A stretch of DNA of 62,155 nt, the filler included, from Hausera hauseri (lineage: Eukaryota), in NCBI GenBank assembly GCA_046269625.1. It is 12 parts of 12 records of this genome, joined end to end, with 100 filler letters (N's around TTAATTAATTAA, not from the genome) between each part and the next. Parts side by side here need not be neighbours in the genome. Positions count along the whole stretch, not along the records: positions 32,077 to 37,294 come from JBJURY010305166.1; positions 37,395 to 43,660 come from JBJURY010119431.1; 10 more parts are not named here. The stretch is one strand, 5' to 3'. Below the pieces are notes generated by a model, which was given only the letters and a program-made list of their open reading frames with translations, was not told the DNA's origin and did not search any database. Positions 1 through 62,155 of the stretch are shown in pieces. The position numbers and the translations under genes are program-made. The stretch's first letter is position 1. Each line of letters opens with the position of its first letter.

Positions 1-3
1 ACG

Positions 4-1290
4 ATGCCTAGATATGTGTCGATTAATCCCACTTATTGTCGAGATGCAGCTGAAACTCAACAACTGAAATATGGAGACATATTACTAACAGCAATTAAAG
101 GCCAAATTTCTCAGCAAGAGAAATGGATAGCCGGACATAAGGATGAAAAAGGTAATTGCAAAGGTGGAAGTTTTGATACTGGCAAAGGTGTTATTTCAGG
201 AGTAGTAGTGCACGACCAATATGAAGTCGAAATCAAAGAAAATACCTTTATCTTCGAAACAAGTACGAATACAATGATGGATGCATTTTTCTGCAGATTA
301 GAAATTGGACATTGTCGCACAAAGTCATCTACTATAGTATGGACAGCGCCCAAGAGCTATAAATGCTCATTGGTACAGATTCGAAAAGGCGAATTTAATG
401 GAACGACAGGAAAACGTTACGCTCGACACTATGAAACAAACTTTAAAAATACAAACAGTCAAGCGATTTCGGAAGTGAGAACCCCTAAAATTATAATATC
501 CATAGATATAAAAGGAGGAGTTAAATTTATACAACATGACGTGATCGTTAAATGTGGACAACAAGTGCACAGTACAAACTATGAAAATTATTTCATATCG
601 GAAAAAGAGATTGCACAGGCAGATAATTCGCCAGTTAACAAAGCACAATTAGTGAACATTGCTGACTACATCGCTAACCGAGATGATTTCCTATTTTATC
701 TCACCCACAAAACGATAGAAAAAATATATTCTGAGACAATACAGAACTTTTGTAAAATCAATTTTGAAACATTGCGAAATCGATTGGCCATTTACGCTTC
801 AAATCCAGAGATGATAACAATAACATTGCCATTTGGCAAAGGAATCCAAGGCAGAGTCCTAGGAGAAGTGTTATTCACCTACAAATGCAAGAGATTGGAC
901 TTACCATTAATCACTGGTACCTCTTGCTACTCAGAAATACGATTTAAGTATGAAGATGAAATTCGATATATTCATTCTATAACTAGAGTATTACTGGCAC
1001 CACACACAATTCCGACGGAAATTGGGATCGATTGTGGACGCCCGATGCCTATACAAAAATAGTTTCCAGTTTATGGCACAAAATGTGGGGTGGATTTTTA
1101 AAATTTGGACAAGTAGCTTCCGGATTTCTGGCTGTTTACTATATCCTGCAAACTTTGAAAGTCTCAATTCAGTATTAAATGCTTACGAAATTTACAATCT
1201 GACAGGATTATCCTTGCGCATAATTGGTGCTCTATTTTCTCTTGGCAAATTTATTAAAGCTTATCATGAAAAGCAATGGCGAGGTAAGTT
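4..1290 (+). pseudogene. env: Chuvirus-like / herpes gB-type (class III) envelope glycoprotein, 5'-truncated, with a frameshift or deletion near 1060
   Basis: Cys pattern and motifs CKGGSF..VVVHDQYEV, CRLEIGHC..TIVWT, KCGQQVHSTNYENYFI, helical NIADYIANRDDFLF..CKINFETLRNRL, GRVLGEVLFTYKC..CYSEI..RYIHSITRVL..IDC match my recollection of chuvirus-type G. A hydrophobic stretch (LTGLSLRIIGALFSLG) lies in ORF 1022..1744. Confidence 0.75.
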
Positions 1291-2029
1291 AGTGAAATAT
1301 GTGGATTATAAGAAAGGCAATTCGATATTGGAAGATACCTCATCAAGTTCAGACTATGGTGTTGACGCACTTGGGCATTACTCAAAACCGAATATTTATA
1401 AGGGAAAGAACTGGAAAATCCGAAAAATTTTCACAATAAAGAAAATAAAACTAAAGAGCAATCGTATAGTACCAGAAGCTCCGTATGAAAATAAAACACG
1501 TTCGATTGACGAACAAACAATTCACAAACTACTAAAGTTATCTGACCTGAATGATCATTATGCTAAAAGAGAAGAGTACATACAGATACTCAGTATTCAT
1601 AAATGTTCGCAGGAAGAAATACTTCAATCTATTATTACTCAAAGTATGGAAAAGAATAGAGTATCACTACCAATCTCTCCCAAATTAAAAACTGCCACCT
1701 ATACCTCATCATCGAGTAAAACTAAATCGACCAACCAACGATAAGGATATCGAACAACCAAACGGACGGACAAATTATTTGATTTTAACAATGCCACCTG
1801 GTAACCTACAACAAAACTCTGCTGAACGTGCAAGTTATTACCCGGATTTAACTGAATTCAAACAACGAATGAAAGAGCCAACAAATGACGCACGATCTTT
1901 AGATAGCTCAACGGTCATATCAAAAGGATCACCAAGTTATTGTTCAGCAAGTTATACTTTAATGGAGCCACATATAGATGATCACAATGACATCCTGACT
2001 TTCCTTGAGTTAATAAGAGATGATCGACC

Positions 2030-5000
2030 TCATACGACAGTTCACTTCGGTATATTCGATATAAATGCAATGGTAGACACAGGAGATAGCGTTTCATTAA
2101 TAGCAAAACATGCGATACCAGACGAATATCAGTCACAAATAAAATTGGCCCCGAAAGAAAGTACCGGTACGACTTCAGCTTTTCAGCAGTGTTTAAAACC
2201 ATATGGGTATTGGAAATTCGAACCTATAATTTGTGGTAAAAAATAAGTGACTTTAGATGTAATGACAACTTTAGATCCTCGATGTATTTTAGGAATGAAT
2301 GTATTAAGAAATTTGGAAGGATTTCACAAACTTGCAGTCAGGATAGCTTTGTCCAAATACTGAGGTTATTCCGGATAAATACGATAGAACAGACATTTGG
2401 ATAGGACATGGCAAAAATACCACCTAATTTTAGGAAGGTTATACATGCTAAAATAATATTTTCAGATAATAAAATAATTGAATTCATACCACGGATATTT
2501 CAAAATGTATCATTATTGCCAAACTATTGTGTTTTCGTAACTGGAGGAACAATTCCCATTGAAGTTTTGAATTTATATCCTAAGTACTTTACAATATTTG
2601 CAAGAATGAAATTAGGCCAAGCATATGAAACTATCTGCCAACCTGAATATGATAGTAAAATCGTAGCAATCACTTAAGATAAGGAAACTAAAGTAGATGA
2701 TATATTCGATGTTGTCCTCACTAAAACAGAAAAATCTATCTGCTGAATACCTTGAGAACTTTTCAGACCTCATCCTTGAGTACATTGACATATTTGCCAA
2801 AAACGAAACAGATTGGACGAACTGACTTAGTCGAGTTCAAATTAGCATTTATGATGGATCCTCAAACTGGAAAGGAAATAGACTTACTGCGACAACCGAT
2901 ACCAAAATGGTACCTACCTCCAAAAGCACTCCAAAAGAAAGTTGAGTAGCAAATACAAGCCATGCTGGAAAAGGCATAATTGAACCTAGTCAATCACCAT
3001 GGCCGTCGCCTGTAGTTATGGCAAAGAAAGCCAATATCACGAAATACCGTTTATGCGTAAATTACGTTACGTTGAACAAATATTTGGCGAATCATGCTTA
3101 TCCAATATCACGAATAAGAGATTGATTAGTTGAAAAGTTGTAAATACTTCACCACATTGGATCTGCAAAGTGGATTTTGGCAGATTCCGATTTCCGAAAA
3201 AGATCGTTGGAAGACTGCATTCAAAACACATGCAGGCGTTTATCAATTTACACGTATGCCATTCTGATTAAAAATGGCACCTACATTTTTCCAGGAATTT
3301 ATCAGATTAGTTTTGAAAGGAGTACGTGGACTATCGTACATAGACGATATTTTAATTGCGTTAAAAACGTTCGGCACACTTAGTCGAATTACGAGAAGTA
3401 TTCGATCGAATCAGATTGGCTAAATTAAAACTAAATCCAAGTTTGAATGGTGTAAAACGGAAGTTAGATATCTTTGATTTGTTGTCTCAAATCTATGCAT
3501 ATCTACCAGTTTAGATTTAATATCTAAAATCTTCGAATATCCCCCATCAACCAACGTACATGAGATGCGATCCTGGTTAGGATTAGGAGGATTCTGCTAC
3601 ATTTATTGAAAACTTAGCGGAAATTAATTAACCTCAATACAAATTACTTACAAAGGATCAAAAGTGGGAATGGACGGAAGGAAATCAAGAAGCATTTGAC
3701 GAAATAAAAAGACTCTTAGTATCAGCATCCATACTACGATATTCGGATTTTCACTTCCATTTATCTTGAAAACCGACGCCAGTATTAAAGATATTAGTTA
3801 CATTTTGGCACAACAGTGTACAGAAGAGACAACTGAAGATGTGATTGCATATGGAGGCCGAAGTTTAAATAATGCCGAAAGGAAATATTCTACGACGGAA
3901 TTAGAATTATTAGCAATACGTGATGAATTACGACATGATTATTACGTCTATGGTCATAAAATTATAATATTCACGGATCACAAAGCACTACTCTGCCCTC
4001 AGACAATAGACATGTATCAAGTCGACTCGAAAGATGGAAATTAGAACTTGAATTATGACATTGAATATCGATATCGACTAGGAAAAGATAATGGAGGCGC
4101 ATATGCAATCTCTAGATTACCTTATGAAAATATAGTTGCTGAAGTTCATAAACCACAAAGCCGAGAAGATAGAGTTAAATGAGAAAATTATTAATCACAT
4201 TTTACAGGAACAGAGACAAATTCAGGTTCAAAATATTGAAAACTTACAAAACCAAGATCCATTTATTGTCCAAGTAAAAAGTTAATAAACGGACATACGG
4301 ACGTTTTAGCATCAAGTCCTATTCAGAAATTTTACGGACAACATAAGGAACAATTAGATATTGAAAGTGGAATATTAAAACTTAAAGTTGGCGAAAGAAA
4401 GTTAATTATTGTACCGAATTCGGCAATGAAAGCAGTTATGCTTCAAGAACATGATTCCCATTTAGCGGGTCACCCGTCGTTAAACAACACTTTGAAACGC
4501 ACTGCTACAAAATATTGGCCTCAAATGAATAAACATATTGAAGGATGGGTATGTTCTTTTAAAATGTGCGCTACCCGTAAGGATAGAGGATTCCTTTTCT
4601 TAGGAAGTGTTCCCGAAGCACAACTTATGGAAGTGTGTTCGATAGACATTTGTGGACCGTTTCCGGCATCTGAATCAAGATATAAATACATTTTGTCAGT
4701 TGTTGATTACTATTCAAGATATGTTGTTCTAATACCTTTGAAAATTATGACTAATCATACGGTAACCGAAGCATTCTTTTATGATGTTATGGCCGTACTA
4801 GGCACACCGAAACAGTTATTGACTGCTCGCGCACCTTATTAGTGAATTCTTCGAAAAATTATCAAAGGTATTCCAGTTAAACATCTATTAACAACATCCT
4901 ACCATCTGCAATGTAATGGCATGGTCGAACGAATGAACCGAATCATTCAAGGTATCCTATCAAGAGTTGCACATGACCAAAAAGACTGGCACCTACATCA

Positions 5001-5309
5001 TAAAACCACAGCCTTCGCAATTAATACTACTCTTACCAAAGGTACTAACCATTCACCACTCGAACTTATGTTTGGCCGATTACCGCTTCTACCATTGGAT
5101 ACAAAATTGTTGCCAGCTTCGCTGAAAACAAGTGATCATATGGATAAACAATACCAAAGTTTGTTAACAAGAATTAAAAATTTCCAAAAGGAAGCCAGAG
5201 TTTGAAGAGAAATATAAAGCTGGTTATAAGAAACGATGTAACAAAAAATCTCGTCCACATAAGTATAAAATTGGTGATTATGTTATGATACATTATCCTG
5301 CCGTTAATA
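2030..5309 (+). pseudogene. pol: Ty3/Gypsy pol: aspartic protease, RT, RNase H, integrase (fragmented)
   Basis: AMVDTG at 2076; SPWPSPVV, LDLQSGFWQIP, KTAF, YIDD at 3337; KTDAS..YSTTELELLAI..TDHKAL; HDSHLAGH..W..CATRK; IDICGPFP, VDYYSRY, NGMVERMNR. Confidence 0.95.
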
Positions 5310-5409
5310 NNNNNNNNNNNNNNNNNNNNNNNNNNNNNNNNNNNNNNNNNNNNTTAATTAATTAANNNNNNNNNNNNNNNNNNNNNNNNNNNNNNNNNNN
5401 NNNNNNNNN
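5310..5409. other. Artificial contig spacer (N44-TTAATTAATTAA-N44). It recurs at 9913, 14969, 21968, 27117, 31977, 37295, 43661, 48513, 52571 and 57083
   Basis: Identical 100-nt N-padded six-frame-stop linker present 11 times. Confidence 0.99.
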
Positions 5410-8400
5410 ACGGCAGCCAACATTTTGAACATGTAATGAGACACTGGATATTGGAAAACTTAAAACAACGGGCAAGATGGAGGGCGGCGGGGGAGAGGGT
5501 CGGAGAAAGGTGGAGAAAATTATATATGATTTACAATATGGAGTGGACAAAAACCATGAAAATGTTTGATATCAAGAGATAGGGAAATGTGGAGAAACAT
5601 GTCGCATCGCTATTAGGCAATGGACTTGAACTGCACAAAACAGATTGCATCCCAATGCAATATGACTTCCTCTGTTTGTAGTTGTGTGGATTCTGGAAGG
5701 TAGTTGTGTTGACTCCGGTAGGTAGTTGTGGATGAGGGGAGGGGGGGTCACTTTTAAATCATAAGATACAAAATAGATACTGCTTTTCCTCAGGAGGAAC
5801 ATGTGTGCACGTAGTCCAACTTCAATTTAGTTTCAGCAGGTTCTCCTCCCAGTTACCCCCTTTCTTAACACGTGGGTTTGGGAACAACCAAATTAGGTCA
5901 GTGCTAAGAGGGCATCGCTAGAAGTAGAATGAGTGCATGAAACAAACAGGCATGTCACGGCTTGTACATGTACAGACATGGAGTCACATAACCTAACATC
6001 ACAGCTTTCAACACCAACATTATCTGCCAGTAACACTCTCACTTTCCTCGCGGCCTATGTCAGAAACGCCATGATAATGCGCAGAAAGCATGATTTTATC
6101 CATCCACTCACAATCCCCTCTCCTCTCCATATTAACCTTGCCATATATACGATGTTTACATTAACAAGCAATGCCGTATACACAATGTTTACATTACGCG
6201 GATGATTCTCCAGATATATAAAGTAGCCTGCAGGGGGGAAAAAACGTATAACAGCTGGCGTATTTCTTCATCTAGGCCAAATTTCCTGATATTCCTTGCC
6301 GGAAAAGATTGCCCCCTTACGCTCTGCACTAAGGATCTACCTTTCGTGGCGCCAGTGTCAGTCTCGGGTTTTTAATTTTCCTGGTTATCGATACGTAGGA
6401 AATGAGTATCACTAGTTTTAATTATTTTAGTTCACTTTAAGGAATATCATCTTTGCACACGGATATACATCCATAAGTTCTCCGTTCTCCATTCTTGAGG
6501 ATCTTGGGTCAGTCGCGAATTCCGGTGCACTGTTGTGGACCTTGTAGGTATGGGTAGAATTTTCCTCGAATTTTACCCGAGCAGCGACTGTTAGGGCTAC
6601 TCTTTTTTTATTCCCAAGTGCCGAGAGATGTCTTTAACGTGCGCGATAATGAACACGGACATCCGATCTGACTACCCAGGGGTCTGGGGAATTTTTTTAC
6701 TAGAAGTTCCATGAGACGAAGAAATCCCAACTGGTTGCGTTGAGATTTGAACTCTTCATGTATAATCCGAGTGAAGATAGATGCTTCTTTTTGGACTGGC
6801 TGTACTGAAAGTAACGTTTACCTAGGACGTGCCACATGATGATGATGTAAGTATGAAGTTGTGAATCAGCATCAAAGCACACAATTAGCCTATAAATGTC
6901 CTTCTGTGCAAGTGGCAGCTGGCCATAAACACCCAGCTAGTGTCTCTCTCAGCACCTCCTCCGCAACGAAAGTATCATTCTATTTTCAAGTTTCTAATAC
7001 GGTATTTCTTATGAATGAGCAGCAATGAGATTATGGACAGATGTGGTCGACACAAAAAATAAGGTTTTAAACGAAACCCGGGAGTGATTACTTCCACATA
7101 ATAGGTGACTGCAAGATCCAGCACTCAAGGCTGTAACTGTGGCTTTAGTGTCATTATGTTATGTATGTTTTATATCACATTATTCTCCATCTCTCTTACA
7201 AATATGTTCGTCCAATCACTTTTTGACGATCAAAGTTCGCGAGAGAAACCTCAGACGCCAACAGTCTGTACAGGACCAAGGAACAGTAATGCCTTTATAA
7301 TGAGGGCTTTACAAAGTAAAAAGTACTTAAATTAAATAAAAGCGGATATCAAACTAGCAAATCTATAGCTTATTTTCACGTTTCGGTGACTGCTAAGTAC
7401 GTTAGCATAAGCTAGAAGTAGGCTTAGTAGATTGCCTGCCCTTGTGTCCGAACTGAAGAAAGAATGGGCCGTTCCCCAACTCGGAAAAACCGGTCGCTGT
7501 AGAGTTATCTATAACGAAATCTCGAAGACCAAACGTGATTCACCTTGAGAGAATATGTTCTGTCCTTCTGGTCTGTCTGCTTTATCATTGCCATCGGGAG
7601 AATAGGGCAGAAAACTCTGATGAGTTTATCTGTAGGGTCGTGCTGGTAGGTGAACAGGAAGATTAAAAGGTATTCCGTTTGAGTGGTTAGGGTCAGTAGC
7701 CATGAAATCTTTCTAGCGGCACCGACGATGGTTTAGTTACTCTTTATTGGCGTTTGTTTTAGCCGTGTCCAAGTTAGTTGGTTGGTCAGTTGGTTAGTTA
7801 ATTAGCTATTCAGTCAGTTAGTAAGAAAGCGAAGTGTCATCATCAGTGCACTCTGGATTCCTCCATAGGTGCTCCGATTTCTGGCCCAACAGAAGTCCCT
7901 GCGTATTCCTGTTAACCACTCTACTTCTTATGCAAGCTCCATGAACCTGTTCATAGAGGAGGTGACGTTTAACTCCTGAGTGCGACCCACAACCCTTAGG
8001 GTTTCAGTGATGTCCGAGCGATCCATTGCTCCTCCCTGTGAAAGTATCGCTTTTCTTGTCAGAGCATAGGCACCTTACCTGTCACACCTGCGTGTAGCCT
8101 TGTCCCAACAAATCCGATGAATTTGTACAATCTTTACGGACCGTGATGGGCAGATTACTTGGGTGGTGATGATGATGATGATAACTGGGGCAAAAGTGCA
8201 TATTTGAGAAGAATGGCGGAGTTGTGTGCTATTATATGATGGCAGTAAGCTCATACTCTCATAAAAAGCAAGAAAGATGTGTAATCAGGGCTGAGTAGCC
8301 GCTGCACAACGCCTTTGACTCCAAAATTCAACTGCTTCATTTCTGATGTTTCCGATTCAGGAATATGACGCGAGGCGTTTATATTGGGATGTTTAGAATG

Positions 8401-9499
8401 ACGTGATGCTACTTCTAGTAGCAAAAAACGCAACACTTTTAATATGAGTAGACAGGCATTCATTACTAACAGCCAGTGTAACCCCGGTTTACGAACCTGT
8501 AATGTATAAGGGCAGATGTGTCTTTCTATTGAACTGCACTGTGATTTCTACTAAATTCAGTGGGTCTTACGATTTGATATCTAGAGTTTTCAACTTGTAT
8601 AGTGACATTGCTAAATTTTATTATTACCGAGTAAAGTTTTGAAAGATTCGTTTGTAAATGCTGACGTAATCTTTGCATTCGTTAAGGCAACCTTTCATTA
8701 AGAAGGCTGGTGAGCTCTGTGCTCCACGTTAGAAACCCGCTACACCCTGCCAGCTACTTCGCACAATGTCAGGATTATCGAGTGTTTTTGCCTTTCAGAT
8801 TGTTTGAGCGATCAGTGGCGCCAAGTCGGGACCATACATTTTATACTAACATATGAGATGAAATACTGAACAATTTCACGAAATATGCCTCGACGGGCCA
8901 CATCTAGTCCGCGGTTCGCGCTTTGATTGCTGCCCTTAAACTTAGTAGTAGACATGAGTCATCGAAAAGATCCTGATCCATGGAACCTGCTTCAGGATGC
9001 GAGAGCCATGTCTCGGATTCCCACAGTTATAGATAATAACACCTTTCTCCGTCATAGATTAGGTAACCTGTCTGTGTTCACAGACTTTTACAGAAGTACG
9101 CAGACATTTTAAAATAGCGCTCACATCCATTCGGTGTTTGCAATTATTTGCTGTAATGCGCACCCAAGAACGTGCCTGCATCGTTCAAAAGCTGCCCAGG
9201 TACATGACCGATGTGAGCATGCATGAACAATATTAGAGCATTGGTCCCGTGGACTGGGCGCTCCCGCTTACGAACAGACATGGCTGCTCCTAGCATTCGG
9301 ACCGCCGGGGCTTTTGCCTGTCTGATCGTACTGATGACCGTCGTCCCGTTCTTATTATTTAACAGGTTTAGATGGTTTAGAAAAGTTTAGACTGTCGAAG
9401 ACCTATGCACGAGACCAAGTTGCTACTCTGGCGCAATCAGTCAATCGAGTAACACATTGCCGGTCTATTTAGTAGTCGCTCTGTGATCCGAACTACTGT

Positions 9500-9705
9500 T
9501 CTGGAACTCCGTGCCTCTGGAGTCGGACACAAAACTTTCGACTCCTGTTCTGATTTATTGACTTCTTGGACTCCGACACCGGCTCTGCAGTGCCGATAGA
9601 AAAAACTGTCGACTCCAACTCCATTATTTCGGATGCATCGACTCTGACTTCGACTTCGCTACCCAGAGATTGTACGGATTCCTCGACCCCGTCTCTTCAG
9701 CCCTG
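9500..9705. repeat. Degenerate cluster of (C)GACTCC motifs, probably a decayed small interspersed element
   Basis: Repeated gactcc/gactct/gacttc and ggagtcgg, ending in cagccctg. Confidence 0.35.
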
Positions 9706-10684
9706 TCTGACAAAACGCTGAAAACCGAGCAGGACAAACAAATGCTGGTTCTTGATTTGCTATTTGAGTCATGTAAGGAAAACAATCACCAAGTTAACCG
9801 GACATAGTTAGTGGCCCTGTCCCATTACACCTCGAATCAGGTAAGCTGACCAACCGAAAAACAGAAGGCAACGTGCTACCTCAGATTGACACATGTGAAA
9901 TTTATGAAGAGTNNNNNNNNNNNNNNNNNNNNNNNNNNNNNNNNNNNNNNNNNNNNTTAATTAATTAANNNNNNNNNNNNNNNNNNNNNNNNNNNNNNNN
10001 NNNNNNNNNNNNTTCCATATCAATATATATTTGTTTATATAATTGACATTATTCAAACAAATTATCCAATATTTTCTAACTATATCAAATTTTACTAAGT
10101 CCATTAATATATCAAAAACTGTACCTGTCTACTTCATGTCAACATACGGATTTATCCAGTATTATTGAATCCATGACAACGCACAAATACATAGAAACAA
10201 TATGGCCGACAAGAGGATTGTTTAAACATTATTTAAAACAACCCAATAATTGTTAAGCCGTCATTAATCGTAAAACTCATTATTATCTACTTATTATTAA
10301 AGAAATGAAAATCGGATGCAAAGGCAATAATTCTCCAAATTCTACCCCTTTTGAAGAATCTTCCGAATATAATAAACATAATTCACAAACTAGCAAACAG
10401 AATATTTTATTCACGATGAAAATCTTTAATAAAAAAACGACACAATTTAAAGAAAATATTTACTACTTTTCATTTATTAGATTGATTTTCCACTAAACAT
10501 CAACTCAAACGACTTGCCTCTACTAGGACAAGTACGTATAAAAATAAGATTCACTCTATTCTAAATTGAAGCATAACAAAAATCTCGGAAAAAATTGTCC
10601 AATATGACAAATCAATGAAAAAAAAATCATACCACAAATTTCCACTCATCGTCGAGACGAAAAACTGATATCACAATCATTTAC

Positions 10685-11176
10685 TACTAACATTCATTTA
10701 TTATTGAAATTTCTATCCACACACACACACACACACACAATCTATGACTCTTGTGCATTTTTAAACAAAGATTTTTGTTTAAATTTTTCGTAATTTTGGA
10801 GGCGAAACGCATTTTACAAAATCCATATAAAATTGCATGCCAAATATTTCATTCCTGAACATTTTTAACAGAATCTTCAAAAATAATTGCTAAGCTTTTA
10901 TATGTAAGTGTTTTTTACACTAAATATGTATCAAAAAATGGAAATATTCAGTGTCAAAACCACTTACAAATAAAAGCAATTATTTTTGAAGATTTTATAA
11001 ATGTTCAGGAATTGAATATTTGGCATGCAATTTCATCTCGATTTTGTAAATTGCGTTTCATCTCCAAAATTACGAAAAATTTAAAAAATCTTTGTTTAAA
11101 AATGCACATCATGTTGAAAGAGTCATAGATTGTGTTTGTGTGGATAAAAAATTTCAATAACAAATGAATGTTAGTA
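10685..11176. mobile_element. Fold-back/MITE-like palindrome with ~240-bp imperfect arms and a ~16-bp spacer, bounded by TA
   Basis: tactaacattcattt...ttacactaaatat is mirrored by atattcagtgtcaa...aaatgaatgttagta. Internal blocks (gcatgccaaatatt, ttcctgaacattt, tcttcaaaaataattgct) all have reverse-complement partners. Confidence 0.85.
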
Positions 11177-12569
11177 CTTTTTTCAATGGTTTGGATAATT
11201 GAAATTTATTCATTATTTCAGGTTTTACGAAGTTGTGTTTAATTCGCCCCATGGTGTAATCAAATGAGTGTACTTATTTTATATTCCTATTTCATTAAAA
11301 ATGATATTACGCAGATACACAAAACTATTCACAAACTTAAGCTTTTAATGCGAAATTCCTATTTATTGCAGTGTCTGTTACTATCATAAAATTTTGAAAT
11401 TGTGCTCAAATTTCGGCAGTTTCATTTATATAAATACGGTGGTTTGAAATTTGTCGATTACATTGTACATTATTCTCTTACGTAAATTTGCATATCTGAA
11501 ATACTGTCGTTTAACGAATTATATTTCCAAATTTCAATTTATATAGTTTTTGAATTTCACGGAATCAAAGTATTTCATATTTCACATGCTATATCTTCAA
11601 TTTTTCCTTTTTGCTTTTCAAATGTTTCAATATTGGGAATATGAATGATATTAAAGAAATGCAATGTTATTGAATACAAATACTGAATTTTATGATTTGT
11701 TGCTATGGAAGAGGACCTTTTACTTCATAACATACTCGTTTATTATTAATGTTCAATCAAACGTAAATATATTTTACTGGAAGTCAGAGCATAAGCAAAA
11801 GTTTTGAAGTATAGTCAAATAACCTAAAAATAACTACTATTTACCATTTTTTATGCAGTTGTTTTTTGTAATGTCATTTTTTTTGTTCAGATAATAAATT
11901 ACTATTTATTCGTCATAATCTGAGTAGCATGTATTATTGTTTCAGATTTGTTGGGCAAACAACGTATAGCGAATTTCATGGCAGATTATTAGTTTGCACA
12001 GTTGTTTTGTTAACACTAGAACGATCAAGACGTCAAAAGTGAACAAAATTTTTAACAGTGCTCTAGAGTAGTGGAAAAATGCCGGTCCTGGATCCGCCCC
12101 CAGGCAGCCAATACGAAACGCGCTTGATGCGCATACAGGTACTGGGTTAGTCAACTCGGCGACGGAGATTTGAAAAGTTACACCGGGAAAGGTGCGCGGT
12201 GCACCCCGGAAGCTGGGGAAGTGCATGAAAAAAGCGGATGTTAGAAGGAAATGATGCATGGTGACGTATGATGCATAGAAATGATGTGACACGGATGGCG
12301 CATCAAATGCCGAAGGAACGAAAATAGAAGGATGTGAGCACCGGCACAGACCCCGCAGGATCGATGATCAATGTTCAATAATCAATTTTTTTTATTTTTA
12401 AATTTTTGAACTTTTAAATTTAAATTTTTGAATTGTAAATTTTTGAATTTTTTTCAAAGTGCACTATTGATTTTTCGAAAGTGTGCAGCACTATTCGGCG
12501 AAAATTTTGAAAATTTTCAAAGATGACAAATGTGTATTTTTGAATTCTGTACACGATGGTTTTATTAGA

Positions 12570-13300
12570 AAAAAATTTTCGAAAAAAATTTTTCGAACTC
12601 GAATATCTTTTCACCGAGTTTTCGAATAATTTTGGTTGGAAGGACAAAAATATTCAGTTTTTCGAGCTCTATCGAATGGTGTAAATCACAAGTCTGTAAG
12701 ATGTAAGGAACCGAATACATAACGATTCGAATATTTCGAAAAAGTTTTTCAAAATAAAATATCTCGGCACCCATATGTCGTATTGAAGTGAGATCAAGTT
12801 TGTCAGATGGCGAAAAAAATTTTCTATCTTGGACATAAATTATTCAAATTTTTTTCGAACTCGATTTTTCGATTTACCGAGTTTTAGAATAATTTTGAGT
12901 TCTACATGAAAAATGTTCAATTTTTTGAGCTCTATCAAATGGTACAGATTATAAATCTGTACGACCTACCTGTTAGAATATGTACAATTTCAATATTTCG
13001 AAAAAAATTTCAAAATAAAATATCTCCGCAACCAAAAATAGTATTGACATGGGATAAAGTGGATTAGATGCAGAAAAAATTCTCTATCGACTACCCTTAA
13101 AATTGTTGATTTTCACTTTAAGATAAAAATCGATTTTCAGTGCTTAAAATATTCGAAATGCTATATCTCAGCCCCCAAACGTCATACTGACCTGCGATCA
13201 AGTTTGTCGGAACCAGAAAAATGCCTTCAATTAAATAAAATGAAAATTATCGATTTCCAATTTTTTCGAAAAAACTCGATTTTTCGAATATTTTTTTATT
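12570..13300. repeat. Diverged ~260-bp AT-rich tandem repeat (2 full units plus a partial one)
   Basis: ttttcgaactcga..ccgagtttt..gagctctatc(g/a)aatggt..aatatttcgaaaaa..aaaataaaatatctc recurs at ~12590 and ~12852; its 3' part recurs at ~13165. Confidence 0.75.
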
Positions 13301-13460
13301 TATTCATGTACCCCTAGTGAACAGCAGTTATTTAAGCCAAAAGTCAACCCAAAATGTTGTTTGCATGAAGAGGTATTCATGATTTTCTGTAATAACGTAA
13401 AAAATGCAATAAACTTTTATTTATGTACAAATAAATCAAAAATATGTACAAAGGAAATAT

Positions 13461-14968
13461 TTACACATTTATACAGTAATGTCCATATGCGACAATTTTG
13501 TTCCTTGTTATCCACTGACGTTTGTAATCAAATAGGTCAAATGTCTTTTTTTCTCGATTGGATTGTCATCAGCTGATGGTTTTTAGTGCTAATTTGTTCC
13601 TGACCCACAGTGGTGCTGCAACCGGTTTCGTATGCTTGTAAGTAGTTACTGAACTACAAATCGCTTTGTTTTAGATTGATGCCTTTGCATTTGAGGACGG
13701 GTTTGGTTTGGGTTTCGAGGGCATAATATTTTGGTCTGAAGAAAATTGCCTCTTGATATTCAACACAGCCCTTACTTTCGTTTTTAAATTTTCCAATTAC
13801 AGACACAAAACGAGTAGAGTACAGTGGATCACTCTTTTCATAGTTTGAAGTGTTCAACTGTTTATTGGATATCATTGCCGGCAAGAGTTGTGCTCGCAAA
13901 TCAAAACCGTGACATTCAAGAAAGAATCTGTCAGTGTCACCGGCAACAACATTAAGGTCACAACTGAACTGGTGTCTATAGTTCTCCAACTCGATATAAT
14001 TTAGCTTATACATTCGTAACTTGGATAGATCAAGTACGGCCTGACCAATGTATGAGAGTCTATCTAAGGTGACAATGTCATTATCCAGAAGAACAGCAAC
14101 CAGGTCATCTGCTATAATAATGCTCTCTTTAAACTGGGCCATACTAGCATATGTAATTAACTTTTTATCATTATTATACAGTCTCAAATTTAACCTTTTC
14201 AACAGGTTTTCAACTGTTTTCCCATAAAAGCTATTATTCTTAAGCTTAAAGAAGTCTTTTTTGAAAGGATTATTTACTGTAGCCCTCTTTGCAGTATTTA
14301 AGTCAATGTAATCCTTAAAGGCATAACCATGGTCAAACTCAACAGCCCGATGAACATTTTCAACTACTGTGCCTAACTCGATGTACAACTGTAAGAGCCG
14401 ATAGTGAACAACATAGTTGGACTTACGCTCATGTGCCAGCAACAATTTCTTTACTTTAGAACTAGGGGGACATTGGTTAATTGGGGTTAGAGGCAGTTGT
14501 TCCAATTTATCATGTTTGTCAGCTGGAATGCTCAAGTCAACTTCAAAGACTAAGCGTCGTTTTTCCTTAACACAGTCAATGAAAGGTAATGATTGCATCA
14601 GACTAGTCAAAATGTCTTTATCGTAAATCCAAGTCAGATTCGCAAATGGCAAAACTTGTGATAAAGCCCAGCCGTAAAAATTATTCACATCTATATACAA
14701 GAGACTGGTGCTTTCATCTGTTACAACTCTATGCTTATTTACAAAAGTCATACCACCGCTAATTCCCGATTGAAAGAAACTGTACATTTCAGGATCTTGA
14801 ATGAGCTCAATCTTACAAGGACTTGATTTCAATGCTGTGGCCCAAGACAAACCAGGAATAGAAACGAAGTTAACTGCCTCTAATCCATCCTGCAACTTAA
14901 CCTCTTTTCTAAACCGTTCAAAAACATCACCTAACAAGTATACGTCAAGCTTCATATATACCAACATA
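13461..14968 (-). pseudogene. polB: Protein-primed family B DNA polymerase (Polinton/Maverick type), 5'-truncated
   Basis: LDVYLLGDVFERFR..PGLSW..ALK, YIDVNNFYGWAL (motif A), KLKNNSFYGK (motif B), AGDTDRF (degenerate DTDS), KCKGI. After the stop at 13654 homology continues with a frameshift to FDYKR..VAYGHY. Confidence 0.92.
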
Positions 14969-15504
14969 NNNNNNNNNNNNNNNNNNNNNNNNNNNNNNNN
15001 NNNNNNNNNNNNTTAATTAATTAANNNNNNNNNNNNNNNNNNNNNNNNNNNNNNNNNNNNNNNNNNNNATCGTTAAAAAGATATTCAATTTTTGAAAATA
15101 CAATTATTTGTGACAGTGACTTTTCTTACCGCAATCGTGTTTTTTTGGATTTAACAACTAAATTGGTGTCAGATATCAAAAAACAGGTACGATTTAAACC
15201 AAACAACCGTTGTTGTACACTTCGAATATAGGACGTATTCTATATTTAATGTTGAGGTTTGTATACAGATTTGTATTATATGGAACTTATAAAAATTGTT
15301 TTAAAAAATTCTTTAAATATTGTCATTCAAATGTTGGACTCAGTTTTCATCTCTACCTTGGCCCGAATCTCTTGCTCATTGTCAGTGCCGTATTCAATGG
15401 TCATAATGAAGAATCAATTATTTATATGCGCTCAGTTATGCGTTATTTGAATTTATCCTTTTGTTTAGTGTTACGGGCAATTTCTTGTAAACGTATACTA
15501 AACT

Positions 15505-16007
15505 ATTTCGTTCATGTCAACAATCCGGACGTTTGGGTTTATCTAGGTTGTTGTCAATTCTTTCTCGGAATGCACCAAGAATCCGGTGTTTCAGCTAAGA
15601 AAGCCCCGAAAAGCCGATTCCAAAACCGACTGAAATTCCATTTATCGCACAAATTCAATGACAAACGTTGGCCAATTTCGTTCCATCAGAATTTTCAAGA
15701 TATTATTGAAGACCAATTATCACTGGCGTCCATTCATTATCTGCACAATTACTGTCAAGAATCCATTGATGTTTACAAACACATTTTGTTGGAATATCGA
15801 GATTTCTTTGCCTTGAACGTCTATGTTGCATTATGCTACTACAAATAGGATTATTATTATGTTTCGCAGGAAGTTCTTTAGATTTTTCTTCAACATTATC
15901 CAGATAGTGTCATTGCTATCAATTTAAAAGCATACAATCATTTCAAACTATACAACGGTAAATCTGCTGAAGCCGAATTGAAAGCTCTTTACGACGTTTC
16001 AACACAG
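15505..16007 (+). pseudogene. TTC26: IFT56/TTC26 fragment, 5' part
   Basis: QNRLKFHLSHKFND..FHQNFQD..EDQLSLASIHY..ALNVYVALCYYK*DYY.VSQEVL..PDS.IAINLKA.NHFKLYNGKSAEAELK; contains in-frame stops. Confidence 0.93.
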
Positions 16008-17376
16008 TGGCAGTTGAATTTTACATCAAATTATAGTTCGAATGACTATAAAAAACACAAATTACTTAACTAATAGTTTGCCACCATTGCATGAATCGGT
16101 TTCACAAATTTTTAATTGTAACGGACCCATCGAGTCGGATTCTATTGAATATGATACCTATGGAGGTAACATACCCACTCAACATATGTTAGATAAAAAT
16201 GCTGGGAAAATCGTTTCCAATAGCTTTGATTCCAGTTTCAATTCCAAAGAGGAAAAATATCAAAATTTCGTTGTGACAACAACAACATCCAGTAGAGTCA
16301 CTCCAAGGAGGTTGATATCATTTAAACACCATCAGAATATAGAGTTCCGATGATGAAATATGGTCACGTAATACTACAGTTCTAACATCTTCCATTCATG
16401 TAGAACGACCAAAATCTACGCGGAATAATTTTACATCGGATAGTTCCAAATTGAATTCCAATGCTCCTGAATTTAAACCAAAAAACACAGTTATGTTACC
16501 AGAGAATATTAAAAAGTTTCGCAGTAATGATGATGAACCAATGAAAGAAATTGAAAATCGATTTTCGAAGTTGAATATCAAATCTAATGAGTGTATGAAA
16601 AACGAAGAAAACTGTCCGAGAGTCAGTAATCCCAATAACGACATTATCAGCTTTAGCCAACAATCCATTCAATACTCTTCATGAATATGCTCAACAGAAA
16701 GGAATGGAATTATCCATCAGAATGACGGAGATGGGAGGACCTTCTCATAAGCCAAGGATATCTATGGCTGTTGTTTTAAATAACAGACAATTCGGTACGG
16801 TTACGTCTTCAAATAAAAAGGATGGCAAGCGGAAGGCCGCTGATATTGCTATAAGAACACTGATTTCTGAAGGGAAATTTACTAAATCAGTCAAGAAAGG
16901 TGATCCACCACCTTATGACTTATACGGTATTACGGTCACAATCATCTATGGTGTCTAGTTATAACAAAATTGTCAATCTTGTTTATGAAAAGTTTTCGCA
17001 TTTGATGAACGAGCTATCTAGAGAAAAAGATATGAGCCTTTCCGGACGAAAAGTAATTTCGGCAATTATAATGGAAAGCAAAGATGATTATAAAGTTGTT
17101 ACATTAGCAACTGGAAATATGTGTATAACAGGAGATAAAATTAGTTTACAAGGCAAAGTTATTAATGATTCCCATGTCGAAGTGGTAGCTCGTAGAGCAT
17201 TGATGTTATTCTTTTACAAGCAGTCATTTGAATACATTTCCAATTCATTTAAATCCCTCGATATTTTTGAGTCAGCTGAAGAGACCTGTAGTTTCAGGGC
17301 CTTTGGAAAACTTAAAATTGAATCTCACGTAAAATTCCATTTATATATATCAACAGCACTATGCGCTGATGGTGCT
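16008..17376 (+). pseudogene. ADAR: ADAR fragment (linker, one dsRBD, N-terminal half of the deaminase domain)
   Basis: dsRBD LHEYAQ..GGPSHKPR..NKKDGKRKAADIAIRTL; deaminase RKVISAII..LATGNMC..VINDSHVEVVARRAL (HAE-like), FHLYISTALCADG (STAPCGDG-like). Confidence 0.9.
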
Positions 17377-18016
17377 TCACAAATACTAACGGGATTAATC
17401 AATACTTTATCGGAAGCCCGGTTAAACTTAGTAATTTATTATTTACGAATGAATGACGTTACGCAAGCATACGAATTAATAAAAGACGTCGACTCAACAA
17501 CACCACAGGAACATAGTTTGAAAGGCGTCGTTAATGCTGTTATCGGGCCAGAACACAGATCTCGAAAAAATCTCAAATTAGCCCCACAATATTTCCAATT
17601 AATTGGCGGATCGGCGAGTGAATGCGATACAATTCCCGGACGACAGTACATGGCATCGCGTTTTTTTCTGTTGAAACGATTCGCGAACGTTTTGGTTTAT
17701 CTTAACTCAATCAAAATCTATTTCTACAAGGGTGATACGTTCAATTACAATCATGCACAGGCTAAAGCCGCCGTTGGTACGTGTAAAGAAGCCGAAGAAG
17801 TTTTCCTGTTAATTCAAGATTAAAAAATCAAAAACGATTACGTCTACCTAAGTTGGTTAGCCAAATGTTACATAATGAACAGGAAATTCCGAGATGCATG
17901 GGAACTGTATTTGAAAATGGAGACGTCCGCTGAATTTTTTAGTCTGTTGCAATTGTCTGCCAACAACTTACAAAATGGGCGAATTCTATTTTTCAGCGAA
18001 AGCATTCGATGTTTTC
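17368..18016 (+). pseudogene. TTC26: IFT56/TTC26 fragment, 3' part
   Basis: EARLNLVIYYL..TTPQE..KGVVNA..FQLIGGSASECDTIPGRQ..YVYLSWLAKCYIMN..AWELYLKMETS..KMGEFYFSAKAFDV; one stop and one frameshift. Confidence 0.95.
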
Positions 18017-18649
18017 GATGTGTTCAAACAACAGCTTGAGGTTAAAAAACTCTCCAGGAAACGTCAAGCTGAAATACTATCGTCTGTGATCCATTCAAAA
18101 AAATTAAATTCGGCTTGGCTTGATAGTCCAATTTGGGATATACCAAATTTTTCTGAAGAGGAAAATCAAACGCATGTTGTGGTGGTTTTTATCAAATTGC
18201 TTCAAGAACAGAGAGATAAACTTACAGATATTGTTATTAGTTTTCGTAATATTGTTGCCGAAGACAAGAATCATTTGATTGCGCGAAATATTATCAGAAC
18301 ACCCAAGTTTTACTACGGTATTCGTGAGAAAAGACCGGTACAAAAGATGGCATTGATGCCAGAACCTCGCCACCTAATTATATACGAGGACAAAAAAACC
18401 TGTTAGTTTTCACGTTATTTTATTCAATCGACTTTACTTTGTCACCATGATACAGGATAGGGAACTTAATTTAAGACCTTTTATGTCAAATATGGGCATA
18501 TCCAGATTGTTGTTACCTGCCGACTCTACAAGGAACGAAAATGTTCATGGTTCGCAGAATTGTTTACCCTCACCAAGAGGTAACTTATATATCGGTACTC
18601 CATCTTTTATAAATGATTTAGTTGAGGGACCGAGCGTGCCCGCCCCCTT

Positions 18650-21600
18650 TGCGCCATGTCCCCTTTCTTTTCTCATCCTTTCTAATAATAAACACGTCCA
18701 CACATTAAGGTTTACAGACAAACAAACTACTCATATTCTTTATACTGAATTGTCCTCCTATTTCGGCTTTTCTGATTTTTACCTTATGCACAACGGTCTA
18801 ACTCTGCAACCTTACGACTCTTTCATCCTTTGCACCCGAGAAATATTTCATTACTCTCACTGTCCATTTTCGCACCCGTGGTGGATCAGACCTCGATCCT
18901 TCTACTGAACACTTAACAAAAACCAGGTCTGGTCGTCGCCCTCTCGACCCTACACCATCAACATCTCCAAACCTTCCGTGTAAAGACTTTTTCCTCGATA
19001 AAACGAACTCGAGCCGAACTTAGCTACAATTTTATCTTCAATGGCTCAAAGCCAATTACATTACAGATCCCTTTCTGCAGGCTAACAGTTTAGTGCTGTT
19101 ACTCCCAGCCAACATCAAACAGCAGATAAGTAGCTTGGCTGACATACTCTCCTCCTCAAGCCCGTATGATATGCTGTACGAATCGGTTCTACATATCACC
19201 GATCCTTCTATCGACAGCATAATCCAGAAGTACTTTAACGAACACGCCATTGGAAATAAAAAACCATCAGATTTCCTTAAAACGGCCATCTCACAACTAA
19301 GCTGTTTAGGCGTGACTCCGACGAACAATGCTGATCTTCTTCGTCGATATTTTCTCGCATCTCTGCCAACCTCCATCCGAGCGTTGCTTACTGTAGTAGA
19401 TGACTCTACTGCCCTCGAAAAGCTCGCCTTATTGGCAGACAAAAGCTTCGATATTCTGCAGTCCAATAACTCGCAGCCTGTAGCCGCAGCAACTGCTTAC
19501 ATACTGCCAGACAACACTTTATTTGCACAACAACTAAACATGATGCAGAAACAATTCGATATCCTACAACAAGCAATTTCTGCAATCACTGCCCAACTCA
19601 GCGACTTATCTGTGCCACGAGGAAGCGAAAATCGTATTTCCCGCGATCGCAGTTTTTTCAGGCACTCTTCTCGTCCTAAATCTAAAGAGGGTAAAATGGT
19701 GTGCTTCTATGACAAAAAATTCCGCAGAGATGCGAGGAAATGCCTTTTAGGCTGTCAATTCTACGATGCACGATATTCCGTAAACAATCCAATCTGATTC
19801 TATTACGCAAAGTACCAGTCCTAGGCTAGGTCATGCGTGCCAGAATGTAAACATTATAAAAGGAATTCTTCTCCAACTTCTTCGCCTCCGCGCACTCACC
19901 ATTCCTCCTCTTTTTACCATTAAGTCTCAAAAAACCAGTAATGCCACCATATGCCACGGCACATTTTGGTACAGACAATATAGTTCAAACTACTGGCCGT
20001 TTCAACACCGTTTCTGCAGTCTTTCTGTTGAAAGCTGATTTGTTATTTGGAGATACATCACAGATAGATTTCCTTATTGATTCAGGAGCTGCATTTTCAC
20101 TTCTTCCTTTGTCTTTCGCTTCTACATTTAACACAGTTCTGTCTCCTCCACTCTTCACTGTTGTGGTCAACCTTTGAACATTGTAGGTACCACAAAGCTG
20201 CCCTTCTCATTCTACAACTTACCAGGGAAAATTTCCTGGAATTTTCACATAGCCAACATCAGGTCGTCCATAATAGGCACCGATTTTTTGGCTGCATACG
20301 ATATGTTAGTCGACTGAAAGCATAAATGCCTTCTGCGCAGAGATTTCACTGCCAATTCTAACAAATACTCACCAAACGATCAGCCGAAAACTTTGTCTTC
20401 CTCAGATCGTTCAAATATCAATGTGACATCCTGTCCATCGGTTGACAACAACGCGTTCAACATTTCATCAATATTTTCAATCTCGTCAAGTGGGAACAAA
20501 TAAATCTTAAAACATTCGGCTGAACAAAATGTCGTTAATGAATCACCTAGTCTTTCTACATCGATTACAGCAACTGACTCTTATAATGATATGCCATCAT
20601 CATTCTCATCATTAGATTCTGACCTTAAATCCTACATTAAGACTTCTTGTTCCCGCACTCTTAAGAAGTACATTAATTTCAAACCGCATTCTACAACATA
20701 TCACCACATAGTCACCGAACACCAAAGACCTATTAGACAAAAGGTCAGACCACTGTCACCTCGCAGACGAAAAGCCGTTGAATCAGAGTTCAACGAACTC
20801 GAAAAAGCGGGCATTATTCGACGATCTAAATCACCATGGGCTTCGCCTTTGCATGTTGTGACGAAAAAAATGGCACATACAGACAATGCTGTGATTATCG
20901 GCAGTTAAATAATATAACAGTCATGGATGCTTATCCTTTACCGTTAATAAATGACATCCTGCATAGCCTCACCAACACGAACACGTACTCCACAATTGAC
21001 TTGCATAAGGCATATCATCAAATCCCCGTTGCACCTGATGATATTCCAAAAACTACTATCATTACTCCATTTGGCCTCTACGAATATATCTTTATGCCAT
21101 TTGGTTTGCATAGTGCCTCTCAAACTTTGCAACGGCACACTGATACTGTACTCTAAGGCCTAGATTTCGCTCATCCATATATTGATGACATACTAGTTGC
21201 CTCTACCTCTGTCAAACAACATCAAGAACACCTTCGTATCACTTTTTACCGATTACATCACAGCAATTTGCAAGTCAACTTCGCCAAGTGTAATTTCTTT
21301 CAAAAACGTGTAAATTTCCTAGGTCACGTCATCACTCGTGACGGCCACTCTACACAACCGGATCGACTACAACAATTAAAGAATATAACGCTACCAACAA
21401 CTACCACGGACATGAGAAGCTTTTTAGGCACACTCCACTTCATCCACAAATACGTGCCTCATTGCTCTGAACTCACGGCACCTTTTGCACATTTATTTTC
21501 AGGAAAAAGAGGCAGTTGATCCACTAAACTCCTGATCTGGTAACCAAGTTTGACCACTTGCGCGAAGGTATTAAAACCGTTGAATTACTGTCTTACATTA

Positions 21601-21967
21601 AACCCAAGGTAGATCTTATACTTGCAACCGATGCCTCAACCACAGCTACTGGTGCTGTACTACACCAGATCTTTAATGGTATCGACGAGCCATTAGAATT
21701 TTATTCTAGGAAACTAACACAACCTGAGAGCCGTTACTCCACATTTGATTGCGAGTTACTTGCCATAGTTCTGGCAGTAAAACACTTCAAACACTTACTT
21801 CTCTCTCGTCCATTCGTAATTCAAACTGACCACAAGCCTCCGCTTCACATCATGTCGTTAAAAGAGCCATCACCAAGGAAAGAGAGACATATGTAGTATG
21901 GCCATCAATGCGCAAAGATGTACAGGACTGGGTTAAAGAATGCATAGCCTGTCAAAAATACAAAATC
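18650..21967 (+). mobile_element. Ty3/Gypsy retrotransposon (CsRn1/Boudicca-like), copy 1: Ubl leader - gag - PR - RT - RH - partial IN; decayed
   Basis: Gag KPSDFL..FLASLP..LEKLALLADK with C-x2-D-x9-C-x3-C knuckle; FLIDSGA; SPWASPLH, DYRQLN, YIDD; TDAS..RYSTFD.ELLA..TDHKP; WPSMRKDV..CIACQ after a deletion. Confidence 0.93.
19093..19797 (+). CDS. gag: Gag core of Gypsy copy 1 (the true ORF begins upstream and is disrupted)
   Basis: ORF track; clear homology to 27525-28340. Confidence 0.85.
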   Translation: MLLLPANIKQQISSLADILSSSSPYDMLYESVLHITDPSIDSIIQKYFNEHAIGNKKPSDFLKTAISQLSCLGVTPTNNADLLRRYFLASLPTSIRALLTVVDDSTALEKLALLADKSFDILQSNNSQPVAAATAYILPDNTLFAQQLNMMQKQFDILQQAISAITAQLSDLSVPRGSENRISRDRSFFRHSSRPKSKEGKMVCFYDKKFRRDARKCLLGCQFYDARYSVNNPI

Positions 21968-24214
21968 NNNNNNNNNNNNNNNNNNNNNNNNNNNNNNNNN
22001 NNNNNNNNNNNTTAATTAATTAANNNNNNNNNNNNNNNNNNNNNNNNNNNNNNNNNNNNNNNNNNNNATCTCCGAATAACGTATGGTATATATTTCGATT
22101 CTAACCAAGGATATGTTTTTATGTGTCAAGTTGTATCGTGAAAATTTAGATATTCAAACTCCGTCTTTCTTGGAACTATATGATGGCGCCGCGTTTATAA
22201 TTCAATAAATATGTTCGTGGTTTTCCCGCAGATCGCGATATATACATGTACGTTATGCCATTTTATAGAGTTTGTATTCATGCATACATTTAAATTTGGT
22301 TGTACATGAATTTAAATAAAAATGAAAAAATACAATTCAAAACTTTCAAAGTAAATTATACAATAAAATGTAATCATAATTGTCAGTGCATGAAATTACG
22401 ACATTATCAGTACAGTAAGTGATATCACCACCCCAATTAGTCAAGTAAAATCACATATTGAAGTCACAGTACAAGGTCATGTACTATCACAAATTTACTA
22501 CTTTTTAATCCACGGAACATTCAGGATTACCTATGAACCAACCCCAAAAAATTTTAATCAAAAGATAAAATGCTTGAAAAATCAGGTGACTAATCCTTTA
22601 AACACTTCTATATGTCGAGGCAATGTTCAATTTCGCAACAATATTCAATACAATAACACTATAAATAGAAACCTTCGTAATGTCAGTATAACAATGCACT
22701 AACAATATCTATTCTATATTTGTAAGCCACAGATTTTATGGTGACTAATTCGAAGCGTTTAGATTTACTCACAATATTTATCATGTGTATCCTAAATTTA
22801 TGAAACGCCTCCTGAACATCCGATAAAATTTAAACCGTTCGTTATATCCAATTTCCCCGATCCATTTTTGAGCGTTCTATCCATACAGTTTTGAGCAACT
22901 CACCTTAATTTATTCAATTGTTCTCCCGTCCATATTATACTGGTTATATTAAATTATTTCATAATTCACACTTGATGACTTAATTTCTCTCAAATAACCT
23001 CCGATTCTTTCCGAGTAACTATCCCTCGATTTTAACTGACGTTCTATTCATCTACTCCAAATTAGTCAATTCCCCGGAATCCCCAAGCTCCGAATATCTA
23101 GTTTTTGTAAATATAAAGCCCACTTACAACTTTCATTAATTACGTCCATTATAAGCATCTTAAAGATATATTACTCAATACATATAAAACTTGTCCAAAA
23201 CATATATAATCACAAATTTTACTCTTCACAAAATTTCCTGATCCCCTTTTTACCACTTAACATAGCCCATAAAATTCATCAACAACCAACCAATGTTGTA
23301 CGTATATGCATATATTCATTAAGGATGTCGCCCTATCCCGTGATGAAAAATAATCGCCCCTTATCAAAATGTTAGTATTTTAAATTACCATTTTTAAATT
23401 TCAAAATCATCGTTTTCATTATTCAAAACGGTAAGAATCGATTCAGTCAACTTTATTAAAACTCCCTCCTTTGTGTTCCACCGAAGCTTCCACTGACACC
23501 TGGACATCAACCCAATACTCAGTTCGTAGTTGATCCGAAAGTATTCATAATAACATTTCATCTTCCTCTTCGTTGGTTTCATCTGAGGTGGCATTAACTA
23601 AATATATTCCATATCTGTAATTCAAATCTCCAGGCTGCTTCCGAAGGGTCCACGGTATGCATATCGAAACTATCAATCGCTAAACGTCTGTACTTTCAAA
23701 TATTCGATCACACATAATTAAATTTTATGTTTACAAAATTATATTCAAAACAAATATGTACAAATAGACGTTGTGGTAACAGAAATACAATATTTTACCT
23801 TCTGAGATTTGCTCGATATCATTAGGTCGTCCTTCTGCCATTTGATTTTTGTTATTGGATAGAGAAATAATGATCTGAATATTGTCAAAGTTCGATTGCT
23901 CCGAATATCTTGTTTTCTCAATGTCTTCTATAATATCATTAAACATCTTGGAAACCTTTATTAACCTGTTATGCTACAATCAGCGATCAGGATTCTTTGA
24001 ATTTGAATAGAATTGTAATAACGTATCAGTGGTTAGGTTTGCGAATTACATCTCATTTATATACTCGTTTCGTTTTAAATTTGGAAAAATTTGCAATTGC
24101 ATCGTATTGCCATTTTTAGAATTCGTTCAATAAGTCCATTTTAAATTTAGCATTTCGCTACCATTGCGTTTCATTCTATTTTGATAATAGTCCTTGGTTT
24201 CAATTATATTTTAT

Positions 24215-24284
24215 AAATTGATTTTTAAAATTATAAAGCTGTCACCACAAAATTGATTTTTAATATTATAAAGCTGTCACCACA
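24215..24284. repeat. 35-bp tandem duplication between two divergent decayed ORFs
   Basis: aaattgatttttaa(a/t)attataaagctgtcaccaca present twice. Confidence 0.9.
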
Positions 24285-24417
24285 ATTAGATTTGGGTACA
24301 CGTTCCTTCTTACAAAAATCAGGCGAATAAAAATGCCCATCATGTGGGGCTTACAAACAAAATGCAAATAAAAATGTCGTCCGAAGTTTAATATTCACAA
24401 TTTGAATCGAAGTTACA

Positions 24418-25631
24418 ATGTCGTATTTTGAGTTGAAGATGAGTCTAAGAGGTCGTAACAATATAAGTATGATTATCGAGATGCAGGATTTACGAAGATA
24501 TGTGAAAAATATGGGTGAATCTAATAATCCACAAGTAATCAATGCCAGGAAGGAATACGATAAAAAGCTGCACCAAATGGAAGTTTACCATGGGTTAAGA
24601 GAACCAAAAACAGAATACGATAAAGCAATAGCACTTAAGAGTACTAACATGGCTAGGAAGAAAATTTGAATCAAGAAACAAAAGAGGAGAGAGAAGAAAA
24701 ATCCGACTACATCTTCAAGTATAGATTTGGATGCAGATACCGAAATCGTGTCTCAAAATGAAAACAAAACAACGGACGAAGTTGAAAGTGAATTCATTGG
24801 GCCATTGATACACAACATAACCAAGAATAGAGATAGAAACCCCTCTCAGGAGAAGGTCGAGAACTCGTTAACAGTCTACTATTCAAAAGGAATTAGAAAA
24901 GGAGGAAGACTTTACCATTACTTTAAGAGATGAAACAGAGTTAAATACCACTGTAATAACTCAAAACGTTCCGGAAGCAACATATATTTCGAATATCGAT
25001 GAAATTAATGAAATATGTCCATTACTACTTAGTGACAAGGAATCGGAAGATACGAAATCTATCAAATTTGGGAAGACTAGAAAATCTAGGAAAAATACAA
25101 ACGAACTAACCAAAATAAGAGACGCACTGAATGATCCCGAAAAGCTACAGGAGAACTTGCAAAAACTCCAGCAGATGAGTAAACAGTTGGATATTTCTGG
25201 GAAGAACAACAATTTATAAAAAAGCTATATAGAAAGCTTAAACCCGATCCTCAGAAACCGTATTAACTGCAAGAAACGCCGCAAAACTTGATAGAAAATT
25301 GGCAAAATAAAATAGAACTGTGGATAAAGAGTGTATCGATTTTACGAAAATATGGTGGAATAAAAATGAACCGTTTCTTGATCAGATTAATGAAGCGCAA
25401 GGACTGTTAGACACACTAAAGGACAATCCAAAACTAAAACGCGTAAGACGTAATTTAAAAAAACTGATACATGAGATCGAAGAAGCGATAATTTCTTATC
25501 TTCATAACAAGCCAGTATACGAGCTGACTAATGCCGACTTAGAGATATTGAGTACAGACCAAATTGATATTTCCTTTTTAATAGAAATATGCAGCTTAAT
25601 AAAGGATAAGCCTCGGAAATACGCAGTGTAG
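24418..25631 (+). pseudogene. Disrupted charged-protein ORF of unknown family
   Basis: Chain of same-strand ORFs with coding-like composition broken by single stops or frameshifts; no motif recognised. Confidence 0.35.
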
Positions 25632-26487
25632 TTCTTGGTCGTACAATATAGTTTTAAATAAATCCACAAAATGACAATAAATGAAGAATTGCAAAACGCT
25701 CTCGAACAAAATTAACCTTTATTCAAAGTCACACAAATTCAATTTAAACTTCCAATTCCAACGATCCATGTTAACACCATCAATTCCATTTGCATCTAAG
25801 GATCTAAGTCAACTCATGGTAATTTGTATTTGATATATTTGATTCATGCAACACTGCCTTCTTGAATTTCAAAATTGCCCTATTAAGATATTCACAAACT
25901 AACTCTGGGCTATCTGTGATGAGATCTTTCAAATGACGTTTACAAACTTTAAATCGCTATTTCATTTTTGTTTCCAATAAGAATTAAACAAAAAATTTCT
26001 GTCCGTATCAAAATAATTGTTTTTTTAATGTTGATGTTAGCTGAGATTCACCAAACATATTTTCAACCAACATTGCTCCGTGTTATAAAAGATAATGACA
26101 TAATTGGTACTGACCATTGGCTGCAACTTCATAAAGAGATGTATTATCCATTCGGCCAATTCATTATTTCCAGCTAACCAGGCATAAAACGGAGTGTTGT
26201 TTTCCCATTTCGTCTTTTCAATCGCAGGGCACAAATCTGAAGCTACAAGCAGAATATTTGATAAACATTTTCGTTTTGGCCGAACATTGTGTAAAATTTC
26301 GAAGGAATACATGAATTTGGGTTGTTCTGGTTACAATGAGTTACCCGAGCACGACGAGAAAAACCAACAAAAATGCAACCATTTACCGGCAATTACTAAC
26401 AAAAGGAACAATTTAAAATGATAACAATGTATGAATTGAATCTAACTGTTAGGCACAACAGGCACCACACATGCCGATGGAGGGAAT

Positions 26488-26810
26488 TTGGCGACTCATT
26501 CATGTGCACTGTATGCACTGTCGTGGGGTGCCAACAACACGGTCATTGTTGCACAGTCACGGGAGAATCTATGTATCTGGTACAACATCAAATGTCCAGA
26601 TCGGCTAACGATACTGCCGTTGAAAGGAGATGTGACAGATATTCTGCGGCTCCCCTATGCTCTGGACGAAGGGCCGATTGAATTTTAAATTGCTCTAGGA
26701 GATTGTGATTTCGGTCGGGAAATGATATTCTTAGAGTCCATCGAAACATCTGAGAAAACCGAATCAATAGGGAGACATTTAAATAAACGAATATTAAAAG
26801 CTGGTGGAGA
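26488..26810 (+). pseudogene. IFT172: IFT172 fragment with internal deletions
   Basis: THSCALYALSWG joined directly to VIVAQSRENLCIWYNIKCPDRLTILPLKGDV and YALDEGPIEF*IAL..DFGR..FLESIE; these correspond to distant parts of IFT172. Confidence 0.82.
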
Positions 26811-26974
26811 TTTTACCGATGTTTCTGGAGGTAAGAATTGTTTTGTAAAATAAGTGAACTTTCAATCGTTTTTAACAATGGATACCAGCTCTTTTTGCGC
26901 AACACGTACAATACTTAGCTATGAAACCGATAAAAAAATTTCAAAGTGTGTGCTTGTTGTAGATACTTATTACA

Positions 26975-27116
26975 TGGCATATTGAATAGTAACCGATCTC
27001 CCATTACCACTGTTGTCCAAAACTAATCACACAGTGTATATTGACAACTTTTTCACGTCAATGCCCCTGTTTGAGGAATTGGCATCACACGACATTTCTG
27101 TTTGTGGTACATATCG
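26975..27116 (+). mobile_element. piggyBac-type transposase fragment
   Basis: HTVYIDNFFTSMPLFEEL...VCGTYR (DNFFTS and GT.R motifs). Confidence 0.85.
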
Positions 27117-27216
27117 NNNNNNNNNNNNNNNNNNNNNNNNNNNNNNNNNNNNNNNNNNNNTTAATTAATTAANNNNNNNNNNNNNNNNNNNNNNNNNNNN
27201 NNNNNNNNNNNNNNNN

Positions 27217-30200
27217 GCATACGAACATTTTGCTCATATTATATCACAGTAATTTTCCTTCCATGTTTTTAGCAATAACCAGCATATAAAAACCATAATA
27301 GCTCAACTCATCGACAGAGCAGAGCTCTTATACAACTCTTTATCCTCCTTATTTAATACTTCCGACTTCTACTTCATATATGAGGATCCTACTATACCTC
27401 CTTCCGACTCCCTTTTACTATTCGCATATCACCAATATCCGATCATCCATTTCACGCTCCACTTTGGCCTTCGGGATGGATCGGACCCAAATCCATTTTT
27501 CTCGGATGATATATCTACAAATACATGCAATATCTATCGTTTACCAAACTCTCAACAGTCAGGAGCTTTCATAAATCTACCTTCCGTAAACCATGGCTCC
27601 AATTCCACCAACAGTGGCTAAAGTCTAACAACACCACTGACTCTTTCTTGTGTGCCAACAGTCTTTTAATTCGTCTACCTGCTAACGTCAAGCAGCAGAT
27701 CAGTAAACATCTCTAAACTGCTCCAATCCTCGACACCTTACGAAACACTGTGAAGCTGTACTCCATATCACGGATCCTTCGATATACAACATCATGCAAA
27801 AATACTTGAACGACCATGCAATAGGAAACCAAAAGCCATCTGACTTTCTTCAAACGGCCATATTGCAACTTAGCACCTTAGGTGTAACGCGTACGAATAA
27901 TGCGGACCTAACTCGCCGTTATTTCTTGTTGTCTTTCCCCACCTCAATCAAAACATTGCTTATCGTCGTCGCGAATCTTCTGCTATTGAAAAATTGGCCA
28001 TAATGGCTGATAAGTCCTTTAAAATTCTCCATAAAAATAACTCTCTTCCAATTGCGGCTACAACCACACACGCGCCACCTATAGACACAACATTTTCACT
28101 CAACAGTTGCAAATGATGCAACAATAATTTGACACATTACAGCAGTCAATTTCGGCCATTACCATCAAACTAAACAATCTTAATTGGCCTCGGCAGTGAA
28201 ACCACAATCTTCAAAGGAGCGAAGCACTTCAAAACACTCTACGCGATCCATTTCACCTGACGGACGCATGGCTTGCTTCTATGATACGAAGTTTCGAAAG
28301 GGTGCAAGGCACTGTTTCTTAGGCTGCCGATTCTACAGCAAACCATTTGTATCTGCCATAATAAGTACCAGTCACAGGCCAGATCGTGTGTGCCTGGTTA
28401 CAAATATTACAAAAATAAATCTCTTCCTTTTTCCTCCCCTTCTTCTTCTCCAAATTTTAAAAATCTAATACTACCGCCAGATTCCACTGCACATTCTGAT
28501 ATAGGCAACATATTGCATTTTTCTGGCCGTCTTAATACCACCTCTGCAGTCTTTCTGTTGAAAGCTGCAATCTTCTCTGATAATATAGGCCATGTGGCGA
28601 CTATTGTCATTTAAGCAACCTGAACATTACAGATGCCTATCCGCTACCACTCATTAAAGATATCCTTCATTGCCTCAATAACAACATTACCTATTCTACT
28701 ATTGATCTGCACAAGGCCTATCATCACATTCCTGCTGCACCTGATGATATTCCAAAAACTGCTGTCATCACACCATTTGACCTTTATGACTATATCTTCA
28801 TGCCTTTCAGCCTACGTAGCGCATCTCAGACCTTTAAACGCCATATTGATACTGTACTTTCAGGTCTTGATTTTGCTCATCCATATATAGACGACATTCT
28901 AGTCGGTTCCACATCCTTCAAACAACATCGTGAGCATCTCCGAATTATTTTCTGCAGATTGCATAAAGCAACCTGCAAATTAATTCCTCCAAATGTAATT
29001 TCTACCAGAAACGCATCAACTTCTTAGGCCACATCATTACTCTCGATAGTCATTCCTCTCAGCCTGGTCGTTTACAACAGTTAAAAAATGTGACACTACC
29101 AATCAGTACCATCTACATGAGGAGTTTTGTAGGGACACTGAATTCTGTACACTAATACGTTCCACACTGAGGCACCTTTGGCACATCTCTCATCCGGGAA
29201 GAAAAGACAATTAATCCACTGGACTCCTGATCTAATAAACCAATTTGATCGCCTTAGTGAAGGTCTGAAAACCGTTGACATTTTGGTTTTCCCAAAACCC
29301 AACGCCGAACTGATACTAACCACCGATGCCACCATCACAGCCACTGGTGCAATATTACCTCAGATATACAATGGTGTCGATGAGCCGTTAGAATTCTATT
29401 CCCGAAAGCTCACGCAACCAGAAAGTCGATACTCAACATTCGGTCGTGAGCTCCTGGCCATAGTTCTAGCGGTAAAGCACTTAAAGCATTTGCTTCTATC
29501 ACGTCAATTTGTCATCCAAACCGACCATAAGCCTCTACTTCATATCATAATGTTAAAACAGCCATCGCCCAGACAAGAATGACAAATATCATACCTGTTA
29601 ACACTTAGCTTTTCTATGAAATATATTTCAGGCACCGAAAATTTAGTATCAGACTTTCTATCGCGGTCGGTCAGCTCAATTACAGTTCAGCCAATTTTCT
29701 CCTCTGAAATTCAGAGAAGTAATCAGCCATCGTCTGATATTCTCGAAGCTTTTAAATCTGTTGAGATCACTGGTGGCATCGCCTACGACTCATCCGACTC
29801 AACTAATAAAAAAATCATTCTTGCTCCATCGTTACAAAAGACAGCTTTCACTCACTTTCACTCACTTCATCATCCTGGTTCGAAAGCCACATTTCGTCTA
29901 CTAAAATGCCACATTGTATGGCCAACTATGCGTGCAGATGTACAGGTTTGGGTTAAGGGGCGTGTAGCATGTCAGCAATATAAAGTCCATAAACACTTCA
30001 AACCACCACTTTACCACTTCCCTTGTACGCATCGTTTTGACGCTGTTCATTTGGATTTTGTCGGCCATTTACCATCCGACAACGGTTATCAATACATTTT
30101 ATCTATGATAGATAGCGCTTCTCGCTGATCGGAAACCTTTTCTCTTCGATCATCCAATACCGATTCGGTAGCAGATGCCTTTGGTTCACCACGTCACATT

Positions 30201-31500
30201 ATAACGGACCAGGGTCCGTAATTTGAAGCTGCTCGTTTTAAATCTGTGGTAAAACACTTGGGATAGTCCATTTCAATACAACACCGTACCATCCTTAAGC
30301 AAATGGTCTTCCTGACAGATTTTACTGTATTATGAAGATTTCCTTAAATATCTTGGCAAACAATAATCATAATTTCACTTCAATTCTTCCTCTTGTCTTA
30401 CTCGGTTGGTGTAACAAGCCATCCACCACTACATGTTGTGCTCCAGCTGAGGCTTTTTTTGGGACACCAATTCGTGCTCTATTTGAGCTTTCCAACCTCG
30501 ATGAAAGCCCTTTAGATGAAGATATTTGTGCGGCACAGTCCCACTTTGTCGATGTTAGCTCAAACACCTTTTGCCGCCTTATAAATAAAGACAAATCGTA
30601 TATCAGAGGACTTATACTCAGCTAAGTTTTTATGGCCGAAGGATCCGTCACCTTCTGATTTCCGATCCCAGTACTTTGACCCTTATAAACTACTTAACCT
30701 TTCTTTTCACACCGCTATGATTTTACGTAAGGGCAGACCTCAAAAGGTACATATTACTAACCTTAAGCCAGCATTCTTCGTTGACAATGACCAGGATAAC
30801 AGCCCTGTTTCAAATCCTAACGCTAACTTCTCTCACCTCGAGCCATTATCTAATTTCCTCGATGATTTTGATCCGTCGCAGCAATCACTCTCGCGGCACA
30901 ATCAGCTCTCTTCACTTTTGTCATCGTCCACTGCTCCTTCACCACTTACTTAGCCGTCATCGCCTGCACATCCACAACTCATTTCACCTTCATCGCACAA
31001 TTCGCTTTTATCTTAAGTCTTACCTTCTTCGTGTGATGTTTTTCTTTTTCAGCTTCTTTTCCACTTTTACATCTTCATGATGCATCCTCCCAAAGCACCA
31101 CAAAATCTACAGCATCTCTCCCTCGAACAACTCCACAAGCAACAGCAATATCTAACAGATCACGCCAAGTGACATTTAGAACCTACATTAGGGAGACGTT
31201 CATATATGGAATCAAACGTCTGACATACCAACATCGAAGAGGTACAAGCTGTTCCTTTTCTTACGATATTCTACGTTTATTTTCCTTTCTTTATAGTCTT
31301 CATATAGCCACGCGAAAGGGGGTGATATAGTGCCTGAAATGTGGTTGCACTGGAGAGATTAGCGGAACGGTGAGGATATTTTCCCCACCATGTGAATACA
31401 CTTTTAATTTTGTTAATCTGTTATTATAAGTTTCAAATTAATAATTATGGAATAAGAATAGAAAAACTGTAGTTTATATATGCGGAGTTTGAATGTACGT
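27217..31500 (+). mobile_element. Ty3/Gypsy (CsRn1-like), copy 2: Ubl leader - gag - (PR deleted) - RT - RH - IN - PPT - start of 3' LTR
   Basis: Homologous to copy 1; HPYIDD, TDAT..RYSTF.RELLA, HSLHHPG..W..CQ, HLDFVGHLP..IDSASR; PPT gcgaaagggggtga near 31312-31325. Confidence 0.93.
31312..31325 (+). promoter_or_regulatory. Polypurine tract of Gypsy copy 2
   Basis: Purine run downstream of the integrase tail, followed by TATAGTG (possibly a mutated TG LTR start) and a change in composition. Confidence 0.6.
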
Positions 31501-32076
31501 ACAAGTAAAGATTCATCAGAAAATTCTCAGTGAAACACCACAAAGATAATTACGACTGGCAGATGCAAATTATTTAAAATCAGTAATTGAGAATTTTAAA
31601 CCTGAAGTTTTCACAGTGTTATTTGCCAGCATTGTTAGTGTCATACTGCTTCCTCTAGGACCACAGCAGGTTTCTGTACTTTTAATGTACAGATATTTTT
31701 TAAACATGTTATCTTCCGGTTGTATGCAAGATAATTTTGTTTAAACAACAGAAAATGGGGAATCTGTGCTCGGAGTAGCCTGGGTCTTTATGTCAGTGGG
31801 AGATTTGTGTACAGAATGTGGCTGTCAGTTTTACTGTCAACTTGTTTATTGTGGTAGTTAGATGTTTTGGGGTATTGATATCACTGTTGTTAATATAGAA
31901 CACTGTCTATTTTACTAGACAGAGACCTAGTATTGGATTTGTGTGTTTTGTGATAGATTTTCCTGAAGAAGAAATANNNNNNNNNNNNNNNNNNNNNNNN
32001 NNNNNNNNNNNNNNNNNNNNTTAATTAATTAANNNNNNNNNNNNNNNNNNNNNNNNNNNNNNNNNNNNNNNNNNNN

Positions 32077-33400
32077 GGGTGTAGCTGCCATTGGAATAGT
32101 ATTTTAGATCGGCAGCTTCTGCGCGGCATACTGGACATGTAGTTTTTCCATTCTCTAATGTCCATTTTTCTAAACAGAACCTACAATATTTGGGGCATTC
32201 GTTTTCCTCCTTTTCCCATTTTTTATCGTCTAAATCTACTCTCAGCATAATTTCTATGGGTTCTAGGATTAATCCATCTTCCTCTTGGTATAGGTAAGCT
32301 GCAATTCTTTTTTGTTTGGGATTTATCGAGCTCTTTTTCGGATCACATCCTACAGGTATTAAGGTCCAATCGCTGATAGTATCTCGATCTAAATCGGGAA
32401 CTTCACCAGTCGACTGGTATTTCTGGTATTGCTTCTTTAACATCGCCTTTACTGATTTGTCTACGGGCACCAAGAGTTTACCATTTTTTCTTGATTGAAA
32501 TATCGGGGCAACATATTTTCCTATCTTGGGATTCTCCCAGACGTAGGTATTTTCGTAAACTTGCCGTGCGGGCGTCGCTTTGACAAAGAACATTGCTTCT
32601 TTGATTTTCTGCTTACTATAGTATTCTGTAGCTATTAGCATTCGGGGATGATCTGCTGTGGTAGCGTAATGGACATTTTCCGTGGACGTCTTTTTCCGTA
32701 AGACGTTTATTTCGGTTATGTGTTCTTTTTTGTTGTCCGGTTTCTTCATTGGTTTATTGACGTATATTTGTGTGTCTGGTTTTGAGTTTTCTTCCGTTTG
32801 GTTTTCTCGCTTACGTGTCTGTATGGGTTCTGAACGTTTTCCGATTTTTGTTTTTCTTCTAATCTCCTATCTTCTTGCTTGCTTTTTTTCTTAAATAAAT
32901 AATCAAAGAAGGATGTCTTCCTTTTAGTCGTTTTGCCACTTTCGGTTTCTGGGTTCTTATTGTGTTTCAAATATCTCTGAGAAGTTTCAGGTATTCTAAA
33001 CGGATAATCCTGTGTAGCGTAGCTTGTACTGGGTCCTGCCTGGATTTGCCTTTGATTTTCTATCCTTTTGGTTCTTGATCCTTGTATGATTATTTGATAG
33101 TTCCATTCTGGAATAATCTCGACGCTTCTGGGTGGAGAATATGGGCAAAAATGTCTGCGATAACGTGTGTTTAAGTCTTGGATCCTTGGGAAATTTAGTA
33201 GGTTCTGTCCAGGGTTATTGGGAATCCATTCATGCTCCCATTTAAGCCCAGCATTTATATCCCTTAGGTATTGGGATCTTTGACTGGCGGTTAGTATTCT
33301 ACTGATTTTAATATTTCCTTCTGTCATGACCTCTATCCTTAGCGTAAACCGGCCTTCCGGGGTTAATAGAATATGGCCCTTTCTTTTTTTGTCTTTGATT
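32077..33400 (-). pseudogene. Accessory ORF ending in a C3HC4 RING finger (first half of the RING deleted in this copy)
   Basis: KYCRFCLEKWTLENGKTTCPVCR; the full RING is visible in the paralogue at ~40515-40655. Confidence 0.8.
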
Positions 33401-33409
33401 TGTATTTGT

Positions 33410-34407
33410 TTAAACTACGGTTGGGTGGTATTCCAATTCTCTTATTCCAGCTAAGTGTTCTAGCGGTATGTTTAATTTTCTTATTATTCTTTCTACCTGA
33501 TACCCCACTAAGACGTATCCGCAGAAACATTGTGCCACTTCTTGTTGTATCATTTTGAGATCCTTTCCTTGCTTCAATTGGTCTCTTTTAATTCCAGTGA
33601 CTTCTGCGTACGTTTCGAGTATTTTCTTCCTTGGAGTAATAATCTTTGAATAAATTTCGACTCCGTTCTCTTCCCGAATGGATATTTCGATTGGAATATA
33701 GTCCTCTTCTCCTTCGCCGTAATTTACTGCTACAACCCTAATGTTCCTGTCGTCCGCTACCAACCTGAACGAATATAAATGATTTTGGCGTTCAACTTCT
33801 GTAGGCGTTTGTCTAAATTTTATAGGGGATAGTGCGGTGAGTATTGTTTCTTCTTTGGTCGTTTCGATCATCATTTTGACCGGTAGGGTAGCTATATGAA
33901 ATTCTAGTTTGTAATCCTTGAAATTCCTGATATCGAATACGAACGTACTGAACCGACTCTGCCTTCCTCGGAAGGAATCCCATTTTTGTTCTTTCAGCCG
34001 ATAATATATTTCTCCGTCGGCTAAATGTACGTATATTCTTTGTTGCTCGCCCGATCAATATTGAGCGATCTGTTTAAAGGGATAGACCCTGGCGTCCTTA
34101 TCTTCCCTCCATGCATACAAATATACTGTCCTGGTTTCCTCGGTCATTCCTTTTAGGCCGTTTGGGATTTCGCTGACTTTACCATACTGGGCAAAATTTT
34201 TCCCTTATAATTCATTATTGATTTGTCTGTATATAGATTTGAATTTGGAATTCGCACAGTTACGTTTCTCTGTAGAAATTCGTCGATACTAAGTCGACTT
34301 GCAGCGTTCTCGGTATCGTTTTCAATGTCGACTCTAATTCGGCTCGCATTCTCTCCTGCGTCGATCCTAAGTCGGCTAGAATCCATTTGCGTCTGGTTAC
34401 TTACCAA
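33410..34407 (-). pseudogene. Accessory ORF: unknown N-terminal domain plus REX4/ISG20-like DEDDh exonuclease fold lacking catalytic acids
   Basis: VVAVNYG..ISIREENGVEIYSKIITP..YAEVTGIKRDQLKQGKDLKMIQQEVAQCFCGYVLVGY..IREL follows the REX4 pattern (IALDCE..VSIV..YV.P..VSGI..L..G..VQ.EV..ILVGH..IRDT). Confidence 0.75.
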
Positions 34408-34433
34408 TCTGAAGAAAAAGAGATAAAGGTTAA
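34399..34433 (-). promoter_or_regulatory. Splice acceptor, 4-nt exon and GTAAGT donor (copy A)
   Basis: Minus strand reads TTAAC-ctttatctctttttctt-CAG|ATTG|GTAAGT; the same layout is present in copy B. Confidence 0.65.
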
Positions 34434-34506
34434 TTCTAAAACAAAGGATGGCTTTAAACCAAAACCAATTCTTTGTTTTATGACAGAATAACCTGCTCTG
34501 TAATTG

Positions 34507-35004
34507 TCAGATTATTTTATCATACGGATCTACAGGGTTCTCCAGCTCCCTTAATTCCCACTCTGAATTTTCATGGCGCTTAAAATAACAGTTTTTGGTG
34601 ACTAATCGAAAAATCGCAATTAATATAATGAGAACAACCGTTGACAGCACCGTGATAAATACAATTTGTAGCGTAGATAATCCCATCGGCGCTTGTGTGG
34701 TGACTCGAGTGGTGATCTGCTCATCTATATCCTCGTATGCGTGGGATTCTGTCCGAATCTCATTTAAGGTTAGCAGTGTAATGGTCTGATTCTGTTTATT
34801 CCTTGCACATATTTGTACTATATATTCGGTTTGCGGTTTTAATAAATTGCACTCGGTTTGATAAGTATTGCTAAACAATGTCACCTCTTGATTATTATTC
34901 GTTGTCCGACAATTTATGTATATGTCGTAGTTTTGTTTCTCTTCCACGAAGAACACAATCTTAGATCGATATACCGAATATTTAATGGGAATGCTTTCTA
35001 GCAT
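34507..35004 (-). CDS. FN3-like domain, TM helix and short tail; in-frame continuation of the IN ORF
   Basis: CNLLKPQTEYIVQICA (L.P.T.Y.V FN3 signature) and TM LQIVFITVLSTVVLIILIAIF; separated from the upstream ORF by one in-frame TGA. Confidence 0.8.
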   Translation of the reverse strand: MLESIPIKYSVYRSKIVFFVEEKQNYDIYINCRTTNNNQEVTLFSNTYQTECNLLKPQTEYIVQICARNKQNQTITLLTLNEIRTESHAYEDIDEQITTRVTTQAPMGLSTLQIVFITVLSTVVLIILIAIFRLVTKNCYFKRHENSEWELRELENPVDPYDKII

Positions 35005-37294
35005 TCAGTTCGTAGTGATAATCGTAGTGCTGCGGGTTGTACTCGGCGTTGTGGATGGTTTTCCTGTAGTGGTCGGTTGTAGGAGCTCCCATACTCTGTT
35101 CTTTGGGTGATATCCTCTTAGGAAAACACTTCGTTCACCCGGATAGGTATCGTACAAGTCAAATCGTAGTTCGTACTTTTGTCCTACTTGTACTATGCAG
35201 CAGACTGTGGGACGTCGCTTTGCCAACGAACAATATGTTGGTCTAGGAATAAAGTTGTTAAATGGCGTAAAATGGACTGAGATTTCCTTGTCTTCTGGTA
35301 TTCCAAATTTAGTCTCGATCCGAATGCATTGGTTTCTCAAATCCTTGTGAATTCCAATAATATTATCATCTAAGAGTCTGTTAATCGGATCAGTGCTTTG
35401 AATTATTTCGTCCGTCTTTTCCTGATTGGTGTCCTTTTGTTGTGGCATTTGTATTGTGAGCTCTGAGGCTATGTCGGCTTGAGTTCCAAACTTATAGGAA
35501 TAGAATAGCTGAAAGCTATATCTATAGACTTTCCCGAATTCTAGGTTACAGCATCTCCTGTGGTGTCCGTATGGGAAATCGCATACACTCATTTCATCTC
35601 CAGTGGTTATAAATGTTATCTGAAATCCTATGTGTCTCTGAATAGGATGGTCTGATTCGAACCATGCACATGGCTTTCTCCAATCCATATCCCGTATTCT
35701 GAGTGTCTGTAAATTCCGGATATCCCTTTGTTTGGCGCTTGTTTTCACTGTAGGTATATACGAAACAATTAATGATAAGGCTAAGACTATTTGTACATAA
35801 GATATCGGTCTAGTAACTATCGACGAAGTTTTTACTTCTCGCTGGCGTAAATTGTAACGTTTATTGGGTCGTATTTCCGTCTTGACGACCCTCTGTACTG
35901 ATACTACTTCTTCTTTTCCATTCTTATTGATATACACTGTGGTCGGCGTCACTCGGATGACTTCATACGGTCCTCTACCCGTACGAGTTAATTTCAGCGA
36001 GGTACCTTTTTTGGCTACTGGATAATGTACATAAACCCAATTTCCTTGCTCTATATTATGCGGTTTCGCTTTCTTATCATATTGTTTCTTGAATTGCTCT
36101 TGATATTCTTGAGATAATTCCTTGGCGATTCCCCAACACCTTTTCAATCGCGTTTGTAACACCTCTGCAAAATTTTGTTCTAAATCTTCCGGATTAACTG
36201 TGTATGGTGTCATTCCTAAGTCCGTAGGCAACACGGCTTCACGTCCATACATCATAAAGAATGGTGTAAATCCTGTTGCTGGATGTGGCGTGGTATTAAT
36301 TGCAAATTGTGTTCCTTCTAAAAATTCGTCCAAATCCTTTTGGTCCTTAGCCACTACTGTTGACAATATACGCATGACGGTAGCGTTCATTCTTTCGATT
36401 ATTCCATTACATTGGGGATGATATGCGGTAGTCGTTAATCGCTCGATTTCGAATATCTTAGTGATTTTCTCAAATAATTCACTGGTAAAATTCCTTCCGC
36501 TATCCGTTAATATTTGGTCAGGTGGTCCGTAACGGCAAATAATTCTTCTTACTACAGCTTCTGCCAAGGTTTCCGCTTTTTGATCGACTAATGCTATCAA
36601 CTCGACAAAATGAGTTAATCGATCGATGCACGTTAATATATATTTATTGTTCTTGTGAATTGTAGGAAGAGGTCCTACGATATCCGTCGACATGGCTTGC
36701 ATGGGCCTATCGGGGACATTGATTGGTTTTAATTCGGCCATGTAGTTTTTTGTTTTCTTTTGTTTAGTCGCACACACCTCACAGGCGCTTACCCAATTTT
36801 TTACATCGATATAGATACTAGGCCAAAAATATTTGTTTATTATTCTTTCTAACGTTCTCTTCCAGGACATGTGTCCGGCTAAATACGAGTCATGTTCTGA
36901 CATCAGTACTTCGGTTCGTAAACCTTTTGGGATAACTATCAATTTTCTTCCTTTTCGCTCGTAGTATAAGATGTTTTCTTTGTTTCCATCATTTATGACG
37001 CAATATTTATGTCCGTATCTGCGTAGATGTTTCTTTAACTGTCGCGCTTTTGGTATGATGTCCCTTGTAGCAAATTCTATAATCTGCTGAATAACTTTGT
37101 CGTTTCTTTGTTCCGTTGAAATCTTAATTGTTCTATCTATCGTTAACGCACGTTGGCGGTCTATTATTTCCTCCAGTTGGCCTTTCTTCATTACGGTGAT
37201 TGCACTTGTTTTAGTCCTTAATCTCGATAATGCGTCAGCATCGACATGTTTATTTCCCGGCTTATACTGAAATTCAATATTATATCTGGAAATT
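35005..37294 (-). CDS. pol: Pol C-terminus: integrase fused to a signal peptide, a Cys-containing ectodomain and a Thr-rich stalk
   Basis: YKPGNKHVDADALSRL; HDSYLAGH..CEVC; TDIVGPLP..IDRLTHF..TDSG..YHPQCNGIIER; GPY; then YVQIVLALSLIVSYIPTVKT, two CC-containing repeats and TTTGKPSTTPSTT. Confidence 0.9.
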
Positions 37295-37394
37295 NNNNNN
37301 NNNNNNNNNNNNNNNNNNNNNNNNNNNNNNNNNNNNNNTTAATTAATTAANNNNNNNNNNNNNNNNNNNNNNNNNNNNNNNNNNNNNNNNNNNN

Positions 37395-37470
37395 GCAGCC
37401 TACCTTATTAAATTTCGTGTACGGTACCACAAACAGTTTAACTCTTCATTTCCGTCGAATCCAACAAAAA
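37395..37470 (+). pseudogene. C-terminus of Polinton minor capsid (penton) protein
   Basis: FVYGTTNSLTLHFRR resembles the typical penton ending. Confidence 0.6.
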
Positions 37471-37474
37471 CAAC

Positions 37475-37801
37475 ATGATTGATTCTGAAATCGTATCCAT
37501 TTACAGTAAACCCCAGCAGGGCAGTAAACATCCGTATTTCGTTGGTAAACAGTATGGCTCTGGGTGGTTGCATACATTGGCACGTTTAGCATTTACGGTG
37601 TTGAAACGTATCGGAGCCGTGGCAGCAAAAATAGCATAGGACGTACTATATGAAAACAAATCGATTTTACCATCGTTGAAGGAACATGCATTGACCGAAA
37701 TAAAAAGCGCTGCACCGGGAGTCGTTGAATCAGTTAAAAAACAATTCTCTGGCAGTGGCTTGATGAGAAACGCCGTAGATCAACTAGCTTTTCAACCATA
37801 A
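37475..37801 (+). pseudogene. Polinton small core protein with putative adenain cleavage sites
   Basis: QQGS, QYGSG followed by amphipathic WLHTLARLAFTVLKRIG, and FSGSG; one internal stop. Confidence 0.6.
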
Positions 37802-37850
37802 ACAAACGTCGTTGTCGTACGATTTTCGATTGACTGATTGACAGAGACAA

Positions 37851-39086
37851 ATGACATCTGCAAAATCTGAATTATGTATATTTGACAAAGCGGCGCCACA
37901 AGTTGTTATTGACAATGCGGCATTTGAAAAAATCTGCCCCGTTGATTCGGTTTCAACGGACGATAACATTGACATTCAATGCAACATTATGGAATCGGAC
38001 AATGAATAACTGGATTTGAACAATACGCTACTCTATGTAAAAGTCATTGTTAAAAAGGATTCGTCAACGGTTCTCGCTGCAACAGGCACTGTCACACCGG
38101 CCAATTACCTTTTCCTCACATTGTTATAGGAGACTTCACTGACTCTAAACTGCGTCAAAATTGAAGGCAACACCAGTCTATACAGTATCAAAGCACTTAT
38201 TGAAACTGCTCTGAATTAAAGTGGAGACACAAAAACGACTAATTTGACGAAAACCATCGGATACAATGCCACAGCGGCAAACCGTTAGGCATGGGCAGCA
38301 AAATCAAAAGCACTTACAATGTGTGGACCGCTGTACTTTGAATTTTTCGATCAGCCGAAATACCTACTTCCCGGTGTTAAAGCCATGATTCGGTTGAAAC
38401 GCAGCGACAATGTCTTTTGTTTGAAAACCGCCGTTGCACAGCTTAAACCCATACTGAAAATTATTGAGGCACGATTATACGTACGTCGTGTAAAGGTAGA
38501 ACCATCTGTGCTCATGGGCCATCAATTGGGCTTGGAAACACAAAATGCCTGTAACCCGATACAACGCACAGAACTCGTCTTTTACACCACACCGAAAGGT
38601 TCAACAACGTTTTACAAAGATGCACTTTTTGGCGACATGCGATTGCCGAAATTTGTGCTTGTTACATTTCAAACGACTGTTCGACAAACGGGCAGTTATA
38701 CCGCCAATTCGGAAACGTTTACTCATAGCAATGTGAATTACATCAGTTTGGGTCGGAATGCGGATTTCGTTGAGAAGTACAAATAAGATTTCGAGTCTAA
38801 TGATTATTTTTGAACATATATGCAATCTGTAGTGCACAACATGGGTTTGCTCAACAAAAGCATCACCAATGGCATATCGATGGATTTGTTCAAGTCCGCC
38901 TATCTATTTTTCACCTTCGTGCTGGCTCCGGATTACGATGTTGAACAGACTCAACTACCTCAGAAGGGAAACCTACCACTGGAGGTTCACTTTGCCAAAG
39001 CGTTGGAGCAATCTACCGTGATGTACGTTTACGGTCTATTTGATGCTGAGGTTGAAATAACGAAAAAGGGAACCGTCATTGTTTAA
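37851..39086 (+). pseudogene. Polinton major capsid protein (double jelly-roll)
   Basis: KSELCIFD..PQ..I; LDLNNTLLYVKV; ANYL; GPLYFEFFDQPKYLLPGV..IRLKR..FCL; ARLYVRRV; KGNL.LEVHF.KAL; several stops. Confidence 0.88.
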
Positions 39087-39169
39087 ATAAAATCCGGTGT
39101 GTCTCACTCTTTCTTCTTCGTCGTCGTACTATGAAGTAACTTATTACTACTATTACTATTATACTTAAT

Positions 39170-39531
39170 TCACATTTAGCTCCACCGAGCTCATTCGCCA
39201 CGGAAAACTGCTCTTGGGCGTGAAATTTCGTTGCGTGTTTCCACTAGACCGTGTGCCGCGTGATTTACGAAAAGCCGGTGGCTTTATCGTCAATACACAC
39301 ACTTCATCGTTGCCGGACGAACATTGGATTGCTGTGTACGTTCACCATCCAACCAACGTTTTCAGAGTATTCGACACGCTCGAATTTTGCTATCCGTCAT
39401 CGTTATTTTCTCAAATTGAACGGCAAAAATCATACCGTGTTGAATATAATCGGGTTCATTATCAACATCCAATGACTATACTGTGTGGACATTACTGCTT
39501 ATTGTGGCTTACATTACAATCACTTTTCTGA
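39170..39531 (+). pseudogene. Adenain-like cysteine protease
   Basis: F..VFPLD, FIVNTH..PDEHWIAV, VFD, YQHP..LCGHYC (His-Asp-Gln-Cys catalytic residues). Confidence 0.9.
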
Positions 39532-40278
39532 AATATGTGTGTTACAGTGGGGGTAGCCCTTACCGTCTCCCACTATAACAATGTTTTCACTTGAATTTAG
39601 TTTTCTGTATCAACAGGTTAGGACTATTCGTTCTCGAATAGTCTGTTTGTACCTTAAGATTTTATTTGAAATTATACAGTGATGCCTGTACTGTTTGCAA
39701 TAACAAATGCATGCCTCAATTTACCAATTCTTGTCTTGGCTATAGATTTTACGTTGATTTTATCCTTGGGATAGTCTAATTGTCTTTAAGAGACGATGCG
39801 AAACTATATGAGGGGTTTAAATGAAACAAATTTTAATCACCTTTTATTTCACAACTCCACCACAAGATTTCAACATGATCACGAATAAGTTCAGTAGCGA
39901 TAGTCAATAACAATACTATTTCAATTCGGATTTGTTCTAATCGGCTTTAAGGTCGATAGTCGTTTTCCGGTTCATTTTTTTGTCTCTTTTCAGTTGTTCA
40001 CGATCTGCTTATATAGCAGCATGACCGTATCTGGTTAATTTTATTTACAATTTTTTCTAAATTTGTTTTGCATTTTTCTTCAATTATTTGCGTTGTTTAT
40101 TTCAGAGTTACTTGTCAGTTTTAAATTCAGTAAACATCATGATTTATATATCTGTAGAAAACTTCAATCTATTTACATATTGCCATATTCCGGTTTAATT
40201 CTAAATTTATTTTTCTAAATTTATTTTCAGCAGTCGTAATCAGTACAGTCTGATTACAATCGATGCATGTTCAGCTAT

Positions 40279-41729
40279 TTATATCTCTCCTCCCTGAGCG
40301 GCATCCTCGAAAGAGCCTACTGCGTCAGAATAGGTGACGCCTAACGGCCTGGGTTGTCTCAATTGATTCTTTCTTTCTTGTAGATCCGTTTGGGAATCTA
40401 GTTGGCCTTGACTGGTTAATGGACTCGTCTCCAGATTGTAACTATGGTAGGGCTTGATTCGAACAACTCGGGTGTAACTTCCGTCGGAGTAGTATTTTAA
40501 TTCAGTGGCCTCTGCCCGACACACTGGAAATGTTGTTTTTCCATTGTCCAGTGTCCACTTTTCCAGACAATCTCGACAGTATTTGTGGCGGCAGATCTTG
40601 TTATCCAAAACCACGTAACCTTGTCTCAGGTTGCCATCGCATACAGAGCATTCATTATCTTCTTTGTCCCATTCGTCTCTATCTAAGTAAACATGGATCG
40701 TTAATTCAATGGGTTCGAACACAAGATCATCTTTGTCTTGATACAGGTATCCATGAATTACTTTCTGCTTAGGGTTAATTGAACTTTTTCGTGGGTCACA
40801 GTTTACTTCTATTAGTGTCCAGTCTGCCATAAGGTCTCGATCTAAATTGGGAATTCTTCCTTCTATTCGATATCTTCGATAATGTTTCTTTAGCAATATC
40901 CGGATTTGCTTATCTACCGTAACTATTACTTTTCCTCTCCTCTTAGAGCGGAAGACTGATGTGAGATAATTTCTTAACTTAGGGTTTTCCTTAAACATAT
41001 GTATTCTCGAAGACTTCTCTTCCTGGGGCAACTTTAATACAAAACATGGCTTCTTTGATCATTTTTTGCTACAGTATTCTGTAGTTGTCAGCATTCTGGA
41101 TAAGTCCTGAGTCGTTTTATAATGGACATCTTCCTTGATATTCTTTCCTACAAGGACACTTACTTCGGCTATCATGGATTTCCTATTTTTCTTCTCTACA
41201 GATTTTACTTTCTGGGAGGTATTTGGTTTGTCTTGTGGGTTTTCATCTTGTGGCTTCTCGTCTTCTCCTTTCTTCTTAAATAGATATTCATAAATAGACA
41301 GCGTTTCCTTGGACTGGAGCTTTTCTTCTAATTTTGTTTCTTTATTATTGTTTTTGCCCTCGATTCCCTTTTGTTTTCTGCCAGAAAATTTGGGGTTCTA
41401 TTAAGCATTTTGTCTTCCTTTTTGATCGCTTGTAATACCGTTTTATTTTTCTCTTGTTCTTCCATAGGTTCTTGTACTGTGATCGTAAGACTATGGCTGC
41501 CCATCGACTGGCCACTTCTGATCGGAGAATATTGTTTGACATTCCTTTTGTATTTGGTATCTATTAATTCGGGCTTCAAGAAGCTGTGCAAATTGTATAT
41601 CGGATTTTTAGGGGCCAATTCATGTTTCCACTTTAATGGTTTATAAATTTCCTGCAGATATTTGGAGCGTTGGCTAGCCGTTAGAAGTCTCGGAATTATA
41701 TTCGAGTCATTGCTTATTGCTTCAATCAT
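40279..41729 (-). pseudogene. Accessory ORF with C-terminal C3HC4 RING finger
   Basis: CSVC-x13-CRHKYCRDC-x11-FPVCR (copy A has CPVCR); frameshifted. Confidence 0.85.
40284..40295 (-). promoter_or_regulatory. Polypurine tract marking the 3' end of the internal region of copy B
   Basis: TTCGAGGATGCCGCTC-AGGGAGGAGAGA-TATAAAT on the minus strand, at the end of the RING ORF. Confidence 0.6.
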
Positions 41730-41733
41730 TAAC

Positions 41734-42674
41734 TTAAAGAAGGCTTCTGGAGCGGTCGGTCGATTTCTTTTTTTGTTCGGTTCCTTCCATTCGTTCTTGG
41801 ATTATTGGATGAGTGGCCATTTCCCTAAGTCCGGCAATATTTGAATCGGATATTTCTAGTAACTCGACGGATCGTTGCACGTTATATCCGGCCAACATAC
41901 AACCATGCAGACAATGATCCAACTCTGAGCGAATTTGTCTACTGTTTTTTCCTCTTATGAGCTGCTCTCTTCTTAAACCGGTTACTTCTGCATATGATTC
42001 TTGGACATGTTTCCGGGGGCTTATGATTGTAGCGTATATTTCGATCCCATCCCTTTCTCTAATAGATACTTCGAAGGGTATTCCATATCTATCATCTCCT
42101 CTGCCACAATTTATCGCGATGATTCTTATATTGCGACCATCTTGGAATAGTTTATATGACTGACGATGTTCATCCTCTTCTACCTCAGTTGAAATTTGTT
42201 CAAATTCTAGGGCTGGCAAGTGTAGATTACAATCTTCTCTGTAGGTCACTTCGAACATAAGTTTGACAGGAAGGGCTGCTACTCTAAATTCTCGGCCGTA
42301 TTTGACACGTTCCAAACCTTGTCTGTTTATTTTAAATGTACTGAACCGGTATTGATGTCCTTCGTTGGAGTTCCAAGGTTGGTTTTTTATTCTATAATAT
42401 AGTTCTCCGTCGGCTAAGTGGATGTATATATCTTGAGTTTTAGCTGGTCGGTTTTGGATTAATTCCTTTAAAGAGTATCCTTTAGCTTGATTATCTTCGC
42501 GCATTGCGTAAAGGTAGACTGTACGATTCTCCTCTATAATGCCTTTTAGATCATTGCGGATTTCGCTGATTTTTAAAATTTCGATATAGGTTTTTGCTTG
42601 TAAGGCTTCGGTTATCCGTCTGTAGATAGATTTCGATTTTGGAATAAATACTGTCGGTTATCCATACTTACCAT
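41734..42674 (-). pseudogene. N-terminal domain plus inactive REX4/ISG20-like exonuclease (copy B)
   Basis: IIAINCG..VSIRERDGIEIYATIISP..YAEVTGLRREQLIRG..CLHGCMLAGYN..LREM. Confidence 0.75.
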
Positions 42675-42700
42675 TCTAAAAAATAGAAAATAAGGGTCAA
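42666..42700 (-). promoter_or_regulatory. Splice acceptor, 4-nt ATG exon and GTAAGT donor (copy B)
   Basis: Minus strand reads TTGAC-ccttattttctattttt-TAG|AATG|GTAAGT. Confidence 0.68.
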
Positions 42701-42772
42701 TCCTAAACAAAGTATTGTGCTAAATCTGAACCAATTCTTTGTTAGATGGTGGAATAACCCGATCTGTAATTG

Positions 42773-43660
42773 TCAGGTTATTCCATCATTGATTTTCCCC
42801 TGTGGCACCATGACCCTTAATTCCCTCTCAATATTTTTAGGACGCTTATTACAGCAGTTGTTGGTAATAAATCGTCAAAACGCAATAAAAATTATGAGTG
42901 CAAACGTTGACGTTCCATTAATCGATATTATTGTCAAGGTTGTCCATTTAGTTAGTTTTTGTGTTTTAGCGGCAGTCGTAATTTCATCTTCCATTTCCTA
43001 GTTAGTTAGTGGTTTCGTTAAACCAATCTTATTTAGAGTCCGTACCATAAACGTTTTACTTTGTTTATTCTCTGCACCTATTTGTATTATATAGTCTGTT
43101 TTGGGTTTTAAATAGGTACATTTGATTTGATGGCTACCCTTGGCCAGTATCACTTTCTGATTATTATGTTATTATTATAATGTTCGGCAGCTTATTTTTA
43201 CGTCGCATTTAAGTGTTTCTTCCACTACAAACGTTATCTCATATTGTTTTGTTCAATATTTTACAGGAATCATTTCTAGATCCTTCTGAGGTAACCCGGT
43301 TGTTCGGAGGATTCTGGTGGAAGTTGAAGTAATTGTATTCGTCTTCGCAGTCGTAACTCTGCTTGATACCATCTTAGGTGGAATTCTCCAAATTGGACTT
43401 CCCAATTAGTAACTTCCCAGGAAAATACTCGACTGGTTTGGTCGAACTTTATATAAGTCTAATCGATTTCTATATTCATATACCTGAGGCAACTTACAAC
43501 ACTTATTCGGTTTTTCGGCGTGGATCTGACAATACTGCTGATTATGAGCTTCCTTGTCCTTTTCCATGAATTGAACCGTGATTACTCTTCTTTTCATTAA
43601 CCGTCCTTTTGTGTTTATTTGGACACAGTTGTTCTTTGGGTCTTTCGTTATACTAGCCAT
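42773..43660 (-). pseudogene. Ectodomain - FN3 - TM membrane protein (copy B)
   Basis: NNCVQINTK..YC..KCC..YEYR; Thr-rich stalk; CTYLKPKTDYIIQIGAENK; hydrophobic segment followed by NCCNKR. Confidence 0.78.
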
Positions 43661-43760
43661 NNNNNNNNNNNNNNNNNNNNNNNNNNNNNNNNNNNNNNNN
43701 NNNNTTAATTAATTAANNNNNNNNNNNNNNNNNNNNNNNNNNNNNNNNNNNNNNNNNNNN

Positions 43761-43896
43761 CCGCAACACACTTTGTCTCAAATAAAATACCGCAACACAC
43801 TTTGTCTCAAATAAAATACCGCAACACACTTTGTCTCAAATAAAATACCGCAACACACTTTGTCTCTAATAAAATACCGCAACACACTTTGTCTCA
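43761..43896. repeat. 29-bp minisatellite, about 4.7 copies (truncated by the contig edge)
   Basis: ccgcaacacactttgtctcaaataaaata head-to-tail with no spacers. Confidence 0.97.
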
Positions 43897-44664
43897 TGTA
43901 TGTGTCTGCATGCAAATTAGTTAGTTTTGTCACGAGTGTGTTTGAATAATTTTTTGTTAGTTGTTTTCTTTTGCAATTTTTTTATAAAAACATTTATTTA
44001 TCTTTTATATTATATTTTTGATTTATTTACTTAAATTTCTTTTCAGCAATGGGTGTATTGTTTGGAAATATAATTTTCATATAAATGTAATTGTCATAGA
44101 AAAGTTTCAATATTAAACCATAAATTTAAAATGAATAAATCCATTTTTTAAAATTTGTCATTTCTTATATTTCTAATCTACAGGAAAATGGTGATTATAA
44201 TTCATTCAGCATTTGAAAACAAATTTAATTCTTAAGCCAATTCCGTTTGAAATATTTTCTGGCCAATATATCCTTCATTTTTCTTTGCTTTTACAGATAT
44301 TTAAATACCAACATAGACGTTGGAAATAAATCACAGACTTTTCAAATCAACTAACTCATGTATGAGTATGTCATTCATTTGTTAAATATTTTAGTTTTCT
44401 CTGTAATTTTTTATAAAAACAATTATTTATTTAGCTTTTATATTATATTTTTAACATTTATTTACTTAAATTTCTTTTCGGATTGCCAATGCGAGCATCA
44501 AGGTATGCTATTAATTTGTAACGGGTGTAACATTTGCAATAACTTCTATCGGAATTATAACTCAATTCAATCTCAAAAGCATTACGTTGTATTGTGCAAT
44601 AATAGAATATGAAAAGAAAAACAACTAATACTAAAATATAAAATAATTCTATCTCGAAAAAGAA

Positions 44665-45682
44665 TTATGCATCTCTAAGAGGTACGTGCGTTTGCTCAAC
44701 ATCAACAACATTCTGTACACAGCAGTTCAGTTTCGTACAACATGGTTCTGACACTATCTTGGGATTTCGTACAACATAAACTGCAACGCCAGTCATAATT
44801 ACAACGTACGCAATAAAATATTTCGCATGGAATTGGTTGTTGAATAAGAAAACACCGACAATCAAAGCATACACATCTGCTCTCAATAAACTAAGATTAA
44901 CCACCACACAGCTGCTTATGCGCATGACGTACGGCATCAAGCTGTACAGAAGAAACAGAAATTGCAAAGCCCATTAAACTTGTCCAGAAAACCCAAGAGT
45001 TTGAATGTGTCCAAAGCGCGTCATGCAATGATTGTCTTTTCACAATGACAATTTCGCAACCAGATATGATCGACGCAAGAAAACCGATGAATGCCAGATA
45101 TTCAATTTGTCCATGTTTCTTTACAAAATATTCTTGGAATACGTTTGAAATTCCATAACCGATTGCCCCGACGATAACCAGAATATCACCAAGAACCGGA
45201 TTGACTGACGATTGCTGGATATCATTCAGAAAGACGTCGACAAGAACCATCGCCGTCGAACCAACTGCACACAGAATAGCACCAACATAATTAGTTCACC
45301 GGTAACGAATAGAAAATACGAACAAAGTACAGATAATTACTGTGGGAATTGTTAAACAATCTAACAACTGGACACTGGTAACATTTGTGTACTGGTATGC
45401 TTTGACAATTAGGAAATTGCCTTGTACATCAATAAATTCAGCAATTAGATAAAGCACTTCTCGTTTCTTGACAATTGACCAGATTTCGTGGGCTTCTTTA
45501 AATAACAAATAAAGTCCAAACGTTATTGTCAACAAAAAATAATTAATAAAACTTTGAAATAAAGGAACTGCTATTTGTGCTTGATTCAAATAAGAAGTGG
45601 ATATTACTGTTCCACAAATGAACACTGAGAGTATTTGGCCGAAAACAATCGAAATAATTATTCTTCGTTTGCCTTCAGGCAT
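44665..45682 (-). pseudogene. SLC35F2: SLC35F1/F2-like transporter, intronless, one stop and one frameshift
   Basis: GQILSVFICGT..P.FQSFINY.LL..IDVQGNFLIVKAYQYTNVTSVQLLDC..GDILV..YGISNVFQEYFVK..VNLSLL.ADVYAL. Confidence 0.9.
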
Positions 45683-46357
45683 GCTTCAATAAACGTGTAC
45701 GAATTACCTAAAAAGTATGAAATAAGCAATGAGGAATTGTGCAAAATCATTAATCTATATAGAGTGGGTTATGTTTCAGATCGAGAGTAAATTGGCCAGT
45801 TATACAGTGAATTGGTCAATGAATATATATATTACCCACTACAAATAAATGTGTAGAAATTTGACATCATATAATGGGATCAATGATGCCTATTGGTATA
45901 ACAAAAACTGACATATGAAATGAATTTGAAAATGTACTAAAGGGTTATGTATTATTAAAATGAAACAAAATTTGTTTCAAAATGTGTGTTATGCAAATTC
46001 AATTAATTTCAATTCAAGTTTCTCACCAAACATATTGTGACGATGACGTATTAGTAACCGAACAGATGTTGACTAACGGGCAATAAAATTGTCTCAACAA
46101 AATTCTCCAGAGTGCACCTTTTGGTGAATCACGAAAGTAGTATTATCAATGAATTGTTTAAATGAAGTAAAGTTATAATGGTTTGTAATTCTGCTGATGT
46201 TTTGTTCGTAAAGTACAAATTTAATCCATTAAAAATTCATGGAAATTAATGAACATGCTTATTTTCAAATGTTCAATTGTAATTTTATTAATTTTAATTC
46301 CGCTTTATGGTAATGGATGATTAACATTTATTATATTTATACAAAATACCACCACAG

Positions 46358-47400
46358 GTGAAATTAAAATAAATTTTACAGCTCCTTCTCATCCAATAAA
46401 GTTAGGAGAAAGTGTCAATCTTTCTTGTACAGTTTCGAATCGAAATTCACGTTATCAGCCGGTGATTATTACGAAATATGATTTGGTAATTATGAATGGA
46501 TGTAAAGTATACGACCCCACATACAAAATTTACTGTTTAAATGATGGTCAGTTCCATTTGGAAATCAAAAAAATTTATTTGGACCCATCGTGGGAAATGG
46601 ATATGTACTTATAATCGTGAGAGTCAATTCGTTGATCTGCAAATATACGGTAAATGATCTTGTATAATATTCATGATTCAGTTCAGTTCCGGGGATTAAT
46701 GTACTCACAATCAAAGCAACAACAAAACCGGTGGAATCCACCCAACTTGAACCGGAGTTATTTCCAGTGACTCATGTCCATCCCGTAATGCTCAAGGGTC
46801 TCGGTACAAAATCGTATCCATTTGATCTACAAAATGATGAGTCACTGTTGATCGTATGCAAATCAATTTGCCCATTTCCTCGGCTCTATCATGAATTCCT
46901 CCTTCGGAATTCCGTACGAAATAGATTTATAAATAATTGATCTAACCATATTCAGAGTGAATACGAGTTAAAAATAAACGGTTCTAATTTGATAAGTGAA
47001 AAATACAGTTGTCCGAAAAAAAAAGAATGGAGTCTGAATTCCGTAGAAAGTTCATTGATTTTCCAATGTTCAACGTGGAAATTAGAGGGTTTGTTTAATT
47101 TCAGCTGCACAAGTCAAAATGAAGATGATATCGTTTACGTATCGCAGAGAAATATTTTTATTCTATGTAAAAGTAAATATTATTATAATAGAATAATTTG
47201 TCATCAACTGCAATTAGCGAAACCAAACATTTTGCCACCAATGAGTAATGCAGAAATTATTCACACGATTTTGGGATGTTTCATGGGTGTTATAATATCG
47301 ATTGGACTGAGTTATTTGATCATTTGTAACCATTTATAACAAGTACGGTTTTATATCCAATTATTTTTGTAAGTTATCTATTTGGTACAATGTCGTAACC
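46358..47400 (+). CDS. Putative Ig-domain type I membrane protein with short introns (possibly disrupted)
   Basis: LGESVNLSCTV..FHLEIK..GKWICTY pattern; TM IIHTILGCFMGVIISIGLSYLII; candidate GT-AG introns of ~31-45 nt near 46650, 46914, 47173 and 47343. Confidence 0.5.
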
Positions 47401-48296
47401 TTTTATTCATTATCTGTATTGTCATAAATCTTTGTGTGTACAGTTTGTTTTTGTCGTTCCATAATAGTTACATAATACGGATAATGTATAAAAGTTATAA
47501 AATTTTTTAAACAATTATTATTTGTGTATTTTTTATTTCGGCGAAATAACAAAATCATACCAAGATCAACATTGGAAGTAACAAAATATAATGAAAAGTT
47601 TAAAAATGTTTTAAGAATACATATTTTTGAGGGGTATTTCACAAAAGCATAATTTACCAAATAAATCTTCTGTAAATATATATGCAAATTTAGAATCAGA
47701 TAAGAACCCGTACATTTTGATCAACTTGTATTTCTATAGTAAATTCAGTGTTTGGTACAATTACTATTTGTCCCACTTCATAAATTTTCTAGACTTATGG
47801 TAATTCTGCCCAAACCAACTAAATGTGTGTAATTTGACAAATTTGTTATAGTATTTATAACCAATATTCAATTACTTTCACTTTCTAATATAGATTTATA
47901 GAAAGACATAAATGAATGAAACTGTTCGTTGTATTTGTTAGTAGATCGCGTATCCACCATTCCAACATCAACGTCACTCGATGATTGTAAAGTAGAATTT
48001 TCCATAAGATATTTATTATAAAAGTTGATATAACATTTCACTCAATTCATTCAGTATATGAACCTTATTTTCCTTCTCTTTTGAATTTCCTGACTTTATA
48101 TTGGCTGAGTTGTACGTAGTGAATTGTCAGCATTGAAAATAAATAAAACAAAACAAAAGATAAATCAAAAATTTGTGGCCCTAAAGAGGACCGGTTTTTC
48201 ATTCCCTATTGGACAACTACTCAAAAATTGATTGTACAATTTTGAATGTTGCTTATTCGGATCTTCTTCTTTTCATCTGATGTTACCCTTTGTTGT

Positions 48297-48512
48297 TTTT
48301 CTTCTGTGTTTGTTTCTGTTTCCACCATATGTAAGCGATCTGTATTTGTTCCTACTTGCACAGTGTTGGTTTCTACAATATTAATAATGAGAATAATTGA
48401 ATGATGATAACAAATTACCTTTTCTTAATTTTGCGTTTTCTTCTGTGTTTGTTTCTGTTTCCACCATATGTAAGCGATCTGTATTTGTTCCTACTTGCAC
48501 AGTGTTGGTTTC
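48297..48512 (-). repeat. 77-bp direct repeat, likely a tandemly duplicated coding exon flanking a 46-nt intron
   Basis: 48297-48373 and 48436-48512 are identical and encode TNTVQVGTNTDRLHMVETETNTEE on the minus strand; GTAATT..TTGTAG intron at 48418-48373. Confidence 0.7.
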
Positions 48513-48612
48513 NNNNNNNNNNNNNNNNNNNNNNNNNNNNNNNNNNNNNNNNNNNNTTAATTAATTAANNNNNNNNNNNNNNNNNNNNNNNNNNNNNNNN
48601 NNNNNNNNNNNN

Positions 48613-49532
48613 CCAGTAGTTCAGAGCAAAATGTTCGTGCTGTTCAGCGCATGGTGATAGATGATGCGCGGATCAAGGTCAATGCGATTGCAGAAACCCT
48701 TCACATCTCAACAGGTACAGTTCACTCCATCTTCCATGATCATCTACAGATGAGTAAGGTTTGTGCCTGATGGGTGCCAAAATCGCTTTAGGTGTTTGAC
48801 AAGCAGAGGCGATTGACAACTTGTCAGGAGCTTTTGCACCGCTATGAAGAAGATCCGGAGGAATTTGAGGCAAGGATTGTTACAGGTGATGAGACGTGGG
48901 TTTATGATTACCAGCCTGAATCAAAACAGCAAATCAAGGTGTGGATCAAGAAAGGAAATCTTCCACCGGTAAAGTTCAAGACCACCAAGTCAGCTGGAAA
49001 AACAATAGTCACAGTTTTCTGGGATTGTAAGGGTGTTGTGTTGGTGGACTTTTTGCCACGGGACAACAATGACAAGCCATTATTACTCTGGATTATTGGG
49101 GCGTTTGCGAGAGACTGTGAAGAAGGAGCGTCGTGGGAAAATAAGTCATGGTATTCTGCTCCAACATGATAATGCACCTCCTCACACCTACCATGTTTCA
49201 TCCGCTGCTATTCATAAATGCGGTTTTGAACTTTTGCCTCACCCACCCTATTCCGCAGACCTTGCCCCCAGTGACTACCATCTGTTTTCAAATCTCAAGA
49301 AAGCGCTGGGTGAAAACAGATTTTCAGATGATAATGAACTGAAAACCTTTGTTAATGGCTGGTTGCATGATCCGGCACAAAACTTTTATTTTATGGGGAT
49401 TCATGCACTTTACACATGATGGTATAAATGTATTGATGTAAGGAGTAGTTATCTAGAAAAACTATAAATAAATTATTTGTCTCATTTACTTGCTTCTGGT
49501 ATTTTGTCAAAAATTTTTGAACGCCCCTCGTA
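48613..49532 (+). mobile_element. mariner (DD34D) transposon remnant with 3' TIR and TA
   Basis: WVPK, IVTGDETWVY, TVFWD, QHDNAPPH, HPPYSADLAPSDYHLF; ends tttttgaacgcccctcg-TA; frameshift and stops. Confidence 0.95.
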
Positions 49533-50770
49533 TTATTCAATTTGCTCATGGCACCAATCACGGCACTCAACGTATAATAATTTTTAATAATATTTTAGAA
49601 GTTTTACAGGTATCCATGTTAAAACATTGGGATACCATAAAAATAACGCAAAATTGTTAGAACGTTTATTGACATGACATTCCTATTTTTCCATGTTCGT
49701 CGCACATGTAGATATCGGGTTATTTGAACCGCAACCTTCATCCAACCAGGGAACCTAGAGGATCTTCGGTGTAGAGATGTCTTAGTAATAGCCATCGTCT
49801 AATTACAGGCATTGTGATTCGGTATAATTCGTATCGAAAAGGAACGTCTCATATGCTTAAAAGAATTGTTAGGATCATCATGCCAAAGGCTAACGACGAG
49901 CTCAAACCACAAAGAATAATGCATAATGCAGCTTCTTTCGTGGAACAACGGTTGCGGATAATTTGCCAACCGTGTCGAATCGAAACCAAGAATCGTTATA
50001 TTGTATAATCAGTCTTAATGCGGCACAATAGACGGGATTTTAAAATCCCCAATTATCTTTTTAAAGTACACATTTAAACAAATTCGAATTTTGATTTTCG
50101 AATTTATTTTGCCGAACACGTCTTTTTCAAATAGCGAACCTGTAAATTGCATCATTTGACTTTGTAGCAAGAACTAAAATATTAATTAATCATGACAGGT
50201 AGATTGAGTACTTAAAATGAAATATGTAAAACCATTTCTAATAAAAAGAATGAAAAAAGTATAAGGATTTGTTATCTAGAAAATGAGATATGCTAAAAAG
50301 TATTGGTTTAAAAACCTTCGTAGACAAATGTAGATAACTGATCCTTACTTGAATTTTCATAACATACGTTTGTCATCTGATTGATATAAAATACCGCATA
50401 ATCATCCACCTGACTTTTATAAACCGTGAACTTTGTTTTACATATTTCGACAGTTACAATCACGATATTAGTCAAAGTTAAAAACAGTTCTAAAATCCGC
50501 CATAACCCGATTTCTATGCTTAAAATTTTATATTAAACATTCCTCAATTGTTTGAAGAATGTTGCCAAGATTGCGAACACAGTAAATGTGGCGATGACGA
50601 AATTGAAATCAATATTATTAAGGAAGAGAGTGATATTCAGGATTAATCATGTAGAGGTGGTATAATATCAGACTGTTATTGCTGTGTTATTAAAGTTGTT
50701 GTATACACACGTTACTTTTTCAAGACAAATCGATAATAATATATTGTCTAAAACACAACTAACAAAATTA

Positions 50771-51157
50771 CTAATTTAAATCCTTCAAACCAGTTATAAC
50801 AATTTTCCCCGTATGAAAGACATTTACACATAGAGGATTATAACAAGTTAATCTTAGTGCAGGAAATAATTCTGGTTCATAGAGACTGGGGCTATTCCTC
50901 GCCAATGTGTTGAGATCTATGGGTTCACCAAAATTACATGTCACTGTAATTGATTGTATACCCACAATTGAAATATTGTAGGGCAAACTGCATGAATCAA
51001 TGGGCTTTTTACATCCCTTTATTCGACATTTTTCATTGGAAAATAATATAATGGTATATTCTGGGTATAGTAAAACACACTGTTTAGGTCTACATCCGAA
51101 TTTGATTTCATCCAATAAAACTGTAGTGAAATCTTTGCAGTTGATATTGCTTAGCAT
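50771..51157 (-). CDS. Small divergent TATA-binding-protein-like ORF
   Basis: TIILFSNEKCRIKG (repeat 1); IQSITVTC..IDLNTLA..YEPELFPAL..VNVFHTGKIVITG (repeat 2). Confidence 0.8.
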   Translation of the reverse strand: MLSNINCKDFTTVLLDEIKFGCRPKQCVLLYPEYTIILFSNEKCRIKGCKKPIDSCSLPYNISIVGIQSITVTCNFGEPIDLNTLARNSPSLYEPELFPALRLTCYNPLCVNVFHTGKIVITGLKDLN

Positions 51158-51774
51158 TTTTTGTAAAAATGAGTGGGGAGTTATTGATTTATATAATTTT
51201 TGAATTTATTTTCTGATAGAGCTTCTATGCATAATAAAATCTTAAAGTTTTAAGAAAAAAACATGACATACAACAAAAAACGAAATCGCTGTACAATAGT
51301 TTAGATTAAATCCTGAACTTGAAACCAAATTTCATAACTGTCATATACCAAAATTACTGCTGAATTTCTAAATTAATTTCATGTCAGCCATATTAATATC
51401 TAGTTAAAAATTCAAATCAACTGAAATTGCACTTTAACAAGAGTAAAGTACACAGAAAATTATGATGCAACAGTTGTGAGCCAGTTGCAAATGATGTATC
51501 GCTCTTTCATGGTGCCGACATTTTTTTGAAATCAAATAAGCAAATGTGGCATTTTCTAATAATTTGCAGAATAACGGTGATATAGAAAATTTTAAGATAT
51601 GAATTTAAACCGATGGATTGTTTTGAAATAGTAGGCAAAACTTTTCTTAACCTTGTTTTATTGAAATTGATGACGGTTAAAATTGACTTAATTGATATTT
51701 CAATAATTTTTCAGAAGTAATCATATGGTATATACAAAGGTTGATGAATGTTTTTCGGCCACGGACTTCTGGTT

Positions 51775-52010
51775 CTTCATTATTTCTGTTGGCAAACCCC
51801 AAGTATCTTGGAATGATTCTCGATTCCTTGTTATCGTGTGCAGCGTTTCCAACTAATTCCAAAACTTCATCGGACAAGTGTTCAAAAACAGCAGCCAAGT
51901 AAACTGATGTACGGGATCCAACTCGTTCAGCGTTGTTTCCTTTTCTCAGAAGTCCGGAGATTCTTCCGACTGGGGGTTGAAGGCCAATTTTGCAATTTCT
52001 GCCTTTGCTT
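51775..52010 (-). pseudogene. H2A: Histone H2A fragment embedded in an unrelated ORF (51677..52252)
   Basis: [63 protein letters not shown]. Confidence 0.9.
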
Positions 52011-53601
52011 TGAGTTGTTGTTTCTTTAACTAAGTTTTGTTTAACGATTTTGTCCGTAATCAGCGTTGTTCCGACATTCTTCGAATAATGATCACCAATA
52101 GGAACTGGATTGTTGATTGGAATCGGCTGTCTAACATGTTCGTCGACATTCACAAATGTATCGGCATTTTCAATTAAAATATCGTTCGCGTAATCAAATA
52201 ATTTATCTTTAAAGATCGGATAGGACGTATGAATAAGTGTGGAAAATTGCACTTTCTTGTTCAGTATCAGCGTTCCTAATAAATTGATTTTCCTTTTTCT
52301 CGTACAAAAAAAGCAATAGTCAATTTTTTTTCAAAAATCTCTATCCAATTTTAATTTAACGTTTCAAACAAAATCACTAAATTCAATATTGCCAATTGGT
52401 CAGGTGAATCCGGCCGATTCGTAAATTTTTATTTTTATTTCACGAACTCTCAATTTAATTAATTTGTTTGATCCAATAATTCTAATGCTCTGTGAAGAAA
52501 TATCTGGGACCTCACGCAGCCACAACAGCAGGGTTAAATCGCTTTTTGCCTGAAGTATAATTAACGGATANNNNNNNNNNNNNNNNNNNNNNNNNNNNNN
52601 NNNNNNNNNNNNNNTTAATTAATTAANNNNNNNNNNNNNNNNNNNNNNNNNNNNNNNNNNNNNNNNNNNNACATACAATCAAATCGTCCCAAACAGTCTT
52701 CCTAAAGATCGTGCAGGCCCACACCGAACAGAAAAGTGGACACTGACGATAAACAAAAAATACAACTGATAGGTGTCAAAAAATATTTCCGAACAGAACC
52801 AACAGGAAAAAAAAAACTAACAGGTATAAATTTGATGCATGTTCGCTTTAGAAGCAATAGTTTTCTCAGTGCTGTCGTATTTGTCCTCCCTTTGTTTCAT
52901 TCAATTGTTCTATTTTTTTCTTTTTACTCGGTACCTTTTATTGTTACTCTATTGTTCCTGCTTTTTGTCTGTTTCTTTTATATTGCTTTTGCTGTTGTAT
53001 TAACGCAACACACTGAACTTTGCTGTGATTTCCCTTTTCTAATAATCAGAGAGAACAACAGTCGAGTACACAAATGAATACAGGCAAATACATTTGAACG
53101 AGAGGTGAGGAGAGACATACACTGATGACAATTTATTCTATACCTTCCATTGCAGGAACAATCAAAAAAAATAAAAAATAAAAAAGTAAATCCTAACAGA
53201 CATGCACATGATATATGTTCATGTTGAAAAAGAATGCTATTTGTAATGTGTTTGTATTATTCTTATTTTCATTTATTTTCAGTATTTTTTACTTTTTCTT
53301 GGTTTGCTGTTTCTATTGTTTTTTTGTTTTGTTTCCCATTGTTGTGACAATGGAATAAAATGAGGATGTCCCTGAATTCTCTTAGTATGAAGGACAATAT
53401 AACAGTAAGAAAAACATGAGAAAAAAGAAAAAGAGATGTTCAAACGAGTGATGAAAACTGACAGGTACTAAGGATCATTCATTCTTTACCTTCCGGTTCG
53501 AGAAAAACAAATGTTGTATGCGCAACATCACATTGTAACATTCATAAATAGTAATTGGATGTTGATGAGATTATATGATATAAAGATGGTTAATGCTGTC
53601 A

Positions 53602-55707
53602 CTACCCACCACGCGGCCTTTCTCGACCTGAATCAGGTGTCCTACTTCGTTTTCGAGTTGGAGACTCTCCAACAGGGACAGGTCCATCAATCTGTTCATA
53701 CACAACCGCAACATTCTTCTTACTGAATCCAATGCCAATAAGCAGAAACTTCTCGACTCCGCGGTTTTGCGCTGCAGCGACATACTTTTTCTCCTCAATT
53801 TGTGCCAAACCAGCTTCTGCCGCTTTTTCAAGCTCTCTCACCGACATCTCATCGTCTGCTAACTTAGTGCTGCGAACTTCCTGTAACTCAAATATGATAC
53901 AGCGCTTTTCCCTCTCGCATTCAATTGCTAGGTCATAAAACCCGTCTCCACTTACCTGATTTGATGTGACAGTATAGTTCTCATTTTTGTATAAATAGAG
54001 AACGAATCCGAGCATTAGCCCGTGGTAAAAGGCCTCACATTCACGACCAACATCGCGAGAACTGACAACTCGTTTAATTATTTTACGCAAACCTATTTTG
54101 AAATCACTCATCTTTCCTTCTATTAGATTGTTAATGAAGTCTCTCATCCATTGACCATCAGCAGCGTTAGAAAGCCAGCTCATGGTAATATCTTCAAATA
54201 TCGTTATAACCTCCGCATTCGGAATTGTCAACGAATAGTTCCACTTTTCTTTAATAAGCGTCCGTCCTTCAATCTTCAAATAGCCTGTCATGAGTAAAAG
54301 GACGAAGATCATGGTTGGAGAATTCTCTATGTTCTCAAAAGTAATATACTCATTAACCTCGATCGGTTCCAATTTGCCTTTCAACAGCTTTACCAAATCC
54401 GCCTTGAAATAATAACAGGATTCCTTTAACAGCTTTAGAATTACCTTGATGTCACCAGACTTTGCCCAATATGCATCTACAGACCTTCCATTGCAAAGCT
54501 TAGAAATACAGAAAGGACAATACAGTGTTCTCTCCCCGACAAGGTATCCATTATAACATGCCTTCGCAGCCCCCAACTGATTAAACGATCCATAGTGCTC
54601 CAGCATAGCCTTGGTCTCCTCCTCTGTGAATCCAAAATACGGAGCATATCTATCATGTAGCACAGTACGCAGCCTCATATTATTGAGGCCAGAAAAAATG
54701 CTGTCGTTAGCAATCGGCGCAATTCCCGTGAGGACCGCCTTCTCCAAGTAATCATTGCTCTTTAGTGCATGAAGTAACAGTCCATTCATAAAAATTGACA
54801 TGTCGTCATAATATCTCCCACTGTAGGCATTGTGGAATGGAGCGTCGTACTCGTCGATTAATAAGTACGGCTCTTTTCCATGGTAATCATACAAATACCG
54901 CACAAGATTCCCAATGGCGTTTCTCACGTCAATTTTGTCCGCCTCCTTATAAATGATCGCTTGGATCAGCTTCTTGTCCCATGGTTTTAACGTCTTACCA
55001 TCGAGCAAATAAGCATGTTCTTTGTATGAATCAGCGACGCACGTCTCGAGAGCCTTATAGGCGGTCTGATATGTTTCCCCATCGACACCCTTAAGCGAAA
55101 TAAAGATCACTTGGTACTGACCTTGGTGTTTTTTGCATATCTCATGATCTGCTGAAATTCTCAGCTTCTTAAACAGATTTTTCGTCTCTATACCATTCAC
55201 TGTCCTGGAAAGAAAACACCATAACATCCTCATGTTAAGGGTTTTCCCAAAACGCCTGGGACGAGTGATGACAACGACTTTGCCATCTAATATAACATCC
55301 CTGATGAACAAGCTCTTATCCACAAAGTATATCTTTTCCGTTATAAAGCTCATAAAGTCGTCATCGGCATCCTCTATCCCCCTTTCAGCACTTTCGACGA
55401 CTCCTGTGGAAGTCTCATTAGCATCACTGGAGATATTTTGCTCATTATTTCTACGATTCATAAACAGCGAAATAGGAGAGATAAGAAAAGAATATATCTT
55501 CCTCAGAGTGCTTCGTACGATTTCGGGGGAAGGATCAACCCTCACCGCGACACTTTGACTTCCCGCGGCAGAAGGAACAATAGTTTCTGTGCTATTTCTG
55601 CCCTCCATGACTAAAGGATCAAACCTCTCCGCGACACTTTGACTTCCCGCGGCGGACGGGTCAATAGCATTCCTGGACTTGTTTTGCTTCTTATTTCTAC
55701 GCGTCAT
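53602..55707 (-). CDS. Bacterial-type AAA-ATPase-like plus PD-(D/E)XK nuclease-fold protein, intact ORF
   Basis: YFVDKS, ITRPRRFGKTLNM (Walker A), LLIDEYDAP (Walker B), LTGI..SGLNN, FGFTEEE, YNGY, LLMTGYL, IPNAEV, EAFYHG, SNQVSGDGFYDLAI..IIFELQ, ALAQI-like GLAQIEEKKY. Confidence 0.92.
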   Translation of the reverse strand: MTRRNKKQNKSRNAIDPSAAGSQSVAERFDPLVMEGRNSTETIVPSAAGSQSVAVRVDPSPEIVRSTLRKIYSFLISPISLFMNRRNNEQNISSDANETSTGVVESAERGIEDADDDFMSFITEKIYFVDKSLFIRDVILDGKVVVITRPRRFGKTLNMRMLWCFLSRTVNGIETKNLFKKLRISADHEICKKHQGQYQVIFISLKGVDGETYQTAYKALETCVADSYKEHAYLLDGKTLKPWDKKLIQAIIYKEADKIDVRNAIGNLVRYLYDYHGKEPYLLIDEYDAPFHNAYSGRYYDDMSIFMNGLLLHALKSNDYLEKAVLTGIAPIANDSIFSGLNNMRLRTVLHDRYAPYFGFTEEETKAMLEHYGSFNQLGAAKACYNGYLVGERTLYCPFCISKLCNGRSVDAYWAKSGDIKVILKLLKESCYYFKADLVKLLKGKLEPIEVNEYITFENIENSPTMIFVLLLMTGYLKIEGRTLIKEKWNYSLTIPNAEVITIFEDITMSWLSNAADGQWMRDFINNLIEGKMSDFKIGLRKIIKRVVSSRDVGRECEAFYHGLMLGFVLYLYKNENYTVTSNQVSGDGFYDLAIECEREKRCIIFELQEVRSTKLADDEMSVRELEKAAEAGLAQIEEKKYVAAAQNRGVEKFLLIGIGFSKKNVAVVYEQIDGPVPVGESPTRKRSRTPDSGRERPRGG

Positions 55708-57183
55708 AACTAATGAAATAAGAAAGAAATAGAAAAAAATGAGAAAACAATGAAAACGAAAGGCAAACAAACTAGCAGTAACACAAATAACAAACAGTGT
55801 CAGAATGAAAAGTAGATAAAACAGCTGCTAAAATACTCCGTGTACCTTCAACTGCCCTCGCTGTTCCCGTGAGTAACTCTGTAACCCATCACTCTCAACA
55901 CACACTAAGACGCACCACAGTTATTTGATGTTACTAGCCTCTGACCTTTGACATGCCGTGTTATTCACAACAACAAAACGCACTTCCATCATCCCTAATT
56001 GATTGATATTCAATTGAAGCGCGTTATCAGCGCCTTTCCAAAGACTACCCACAAACCCCATGCGGCAGAAAACAAACAAACAGACAAAACGAGTAACTTG
56101 CCGCAAAATCTACCAGGCCACACACAACCAACAACTACGACGAATCCTCCTTGATCCACATATACACCACACACACGCACATACACCGTGGTGTATAAAG
56201 TTGTCCAGCTATTCACTGCATGGATCACATTTTGCACATGTCGTATCAGCACACTATATAAATATTGGAAGGATTTGTCATACTGTCATTGCAGTAGGGA
56301 TATAGTTTTTTGATGGGATGAAAAAATGATCAGCGAAACCGCCCATTAATAGTCGTCACATATATCGCTATTGATTCATCCTTCACAGCGCTAGTTATGT
56401 GTCTATTTATTGCTCTAATGAGAAATCAATTGATCATAACATACACCCTAATTGATCACGAACAATAACCATTTTTTAACCAAAAATTTTTACAGTGAAA
56501 AAAAGGCTGCACACGATGCAATTCGATGATGCGACCATACGCACTCGCAGCAACAACTCGCCTCACGTTTTTGTCAAAACACACCATACATCCAGAAACA
56601 GATCCGTACACATACACATCAGGGCGACAACCGCGTGTGTAACACAAGTTGAAAAGAGAGTGAGAGGCGGAGCAACAGAGAGAGTGGGGAGACAAATGAA
56701 CAAGAAGCTGACCTAGTAAAGCAACAATAGAAAAAAAGAAGCGCACAACAAAGAGCTAGAAACCTACTGATCTGCATGCGTGTTTGGAAGATTCGCAGAC
56801 AGCCCAATATCACAACCAATGATTGCTCCAGCCGTGTTAATAAAATCCCCCTCACTGTTCACAGTGCAAAGCCCCGCAAGAGTAAAAAGGACGGTGGTAT
56901 CCTGCAAGCGGAAGACAATCATGCTATTCAACCAGAAAGAGGTAAAATAAAATAAGGACGACTTATCTTACATTTAATGTGGGCATCCTAAGTATATAAT
57001 AGACGTATGTACAGACATCCCTGACATGGGAGAGATATCAGCGATAAAATCAATATATAATAATAACGTAAAAGTAATTTGANNNNNNNNNNNNNNNNNN
57101 NNNNNNNNNNNNNNNNNNNNNNNNNNTTAATTAATTAANNNNNNNNNNNNNNNNNNNNNNNNNNNNNNNNNNNNNNNNNNNNC

Positions 57184-60100
57184 TCTGGGCCTAAAACAGA
57201 AAAGCCACTTATAACGAAAACATCTAGTGTTGCCGTAAAATCAGAAAAACCGTCTGTAACACCCAATATTGACAAAACAACTGATCAAAAGCCACAGTCG
57301 GCTTCTACGAAATCATTTTTATCGAGTGCTCCAAAAGCTGCATTTTTGAAATCCAAGGATGAAAAATCAGACGTAACGGAGAAAAAATCTGATTTTAAGA
57401 AAAAGGATATGGTTGAAAAGCAGGAAGTATCAAAAGATTCCAAGAATGTTCTTAAAAAAACTCAAAAAGAAGCAAAACTGTCAGAAGTGACTGATGTTAA
57501 GAAGTCTAAAAAATTAATTACTGAACCAAAACCGATTGCTGACAAAAAGAAAACACCTAAAAAACCTCTATCTTCTACAGATGTTAAGGTAAAAGTTGAA
57601 AAGAATATTGAACCACCGCTTGTATCAACAAACGTTCTGATGGATGAAATTGCTAAAGAAATTCCGTTAGTTGTCCAACCAAATTTAGATGTTACAATCA
57701 ATAAAAATGATTTAGACAATGAGCGCGATAAAATTGATGTGCCTTGTAACCAGCCTTCATTGAGCTTAACCACAGATGACACATTAAACAATATTGACAC
57801 TTCCGAACTGTTGGGAAAAATTGAAGACATCGGTCATGTCAATAATCAAGTCGATGAAGCCTTTGTACTTCTAACTTCCGAAAGACCAGATCTTCATAGC
57901 TCTCCGTTATCGGATTTAGCAACAGAAAGTTCCGAGCATCCTAAAACCGAAGAGGATGTTGAACCTTTAAAAACTGATGCGCTATCAACAGATCAAGATT
58001 TGCTATTGATAAACGAAGAATTCCCCGATGATGAAAAATCCGAAAATAATTTAATTGACATGAAACAAGATGGCAGTGTTGACCATTTCACGACAGATGA
58101 AGATATTTTAATTGACCCGACAGTTGATGATTTACGAGAACTGGGTATTTATGATGATGAAGAAATGAAAGCAAATGAAATTGAAGAAAATGAAATCGAT
58201 CATGTGATAAACGATAAAGAGATTTCTGACCAAATTGAAGAAAATGAAATTTCACTCGAGTATGGGGAAATAAAAGTGGCCGATATAACCGAAATGGAGG
58301 AAAAAGATATTGGAATTTCCGACTCAGAGTCAAATCCTATTGACAATTCAAAAGAAGAAACATCTGATGTCAAACGTCTTCCGGAAAGTGATGTAGAGCA
58401 AGAAGATGCAGAAGTTTTAAATCAACACTTTGATAATGAATCATTCGATGAACGTTTTGAACATAATGTTGTCGAAAGAAATGATGTTCGTGAAATCGAA
58501 TCAAATTTCACTAAAATGGATGAATGTGTACCATGTGATATATTAGAGATGGAGAAATGCCCTGCAAGTGGAGATGAAATTGCTTTAGTTGATGTACAAG
58601 TGAAATTTCCGACTCCACATCTTCAAAATGATAATGAAAACTCTAATTTGGAGATACTAATCAACGAAAGTCCTGAAATGATCGAGCATAAAGTTGATTC
58701 AAACGAATTTTTACGTGATCCTGTTAATGATTTGTTTGAACCTGAAAATGATAACATATGTTTTAGCCAAAATGAAGAAAATGATGAATCCGAAAAGAAT
58801 GAGCTTGAACATATTGATCCAAATCAGAGCAAATTTGACAAAGAATACGAATTATATTCAGAGAATGAAACTAAAAATATTTTCGAGGATAAAGAACGAG
58901 AAATTGCTTATAGTGTTGATCACAAAGGCGAAGATTTTGAAAATAATGAAATCGATCAAACGAATGACTACCAAGGATTATCCATTAATGAACCAAATTA
59001 CCTGGATGAGAGAACTGATCACAAAGAATTTGAGAACGAACACGAGTCTTTGAAAGAGAATAAATTGCACACGTTAGAGACAGATCAACCCGATTCCATG
59101 GACGAAAAGGCTGAATGTGACAACATTGAAAGAGATGTTGTCAAGCCATTTGAAGAAAAACATGAAAAATTTGAAGAAGAAGAAAATGACGTTTTGAGTC
59201 AAGATAAAGATGATGAAAATGTTTCTGATAAGGATCATAATCTGTTGAGTGAAGATAGTTATCATGAAAAGAATGACGTTGAAAGATTCGATATGCCCGA
59301 CGAAACTGCTGAAACTTTCGACACTGAGAATGAACCAGAAATAGATAAATGTGAAGATAGTCTAAAATTCGACAAAGTGAACGAGTCTTTTCTTGAAGAA
59401 ACTCATGAAAAATTTGAAGAAGAATTGGAATATGTTAATGAAAGAGAAGACCATGACGAGTTTGAATTACAAGATCATTCGCGTTTCAAAAATGTAGGTC
59501 AAAAGCATCTTGAAGAAAATGAGAATAAAATTCTTGGTGAACAAAAAGAAATTGAATTCTCGGATGAGGACAATTATCGTGAAAAATTTGATGACAAAGA
59601 AATTGAAGTTTTTAAAGATAAACTTGAGGAAGAGGTTGAGATGGACAATGACAATTGTGTAAAATTGCATGTTGATCTAGAAGACAAAGAATTTGGCCAT
59701 TCAGATGAAGAGAACTGTCACAAGGAGCTCGAGTCTCAAGAGAATAAAAACTGTGACATAGTTTGTGAAGAAGATGGACACGGTAATACGAATTTAGAGA
59801 TAAAATACAGTGACCAAGAAATAAAGGATCAAGACGATTTCGACAATGAAGGGGAATATAAAAATAATCTAAATGATGAGGATAATGATCAAGAAGAGTT
59901 TGCTAGTAGCCCTCGGACGTTTGAAGATGAATCAGAAGAAAATTCGGAAGATTTGAAACATGAAGATTTCCAAAGAAGTCAATGTGGTCTCTTGGAGGAA
60001 AGACGTGAGATATTTGAAGAAGATAAACACAGTCCATCGAATGAGCATGCACGTATTCATTATGAAGAGAAAGATGAAAGATTTTCTGAACCGACTCAAT

Positions 60101-61803
60101 TGAGAAATGAAGATGAACAAGATGTTGAATTAACGGGTAAAATTTTGCTTGAAGGACTTGGTGAGGATCACGACGGTTTCAAAAGCGAAGGTGATTTTAT
60201 ATCAGAATCTCCATGTGAAAGGGTTAATAAAATAGAAGATGAGGAATTGTGCGTAATTACAGAACCCCAGAATGGCTCTGAGCTAAACGAAGCATTTGAT
60301 TCAAACATACCCAGTTCAGACAAGTTTCATCCATATCACGAAAATCAAGATGAAATTCATACGAAAGTTAACGAATTAAACGAAAAACCCACAAATATTT
60401 ACTCAAATTACAAATCGAATGATATACCGCACGTTTTAGATTTTGATGAAGATTGTAGTGAAAAGGTTTCGAAGCACGATTCACCGTTAACAAATGACGA
60501 TCAGTTTCGACAAGGCGACGATGTATATAGTTCAGATAATCATAATGCTTTCATTAATTATCCGTCATTCCTCTCACCAGATATCGAAAGCAACAGTCCA
60601 GCCGATAGTGATTTGAGTGCCGACGTTGTGAAGGATTACAACAACTCGAATGATGATGTGAATGAAGTTTTAGAACTAAACAACTTGAAAACAATGCCAG
60701 TTTTGGAAGAAGACGAGCAGGAATCTTCTTTCCCGGAAAATGTAATGAAATCATTAAATAAATCCAATTTTCCCAACCACGATCCGTTTGAAAGTGAATT
60801 AGAAGTACATCAAACAATCGAGGATGAAGACGAAATTCAATACGAAATATCTCGTTTTTACGACGAAAACATTCACAAGTTATCAGATTTGGCAAATCTG
60901 AGTCACACATTTATTCCAGATGATGATCGAAATTATGAAACATTTAATCCTAGTGATAGGGAAAGCAGTGCCAAGTCTGCATCATCCGTTGTGAATGAGA
61001 CTAGTATTTCCGGTGATTTTCACAATAATGTTTCTAAAGATGTCGTCAATAGAGATGACGATATATCTACTCATATCGTCGATTTTCCACCGCCCTCATG
61101 GAACGAACCCTTGGGATTGCCTATGCCGACATTAACAGCAAAACCAACTACCAACACAGTTGGTCAACAATTCAGATAAAACAAGTCTCAAAACTACGAA
61201 ATCCAAACCCGCATCAGATGCGGCTCCTAAAAGCAACGGTACCGTACCGCACAACGCGGTTAAGCCTGCTCAAGAATCACCCAAAAAATTCCCTCAGTCC
61301 TCGGTCATCAATAACACCTAAACCGACATCTGCTAAGACAATCCCAATTACGAAAGCTCCTACGTCAAAACCCGGTAAAAAATTGGATACTCACGATCAG
61401 TCTAAGAAATCTGAGCCTGTCGATCACAGTAAACTAACATCCTACTACATGGAGGTTGCATTCATTCCTGTCCATCAGGACGGCAATGTAAATCCATCAA
61501 GAGTAACTGATGCGTTCTTTACACGAATCTGAGCCCGGAATTATATTCTTCCTGGCCTTGAACACAATAACGAAATTTTAGGCAATCTGTTGATAGGCAG
61601 AAGAAAGTGGGCCGAAACAGACCAATTCGAGGTATGATTAATTCCAGTTAAATAGACCGAAGTTTTAAAGATGGGCATATCGAAATGCGGAAACATTAAC
61701 TCAGCTGAATATAAAAATAGGCACCGCCGTTGAGAATTGTTCAGTTTCCCTCGACGAAATGGGAAATATACCGTGTGTTGCCGCTCATCGAATTGACTTC
61801 TAA
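57184..61803 (+). CDS. MAP1/Futsch-like microtubule-associated protein (5'-truncated; light-chain region disrupted)
   Basis: Lys-rich region followed by a very acidic one; WNEPLGLPMP (Futsch W.KPLGLP.P-like); YYMEVAFIP..FFTRI*ARNYIL..LLIGRRKW..V.LIP..HRIDF* matches the MAP1 light-chain C-terminus; several stops and frameshifts after 61160. Confidence 0.8.
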
Positions 61804-62155
61804 TTGTTATCTTTGAGTTTATTTTTACAATCCAATTAATAACTTTTTTGAGTTTCAATGTCTATTTGTTTTATTTGCCATTTAAATTTAGTTAACTGAA
61901 GTCTTCTGCGGTTAAAGAAGAAATTTAATTTTTGACTTCTGATGTTCTGTGTATCTGCGTGTTAAATAAACTACTGTTTGTTATAATTGACAGTAGCACG
62001 GACTTTGAAAATTATGCTGTTTCTATGTATTGTAATAAAACATTCTATGGACATGGTCGATTTGACTTGATTTCTTAGATTTCGATTTTTATTTGTAATC
62101 AGTTTTCTATAATTATAAATTCGTTTTTGAACTTTAATTTTGTTTTTTTTTCTTG

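Follow-up and report, generated by a model that had tools for sequence, protein, structure and literature searches.

The first contig of the window (the whole stretch of 62,155 nucleotides that was analysed, made up of short contigs in series with N spacers between them) carries a glycoprotein ahead of the protease of a Ty3/Gypsy element, which raises the question of whether env precedes pol as a property of the element family and whether the glycoprotein (G) is made as part of the polyprotein. Positions 1 to 5309 are one whole contig, which starts within env and stops just past the integrase, with an N spacer from 5310, and a self-BLAST found no repeat of it elsewhere in the window. The contig is a decayed, partial Ty3/Gypsy copy with a fusogen, membrane anchor, and coding linker, followed by protease (PR), reverse transcriptase (RT), RNase H (RH), and integrase (IN) (Table 1). 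Judging from a host gene, the host animal of the window probably sits near flatworms.

Table 1. Features of the contig at positions 1 to 5309, with the evidence for each.
Feature	Position	Strand	Evidence and remarks
Predicted class III (gB/chuvirus-type) fusogen ectodomain, middle part	1..1000	+	PF24664, model, Foldseek and VIA; 5' end cut by contig start; no stop or frameshift
Break and frame change	1000..1020	+	tblastn gaps, relatives P0001 573 to 656, P0002 805 to 906
Membrane-proximal region and transmembrane (TM) helix of fusogen, frame 3	1020..1168	+	blastp to relatives' TM region, E 1e-9 to 1e-11
Second hydrophobic helix/cytoplasmic tail start of fusogen, frame 2	1163..1276	+	Weak matches, same spot in several relatives
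Coding linker, ~245 codons, two open frames that overlap from 1689 to 1741	1277..2018	+	No recognisable homology
Aspartic protease, DTG near 2076, one in-frame stop	2019..2325	+	RVP E 3.2e-5; relatives' PR profile E 1.8e-10 at 2031-2315
PR-RT spacer	2326..2700	+	Weak matches to same spacer of P0275 and P0276, E ~0.09
Reverse transcriptase and connection, frequently broken, YIDD motif near 3337	2706..3745	+	tblastn of P0007, P0261 and others
RNase H	3748..4080	+	PF17917 E 1.9e-20
Integrase, H2C2 zinc finger and DDE core	4411..5110	+	PF17921 E 1.6e-11; rve E 1.4e-4; 28-35% identity to relatives' IN
Start of integrase C-terminal (GPY/F-like) domain	5204..5309	+	tblastn, same place in P0007, P0151, P0261, P0269; contig end

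The initial annotation had read the glycoprotein as a chuvirus- or gB-like fusogen placed before the protease, and its Pfam match, fold model, and relatives bear this out. The frame-1 open reading frame (positions 1 to 1062, 353 amino acids, open at its 5' end) is matched by the Monjiviricetes_fusion family (Pfam ID PF24664) over residues 7 to 333, on profile positions 105 to 420 of 653 (E 6.2e-25; 87.7 bits, with a cut-off of 27). All 10 cysteines of G fall on columns conserved in at least 90% of 108 aligned proteins. A PDB search with the single G sequence gave one match, which was irrelevant; with the profile of the G alignment, 34 of the 35 PDB sequences matched were herpesvirus gB (best E 4e-4). 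The structure model of the ectodomain (pLDDT 89.3) includes a long helix (220-267), and structure searches, among them the Foldseek check suggested for a class III fold, returned chuvirus G and class III fusogens as best matches: the BFVD hits are chu-like and related G (best E 8.6e-15), and the top 8 rows of the VIA search consist entirely of class III fusogens. The structural scores are modest for VIA (at best Z 7.1, with an rmsd of 15.3 over 288 residues) and for the PDB (best E 6.7e-3). Sequence family and predicted fold thus support the assignment of G to the class III fusogens of gB/chuvirus type.

Positions 4 to 1290 had been taken as one ORF, but ectodomain, TM helix, and tail lie in frames 1, 3, and 2, respectively, with one frameshift near 1168 between the TM helix and the tail. 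Compared with relatives, the C-terminal ectodomain is short by about 80 to 100 residues around nt 1000 to 1020, where the relatives' spacing between the two flanking matches is 92 to 104 amino acids; this point is a possible junction between two copies.

The linker is coding, with an open frame of 193 codons that was equalled in none of 5000 Markov shuffles. Its description as Ser/Thr-rich holds mildly (17.6% and 15.7% in its two frames), but the first frame is equally Lys/Arg-rich. No homology to the relatives' linkers was detectable, so the frame switch at 1689-1741 could be genuine. That no LTR, polypurine tract, or gag separates G from PR agrees with the search of this interval, in which there is no CCHC motif, no match to a Gag profile made from the relatives, and no second protease, and the only purine run measures 12 nt (1565-1576, within the linker frame). 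For the element as a whole this does not hold in the same way, since the contig opens inside env and closes after the integrase, and its gag and LTRs are therefore out of view rather than absent.

Downstream, PR-RT-RH-IN follows on the same strand, as first proposed and now confirmed by Pfam matches, tblastn, and the YIDD motif. The RVP match to PR spans nt 2019 to 2174. The order of the Pol domains and the Ty3-type RT, RH, and IN are those of Ty3/Gypsy elements (Metaviridae), and the gB-type env lies directly 5' of pol. A BEL/Pao Pol of the Anakin type was ruled out, as the Pfam matches (PF17917, PF17919, and PF17921) include none that is Pao-specific and the best structure-sequence match, obtained with relative P0002, is Ty3 (closest solved structure of its Pol, Gag-Pol, E 5e-119). 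The PR-RT spacer, with its weak matches, sits where the planarian element Burro has a dUTPase-like domain. In the IN tree, whose branching lacks resolution, the contig element was not placed inside the relatives' group.

The contig family is abundant and multi-copy. Two public sequencing runs hold 10,094 and 1,055 contigs on the stretch, with depth in 30 of 30 bins, and overlapping run contigs, about 12 to 16% divergent, tile positions 1218 to 2077 from the env tail into PR; among the best-supported rows, each of these contigs is short, they stem from different copies, and the whole stretch is not covered by any one of them. In the contig copy itself, the frame is broken at about 1010, 1168, and 1690-1740, and about 17 further frameshifts are plainly decay. 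The breaks are unevenly spread, with none in 15-996 compared with about 26 across the 3275 nt of Pol (P ~4e-4), and none of the 40 listed majority differences, a non-random choice among about 1190, falls in 1-940. The first kilobase of the contig looks younger than the rest, and the contig is perhaps a mosaic.

Relatives of G were found by a full HMMER scan; a word-based search for long G homologs gave none among 1003 candidates. They include a set of intact polyproteins of 2,600 to 4,800 residues from metagenome assemblies, which shows that the layout is widespread, and are distant from the contig element (25-36% in G, 28-35% in IN). A search for loci related to them gave 151 pattern matches in JGI metagenome contigs, of which 0 were confirmed, and none in viral contigs. 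G is followed by PR or RT in one ORF in 10 of the best 18 relatives, the other 8 ending 2 to 364 residues past the G match. Among the 150 listed relatives, PR follows G in 9 and RT in 5, a CCHC knuckle precedes G in 6, and PR, RT, or IN precedes G in none; the G-after-IN order named as contrary evidence did not turn up among them, and several relatives have Gag upstream. A Retrotrans_gag or CCHC match lies upstream of G in P0002, P0006, P0009, P0014, P0016, P0018, P0269-P0272, and P0274-P0276. A search restricted to 1444-4598 amino acids found PF24664 together with a protease in 11 of 11 proteins, and RT, RH, and IN as well in 10 of 11, counts that are biased to fused forms because only long proteins were taken. 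Env is in frame with gag and pol in 21 listed relatives, many of them mutual near-relatives and not independent cases, and a hydrophobic segment lies upstream of the ectodomain in 16 of the 20 proteins with room there. In a quick tree with 68 of 117 usable rows and a long branch for the contig G, the latter clusters with polyprotein G (SH-aLRT 93) and is separated from stand-alone forms, among them Hardyhead chuvirus G. The proposal that G is part of a polyprotein thus stands as a single frame in the closest relatives; in the contig's own family, an unbroken G-to-PR frame would be expected by analogy with them. The relatives also carry ankyrin repeats and 2 to 3 CCHC knuckles, and P0005 ends shortly past its TM.

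We therefore read the contig, with fair confidence, as a defunct and incomplete member of an abundant Ty3/Gypsy family with the fusogen directly before PR-RT-RH-IN, whose intact members likely make one Gag-fusogen-Pol polyprotein, like Burro. In the mechanism that we infer, synthesis of Gag would take place in the cytosol, a signal sequence inside the chain and upstream of the ectodomain would thread G into the endoplasmic reticulum, and the TM helix would halt transfer, leaving linker, PR, RT, RH, and IN on the cytosolic side but anchored to the membrane. The parts would then be released by signal peptidase together with the protease of the element. A single polyprotein threaded in this way would supply Gag, fusogen, and Pol in equal amounts and bring them together at one membrane, where enveloped particles could form that possibly move between cells.

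It is unlikely, though worth considering, that env and pol, in the same order, are read separately, Pol output being lowered by a stop or a programmed frameshift within the linker (overlap 1689-1741). Two long overlapping frames do meet there, the frame of the linker cannot be set from any homolog, and the accessible text of Chary and Hayashi (PMC13524379) arranges ORFs as GAG-ENV-POL without stating a fusion, its main text being free of the words "polyprotein", "fused", "single ORF", and "same ORF". However, the roughly 17 other frameshifts of the copy are decay, and close relatives with room after G, the short P0005 apart, have no stop from G to PR. The mosaic look, the uneven breaks, and the lack of listed majority differences in 1-940 might also point to an accidental adjacency, in which a nested insertion, deletion, or assembly join set an env-ending element beside the pol of another. 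We consider this very improbable and largely refuted, as the mosaic junction falls within env (~940-1020) with TM, tail, linker, and PR all 3' of it, other copies bridge the stretch from TM to PR, there is no LTR-like non-coding gap, and the order is common to the relatives.

Equally little credence, less still than for a chance junction, is given to two further readings. An ENV-GAG-POL element with a short gag hidden in the linker would follow a known layout, reported for two oribatid mites (PMC13524379), and the linker has about 245 codons; yet it holds no CCHC motif and no match to the relatives' Gag profile or Pfam, and Gag lies before G in the relatives. Host selection on a domesticated, truncated env might explain why G is unbroken over 1 kb whereas Pol is full of breaks, but the G stretch is without top majority differences, which fits a copy that is young or collapsed better than one long kept by selection, the family is multi-copy, and the 5' end of G lies beyond the contig.

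The polyprotein reading has published parallels. An env-before-pol order with a gB/chuvirus-type G had been put forward as new, but both Burro and the GAG-ENV-POL errantiviruses were already described (PMC6431247, PMC13524379, as far as their accessible text goes). In the planarian giant Gypsy element Burro/GYPSM1, env shares one frame with gag on its 5' side and pol on its 3' side, sits immediately ahead of PR, and matches mononegavirus glycoproteins (Arkhipova and Yushenova 2019, PMC6431247). The contig family is likened to it by this layout as described, rather than by sequence comparison, and by the probable flatworm host. A Bcl-2-like segment precedes env in Burro and sits just upstream of G in P0005, P0001, and P0014, the BIR/ankyrin/Bcl-2 cargo being known on our side from the relatives alone. 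The accessible text on Burro is silent on multiple proteases and on a second membrane protein, and does not clearly name the fusogen class (PMC6431247). The HSV/gB-type Ty3/gypsy errantiviruses of Nematoda, Bryozoa, and Platyhelminthes with a GAG-ENV-POL order (Chary and Hayashi, eLife 2026, PMC13524379) share Ty3/gypsy Pol, a gB-type env before pol, and a probable flatworm host with the contig copy; a chuvirus-like G beside gypsy pol is published in the same paper. Its flatworm elements number 9, drawn from Macrostomum, Prostheceraeus, and Schmidtea, and the contig copy differs from them also in being decayed. Anakin, in mosquitoes, likewise represents a chuvirus-like glycoprotein captured by an LTR retrotransposon, but with a BEL/Pao Pol and an insect host (Dezordi et al. 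2020, PMC7642597, in part). Cer1 of C. elegans was rejected as a parallel on the accessible portion of PMC10309623.

The env-before-pol fusogen layout is thus unusual and real, and has been described before in flatworms, roundworms, and moss animals, so that the contig copy adds one more family, probably from a flatworm group outside the three surveyed genera. The endogenous retroviruses that Sacco et al. 2022 describe from nematodes reportedly have a flipped env/pol order with an env captured from an RNA virus, and are said to have a continuous gag-env-pro-pol ORF; they differ in their nematode hosts, with which the host gene of the window does not group. The literature searched, whose scope did not extend to Grohme 2018 and Sacco 2022, held nothing relevant on single-ORF enveloped flatworm elements.

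The relatives add 1 to 5 proteases and a second, fibronectin-III (FN3)-like membrane protein after the integrase, the contig ending before that part. We tentatively suggest, as a possibility that we hold to be somewhat doubtful, that the contig family belongs to a lineage of enveloped Gypsy elements with two membrane proteins per polyprotein, arranged as Gag-[signal]-gB fusogen-TM-protease(s)-RT-RH-IN-(protease)-[signal]-fibronectin-III-like repeats-stalk-TM, with a fusion protein and a separate attachment protein that up to seven proteases would excise. If true, this would be a flavivirus-like strategy in a retroelement. The intact polyproteins of the relatives pose the questions of how processing and packaging work when Gag, a fusogen, and Pol arise one-to-one at a membrane, why the proteases multiplied, and whether a second, FN3-like surface protein is the receptor-binding partner of the fusogen. 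Extra proteases or an FN3 protein in such elements were not found in the literature searched, although Sacco 2022 and Grohme 2018 may describe them. At least two hydrophobic segments follow the integrase in 12 of the 14 relatives that have one, and an FN3-like motif pattern, written after the sequences were seen, occurs in 5 of the 14. The model of P0260 has a mean pLDDT of 44, so its FN3 matches (best E 6.5e-4) are a lead only. As a further lead, a sister family in the window has an integrase, a signal, and FN3-like repeats in one frame (Atlas score 0.84).

The ORF at positions 1 to 1062 of the decayed Ty3/Gypsy copy, which takes up the entire first contig (positions 1 to 5309, JBJURY010283838.1) of a window of short contigs with N spacers between them, matches PF24664 with an E value of 6.2e-25 over profile positions 105 to 420 of 653. 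When 1.84 billion representatives were scanned by HMMER with this glycoprotein (G), 280 matched at E <=0.001, one named match among the 150 listed being the Hardyhead chuvirus glycoprotein. All 10 cysteines of the G fragment are kept in a 108-sequence alignment, and herpesvirus gB accounts for 34 of the 35 PDB sequences matched by the G alignment profile. The predicted structure (mean pLDDT 89.3) has BFVD matches as good as E 8.6e-15 among chu-like and related glycoproteins, while Foldseek against the PDB matched gB weakly (best E 6.7e-3). Among 48,161 chains aligned by VIA, the top eight rows are all class III fusogens (gB and those of thogotovirus and rhabdovirus), with a best score of Z 7.1 at an rmsd of 15.3. 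The combined sequence and structure evidence firmly identifies G as a class III fusogen. The initial annotation had proposed a chuvirus/gB-like fusogen, which is borne out by the PF24664 match and by a fold check whose top matches are chu-like and related glycoproteins in BFVD and class III fusogens by VIA.

Intact relatives, being homologous G-Pol polyproteins from metagenome records, map to the contig in the same order as they have themselves.

Features of the Gypsy copy on the first contig
Feature	Position	Strand	Basis
G ectodomain	1-1000	+	mapping of intact relatives
Jump, 80-100 residues of relatives absent	after ectodomain, before 1020	+	mapping of intact relatives
TM region, different frame from ectodomain	1020-1168	+	mapping of intact relatives
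G tail	to about 1276	+	mapping of intact relatives
PR	about 2020-2325	+	mapping of intact relatives
RT-RH-IN	to 5110	+	mapping of intact relatives
Start of IN C-terminal domain	to contig end	+	mapping of intact relatives

The copy is dead. A frameshift-aware alignment, approximate at 30% identity, counts roughly 9 stops and 17 shifts across the 3275 nt of Pol, one shift in the TM region, and no breaks in 15-996. The unbroken first kilobase and the absence from 1-940 of all 40 listed majority differences suggest that the contig is a mosaic, in which a piece that is either young or collapsed meets an older copy inside env.

The tail-to-PR interval spans about 245 codons, covered by two open frames that overlap; the longer frame has 193 codons, a length reached in none of 5000 shuffles. 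This linker contains no CCHC, is not matched by the relatives' Gag and protease profiles, and shows no likeness to the relatives' linkers. Two public runs provided 10,094 and 1,055 contigs on the stretch, with a wide identity range and all 30 bins covered. Since diverged, overlapping contigs tile 1218-1454, 1333-1543, 1496-1712, 1540-1827, and 1773-2077, each covering part only, env tail, linker, and PR adjoin in other copies too. The mapping, the linker profile search, and the tiling contigs agree with the earlier description of a fusogen before the protease, on the same strand and with no recognisable gag between. Its interpretation as an env-before-pol Gypsy element also proved right, the relatives sharing this order and none of the 150 listed matches of 280 having Pol before G; we are highly confident that the order holds in the family of this contig.

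In 10 of the 18 best matches, G and a following PR or RT share one ORF, and a CCHC knuckle lies upstream of G in 6 of the 150 listed. Nine further relatives came from a search restricted to long proteins. The full pattern in relatives is Gag, an internal hydrophobic segment (present before the ectodomain in 16 of the 20 with room upstream), a gB-type ectodomain, TM, one to five proteases, RT, RH, and IN. Relatives of 3,700 to 4,029 aa belong to clusters with as many as 21 members, and one relative filed under a bacterial MAG most probably comes from animal DNA that ended up in a metagenome bin. In the G tree, the contig is sister to the polyprotein group (SH-aLRT 93); its IN is 28 to 35% identical to that of the relatives, and the IN tree does not place it among them. 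The full reading, a putative Gag-G-Pol polyprotein in this family, appears probable. The metagenome records P0151, P0006, P0007, and P0268-P0275 are single ORFs of up to 4,844 aa. They have ankyrin and C2H2 domains, as many as seven aspartic-protease domains, of which some lie past the integrase, and a C-terminal signal-to-TM membrane protein.

Given a signal upstream of the ectodomain and a TM downstream of it, a single ribosome pass could sort all three parts, leaving Gag in the cytosol and G in the ER lumen and returning Pol to the cytosol. Cleavage of the linker by the element's protease would then release Pol from the G tail, to which it had stayed tethered, and single-pass synthesis would give equal Gag, Env, and Pol output, gathered on one membrane for budding.

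The env-before-pol layout with a gB-type env is already known, and the contig adds a member. PMC6431247 describes the planarian Burro, whose env shares the frame of gag and pol and lies between them, right before PR, as "the first case" in 2019. Like Burro as described there, relatives carry a Bcl-2-like segment before G and ankyrin repeats. Chary and Hayashi (PMC13524379) report Ty3/gypsy GAG-ENV-POL elements with gB-type env in nematodes (citing Sacco 2022), bryozoans, and flatworms, as well as chuvirus-like G adjoining gypsy pol.

After IN, 12 of 14 relatives have at least two hydrophobic segments framing a beta-rich region, which in a low-confidence model of one relative matches FN3 domains, and 7 of 14 carry an additional protease. 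The second Gypsy family in the window (3' half at 32077-37293, minus strand; sibling at 40282-42911) encodes IN together with a signal-like segment and FN3-like repeats, all in a single frame at 35008-37293, its IN being 37 to 44% identical to that of the relatives, closer than the IN of the contig. A literature search of incomplete coverage found no post-IN FN3-like membrane protein or extra protease for such elements. The membrane protein and further protease, seen in relatives in a part that the contig does not reach, may be a new feature. In the second family, the IN ORF is followed by an FN3-like and TM ORF (34510-35004), an exonuclease-like ORF (33413-34054) recognised by eye only and without a Pfam match, and the family includes a RING-type ORF, with a Pfam RING match in the sibling (40282-41058).

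The host is probably, not certainly, a flatworm, because its SLC35F pseudogene (44900-45685; best named match 48%) clusters with three cestode proteins, apart from nematodes (SH-aLRT 98 in a quick tree of 38 rows with long branches). Intron-free host gene pieces at 15198-17820, broken and run together, include bestrophin and an ADAR-like deaminase (both Pfam). A third piece there is presumably IFT56/TTC26-like. Two related decayed Gypsy copies (19024-21967 and 27253-31077; 64 to 75% DNA identity) have the ordinary gag-pol order, with no env seen. Remnant ORFs at 13657-14967 (minus strand) and 38289-39528 resemble Polinton-like DNA polymerase, capsid, and protease by eye, with Pfam matching none of the three scanned. 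An intact 741-codon ORF at 53605-55827 (minus strand), with N-terminal repeats, an AAA-ATPase-like domain, and a PD-(D/E)XK nuclease, is of bacterial type (PF09820, E 3e-37; PF08011) and may come from a symbiont contig or from horizontal transfer.

Follow-up and report, generated by a model that had tools for sequence, protein, structure and literature searches.

A lineage of Ty3/Gypsy retrotransposons in Hausera hauseri very probably carries a selected cargo of two genes between its integrase and its 3′ end. The window, the whole stretch of 62,155 nucleotides that was analysed, consists of 12 contigs joined by N-spacers and contains two copies of this element: copy A, which makes up the whole of contig 7 (32077–37294), and copy B at the end of contig 8 (40279–43660). 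Translation showed that both are dead, diverged Gypsy copies with stops and frameshifts in each, and their 5′ halves fall outside the window. As stated in the original prediction, the two copies lie on different contigs and keep the same cargo order; tblastx and blastn showed them to be collinear on the minus strand with identical part order. In copy A, this order runs from the end of RNase H and the integrase through an in-frame signal peptide, the surface protein, an acceptor-like site, an exonuclease-like region, a basic linker and an uncharacterised domain to the RING. The cargo had been described as a three-function cassette. However, it comprises two genes, not three, because the nuclease-like domain and the RING form one protein in P0001, an intact public relative that shows the whole accessory protein of ~870 aa. 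Elsewhere in the window, pieces of ADAR lie beside another Gypsy element on contig 4 (Pfam).

The cargo is placed inside the element because the integrase borders it in copy A, while a polypurine tract (PPT) and a candidate LTR border it in copy B. In copy A, an open frame at 35830–37293 (minus strand; Pfam and translation) encodes the end of RNase H and, downstream of it, a Ty3/Gypsy integrase with H2C2, rve and GPY motif (Pfam Integrase_H2C2 3.6e-18, rve 1.1e-13), which nests among Gypsy Pol proteins. The surface protein follows in frame, so the cargo is indeed anchored to the integrase. At the other end, the accessory ORF of copy B runs into the predicted PPT, a run of 12 purines at 40284–40295 (minus strand) that overlaps its last codons, and then into a candidate 3′ LTR of ~744 bp (39540–40283, minus strand; folding z −3.3). 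The C-terminus of P0001 is the same QGGE motif as the end of the copy B ORF. The candidate LTR ends in CA, has a 41-bp terminal hairpin and a non-canonical 5′ dinucleotide (no TG), and has no partner LTR within the window; at its outer edge (39520–39583) unitig depth drops. The adjoining flank (37395–39535, plus strand), a very deep repeat according to unitig depth, contains a decayed Polinton/adintovirus-like capsid, recognised by eye, and protease (weak Peptidase_C5 match, E 0.087), and was apparently cut by the insertion of copy B.

The first cargo gene encodes a surface protein of ~430 aa (copy A, 34507–35808, minus strand; sequence and model) built from two Cys-rich β-sandwich domains, a Thr/Ser stalk, a fibronectin type III (FN3) domain, a transmembrane helix and a short tail, with one in-frame stop at 35005–35007. 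It starts with a hydrophobic segment in frame with the integrase (35743–35808, minus strand; hydropathy 2.27, a helix in the model), which is predicted to be an internal signal peptide, and the transmembrane helix lies at 34588–34674 (minus strand; hydropathy 3.12, pLDDT 87–88). The membrane-proximal domain (34750–35001, minus strand) was aligned with fibronectin by VIA-align with a Z of 10.2 and an rmsd of 2.3 over 83 residues; it also gave a profile match to neogenin (E 0.002), and FN3 proteins account for 8 of its 13 profile matches. The FN3-like membrane protein that had been predicted thus holds for this domain, with FN3 fold, signal peptide and transmembrane helix all present in copy A, whereas the two distal sandwiches are not firmly FN3: they show a β-strand pattern in a low-confidence model (pLDDT 30–50), matched nothing in the PDB, and did not match the proximal domain in a profile comparison. 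Comparison of repeat 1 with repeat 2 of the protein gave 4/2000 in a shuffle test. In copy B, translation and alignment to copy A revealed the broken 3′ part of the gene (second sandwich, stalk, FN3 and transmembrane helix) at 42773–43660 on the minus strand. No Pfam family matched the surface protein at E 0.01, and no homologue was found among proteins of 1335–3810 aa, the length range covered, which is weak evidence.

It had further been proposed that these copies and the fusogen-bearing element of contig 1 belong to one lineage. The latter is a separate element (1–5309, plus strand) with a gB-type fusion gene upstream of the protease and a decayed pol (Pfam Monjiviricetes_fusion 6.2e-25, RVP, H2C2 and rve); it ends inside the integrase, and no cargo is visible up to this contig end. 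The integrase strings said to be common to copy A and contig 1 are present, the two integrases are 36% identical, and they are sisters in both trees (FastTree 97, IQ-TREE 95/75), although in the careful tree their branch carries no star, and that of contig 1 is long. Among 120 long proteins, the best BLAST relatives of the copy A integrase are P0058 (305 bits) and P0059 (301 bits; next 258), both single-ORF Gag-gB-PR-RT-RH-IN proteins in which the integrase is followed in frame by [YF]NLR and then by a signal peptide that leads into a secreted cargo. Copy A has YNLR at 35845–35856, and by a criterion set after seeing both, its [YF]NLR-signal peptide junction is common to only 2 of 112 proteins, namely P0058 and P0059. 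The post-integrase cargoes of P0058 (Cys-rich) and P0059 (Ig) are not homologous to that of copy A, as tested for P0059. The contig 1 gB finds its best match in P0058/P0059 (1e-37), and P0074 also has gB between gag and protease. The single lineage is indirectly supported by the sister grouping and by the Gag-gB-Pol relatives with cargo, but neither copy A nor contig 1 groups with P0058/P0059 in either tree, and for the contig 1 integrase alone P0058 ranks only tenth. Combined, these sequence comparisons tip slightly towards a gB-type fusogen upstream of pol in the lineage of copies A and B. gB and the FN3 cargo occur together in no sequence examined, the 5′ halves of A and B lying beyond the window.

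The in-frame slot after the integrase holds env itself in P0062 and P0131 (gB) and in P0070 (F-type). Since relatives keep env in this slot, the FN3 protein may have taken over from env instead of being added to it; it would then work alone in an element with no fusogen, for instance by keeping host cells attached to one another for direct cell-to-cell transfer or by receptor block. The separation of copy A from the Gag-gB-Pol proteins in both trees is in line with such a replacement, as is the lack of a visible gB on contigs 7 and 8, where only the 3′ halves of the copies are covered. In contrast, BLAST ranks as closest two full-length proteins that have gB upstream together with a second cargo in the slot, and in the trees the integrase nearest to that of copy A belongs to the gB-bearing contig 1. 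FN3 proteins are also not known to have fusion activity, and overall this fusogen-free arrangement seems rather unlikely. If instead a gB-type fusogen lies upstream, the polyprotein would run through the integrase into the internal signal peptide, as the frame in copy A indicates, and host signal peptidase would likely free a type I membrane protein whose ectodomain contains FN3. On the surface of the particle or cell, this protein may serve as the contact or receptor-binding partner of the fusogen.

The two genes are separated by a conserved non-coding spacer (34395–34520 in copy A, folding z −3.6; 42665–42785 in copy B, folding z −5.2; both minus strand). The copy A spacer contains a branch-point-like signal, a pyrimidine tract, an AG at 34409–34410 and GTAAGT at 34399–34404, and that of copy B contains an AG ending at 42676, then an ATG overlapping GTAAGT. 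Splice signals had been noted in both copies, and the acceptor-like AG is present in each. Rfam gave no match to the spacer, and a shared RNA fold is unproven because only 1 of 26 pairs is compensatory in the consensus structure from these two sequences. The signals suggest that a spliced subgenomic RNA likely makes the ~870-aa protein via the conserved acceptor.

The accessory ORF is broken in both copies. In copy A (32077–34240, minus strand; tblastn of P0001), it is interrupted by stops and frameshifts and cut by the contig end, and encodes an uncharacterised β-rich domain, a DnaQ-like pseudo-nuclease, a basic linker, an uncharacterised domain and half a RING. Copy B (40279–42654, minus strand; Pfam and tblastn of P0001) contains the same domains, with the RING at 40516–40656 (minus strand; zf-RING_2 6e-06). 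Across this ORF, P0001 is 43–47% identical to each copy. A C3HC4 RING had been assigned to both copies; a RING is found in each, but it is intact in neither, since copy A lacks 20 residues and Phe replaces the seventh cysteine in copy B, and the C3HC4 form with all eight zinc ligands is that of P0001 (Pfam 2.6e-7). The fold model of P0001 is poor (pLDDT 38.6), and its fold search matched only RING/U-box folds, in agreement with a RING fold; a LINE ORF1-like RRM is a tentative reading of the N-terminal domain, on which this model and these matches do not bear either way.

The nuclease-like assignment comes from recurrent but weak matches of the middle domain to DnaQ (E 1.2e-4, the best), PolC (6e-4), ISG20L2 (0.13) and SDN1 (0.38), and from a weak Pfam RNase_T match (0.078). 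At ExoI (in either register) and at ExoII, Asp/Glu is absent in all three sequences (A, B and P0001). These weak hits point to a DEDDh-like pseudo-nuclease of the DnaQ type, in keeping with the REX4/ISG20-like domain of the original prediction. A DnaQ-like domain without catalytic acids and a C3HC4 RING are joined in one protein. Among 1.84 billion representatives, only one of the 43 matches to the accessory protein was full-length, the others being RING only or noise, and the whole protein had no cellular homologue. Three scans of viral contigs yielded no relative of the locus, and metagenome contigs yielded two RING-only matches (39–52% over 31–53 residues), judged unrelated.

From this architecture, the DnaQ-like domain would hold on to RNA, or to a protein of an RNA pathway, without cutting it, and the RING would bring in an E2 to ubiquitylate the bound target. 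An adaptor-type E3 acting against host RNA silencing or surveillance is a possible reading, which we hold tentatively and consider somewhat less likely than not for this class of target. The accessory protein might also serve the element's own cycle, by shielding the RNA 3′ end, in particle assembly or in Gag ubiquitylation for budding; the DEDDy ORF3s of bdelloid elements were suggested to act in processing the ends of the element's RNA (PMC5408684). A pseudo-nuclease that keeps its fold could cap RNA ends, and the long basic linker suits RNA binding. However, most Gypsy elements manage to replicate with no gene of this kind, and viral RING ligases often destroy host factors. The observations made here fit both readings alike, and a role confined to the element's own cycle seems rather unlikely.

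The cargo evolved under purifying selection, as had been proposed from its protein-level conservation. Between copies A and B, protein identity is 30–84%, and pN (0.08–0.51) is lower than pS (0.55–0.80) in 8 segments, with synonymous sites saturated; one surface segment, with a frameshift and only 6 aligned codons, was dropped from this count. Thousands of diverged unitigs (<420 bases) cover the cargo, and their depth is greater in the integrase and surface-protein regions than in the accessory ORF, although depth cannot rank genes. Passive carriage of a host mRNA captured by template switching, for which the cellular origin of FN3, DEDD and RING domains and the ADAR pieces on contig 4 could speak, is highly improbable and largely refuted by this selection, by the missing cellular homologue of the accessory protein, by the ORF–PPT overlap in copy B with the same terminal motif in P0001, by the in-frame fusion of surface protein and integrase, and by the many diverged unitigs.

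Taken together, the best explanation, to which we give an even chance, is a Ty3/Gypsy lineage with two selected accessory genes and a likely gB fusogen upstream. A bolder reading, which we consider improbable, is that a lineage of invertebrate Gypsy elements has arrived along a separate path at a complex-retrovirus organisation. It would combine a class III fusogen preceding pol, a pseudo-nuclease-RING ligase, made from a spliced RNA, for degrading a small-RNA defence factor of the host, and a second, exchangeable surface protein (FN3 in the present copies, Ig for P0059, Cys-rich for P0058) that is fused behind the integrase and handles attachment on its own, in the manner of herpes- and paramyxoviruses. 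Gag-gB-Pol order and exonuclease capture are published, and no report of this combined cargo was found in the literature. To our knowledge, invertebrate env-bearing retrotransposons are otherwise described only as gag-pol-env. The finding of three unrelated versions of a second surface protein at one fixed but exchangeable position behind the integrase suggests that these elements can assign fusion and attachment to separate proteins. Few element-encoded counters to animal RNA silencing are known, and the pseudo-nuclease-RING protein, being under selection, is a candidate, which is testable because P0001 is an intact natural protein.

Chary and Hayashi (eLife, PMC13524379) reported GAG-ENV-POL errantiviruses with HSV/gB-type Env from flatworms, nematodes and bryozoans. 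Contig 1, P0058, P0059 and P0074 resemble them in having gB between gag and protease, and the copy A integrase is closest to P0058/P0059; the main text makes no mention of fibronectin, exonuclease, RING or an accessory/additional ORF. Because the authors looked 3 kb downstream of the POL stop codon and list no LTR for 8 of 9 flatworm elements, cargo in these elements may be unannotated, suggesting that they deserve a look downstream of the integrase. In the giant planarian Gypsy elements Burro/GYPSM1 (PMC6431247), env lies between gag and pol, and further domains are tied to ubiquitination/apoptosis, among them a RING-type motif. Their extras (MATH, BIR, BCL2, ankyrin, SUMO-like) lie upstream of the protease in an ORF of ~4,900 aa, whereas the present cargo follows the integrase and has no Pfam match to any of these five. 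An orchid Gypsy with an AlkB m6A demethylase ORF (PMC9289625) likewise has a constant additional ORF, which was suggested to counteract control by the host at the RNA level, but its host is a plant, its enzyme is active in vitro, and it has no membrane protein or RING in the text available. EXD1 and Maelstrom, which have the DEDD fold but not its canonical catalytic set, take part in piRNA biogenesis (PMC5408684); they are host genes and resemble the pseudo-nuclease by analogy only. In the bdelloid Juno and Vesta elements (Rodriguez et al. 2017, PMC5408684), the ORF3 after pol encodes a DnaQ-superfamily exonuclease or a small transmembrane protein and is typically spliced. As far as the consulted part describes it, this ORF3 is DEDDy-type with intact catalytic residues, usually of one type per family, with no RING or FN3; such an exonuclease is absent in copies A, B and P0001. 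In contrast, the nuclease-like domain of the present cargo is DEDDh-like, has lost its catalytic acids, is fused to a RING and stands beside a second cargo gene.

Among the 12 contigs of the window (4-7 kb each, with N-spacers between), two copies of a Gypsy element lie on the minus strand. Copy A makes up contig 7 (32077-37294), copy B takes up the final 4 kb of contig 8, and neither is intact any longer. They are collinear by tblastx, while their blastn alignment consists of five patches with 65-84% identity. Half of the words of copy A are present in one public run. Furthermore, 11,215 short unitigs align to copy A at an identity of at least 80%, most of them less than 95% alike, and cover 30 of 30 bins, indicating a large, diverged repeat family. 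To compare the copies, nine codon-aligned segments were tried, of which one did not align and eight (38-275 codons) were used. Protein identity ranged from 30 to 84%, pN from 0.08 to 0.51 and pS from 0.55 to 0.80, and third codon positions were the most different in all eight. Where dS was defined, dN/dS was 0.27 and 0.39. Although the protein-guided alignment biases pN low in this test, the pattern is nonetheless clear and reads, at the sequence level, as past selection acting on replicating elements. The predicted selection on the cargo is thus borne out.

Copy A contains an open frame of 762 codons with an RNase H end and a Gypsy integrase (H2C2, 3.6e-18; rve, 1.1e-13), which runs stop-free from the integrase via YNLR to a hydrophobic segment. 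Downstream of the integrase, a type I membrane protein of about 430 aa was translated with X in place of one stop. Two Cys-rich segments are followed by a Thr/Ser stalk and a third domain, and a TM helix with a short tail closes the protein; the similarity score between the Cys-rich segments was reached by only 4 of 2000 shuffles. The single-sequence model (mean pLDDT 46.5) shows three strand-rich domains, of which the one nearest the membrane has a fibronectin type III match (FN3; Z 10.2, rmsd 2.3, 83 residues), with FN3 proteins the majority type among 50 fold-match rows. A two-sequence profile of this domain retrieved neogenin (E 0.002), and 8 of its 13 matches were FN3 proteins. The FN3 assignment concerns this domain; the two distal ones gave no PDB match and no profile match to it.

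Past the stop codon of the membrane protein, about 120 non-coding bases agree between the copies at roughly 70% of positions (counted on the alignment), in contrast to the saturated synonymous sites. Both spacers contain a branch-point-like word, a pyrimidine tract, AG, four bases and GTAAGT, a layout from which splicing would be predicted. Their folding beats 200 of 200 shuffles in each copy (z -3.6 and -5.2), but only one of 26 pairs in the consensus is compensatory, and no Rfam match was obtained. A short repeated segment (34296-34392) opens the accessory ORF of copy A, where several unitigs have about 15 bases instead; the N-terminus is length-variable.

Searching 1.84 billion representatives with the RING-bearing ORF of copy B gave 43 matches, of which a single one covered the full query (P0001; E 9.5e-54, 46%), the others being RING-only or noise. 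P0001 is an unnamed, single-member protein of 870 aa encoded on a 16.2-kb contig, and no further relative of similar length was found for it. Its alignment with A and B begins at about residue 67 and extends as far as the RING or the end, so that the nuclease-like domain, linker, unknown domain and RING form one protein. The original prediction of a conserved three-function cassette therefore needs amending: the cargo of this Gypsy lineage is real and selected, but consists of two genes. The middle domain gave repeated but weak DEDDh nuclease matches (DnaQ, E 1.2e-4; PolC, 6e-4; ISG20L2; SDN1), and at ExoI and ExoII acidic residues are absent from all three sequences. P0001 has a complete RING (Pfam 2.6e-7), and RING/U-box folds came up in its fold search (best Z 6.5), whereas 20 RING residues are missing from copy A and one cysteine from copy B. 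The whole-protein model of P0001 is poor (pLDDT 38.6).

In copy B, a 12-purine tract (40284-40295) overlaps the last codons of the accessory ORF. P0001 shares the QGGE end motif of this ORF and so probably adjoins its own PPT. The tract is followed on its 3' side by about 744 bases with CA at the end, beyond which lies decayed Polinton-like protease sequence, and at this junction the summed unitig depth shifts by more than one order of magnitude. This fits a candidate 3' LTR inserted in a Polinton; its 5' dinucleotide is non-canonical, and the window holds no partner LTR. The end of this candidate LTR forms a 41-bp hairpin with 12-bp arms (39540-39580, minus strand, TG start and CA end, z -3.3), possibly a U5 stem or else a very small element of its own. 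Capsid and protease genes of Polinton/adintovirus type, now decayed, occupy 37395-39535, with unitig cover far deeper than that of the retroelement. Elsewhere, contig 10 has TBP-like and histone H2A-like pieces (50771-52330) and contig 3 a DNA polymerase-like frame (13654-15012; recognized by eye, no Pfam match), which may be remains of a large DNA virus or a Polinton. An open 741-aa frame at 53602-55827 (AAA-ATPase_like, 3e-37; PD-(D/E)XK nuclease, 2e-9) shows a domain architecture of bacterial type within a contig of animal DNA. ADAR fragments (dsRBD, deaminase), interspersed with other host-like pieces, occupy 16599-17823 in contig 4, upstream of a Gypsy element; as animal-type content, they indicate a metazoan source.

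In contig 1, a separate element has a gB-type gene ahead of the protease (Monjiviricetes_fusion, 6.2e-25); this contig ends inside the integrase and thus cannot show cargo, while in copies A and B any gB region would lie outside the sequence. Among the longer relatives listed for the frame of copy A (120 of 247 matches), the best by BLAST were P0058 and P0059 (305 and 301 bits; next 258), each a single ORF in which Gag-gB-PR-RT-RH-IN leads into [YF]NLR, a signal peptide and secreted cargo: a Cys-rich region with TM helix in P0058 (residues 2431-2694) and an Ig domain in P0059 (residues 2457-2774). This suggests a swappable second surface-protein slot after the integrase; in other relatives, env itself occupies it. 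The P0059 cargo showed no homology to that of copy A. Among 112 listed matches aligned to the integrase end, 18 have the motif, and only P0058 and P0059 have it beside a hydrophobic segment, a junction shared by copy A under a criterion set after the fact. The gB of contig 1 also has P0058 and P0059 as best matches (28%, 1e-37). Neither integrase tree grouped copy A with these two proteins. FastTree (108 matches plus three window rows) placed A and contig 1 as sisters (97), as did IQ-TREE (37 hand-picked matches plus the same rows) at 95/75 without a star; in the latter tree the branch to contig 1 is long and the backbone is not resolved. The control element of contig 6 was placed elsewhere. 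The proposed single lineage for A and contig 1 is plausible; at 36% identity they are different families at best. On balance, we lean slightly towards a gB link of the copy A/B lineage.

The functions of both cargo genes are put forward here as inferred roles. Most likely, the polyprotein would be cut by signal peptidase, freeing the FN3 protein to act as a contact module at the surface, and splicing would give an RNA for an adaptor-type E3, in which the inactive nuclease domain would bind RNA or an RNA-pathway protein. Since inactive DEDD proteins act in piRNA biogenesis (PMC5408684), mimicry of piRNA-pathway proteins by this domain is a reasonable guess by analogy. It would fit equally well that the accessory protein handles the element's own RNA instead.

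GAG-ENV-POL elements with gB are already on record from nematodes, bryozoans and flatworms; the main text of that paper (PMC13524379) does not mention fibronectin, exonuclease, RING or accessory ORFs. In rows 1445-1453 of its supplement 1, eight of nine flatworm GAG-ENV-POL elements have no listed LTR inside the 3-kb extension, one possible cause being long 3' cargo that went unannotated. In the literature accessible without subscription, we found no published report of an LTR element with a pseudo-nuclease-RING ORF or with integrase fused to an FN3 protein. Multi-domain cargo is known from Burro and an AlkB ORF from an orchid element, and the rotifer ORF3 exonucleases have intact active sites, in contrast to the three sequences described here.

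What the first reader, a model, noticed from the sequence alone, without database searches (positions are those of the whole stretch)
34399..34510. Conserved acceptor - 4-nt start-codon micro-exon - donor ahead of the accessory ORFs
Seen in both copies on the minus strand: branch-like TT(A/G)AC, a 17-nt pyrimidine tract, YAG, then ATTG (copy A) or AATG (copy B, 42672-42675), then GTAAGT. The non-coding DNA after the TM stop is also conserved (TGACAATTACAGA..GGTTATTC..AACAAAGAATTGGTT). Reading through the donor opens the exonuclease ORF. Inference: alternative splicing lends one ATG to different accessory products, as in complex retroviruses.
Basis: partly seen in the sequence, partly recalled or inferred. 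Interest (0 to 1): 0.7.

Follow-up and report, generated by a model that had tools for sequence, protein, structure and literature searches.

The report
Retrotransposon junction mixing readthrough and splicing
In two decayed copies of an animal jumping gene, a 110-base stretch packs a leaky stop signal, a likely RNA hairpin and two splice sites in front of one extra gene, which suggests two routes to make that protein rather than a shared start codon for several.

Summary
The motifs are real and far beyond chance. The branch-tract-YAG and the GTAAGT are the best acceptor and best donor in each copy, and the cassette occurs nowhere else in the window.

The 4-nt exon has ATG in only 1 of 4 family members (residue before Val-Ser: L, M, K, L). 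The 'accessory ORFs' are frameshift fragments of one ORF, intact as an 870-aa relative (cupin-like, catalytically degenerate DEDDh-like, RING), with its own Met just after the donor.

A hairpin follows, and its 3' arm holds the branch point. Copy A and the two relatives keep the accessory frame open across acceptor and donor; copy B does not.

Best model: a Ty3/gypsy element with a Pol-FN3-transmembrane fusion expresses one accessory ORF both by a spliced subgenomic RNA and by leaky-stop readthrough. The donor's partner is unidentified, so the micro-exon is unproven. All function is inferred: two DNA copies, no RNA data. New variant of known mechanisms.

The parts
35005..37294 (-). Copy A: end of RNase H, integrase, then in frame a hydrophobic signal-like segment and the first part of an ectodomain (Pol fused to an env-position protein); contig ends at 37294, so gag, RT and 5' LTR are absent
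   Evidence: Integrase_H2C2 E 3.6e-18, rve E 1.1e-13; hydropathy peak at residue 492; ORF
34510..35004 (-). Copy A: FN3-like domain, stalk, transmembrane helix and short tail; same frame as pol, separated by a stop at 35007-35005 that copy B lacks
   Evidence: Pfam fn3 E 0.013, below cut-off; Atlas best hits FN3-family, 0.92; hydropathy 3.18; alignment
34497..34509 (-). Copy A: leaky-stop context TGA CAA TTA CAG A ending the transmembrane ORF
   Evidence: 13 of 13 identical in B; identical to the TMV-TGA test sequence printed in PMC2754532; 17 of 6843 stop triplets in the window are followed by CARYYA
34427..34494 (-). Copy A: long RNA hairpin shared with B (extends to 34499-34419 in A's own fold); its 3' arm holds the branch-like TTAAC
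   Evidence: moderate support
34409..34433 (-). Copy A: 3' splice site (branch-like TTAAC, 17-nt pyrimidine tract, CAG)
   Evidence: rank 1 of 391 AGs
34405..34408 (-). Copy A: 4-nt spacer ATTG between acceptor and donor; candidate micro-exon, no ATG
34399..34404 (-). Copy A: 5' splice site GTAAGT, read as Val-Ser in the accessory frame
   Evidence: rank 1 of 196 GTs; frame
32077..34386 (-). Copy A: single accessory ORF from its own ATG (34386): cupin-like, DEDDh-like, linker, RING. Broken by 3 frame breaks (near 34245, 33412, 32754) and 2 stops; cut off by the contig end
   Evidence: domains
42773..43660 (-). Copy B: decayed ectodomain, FN3-like domain and transmembrane segment; seven internal stops in the frame that ends at the same TGA
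42666..42775 (-). Copy B: the same junction (TGA CAA TTA CAG AT, hairpin 42760-42694, TTGAC, tract, TAG, AATG, GTAAGT); stop-to-donor spacing 104 nt against 105 in A
40279..42665 (-). Copy B: single accessory ORF from its own ATG (42665) to the polypurine tract; frame broken before 42654 and at 4 further places, 1 stop
40284..40295 (-). Copy B: polypurine tract overlapping the last codons of the accessory ORF
   Evidence: P0001 ends at the same place
39539..40283 (-). Copy B: probable 3' LTR, ending in CA inside a short inverted repeat; one copy only, so unverified
   Evidence: inference from position after the polypurine tract

Best explanation
The 110-nt stretch is a compact expression junction of a Ty3/gypsy retrotransposon that carries ONE accessory ORF behind a Pol-FN3-transmembrane fusion. 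Two routes reach that ORF. Route 1 (inferred): a donor near the missing 5' end splices to the strong acceptor and gives a subgenomic mRNA for the free accessory protein, started at its own Met just past the donor or at an upstream exon. Route 2 (inferred): on unspliced RNA some ribosomes read through the leaky UGA-CAA-UUA-CAG stop and continue in frame across acceptor and donor, giving a membrane-anchored form with the accessory domains on the cytoplasmic side. The hairpin pairs the branch point and so probably holds splicing down, which a retroelement needs to keep full-length RNA; it may also stimulate readthrough. The GTAAGT is a real U1 site, but most likely regulates the acceptor or is used only in part of the transcripts; it does not supply the start codon. 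Shown: the motifs, their conservation, the frames, the single ORF. Inferred: all use in the cell.
For: Splice sites rank first in both copies and the cassette is absent from the rest of the window. Both close relatives (2 of 2 above 40% identity among 10 hits) carry a Phe/Leu-rich run then Val-Ser ahead of the folded domain, in a region modelled at pLDDT below 50, which favours a nucleotide-level constraint. The stop context is identical in A and B over 13 nt and equals a TMV test sequence that was read through (PMC2754532). In A the stop, Val-Ser, own ATG and domain start share one frame. P0002 aligns to A from residue 13 (34443, upstream of the branch point) to 34254 without a frame break. 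P0001 and P0002 stay open for 32 and 41 codons between Val-Ser and their own Met: chance 0.114 and 0.062, about 8e-4 with the two frame matches (my arithmetic). A and B each fold alone into the same hairpin, with 11 shared pairs. One ORF: P0001 covers all fragments in order.
Against: In B the stop is not in frame with Val-Ser (104-nt spacing) nor with the accessory ORF, and readthrough would end at the donor after 34 codons. B is decayed (4 frame breaks in 2373 nt, so about a 1 in 6 chance of one in this stretch), but its hairpin is stable as it stands, so the spacing could be native. Hairpin statistics are mixed: z -3.3 and -2.3 for the long regions, -2.9 and -0.8 for the 80-nt regions; joint folding is reached by 206 of 1000 column shuffles, and by 25 of 1000 only after I chose the gap to favour it. 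Codon-position differences after the stop (9, 5, 11) do not separate coding from non-coding. The bases before the stop lack the adenines that favour readthrough. The open linkers fit an upstream coding exon as well as readthrough. P0001 has Ala where the others have the Arg that carries the acceptor AG, so its acceptor phase may differ. No DNA for the relatives, no RNA data, and host splice consensus unverified. In Tca2 a similar-looking stop plus structure gave no detectable readthrough in yeast.
Confidence: 0.45

Rival explanations
1. Splicing only. The accessory ORF is made from a spliced mRNA with an upstream coding exon, as CERV is in Cer1. The 4-nt segment is a true micro-exon in some transcripts, joined to a second acceptor just before the folded domain. 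The leaky-looking stop is incidental or adds only a short tail to the transmembrane protein.
For: Strongest motifs. A phase-0 CAG at 34270 in A falls at a Phe-Leu/Phe-Gln that P0001 and P0002 also have, just before the domain start. B's readthrough frame ends at the donor. Precedent: 5-exon cerv mRNA.
Against: Does not explain the 13-nt stop context matching TMV, nor the frame kept upstream of the acceptor in A and P0002. The 34270 site ranks only 10th of 188 AGs downstream of the donor and is absent from B.
Confidence: 0.3
2. An internal promoter or a trans-splice acceptor starts the accessory mRNA here; the conserved bases are promoter elements or an outron end, and GTAAGT closes a very short first exon.
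For: Internal promoters drive env in Oikopleura Tor elements, and a junction promoter was found in Tca2. No upstream donor can be seen, because both contigs lack the 5' end. Whether the host trans-splices is unknown.
Against: Does not predict open, in-frame sequence upstream of the own Met in A, P0001 and P0002, nor paired conservation with variable loops.
Confidence: 0.1
3. Readthrough only. The stretch is coding linker plus stimulatory hairpin, and the acceptor- and donor-like motifs are by-products of Phe/Leu/Arg/Val/Ser codons.
For: Frame evidence; TMV-type context.
Against: The best acceptor and best donor of each contig lie 4 nt apart, shuffles almost never give this, and conservation stops exactly at the sixth donor base in a region with no confident fold.
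Confidence: 0.08
4. One reading: a 4-nt exon lends one ATG to several accessory ORFs by alternative splicing, as exon 2 of HTLV-1 does.
For: B has ATG directly before GTAAGT; HTLV-1 exon 2 holds the Tax and Rex initiation codons and joins several acceptors.
Against: Met before Val-Ser in 1 of 4 members; one downstream ORF, not several; own Met present in 4 of 4; no shared in-frame downstream acceptor.
Confidence: 0.05
5. Chance or shared ancestry without function.
For: Only two DNA copies, 60-65% identical overall.
Against: Shuffle tests, ranks, local conservation peak and the matching peptide run in two more members.
Confidence: 0.02

Closest known systems
C. elegans Cer1 / CERV (PMC10309623, passages)
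   Same: [quoted passage not shown]
   Different: CERV has five ordinary exons and shares peptides with Gag; no leaky stop, FN3-transmembrane fusion or 4-nt spacer appeared in the passages seen. Sequence homology to CERV was not tested.
TMV-type (CAR-YYA) readthrough; SIRE1 pol-env stop suppression (PMC3159437, PMC2754532, PMC7026636; SIRE1 only as cited in PMC2194720 and PMC2829016)
   Same: Stop followed by CAA-UUA-CAG with an in-frame ORF behind it (copy A); benyviruses pair this context with a local stem-loop
   Different: Here the stop is UGA, lies after a transmembrane protein rather than after gag or pol, lacks 5' adenines, and overlaps splice signals; readthrough is not measured
Deltaretrovirus exon 2 (HTLV-1 tax/rex; PMC4488940, passages)
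   Same: Acceptor, short exon and donor ahead of the accessory region
   Different: HTLV-1 exon 2 holds the initiation codons and feeds several ORFs; here ATG is not conserved and there is one ORF
Bdelloid Juno and Vesta elements with DEDDy ORF3 (PMC5408684, first fifth and passages)
   Same: Gypsy-like elements with an exonuclease-fold extra ORF, expected to be expressed from spliced messages
   Different: Those are RNase D-like DEDDy with intact catalytic residues; this one is ISG20/REX4-like, lacks the ExoI acidic pair, has cupin-like and RING domains, and follows an FN3-transmembrane ORF
Errantiviruses (PMC13524379, passages)
   Same: Gypsy pol followed by a membrane protein
   Different: Their Env is an F- or gB-type fusogen; here it is an FN3-like type I membrane protein fused to Pol

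Membership tests
Ty3/gypsy LTR retrotransposon | Integrase downstream of RNase H in pol | tested here: met
   H2C2 and rve domains follow the RNase H end; best full-length relatives are gypsy Pol proteins. The RNase H end was recognised from recalled motifs.
Ty3/gypsy LTR retrotransposon | gag, protease, RT, primer site and paired LTRs | not testable with these tools
   Both contigs lack the 5' half; only a polypurine tract and a probable 3' LTR in B
Errantivirus (env-bearing gypsy) | F- or gB-type fusogen after pol | tested here: not met
   No fusogen family in Pfam; FN3-like and transmembrane instead
HTLV-type start-codon exon | Conserved ATG inside the short exon | tested here: not met
   Met in 1 of 4 members
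HTLV-type start-codon exon | Several separate downstream ORFs reached by alternative acceptors | tested here: not met
   One ORF in P0001; no shared in-frame acceptor
U2-type splice sites / micro-exon | Branch motif, pyrimidine tract, YAG; GT donor matching U1 | tested here: met
   (consensus recalled; host consensus not verified)
U2-type splice sites / micro-exon | Both sites used in one transcript (junction reads) | not testable with these tools
   No RNA data
TMV-type readthrough signal | Stop followed by CAR-YYA | tested here: met
   Both copies; definition
TMV-type readthrough signal | Downstream ORF in frame with the stop | tested here: inconclusive
   Met in A, not in B; P0002 co-linear with A from 34443, but its stop is not visible
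TMV-type readthrough signal | Measured readthrough | not testable with these tools
   Needs a reporter or proteomics
Structure-stimulated readthrough (alphavirus, benyvirus type) | Conserved stem-loop starting about 7-9 nt after the stop | tested here: inconclusive
   Stem starts after 7 nt in A's own fold and after 12 nt in B and in the shared helix; statistics mixed
Active DEDDh exonuclease | ExoI Asp-x-Glu and ExoII Asp | tested here: not met
   Asn-x-Gly/Ala in A, B, P0001 and P0002, against Asp-x-Glu in the 7 distant hits aligned
DEDDh fold (ISG20/REX4-like) | Sequence profile match to solved members | tested here: met
   Profile of alignment A2 hits ISG20L2, E 6.8e-22; 7 of its 9 rows are distant relatives, so this link is transitive

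The most novel reading that the evidence does not exclude
One hairpin couples two decoding modes. Folded, it hides the branch point and promotes readthrough, giving a membrane-tethered FN3-receptor-like protein with an inactive nuclease (RNA-binding) domain and a RING ligase on its tail. Unfolded, it frees an acceptor and a 4-nt micro-exon or ratchet-like donor that give the soluble form. This would be a retroelement using leaky termination and micro-exon splicing at the same 110 bases to send one anti-host or RNA-handling protein to two places in the cell.
Probability: 0.2. Interest if true: 0.75.

Novelty: new variant of a known kind. Interest (0 to 1): 0.5.

Why it matters
Retroelements usually reach downstream ORFs by one device: splicing, frameshifting, readthrough or an internal promoter. 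If both routes are used here, this is a compact and testable case of readthrough and splice control sharing one RNA element. The carrier is itself unusual: a gypsy lineage with an FN3 membrane protein fused to Pol and a cupin-like / dead-exonuclease / RING accessory protein. I found no description of it in 9 paper searches, which cover open-licence papers only. As first stated (a shared ATG for several products) the finding does not hold.

Tried and rejected
(1) More DNA copies: protein scan and DNA-pattern scan of bacterial and archaeal genome contigs found nothing, as expected for an animal element. Viral and metagenome contigs stayed unchecked.

(2) Word-based search with B's exonuclease-like ORF: 0 of 960 candidates. 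With P0001: only itself among 7295. With A's pol fragment against longer proteins: 187 hits, 120 listed; none of those 120 matched the FN3-transmembrane or accessory regions (best E 0.055). So no fused form was seen, which is weak evidence either way.

(3) Names and cluster sizes for P0001-P0010 could not be obtained.

(4) Rfam: 0 matches at E up to 1 over 32077-43660.

(5) Test whether P0002's residues are compatible with A's hairpin pairs: 11 of 14, P 0.125 (Watson-Crick) and 0.29 (with G-U). Not significant and not used.

(6) Joint folding on the plain sequence alignment: not better than shuffles, 206 of 1000; the 111-column window ranking in the same call does not single the junction out.

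(7) Codon-position test: inconclusive.

(8) Shared downstream acceptors at 33128/41518, 34021/42414 and 34227/42620 were rejected: they are out of phase with the donor and explained by conserved codons.

(9) The post-stop peptide as a second membrane helix: hydropathy 1.5, 1.7, 2.1 and 0.3 in A, B, P0001 and P0002 against 3.2 for the true helix; not consistent.

(10) Atlas search with P0001 residues 55-430: only leads under 0.9, exonuclease families.

(11) The host was not identified; it is an AT-rich animal by gene content (inference).

Full report
Setting. The window is 12 unrelated contigs of 4-7 kb joined by N-padded linkers. The finding lies in contig 32077-37294 (copy A); its twin lies in contig 37395-43660 (copy B). 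Both are minus-strand 3' halves of a Ty3/gypsy element. A has integrase domains running in frame into a hydrophobic segment, an FN3-like domain (Pfam fn3 E 0.013, below cut-off; Atlas 0.92) and a transmembrane helix. B carries the same ectodomain with seven internal stops, then the accessory region, a polypurine tract and a probable 3' LTR. Both copies are dead, so their shared bases record selection before insertion. The host is unknown; the gene content suggests an AT-rich animal (inference).

The observation. Every motif is at the stated coordinates. On a simple score of my own, built from recalled splice consensus, the acceptor ranks 1 of 391 AGs in A and 1 of 300 in B, and the donor 1 of 196 and 1 of 166 GTs. 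The cassette (branch motif, tract, YAG, GTRAGT within 30 nt) occurs twice in the window, in these copies, and in 3 of 2000 and 0 of 2000 shuffles. Identity from stop to donor is 85 of 111, tied for best window against a median of 60%, and it ends at the sixth donor base. The splice signals are not chance.

One ORF, not several. A profile-free search of 1.84 billion representatives with B's exonuclease-like ORF gave 10 hits, two of them close: P0001 (870 aa, 45%) and P0002 (333 aa, 42%). P0001 covers, in order, every accessory fragment of A and B and ends where B meets its polypurine tract. A frameshift-aware alignment finds 3 breaks and 2 stops in A, and 4 breaks and 1 stop in B. The protein has a cupin-like first domain (model of P0002, mean pLDDT 59; best Foldseek E 9.5e-4), an ISG20/REX4-like domain and a RING. 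All four close members lack the ExoI Asp-x-Glu that the 7 aligned distant hits keep, so 'exonuclease' should read 'probably inactive exonuclease fold'.

The ATG is not conserved. P0001 and P0002 begin upstream of the folded domain and show the same peptide run as A: Arg, a Phe/Leu-rich stretch, then Val-Ser, the reading of GTA AGT. The residue before Val-Ser is L in A, M in B, K in P0001 and L in P0002. All four are compatible with a G before the donor, but only one is a start codon. Each member has its own Met after the donor (A 34386, B 42665, P0001 residue 55, P0002 residue 68). From B's micro-exon ATG the frame closes after 20 codons. The DNA of the two relatives was not available, so their splice sites are inferred from peptide only.

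What was missed: a leaky stop. The transmembrane ORF ends in TGA CAA TTA CAG A in both copies, 13 of 13 identical. CAR-YYA after a stop is the TMV readthrough signal (passages of PMC7026636 and PMC3159437). The TMV-TGA test primer printed in PMC2754532 matches A over 13 nt and B over 14. That construct was read through, less well than the UAG form (section 6 and passages). Only 17 of 6843 stop triplets in the window have this context, and 1 of 73 long-ORF stops (A; B's frame is too broken to count). In A the stop, Val-Ser, own ATG and domain start are in one frame. P0002 aligns to A without a break from upstream of the branch point to 34254. P0001 and P0002 stay open for 32 and 41 codons between Val-Ser and their own Met, each unlikely by chance (0.114, 0.062); with the frame matches this is about 8e-4 by my arithmetic. 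So translation enters upstream of the donor, either by readthrough or from an upstream exon.

Against readthrough. B's spacing puts its stop out of frame, and readthrough there would end at the donor. Decay could explain this (about 1 in 6 at B's break rate), but it may be native. The 5' adenines that favour readthrough are absent. Codon-position differences are uninformative. Tca2 is a warning that such junctions can mislead (passages).

The hairpin. A and B each fold alone into the same long stem, with 11 shared pairs. In the joint structure 15 of 18 pairs are unchanged, 1 changes on one side, 2 on both sides and none is broken; only one of the two double changes lies in a well-supported helix. 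The branch motif is the 3' arm of that helix, and its A/G difference keeps pairing through G-U, so the branch motif's conservation has two possible causes. Statistics are mixed: z -3.3 and -2.3 for the long regions, -2.9 and -0.8 for the short ones; joint energy is reached by 206 of 1000 shuffles, or 25 of 1000 after a favourable gap choice; P0002 compatibility is not significant; Rfam has no match. I rate the hairpin probable, not shown.

The donor. No in-frame downstream acceptor is shared by A and B. A phase-0 CAG at 34270, matching a Phe-Phe-Gln in both relatives just before the folded domain, is the only candidate; it ranks 10th of 188 and is missing from B. An intron cut from genomic RNA would be lost on reverse transcription (established knowledge), so the donor must be used only in subgenomic RNA or act as a regulatory U1 site. 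True micro-exon use I put near one in three.

Mechanism and scores. Most likely (0.45) one accessory ORF is reached by both a spliced subgenomic RNA and leaky-stop readthrough, with the hairpin restraining splicing. Splicing alone, CERV-style, is the main rival (0.30).

Comparison and novelty. Each device is known: a spliced accessory mRNA in Cer1 (passages), stop suppression in SIRE1 (seen only as cited), a start-codon exon in HTLV-1 (passages), exonuclease ORF3s in rotifer elements (first fifth and passages), internal promoters in Tor elements (passages). The errantivirus survey PMC13524379 has no occurrence of 'fibronectin', 'readthrough' or 'splic' in its main text. Nine searches showed no paper on this combination or this element type; I saw listings only for papers not named above. 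No supplements were read; the readthrough-site compilation of PMC3159437 and the element tables of PMC13524379 could bear on novelty, as could repeat databases that were not searchable here. Verdict: real feature, wrong first interpretation, new variant of known kinds; interest 0.5.

Noticed in passing
window 34437-34436 and 42704-42703 (minus): A second AG with a T-rich lead, 27 nt upstream of the main acceptor and in the same phase, in both copies; the Arg that carries it is present in all four members. It could be an alternative acceptor giving a 31-nt exon, or just part of the hairpin.
   Followed up: partly
window 34380-34280 (minus): Copy A has about 100 extra bases in frame after its own ATG, made of three Ser-Arg-x-x-Ile/Val-Asp repeats that B lacks.
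   Followed up: partly
window near 33412 and 41787 (minus): A and B both change frame, in the same direction, at nearly the same residue of P0001 (356 and 359), beside a shared A-run; P0001 itself is continuous there. Independent slippage or a shared programmed shift.
   Followed up: no
window 37395-39539: Copy B sits in Polinton/Maverick-like DNA on the opposite strand, with capsid-like (38289-39086) and protease-like (39169-39531) ORFs; labels recalled from motifs, no Pfam match.
   Followed up: no
window 42693-42668 (minus): In B alone a second hairpin pairs the pyrimidine tract with the acceptor, spacer and donor.
   Followed up: no
window 13654-14968 (minus): ORF resembling a protein-primed family B DNA polymerase of Polinton type (recalled from motifs; no Pfam match).
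   Followed up: no
window 15198-18406 (plus): Intronless patchwork of host gene fragments: bestrophin, adenosine deaminase (ADAR-like) and what looks like IFT56/TTC26 (recalled), next to a gypsy element.
   Followed up: no
window 53602-55827 (minus): Intact 741-codon ORF with a predicted AAA-ATPase and a PD-(D/E)XK nuclease domain, a type recalled as common in bacteria; possible horizontal transfer.
   Followed up: no
window 18378-21967 and 27217-30953 (plus); 1689-5205 (plus): Three other decayed gypsy elements; the first two are about 73% identical to each other. No match to the FN3-transmembrane or accessory regions was found in the parts present.
   Followed up: partly
window 48792-49419; 50771-52330; 57183-61640: Mariner-like transposase remnant; TBP-like and histone H2A-like remnants; a long acidic MAP1/futsch-like ORF with internal stops (labels recalled from motifs).
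   Followed up: no
P0003, P0004, P0006-P0010: Seven distant proteins (21-28% identity to B's ORF) keep the catalytic residues and start at a Met near the domain start; probably accessory proteins of other mobile elements.
   Followed up: partly

Follow-up and report, generated by a model that had tools for sequence, protein, structure and literature searches.

Does a Ty3/gypsy-type retroelement of Hausera hauseri carry, at the end of its Pol frame, a surface protein that is something other than a fusogen, and how would such a protein be made and used? The question arises from a window of 62,155 nucleotides (the whole stretch of DNA analysed, filler included; GenBank assembly GCA_046269625.1). 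A sequence-only reading of this window had described an integrase fused in frame to a signal peptide and an FN3-like type I membrane protein, in the position of env but resembling an adhesin or receptor decoy.

The element and its open frame

The window consists of 12 separate contigs joined by N44-TTAATTAATTAA-N44 linkers, and the two copies of the element considered here are therefore not neighbours. By eye, other ORFs of the window point to an animal host.

Contig 32077-37294, minus strand: copy A, which bears the fusion of integrase and predicted FN3-like protein
42776..43657, minus strand: copy B, a decayed paralogue extending from domain 2 to the tail, on the next contig of the stretch
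35008..37293, minus strand: open frame of 762 codons, comprising the RNase H end, integrase, linker, signal-like stretch, domains 1 and 2, and stalk
35881..36897, minus strand: integrase, with an H2C2 zinc finger, D-D-E residues and a GPY/F module

The frame of copy A runs, as had been claimed, from the GPY motif of the integrase (35973-35959) into a hydrophobic stretch and on through the repeats and the stalk, with coordinates and anatomy in agreement with the earlier description. The 291 open codons that follow the integrase have a chance probability of ~9e-9 at the local base composition. Gag, PR and RT are not seen because the frame runs off the 5' side of the contig, starting at the RNase H end. 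Two Pfam families matched the integrase above the cut-off, Integrase_H2C2 (E 3.6e-18) and rve (E 1.1e-13). Based on the RNase H-integrase order, the H2C2 finger, the DDE core and the GPY/F module, we classify the element as Ty3/gypsy-type (Metaviridae). The 114 proteins nearest to the integrase contain rve/H2C2 and mostly also RT and RNase H, and one of them is named 412-like Pol. In a FastTree phylogeny of 111 integrases, from which 4 of the 114 matches were left out as too short, copy A was sister to P0009 (support 0.87), which has no membrane extension.

Related copies were taken from X1, one public DNA sequencing run that contains the stretch and may be the window's own sample. At a likeness of at least 80%, 11,215 X1 contigs map to the 5.2-kb element, which is thus a large and diverse repeat family. 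The runs listed as containing the stretch included no RNA sequencing run, and the evidence base comprises the single DNA run X1 and two ENA proteins, possibly from the same organism. Copy B has residues identical to those of copy A at 105 of 266 aligned codons, with 107/96/158 differences at the three codon positions. Its contig starts inside repeat 2, and it is therefore silent on the integrase fusion.

Coding constraint across the junction between integrase and membrane protein

Between the integrase and the putative ectodomain lie a linker of about 28 codons (amino acids 472-499 of the copy A frame) and a short hydrophobic stretch.

35812..35880, minus strand: linker, with no stop and no Met, in which variants are nearly all synonymous
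35734..35811, minus strand: predicted internal signal peptide, with its hydrophobic core at 35796-35764, conserved in the homologue P0004

We examined the junction in X1 contigs of at least 80% likeness over 171 bases, accepting variants with a share of at least 15%. Across 555 related contigs, 17 variants were listed: 14 synonymous and three V>I replacements, with no stop, indel or new Met among them. Mutation classes and local base composition predict 5.4 synonymous variants (P=2e-5), and the same 17 variants read in the other two minus frames gave 4 and 1 synonymous changes. Of the 14 variants listed within the linker, 12 were synonymous. Seven of the eight longest X1 contigs listed span the linker free of gaps, with 16-26 differing letters each. 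These results show that the fusion of integrase and membrane protein is under coding constraint in the tested subfamily (contigs of at least 80% likeness), and the selection seen on the linker of these related copies supports the in-frame fusion proposed from copy A. An integrase joined to a membrane protein with no intervening stop, the mark of a Pol-Env polyprotein, was thus found both in copy A and in copies at least 80% alike.

The signal-like core reached a Kyte-Doolittle 11-mer value of 2.77, and by eye small residues occupy positions -3 and -1 of a plausible cut site. The core is 9-12 residues long and scores +4.1 as a 19-residue anchor, compared to -5.1 for the transmembrane (TM) helix (Hessa scale); judged from its sequence, it is too short for a stable anchor. 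Signal peptidase frees ectodomains in flavivirus and hepatitis C virus (HCV) polyproteins. From the hydrophobicity and the -3/-1 pattern of this stretch, we consider release of the membrane protein from Pol by host signal peptidase likely.

If the signal were cut late or never, it could anchor Pol and particles on ER or endosomal membranes, with the ectodomain serving mainly in sorting. The highest summed contig depth at the junction is indeed at the signal core, as conservation of such a tether would predict, depth being a poor measure of conservation. The shortness of the core and its poor score as a 19-residue anchor argue against this alternative, and three conserved Cys-bearing domains with a stalk exceed what a tether would need; we consider it quite unlikely.

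A second question is whether the membrane protein has a message or start codon of its own. The protein P0004, the sole homologue among 2,276 candidates (479 aa, 34% identity, 93% cover, E 6.5e-78), is uninterrupted from signal through tail and is the only whole relative. It is called with its own Met two residues before a conserved RPISY, directly ahead of a textbook-looking signal peptide, and its subfamily may carry the membrane protein as a separate gene. Around the corresponding place in copy A, splice-acceptor-like sites were ranked by a pyrimidine-AG scan.

34409..34436, minus strand: splice-acceptor-like site, the contig's top-ranked, immediately past the end of the membrane gene and ahead of the accessory gene
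32077..34400, minus strand: broken accessory gene or genes, a DnaQ-like (pseudo)exonuclease and a C-terminal RING

The same homologous site ranked 1/167 in copy A and 1/100 in copy B (at 42676), with 16 and 15 pyrimidines of 17, respectively. Upstream of the signal core no strong acceptor was found, the AG sites there scoring at most 10 of 17. Based on this ranking, the element seems to splice for the accessory gene and not for the membrane protein. The accessory gene itself matched DnaQ structure 8h18 (E 0.005) and, in copy B, RING (E 6e-6).

Expression from a subgenomic message or start codon, as for errantivirus Env, would make the open junction subfamily-specific or incidental. The start of P0004 fits such expression. 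It would also agree with a search in which none of 4,170 longer candidates in the databases joined an integrase to this ectodomain, although this is weak evidence, and with the reach of the upstream data, which cover X1 contigs at least 80% alike and not divergent subfamilies. Summed X1 contig depth falls about 40-fold, from ~72,000 at the signal core to ~1,600 over the linker, and the upstream data thus cover only part of the contigs that bear the signal. Against separate expression, the tested subfamily has no stop and no strong acceptor, and copy A has no in-frame Met at residues 381-535, from the GPY module to domain 1. The linker is under purifying selection, and any ribosome that translates Pol would produce the fusion. 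We regard an independently expressed membrane protein as very unlikely.

Predicted architecture of the membrane protein

Behind the signal-like stretch, the following features were assigned.

35443..35691, minus strand: domain 1, predicted FN3-like beta-sandwich with 4 Cys; its fold is the least well tested of the three
35116..35379, minus strand: domain 2, predicted FN3-like beta-sandwich with 4 Cys, an internal repeat of domain 1
35008..35076, minus strand: Ser/Thr-rich stalk, 14 of 23 residues Ser/Thr
35005..35007, minus strand: in-frame TGA of copy A, with ATG next to it at 35004-35002
34762..34995, minus strand: domain 3, predicted FN3 fold by structure alignment, with two conserved Cys
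34609..34665, minus strand: predicted transmembrane helix (Kyte-Doolittle 19-mer 3.18), also present in the model
34507..34608, minus strand: predicted cytosolic tail of ~33 residues, with a juxtamembrane Cys, YxxI at 34524-34513 and the stop at 34509-34507

Two mutually similar Cys-containing repeats had been seen in the sequence. They were recovered as domains 1 and 2, each with 4 Cys and alike in pairwise comparisons at z 4.5-10.3 (500 shuffles), whereas similarity of either to domain 3 was mostly not significant. The count of 14 Ser/Thr in 23 residues likewise bears out the Thr-rich stalk of the sequence-only reading, and its C-terminal TM helix was predicted here together with a short cytosolic tail. 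Six of 7 domain copies have an even number of Cys, as would be expected if these form disulfides.

The FN3 signature proposed earlier was followed up by structure prediction. Sequence comparison gave the following. The 165-aa remainder after the TGA had a weak Pfam fn3 match (E 0.013, below the cut-off), the third HMMER match among 1.84 billion proteins was a fibronectin-like protein (E 9.5e-4), and a PDB sequence search with an alignment as query returned no match. ESM Atlas placed P0004 mostly with FN3 clusters, every match being below 0.9 and thus a lead only, and gave no usable match for domains 1-2 of copy A. A single-sequence fold was poor (pLDDT 46). AlphaFold2 modelling of P0004 from an alignment of 8 rows, with middling model confidence (pLDDT 59.6, pTM 0.28), produced three beta domains along with a TM helix and a stalk that is disordered.

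In a Foldseek search of the PDB with this model, the best matches were fibronectin FN10-12 (E 7e-10), contactin-1 and gp130, as three-FN3 fragments over ~345 columns. Whole-chain TM-scores were low (0.13-0.18), probably since the model does not fix how the domains are placed relative to each other. Receptor FN3 domains were among the fold matches (gp130, IFNAR2, IL-22R1 and ROS1). VIA-align against 48,161 chains, in which rows within 1 Z unit count as tied, returned single-domain matches for domain 3 at Z 8.8-9.2 (rmsd 2.3-2.6 A over 75-80 residues), and it aligned 213 residues across range 77-401 of the P0004 model to fibronectin 6xay. Domain 2 was covered by many rows of these tandem-FN3 alignments and domain 1 by few, both as parts of the whole P0004 model. 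As modelled, domain 3 has the FN3 beta-sandwich fold, and since tandem-FN3 fragments align across the P0004 model, the two Cys repeats are probably FN3-like too. The structure search thus supported the FN3 assignment of the sequence-only reading and probably extends it to all three domains, and the protein is predicted to be a type I membrane protein with three FN3-like domains.

The same reading had doubted that the protein is a fusogen, and an all-beta three-domain model with no fusogen match is consistent with that view. No fusogen family of Pfam matched the membrane protein, although PF24664 does match another element of the stretch. Among the PDB and BFVD matches listed there was no class I F or class III gB fold; the BFVD viral matches were mostly FN3/Ig-like proteins where named, and the nearest exception was a bunyavirus-type envelopment polyprotein at rank 35 (TM 0.14). 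No RxxR furin site in the ectodomain is common to copy A and P0004, and neither protein has an internal hydrophobic stretch, as expected of a fusion peptide, beyond signal and TM. P0004 alone has a predicted helix at 42-74, most of which falls in a segment that copy A lacks. YxxPhi motifs direct endocytic sorting, including in retroviral Env tails. The terminal YxxI is kept in three of four tails and is missing from the decayed copy B.

The in-frame TGA of copy A is directly followed by ATG (35007-35005 and 35004-35002), as reported earlier, and copy B was correctly said to have no stop at this codon, yet it has 7 other stops in the 294 codons compared. Whether the TGA was fixed or variable in other copies had been named as the check that would tell readthrough or reinitiation from decay. 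The relative P0005, found in a profile search of 1.84 billion representatives (E 1.2e-42), spans the site, and all three spanning relatives (P0004, P0005 and copy B) have neither a stop nor a Met at the matching place. In X1, the TGA codon was not among the 40 of 1,504 rows listed. Because three relatives run through the position, we read the TGA as decay: judging by these sequences, it is most likely a later lesion in copy A. Programmed readthrough or reinitiation would require a stop fixed across copies, and P0004, P0005 and copy B have none.

If the TGA-ATG were nevertheless programmed, readthrough or stop and restart would yield a secreted protein of two domains alongside a third domain anchored on its own, and the stop does fall at a domain boundary with an ATG immediately behind it. 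In addition to the three uninterrupted relatives, two observations speak against this: the 165-aa remainder has no N-terminal signal, and the private changes of copy A are mostly non-synonymous (5 of 21 listed near-fixed in-frame differences are synonymous). We give this possibility almost no credence.

Possible roles and known counterparts

Taken as a whole, the chain that we favor, a Pol-fused three-FN3 membrane protein, likely released by signal peptidase and probably a surface attachment factor and not a fusogen, is possible and falls a little short of probable in our estimate. The protein would be made as the tail of Pol, there being no stop between it and the integrase, and the short hydrophobic stretch would target the nascent Pol to the ER. 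Signal peptidase would cut behind this stretch and free the ectodomain, and either the protease of the element itself or signal peptide peptidase could trim the stub left on the integrase. The membrane protein might then cycle between plasma membrane and endosomes by means of its YxxI motif, and particles or particle-bearing vesicles might adhere through it to germline cells or to cells nearby. Another route would have to supply fusion, for example a fusogen encoded by a different element of this genome.

The same Pol-fused and signal-released protein could also be directed at the host, mimicking a receptor or serving as a decoy, whether as a ligand sink, by blunting defence signalling or by blocking the entry of rival elements. 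The best fold matches include FN3 domains of cytokine receptors and of cell-surface receptors, although fold matches cannot tell adhesion proteins from receptors. The pseudo-exonuclease/RING accessory gene suggests that the element manipulates its host, and the polyprotein of planarian Burro bears apoptosis and ubiquitin domains (PMC6431247). By contrast, the env position and co-translation with Pol link the protein to particle production, and a splice acceptor was seen for the accessory gene and none for the membrane protein. We regard an action on the host as unlikely, though less so than the other alternatives to attachment.

For the attachment factor that we favor, several known systems offer counterparts in part. 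Atlas virus has a single Gag-Pol-Env polyprotein (PMC9094657). In Atlas virus and related nematode belpaoviruses, a type I membrane glycoprotein follows Pol, as is predicted here for a type I membrane protein, and its release by host proteases is implied (PMC9094657). Atlas virus differs in belonging to the Belpaoviridae and in encoding a phlebovirus-like GN/GC class II fusogen, whereas the present element has a Ty3/gypsy-like integrase and three predicted FN3-like domains (PMC9094657). The function of env-like genes in the Belpaoviridae is unknown according to the ICTV profile of the family (PMC8742986). Env-carrying Ty3/gypsy errantiviruses also place after pol a membrane protein that has a signal peptide and, near its C-terminus, a TM, features predicted here as well, but the accessible text of a metazoan survey knows only F-type or gB-type Env (PMC13524379). 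Flatworm elements in that survey have the order gag-env-pol with a gB-type Env, and the words 'fibronectin' and 'fused' do not occur in the accessible main text (PMC13524379).

The giant gypsy elements Burro and GYPSM1 of planarians resemble the present one in having an env-like region in the polyprotein frame and in the capture of RING and host-like domains; they differ in that their env, a homologue of fusogens, sits between gag and pol (PMC6431247). In other gypsy-like elements, according to that review, env is expressed from an ORF of its own, and 'fibronectin' is not found in the accessible text of that paper (PMC6431247). In the bdelloid elements Juno and Vesta, the env slot holds ORF3 types that are not fusogens, among them DEDD exonucleases and small TM proteins, but these are enzymes or spliced ORFs of 210-230 aa that stand apart from pol, and in the portion available none resembles FN3 or is joined to the integrase (PMC5408684). 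By means of sORF2 of 412/Stalker2 (MDG1 group), an Env-less LTR element reaches the germline with a non-canonical membrane protein; sORF2 is short and fusogen-like, is encoded by a small accessory ORF and is not a three-domain ectodomain at the end of Pol (10.1101/2025.03.14.642691). We found no FN3 cargo and no signal-released FN3 protein of a retrotransposon in the literature outside subscription journals, Repbase reports and supplements.

The Pol-Env polyprotein layout is already known, and what appears to be new is the predicted receptor-like FN3 cargo in place of a fusogen. Because env-bearing retrotransposons are found by their homology to known fusogens, FN3-type cargo is invisible to surveys. 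With the present protein, the surface proteins of the env slot would comprise a third kind, one that is not fusogenic, and it would show that an adhesion or receptor fold of host type can be captured, built into Pol and maintained by selection in a high-copy family. The protein is relevant to the cell-to-cell movement of Env-less LTR elements, and it offers a simple case in which to test how signal peptidase processes the far end of a Pol polyprotein. A further step would be that, in a lineage of animal Ty3/gypsy elements, a host-derived, receptor-like three-FN3 protein replaced the fusogen and was hard-wired to Pol, with germline targeting by adhesion and fusion borrowed from helper elements, a scenario that we think doubtful. 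If true, the retroelement would have a dedicated attachment protein and no fusogen of its own, amounting to a two-component entry system split between elements.

A locus search of viral and metagenome contigs recovered no relative. A comparable layout occurs in at least one of the 114 nearest integrase proteins in a search that covered proteins up to 1,334 aa: by eye, the integrase of P0018 continues into a signal-like stretch, then a region that resembles Env, then a TM helix. Only the integrase of P0018 is matched by Pfam and by the 60 PDB rows listed, and the Env identity is by eye. P0018 and P0004 have no significant similarity, and the idea that an FN3 gene replaced a fusogen in the lineage of P0018 was without support, P0018 being 46th of 110 by integrase distance.

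The first contig of the window belongs to a different element, which encodes a gB/chuvirus-type fusion protein (Pfam PF24664, E 6e-25).

A probable Pol-Env fusion and an env-before-pol order

Among the nearest integrase relatives of copy A, the Ty3/gypsy-type element whose integrase is fused in frame to a predicted FN3-type membrane protein, is P0018, an ENA protein of 1,030 amino acids in which a Ty3/gypsy integrase continues in frame into a signal-like stretch. Further along, we discerned by eye a cleavage site of basic residues accompanied by a hydrophobic peptide, and finally a TM helix. On this by-eye reading of its sequence, P0018 is probably a Pol-Env fusion with an F-like Env that has not been reported previously.

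A further LTR element, distinct from copy A and its decayed paralogue copy B, lies within positions 1-5309. It encodes a gB/chuvirus-type fusion protein (Pfam PF24664, E 6e-25), the gene for which lies upstream of pieces of integrase, RNase H and a protease-like region. This order agrees with the env-before-pol arrangement described for flatworms, nematodes and bryozoans in a survey of metazoan errantiviruses (PMC13524379).

The accessory gene of copies A and B

In copy A and copy B alike, an accessory gene is located behind a strong splice-acceptor-like site:

32077-34400, copy A, DnaQ-like region and C-terminal RING
40279-42676, copy B, DnaQ-like region and C-terminal RING

The C-terminal RING was matched by Pfam. 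By eye, acidic motif 1 of the DnaQ-like region is apparently substituted. In copy B, the last ORF ends at a purine-rich tract (40279-40295), which is followed by TA rather than the TG usual for an LTR start.

Other ORFs and relics in the window

Adjoining the 3' end of copy B are broken ORFs (37395-39531), the last part of which weakly matches an adenain-type protease (Pfam Peptidase_C5, E 0.087); by their resemblance, they possibly represent a Polinton-like element. An ORF of 452 codons at 13654-15012, with motifs by eye like those of family B DNA polymerase, is possibly Polinton-like as well.

Intronless ADAR-like pieces (dsRNA-binding and deaminase) at 16599-18406, immediately upstream of a gag-pol relic (19024-21896), change over into unrelated host-like sequence. 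Judged by eye, this arrangement resembles host-gene capture.

An uninterrupted ORF of 741 codons (53602-55827) has by eye the appearance of an AAA-ATPase of bacterial type that ends in a nuclease tail; the contig carrying it is not gene-dense. An exact 77-nt direct repeat (48297-48512) lies at the end of one contig, and the next carries what appears by eye to be a relic of a mariner-like transposase (48792-49419).
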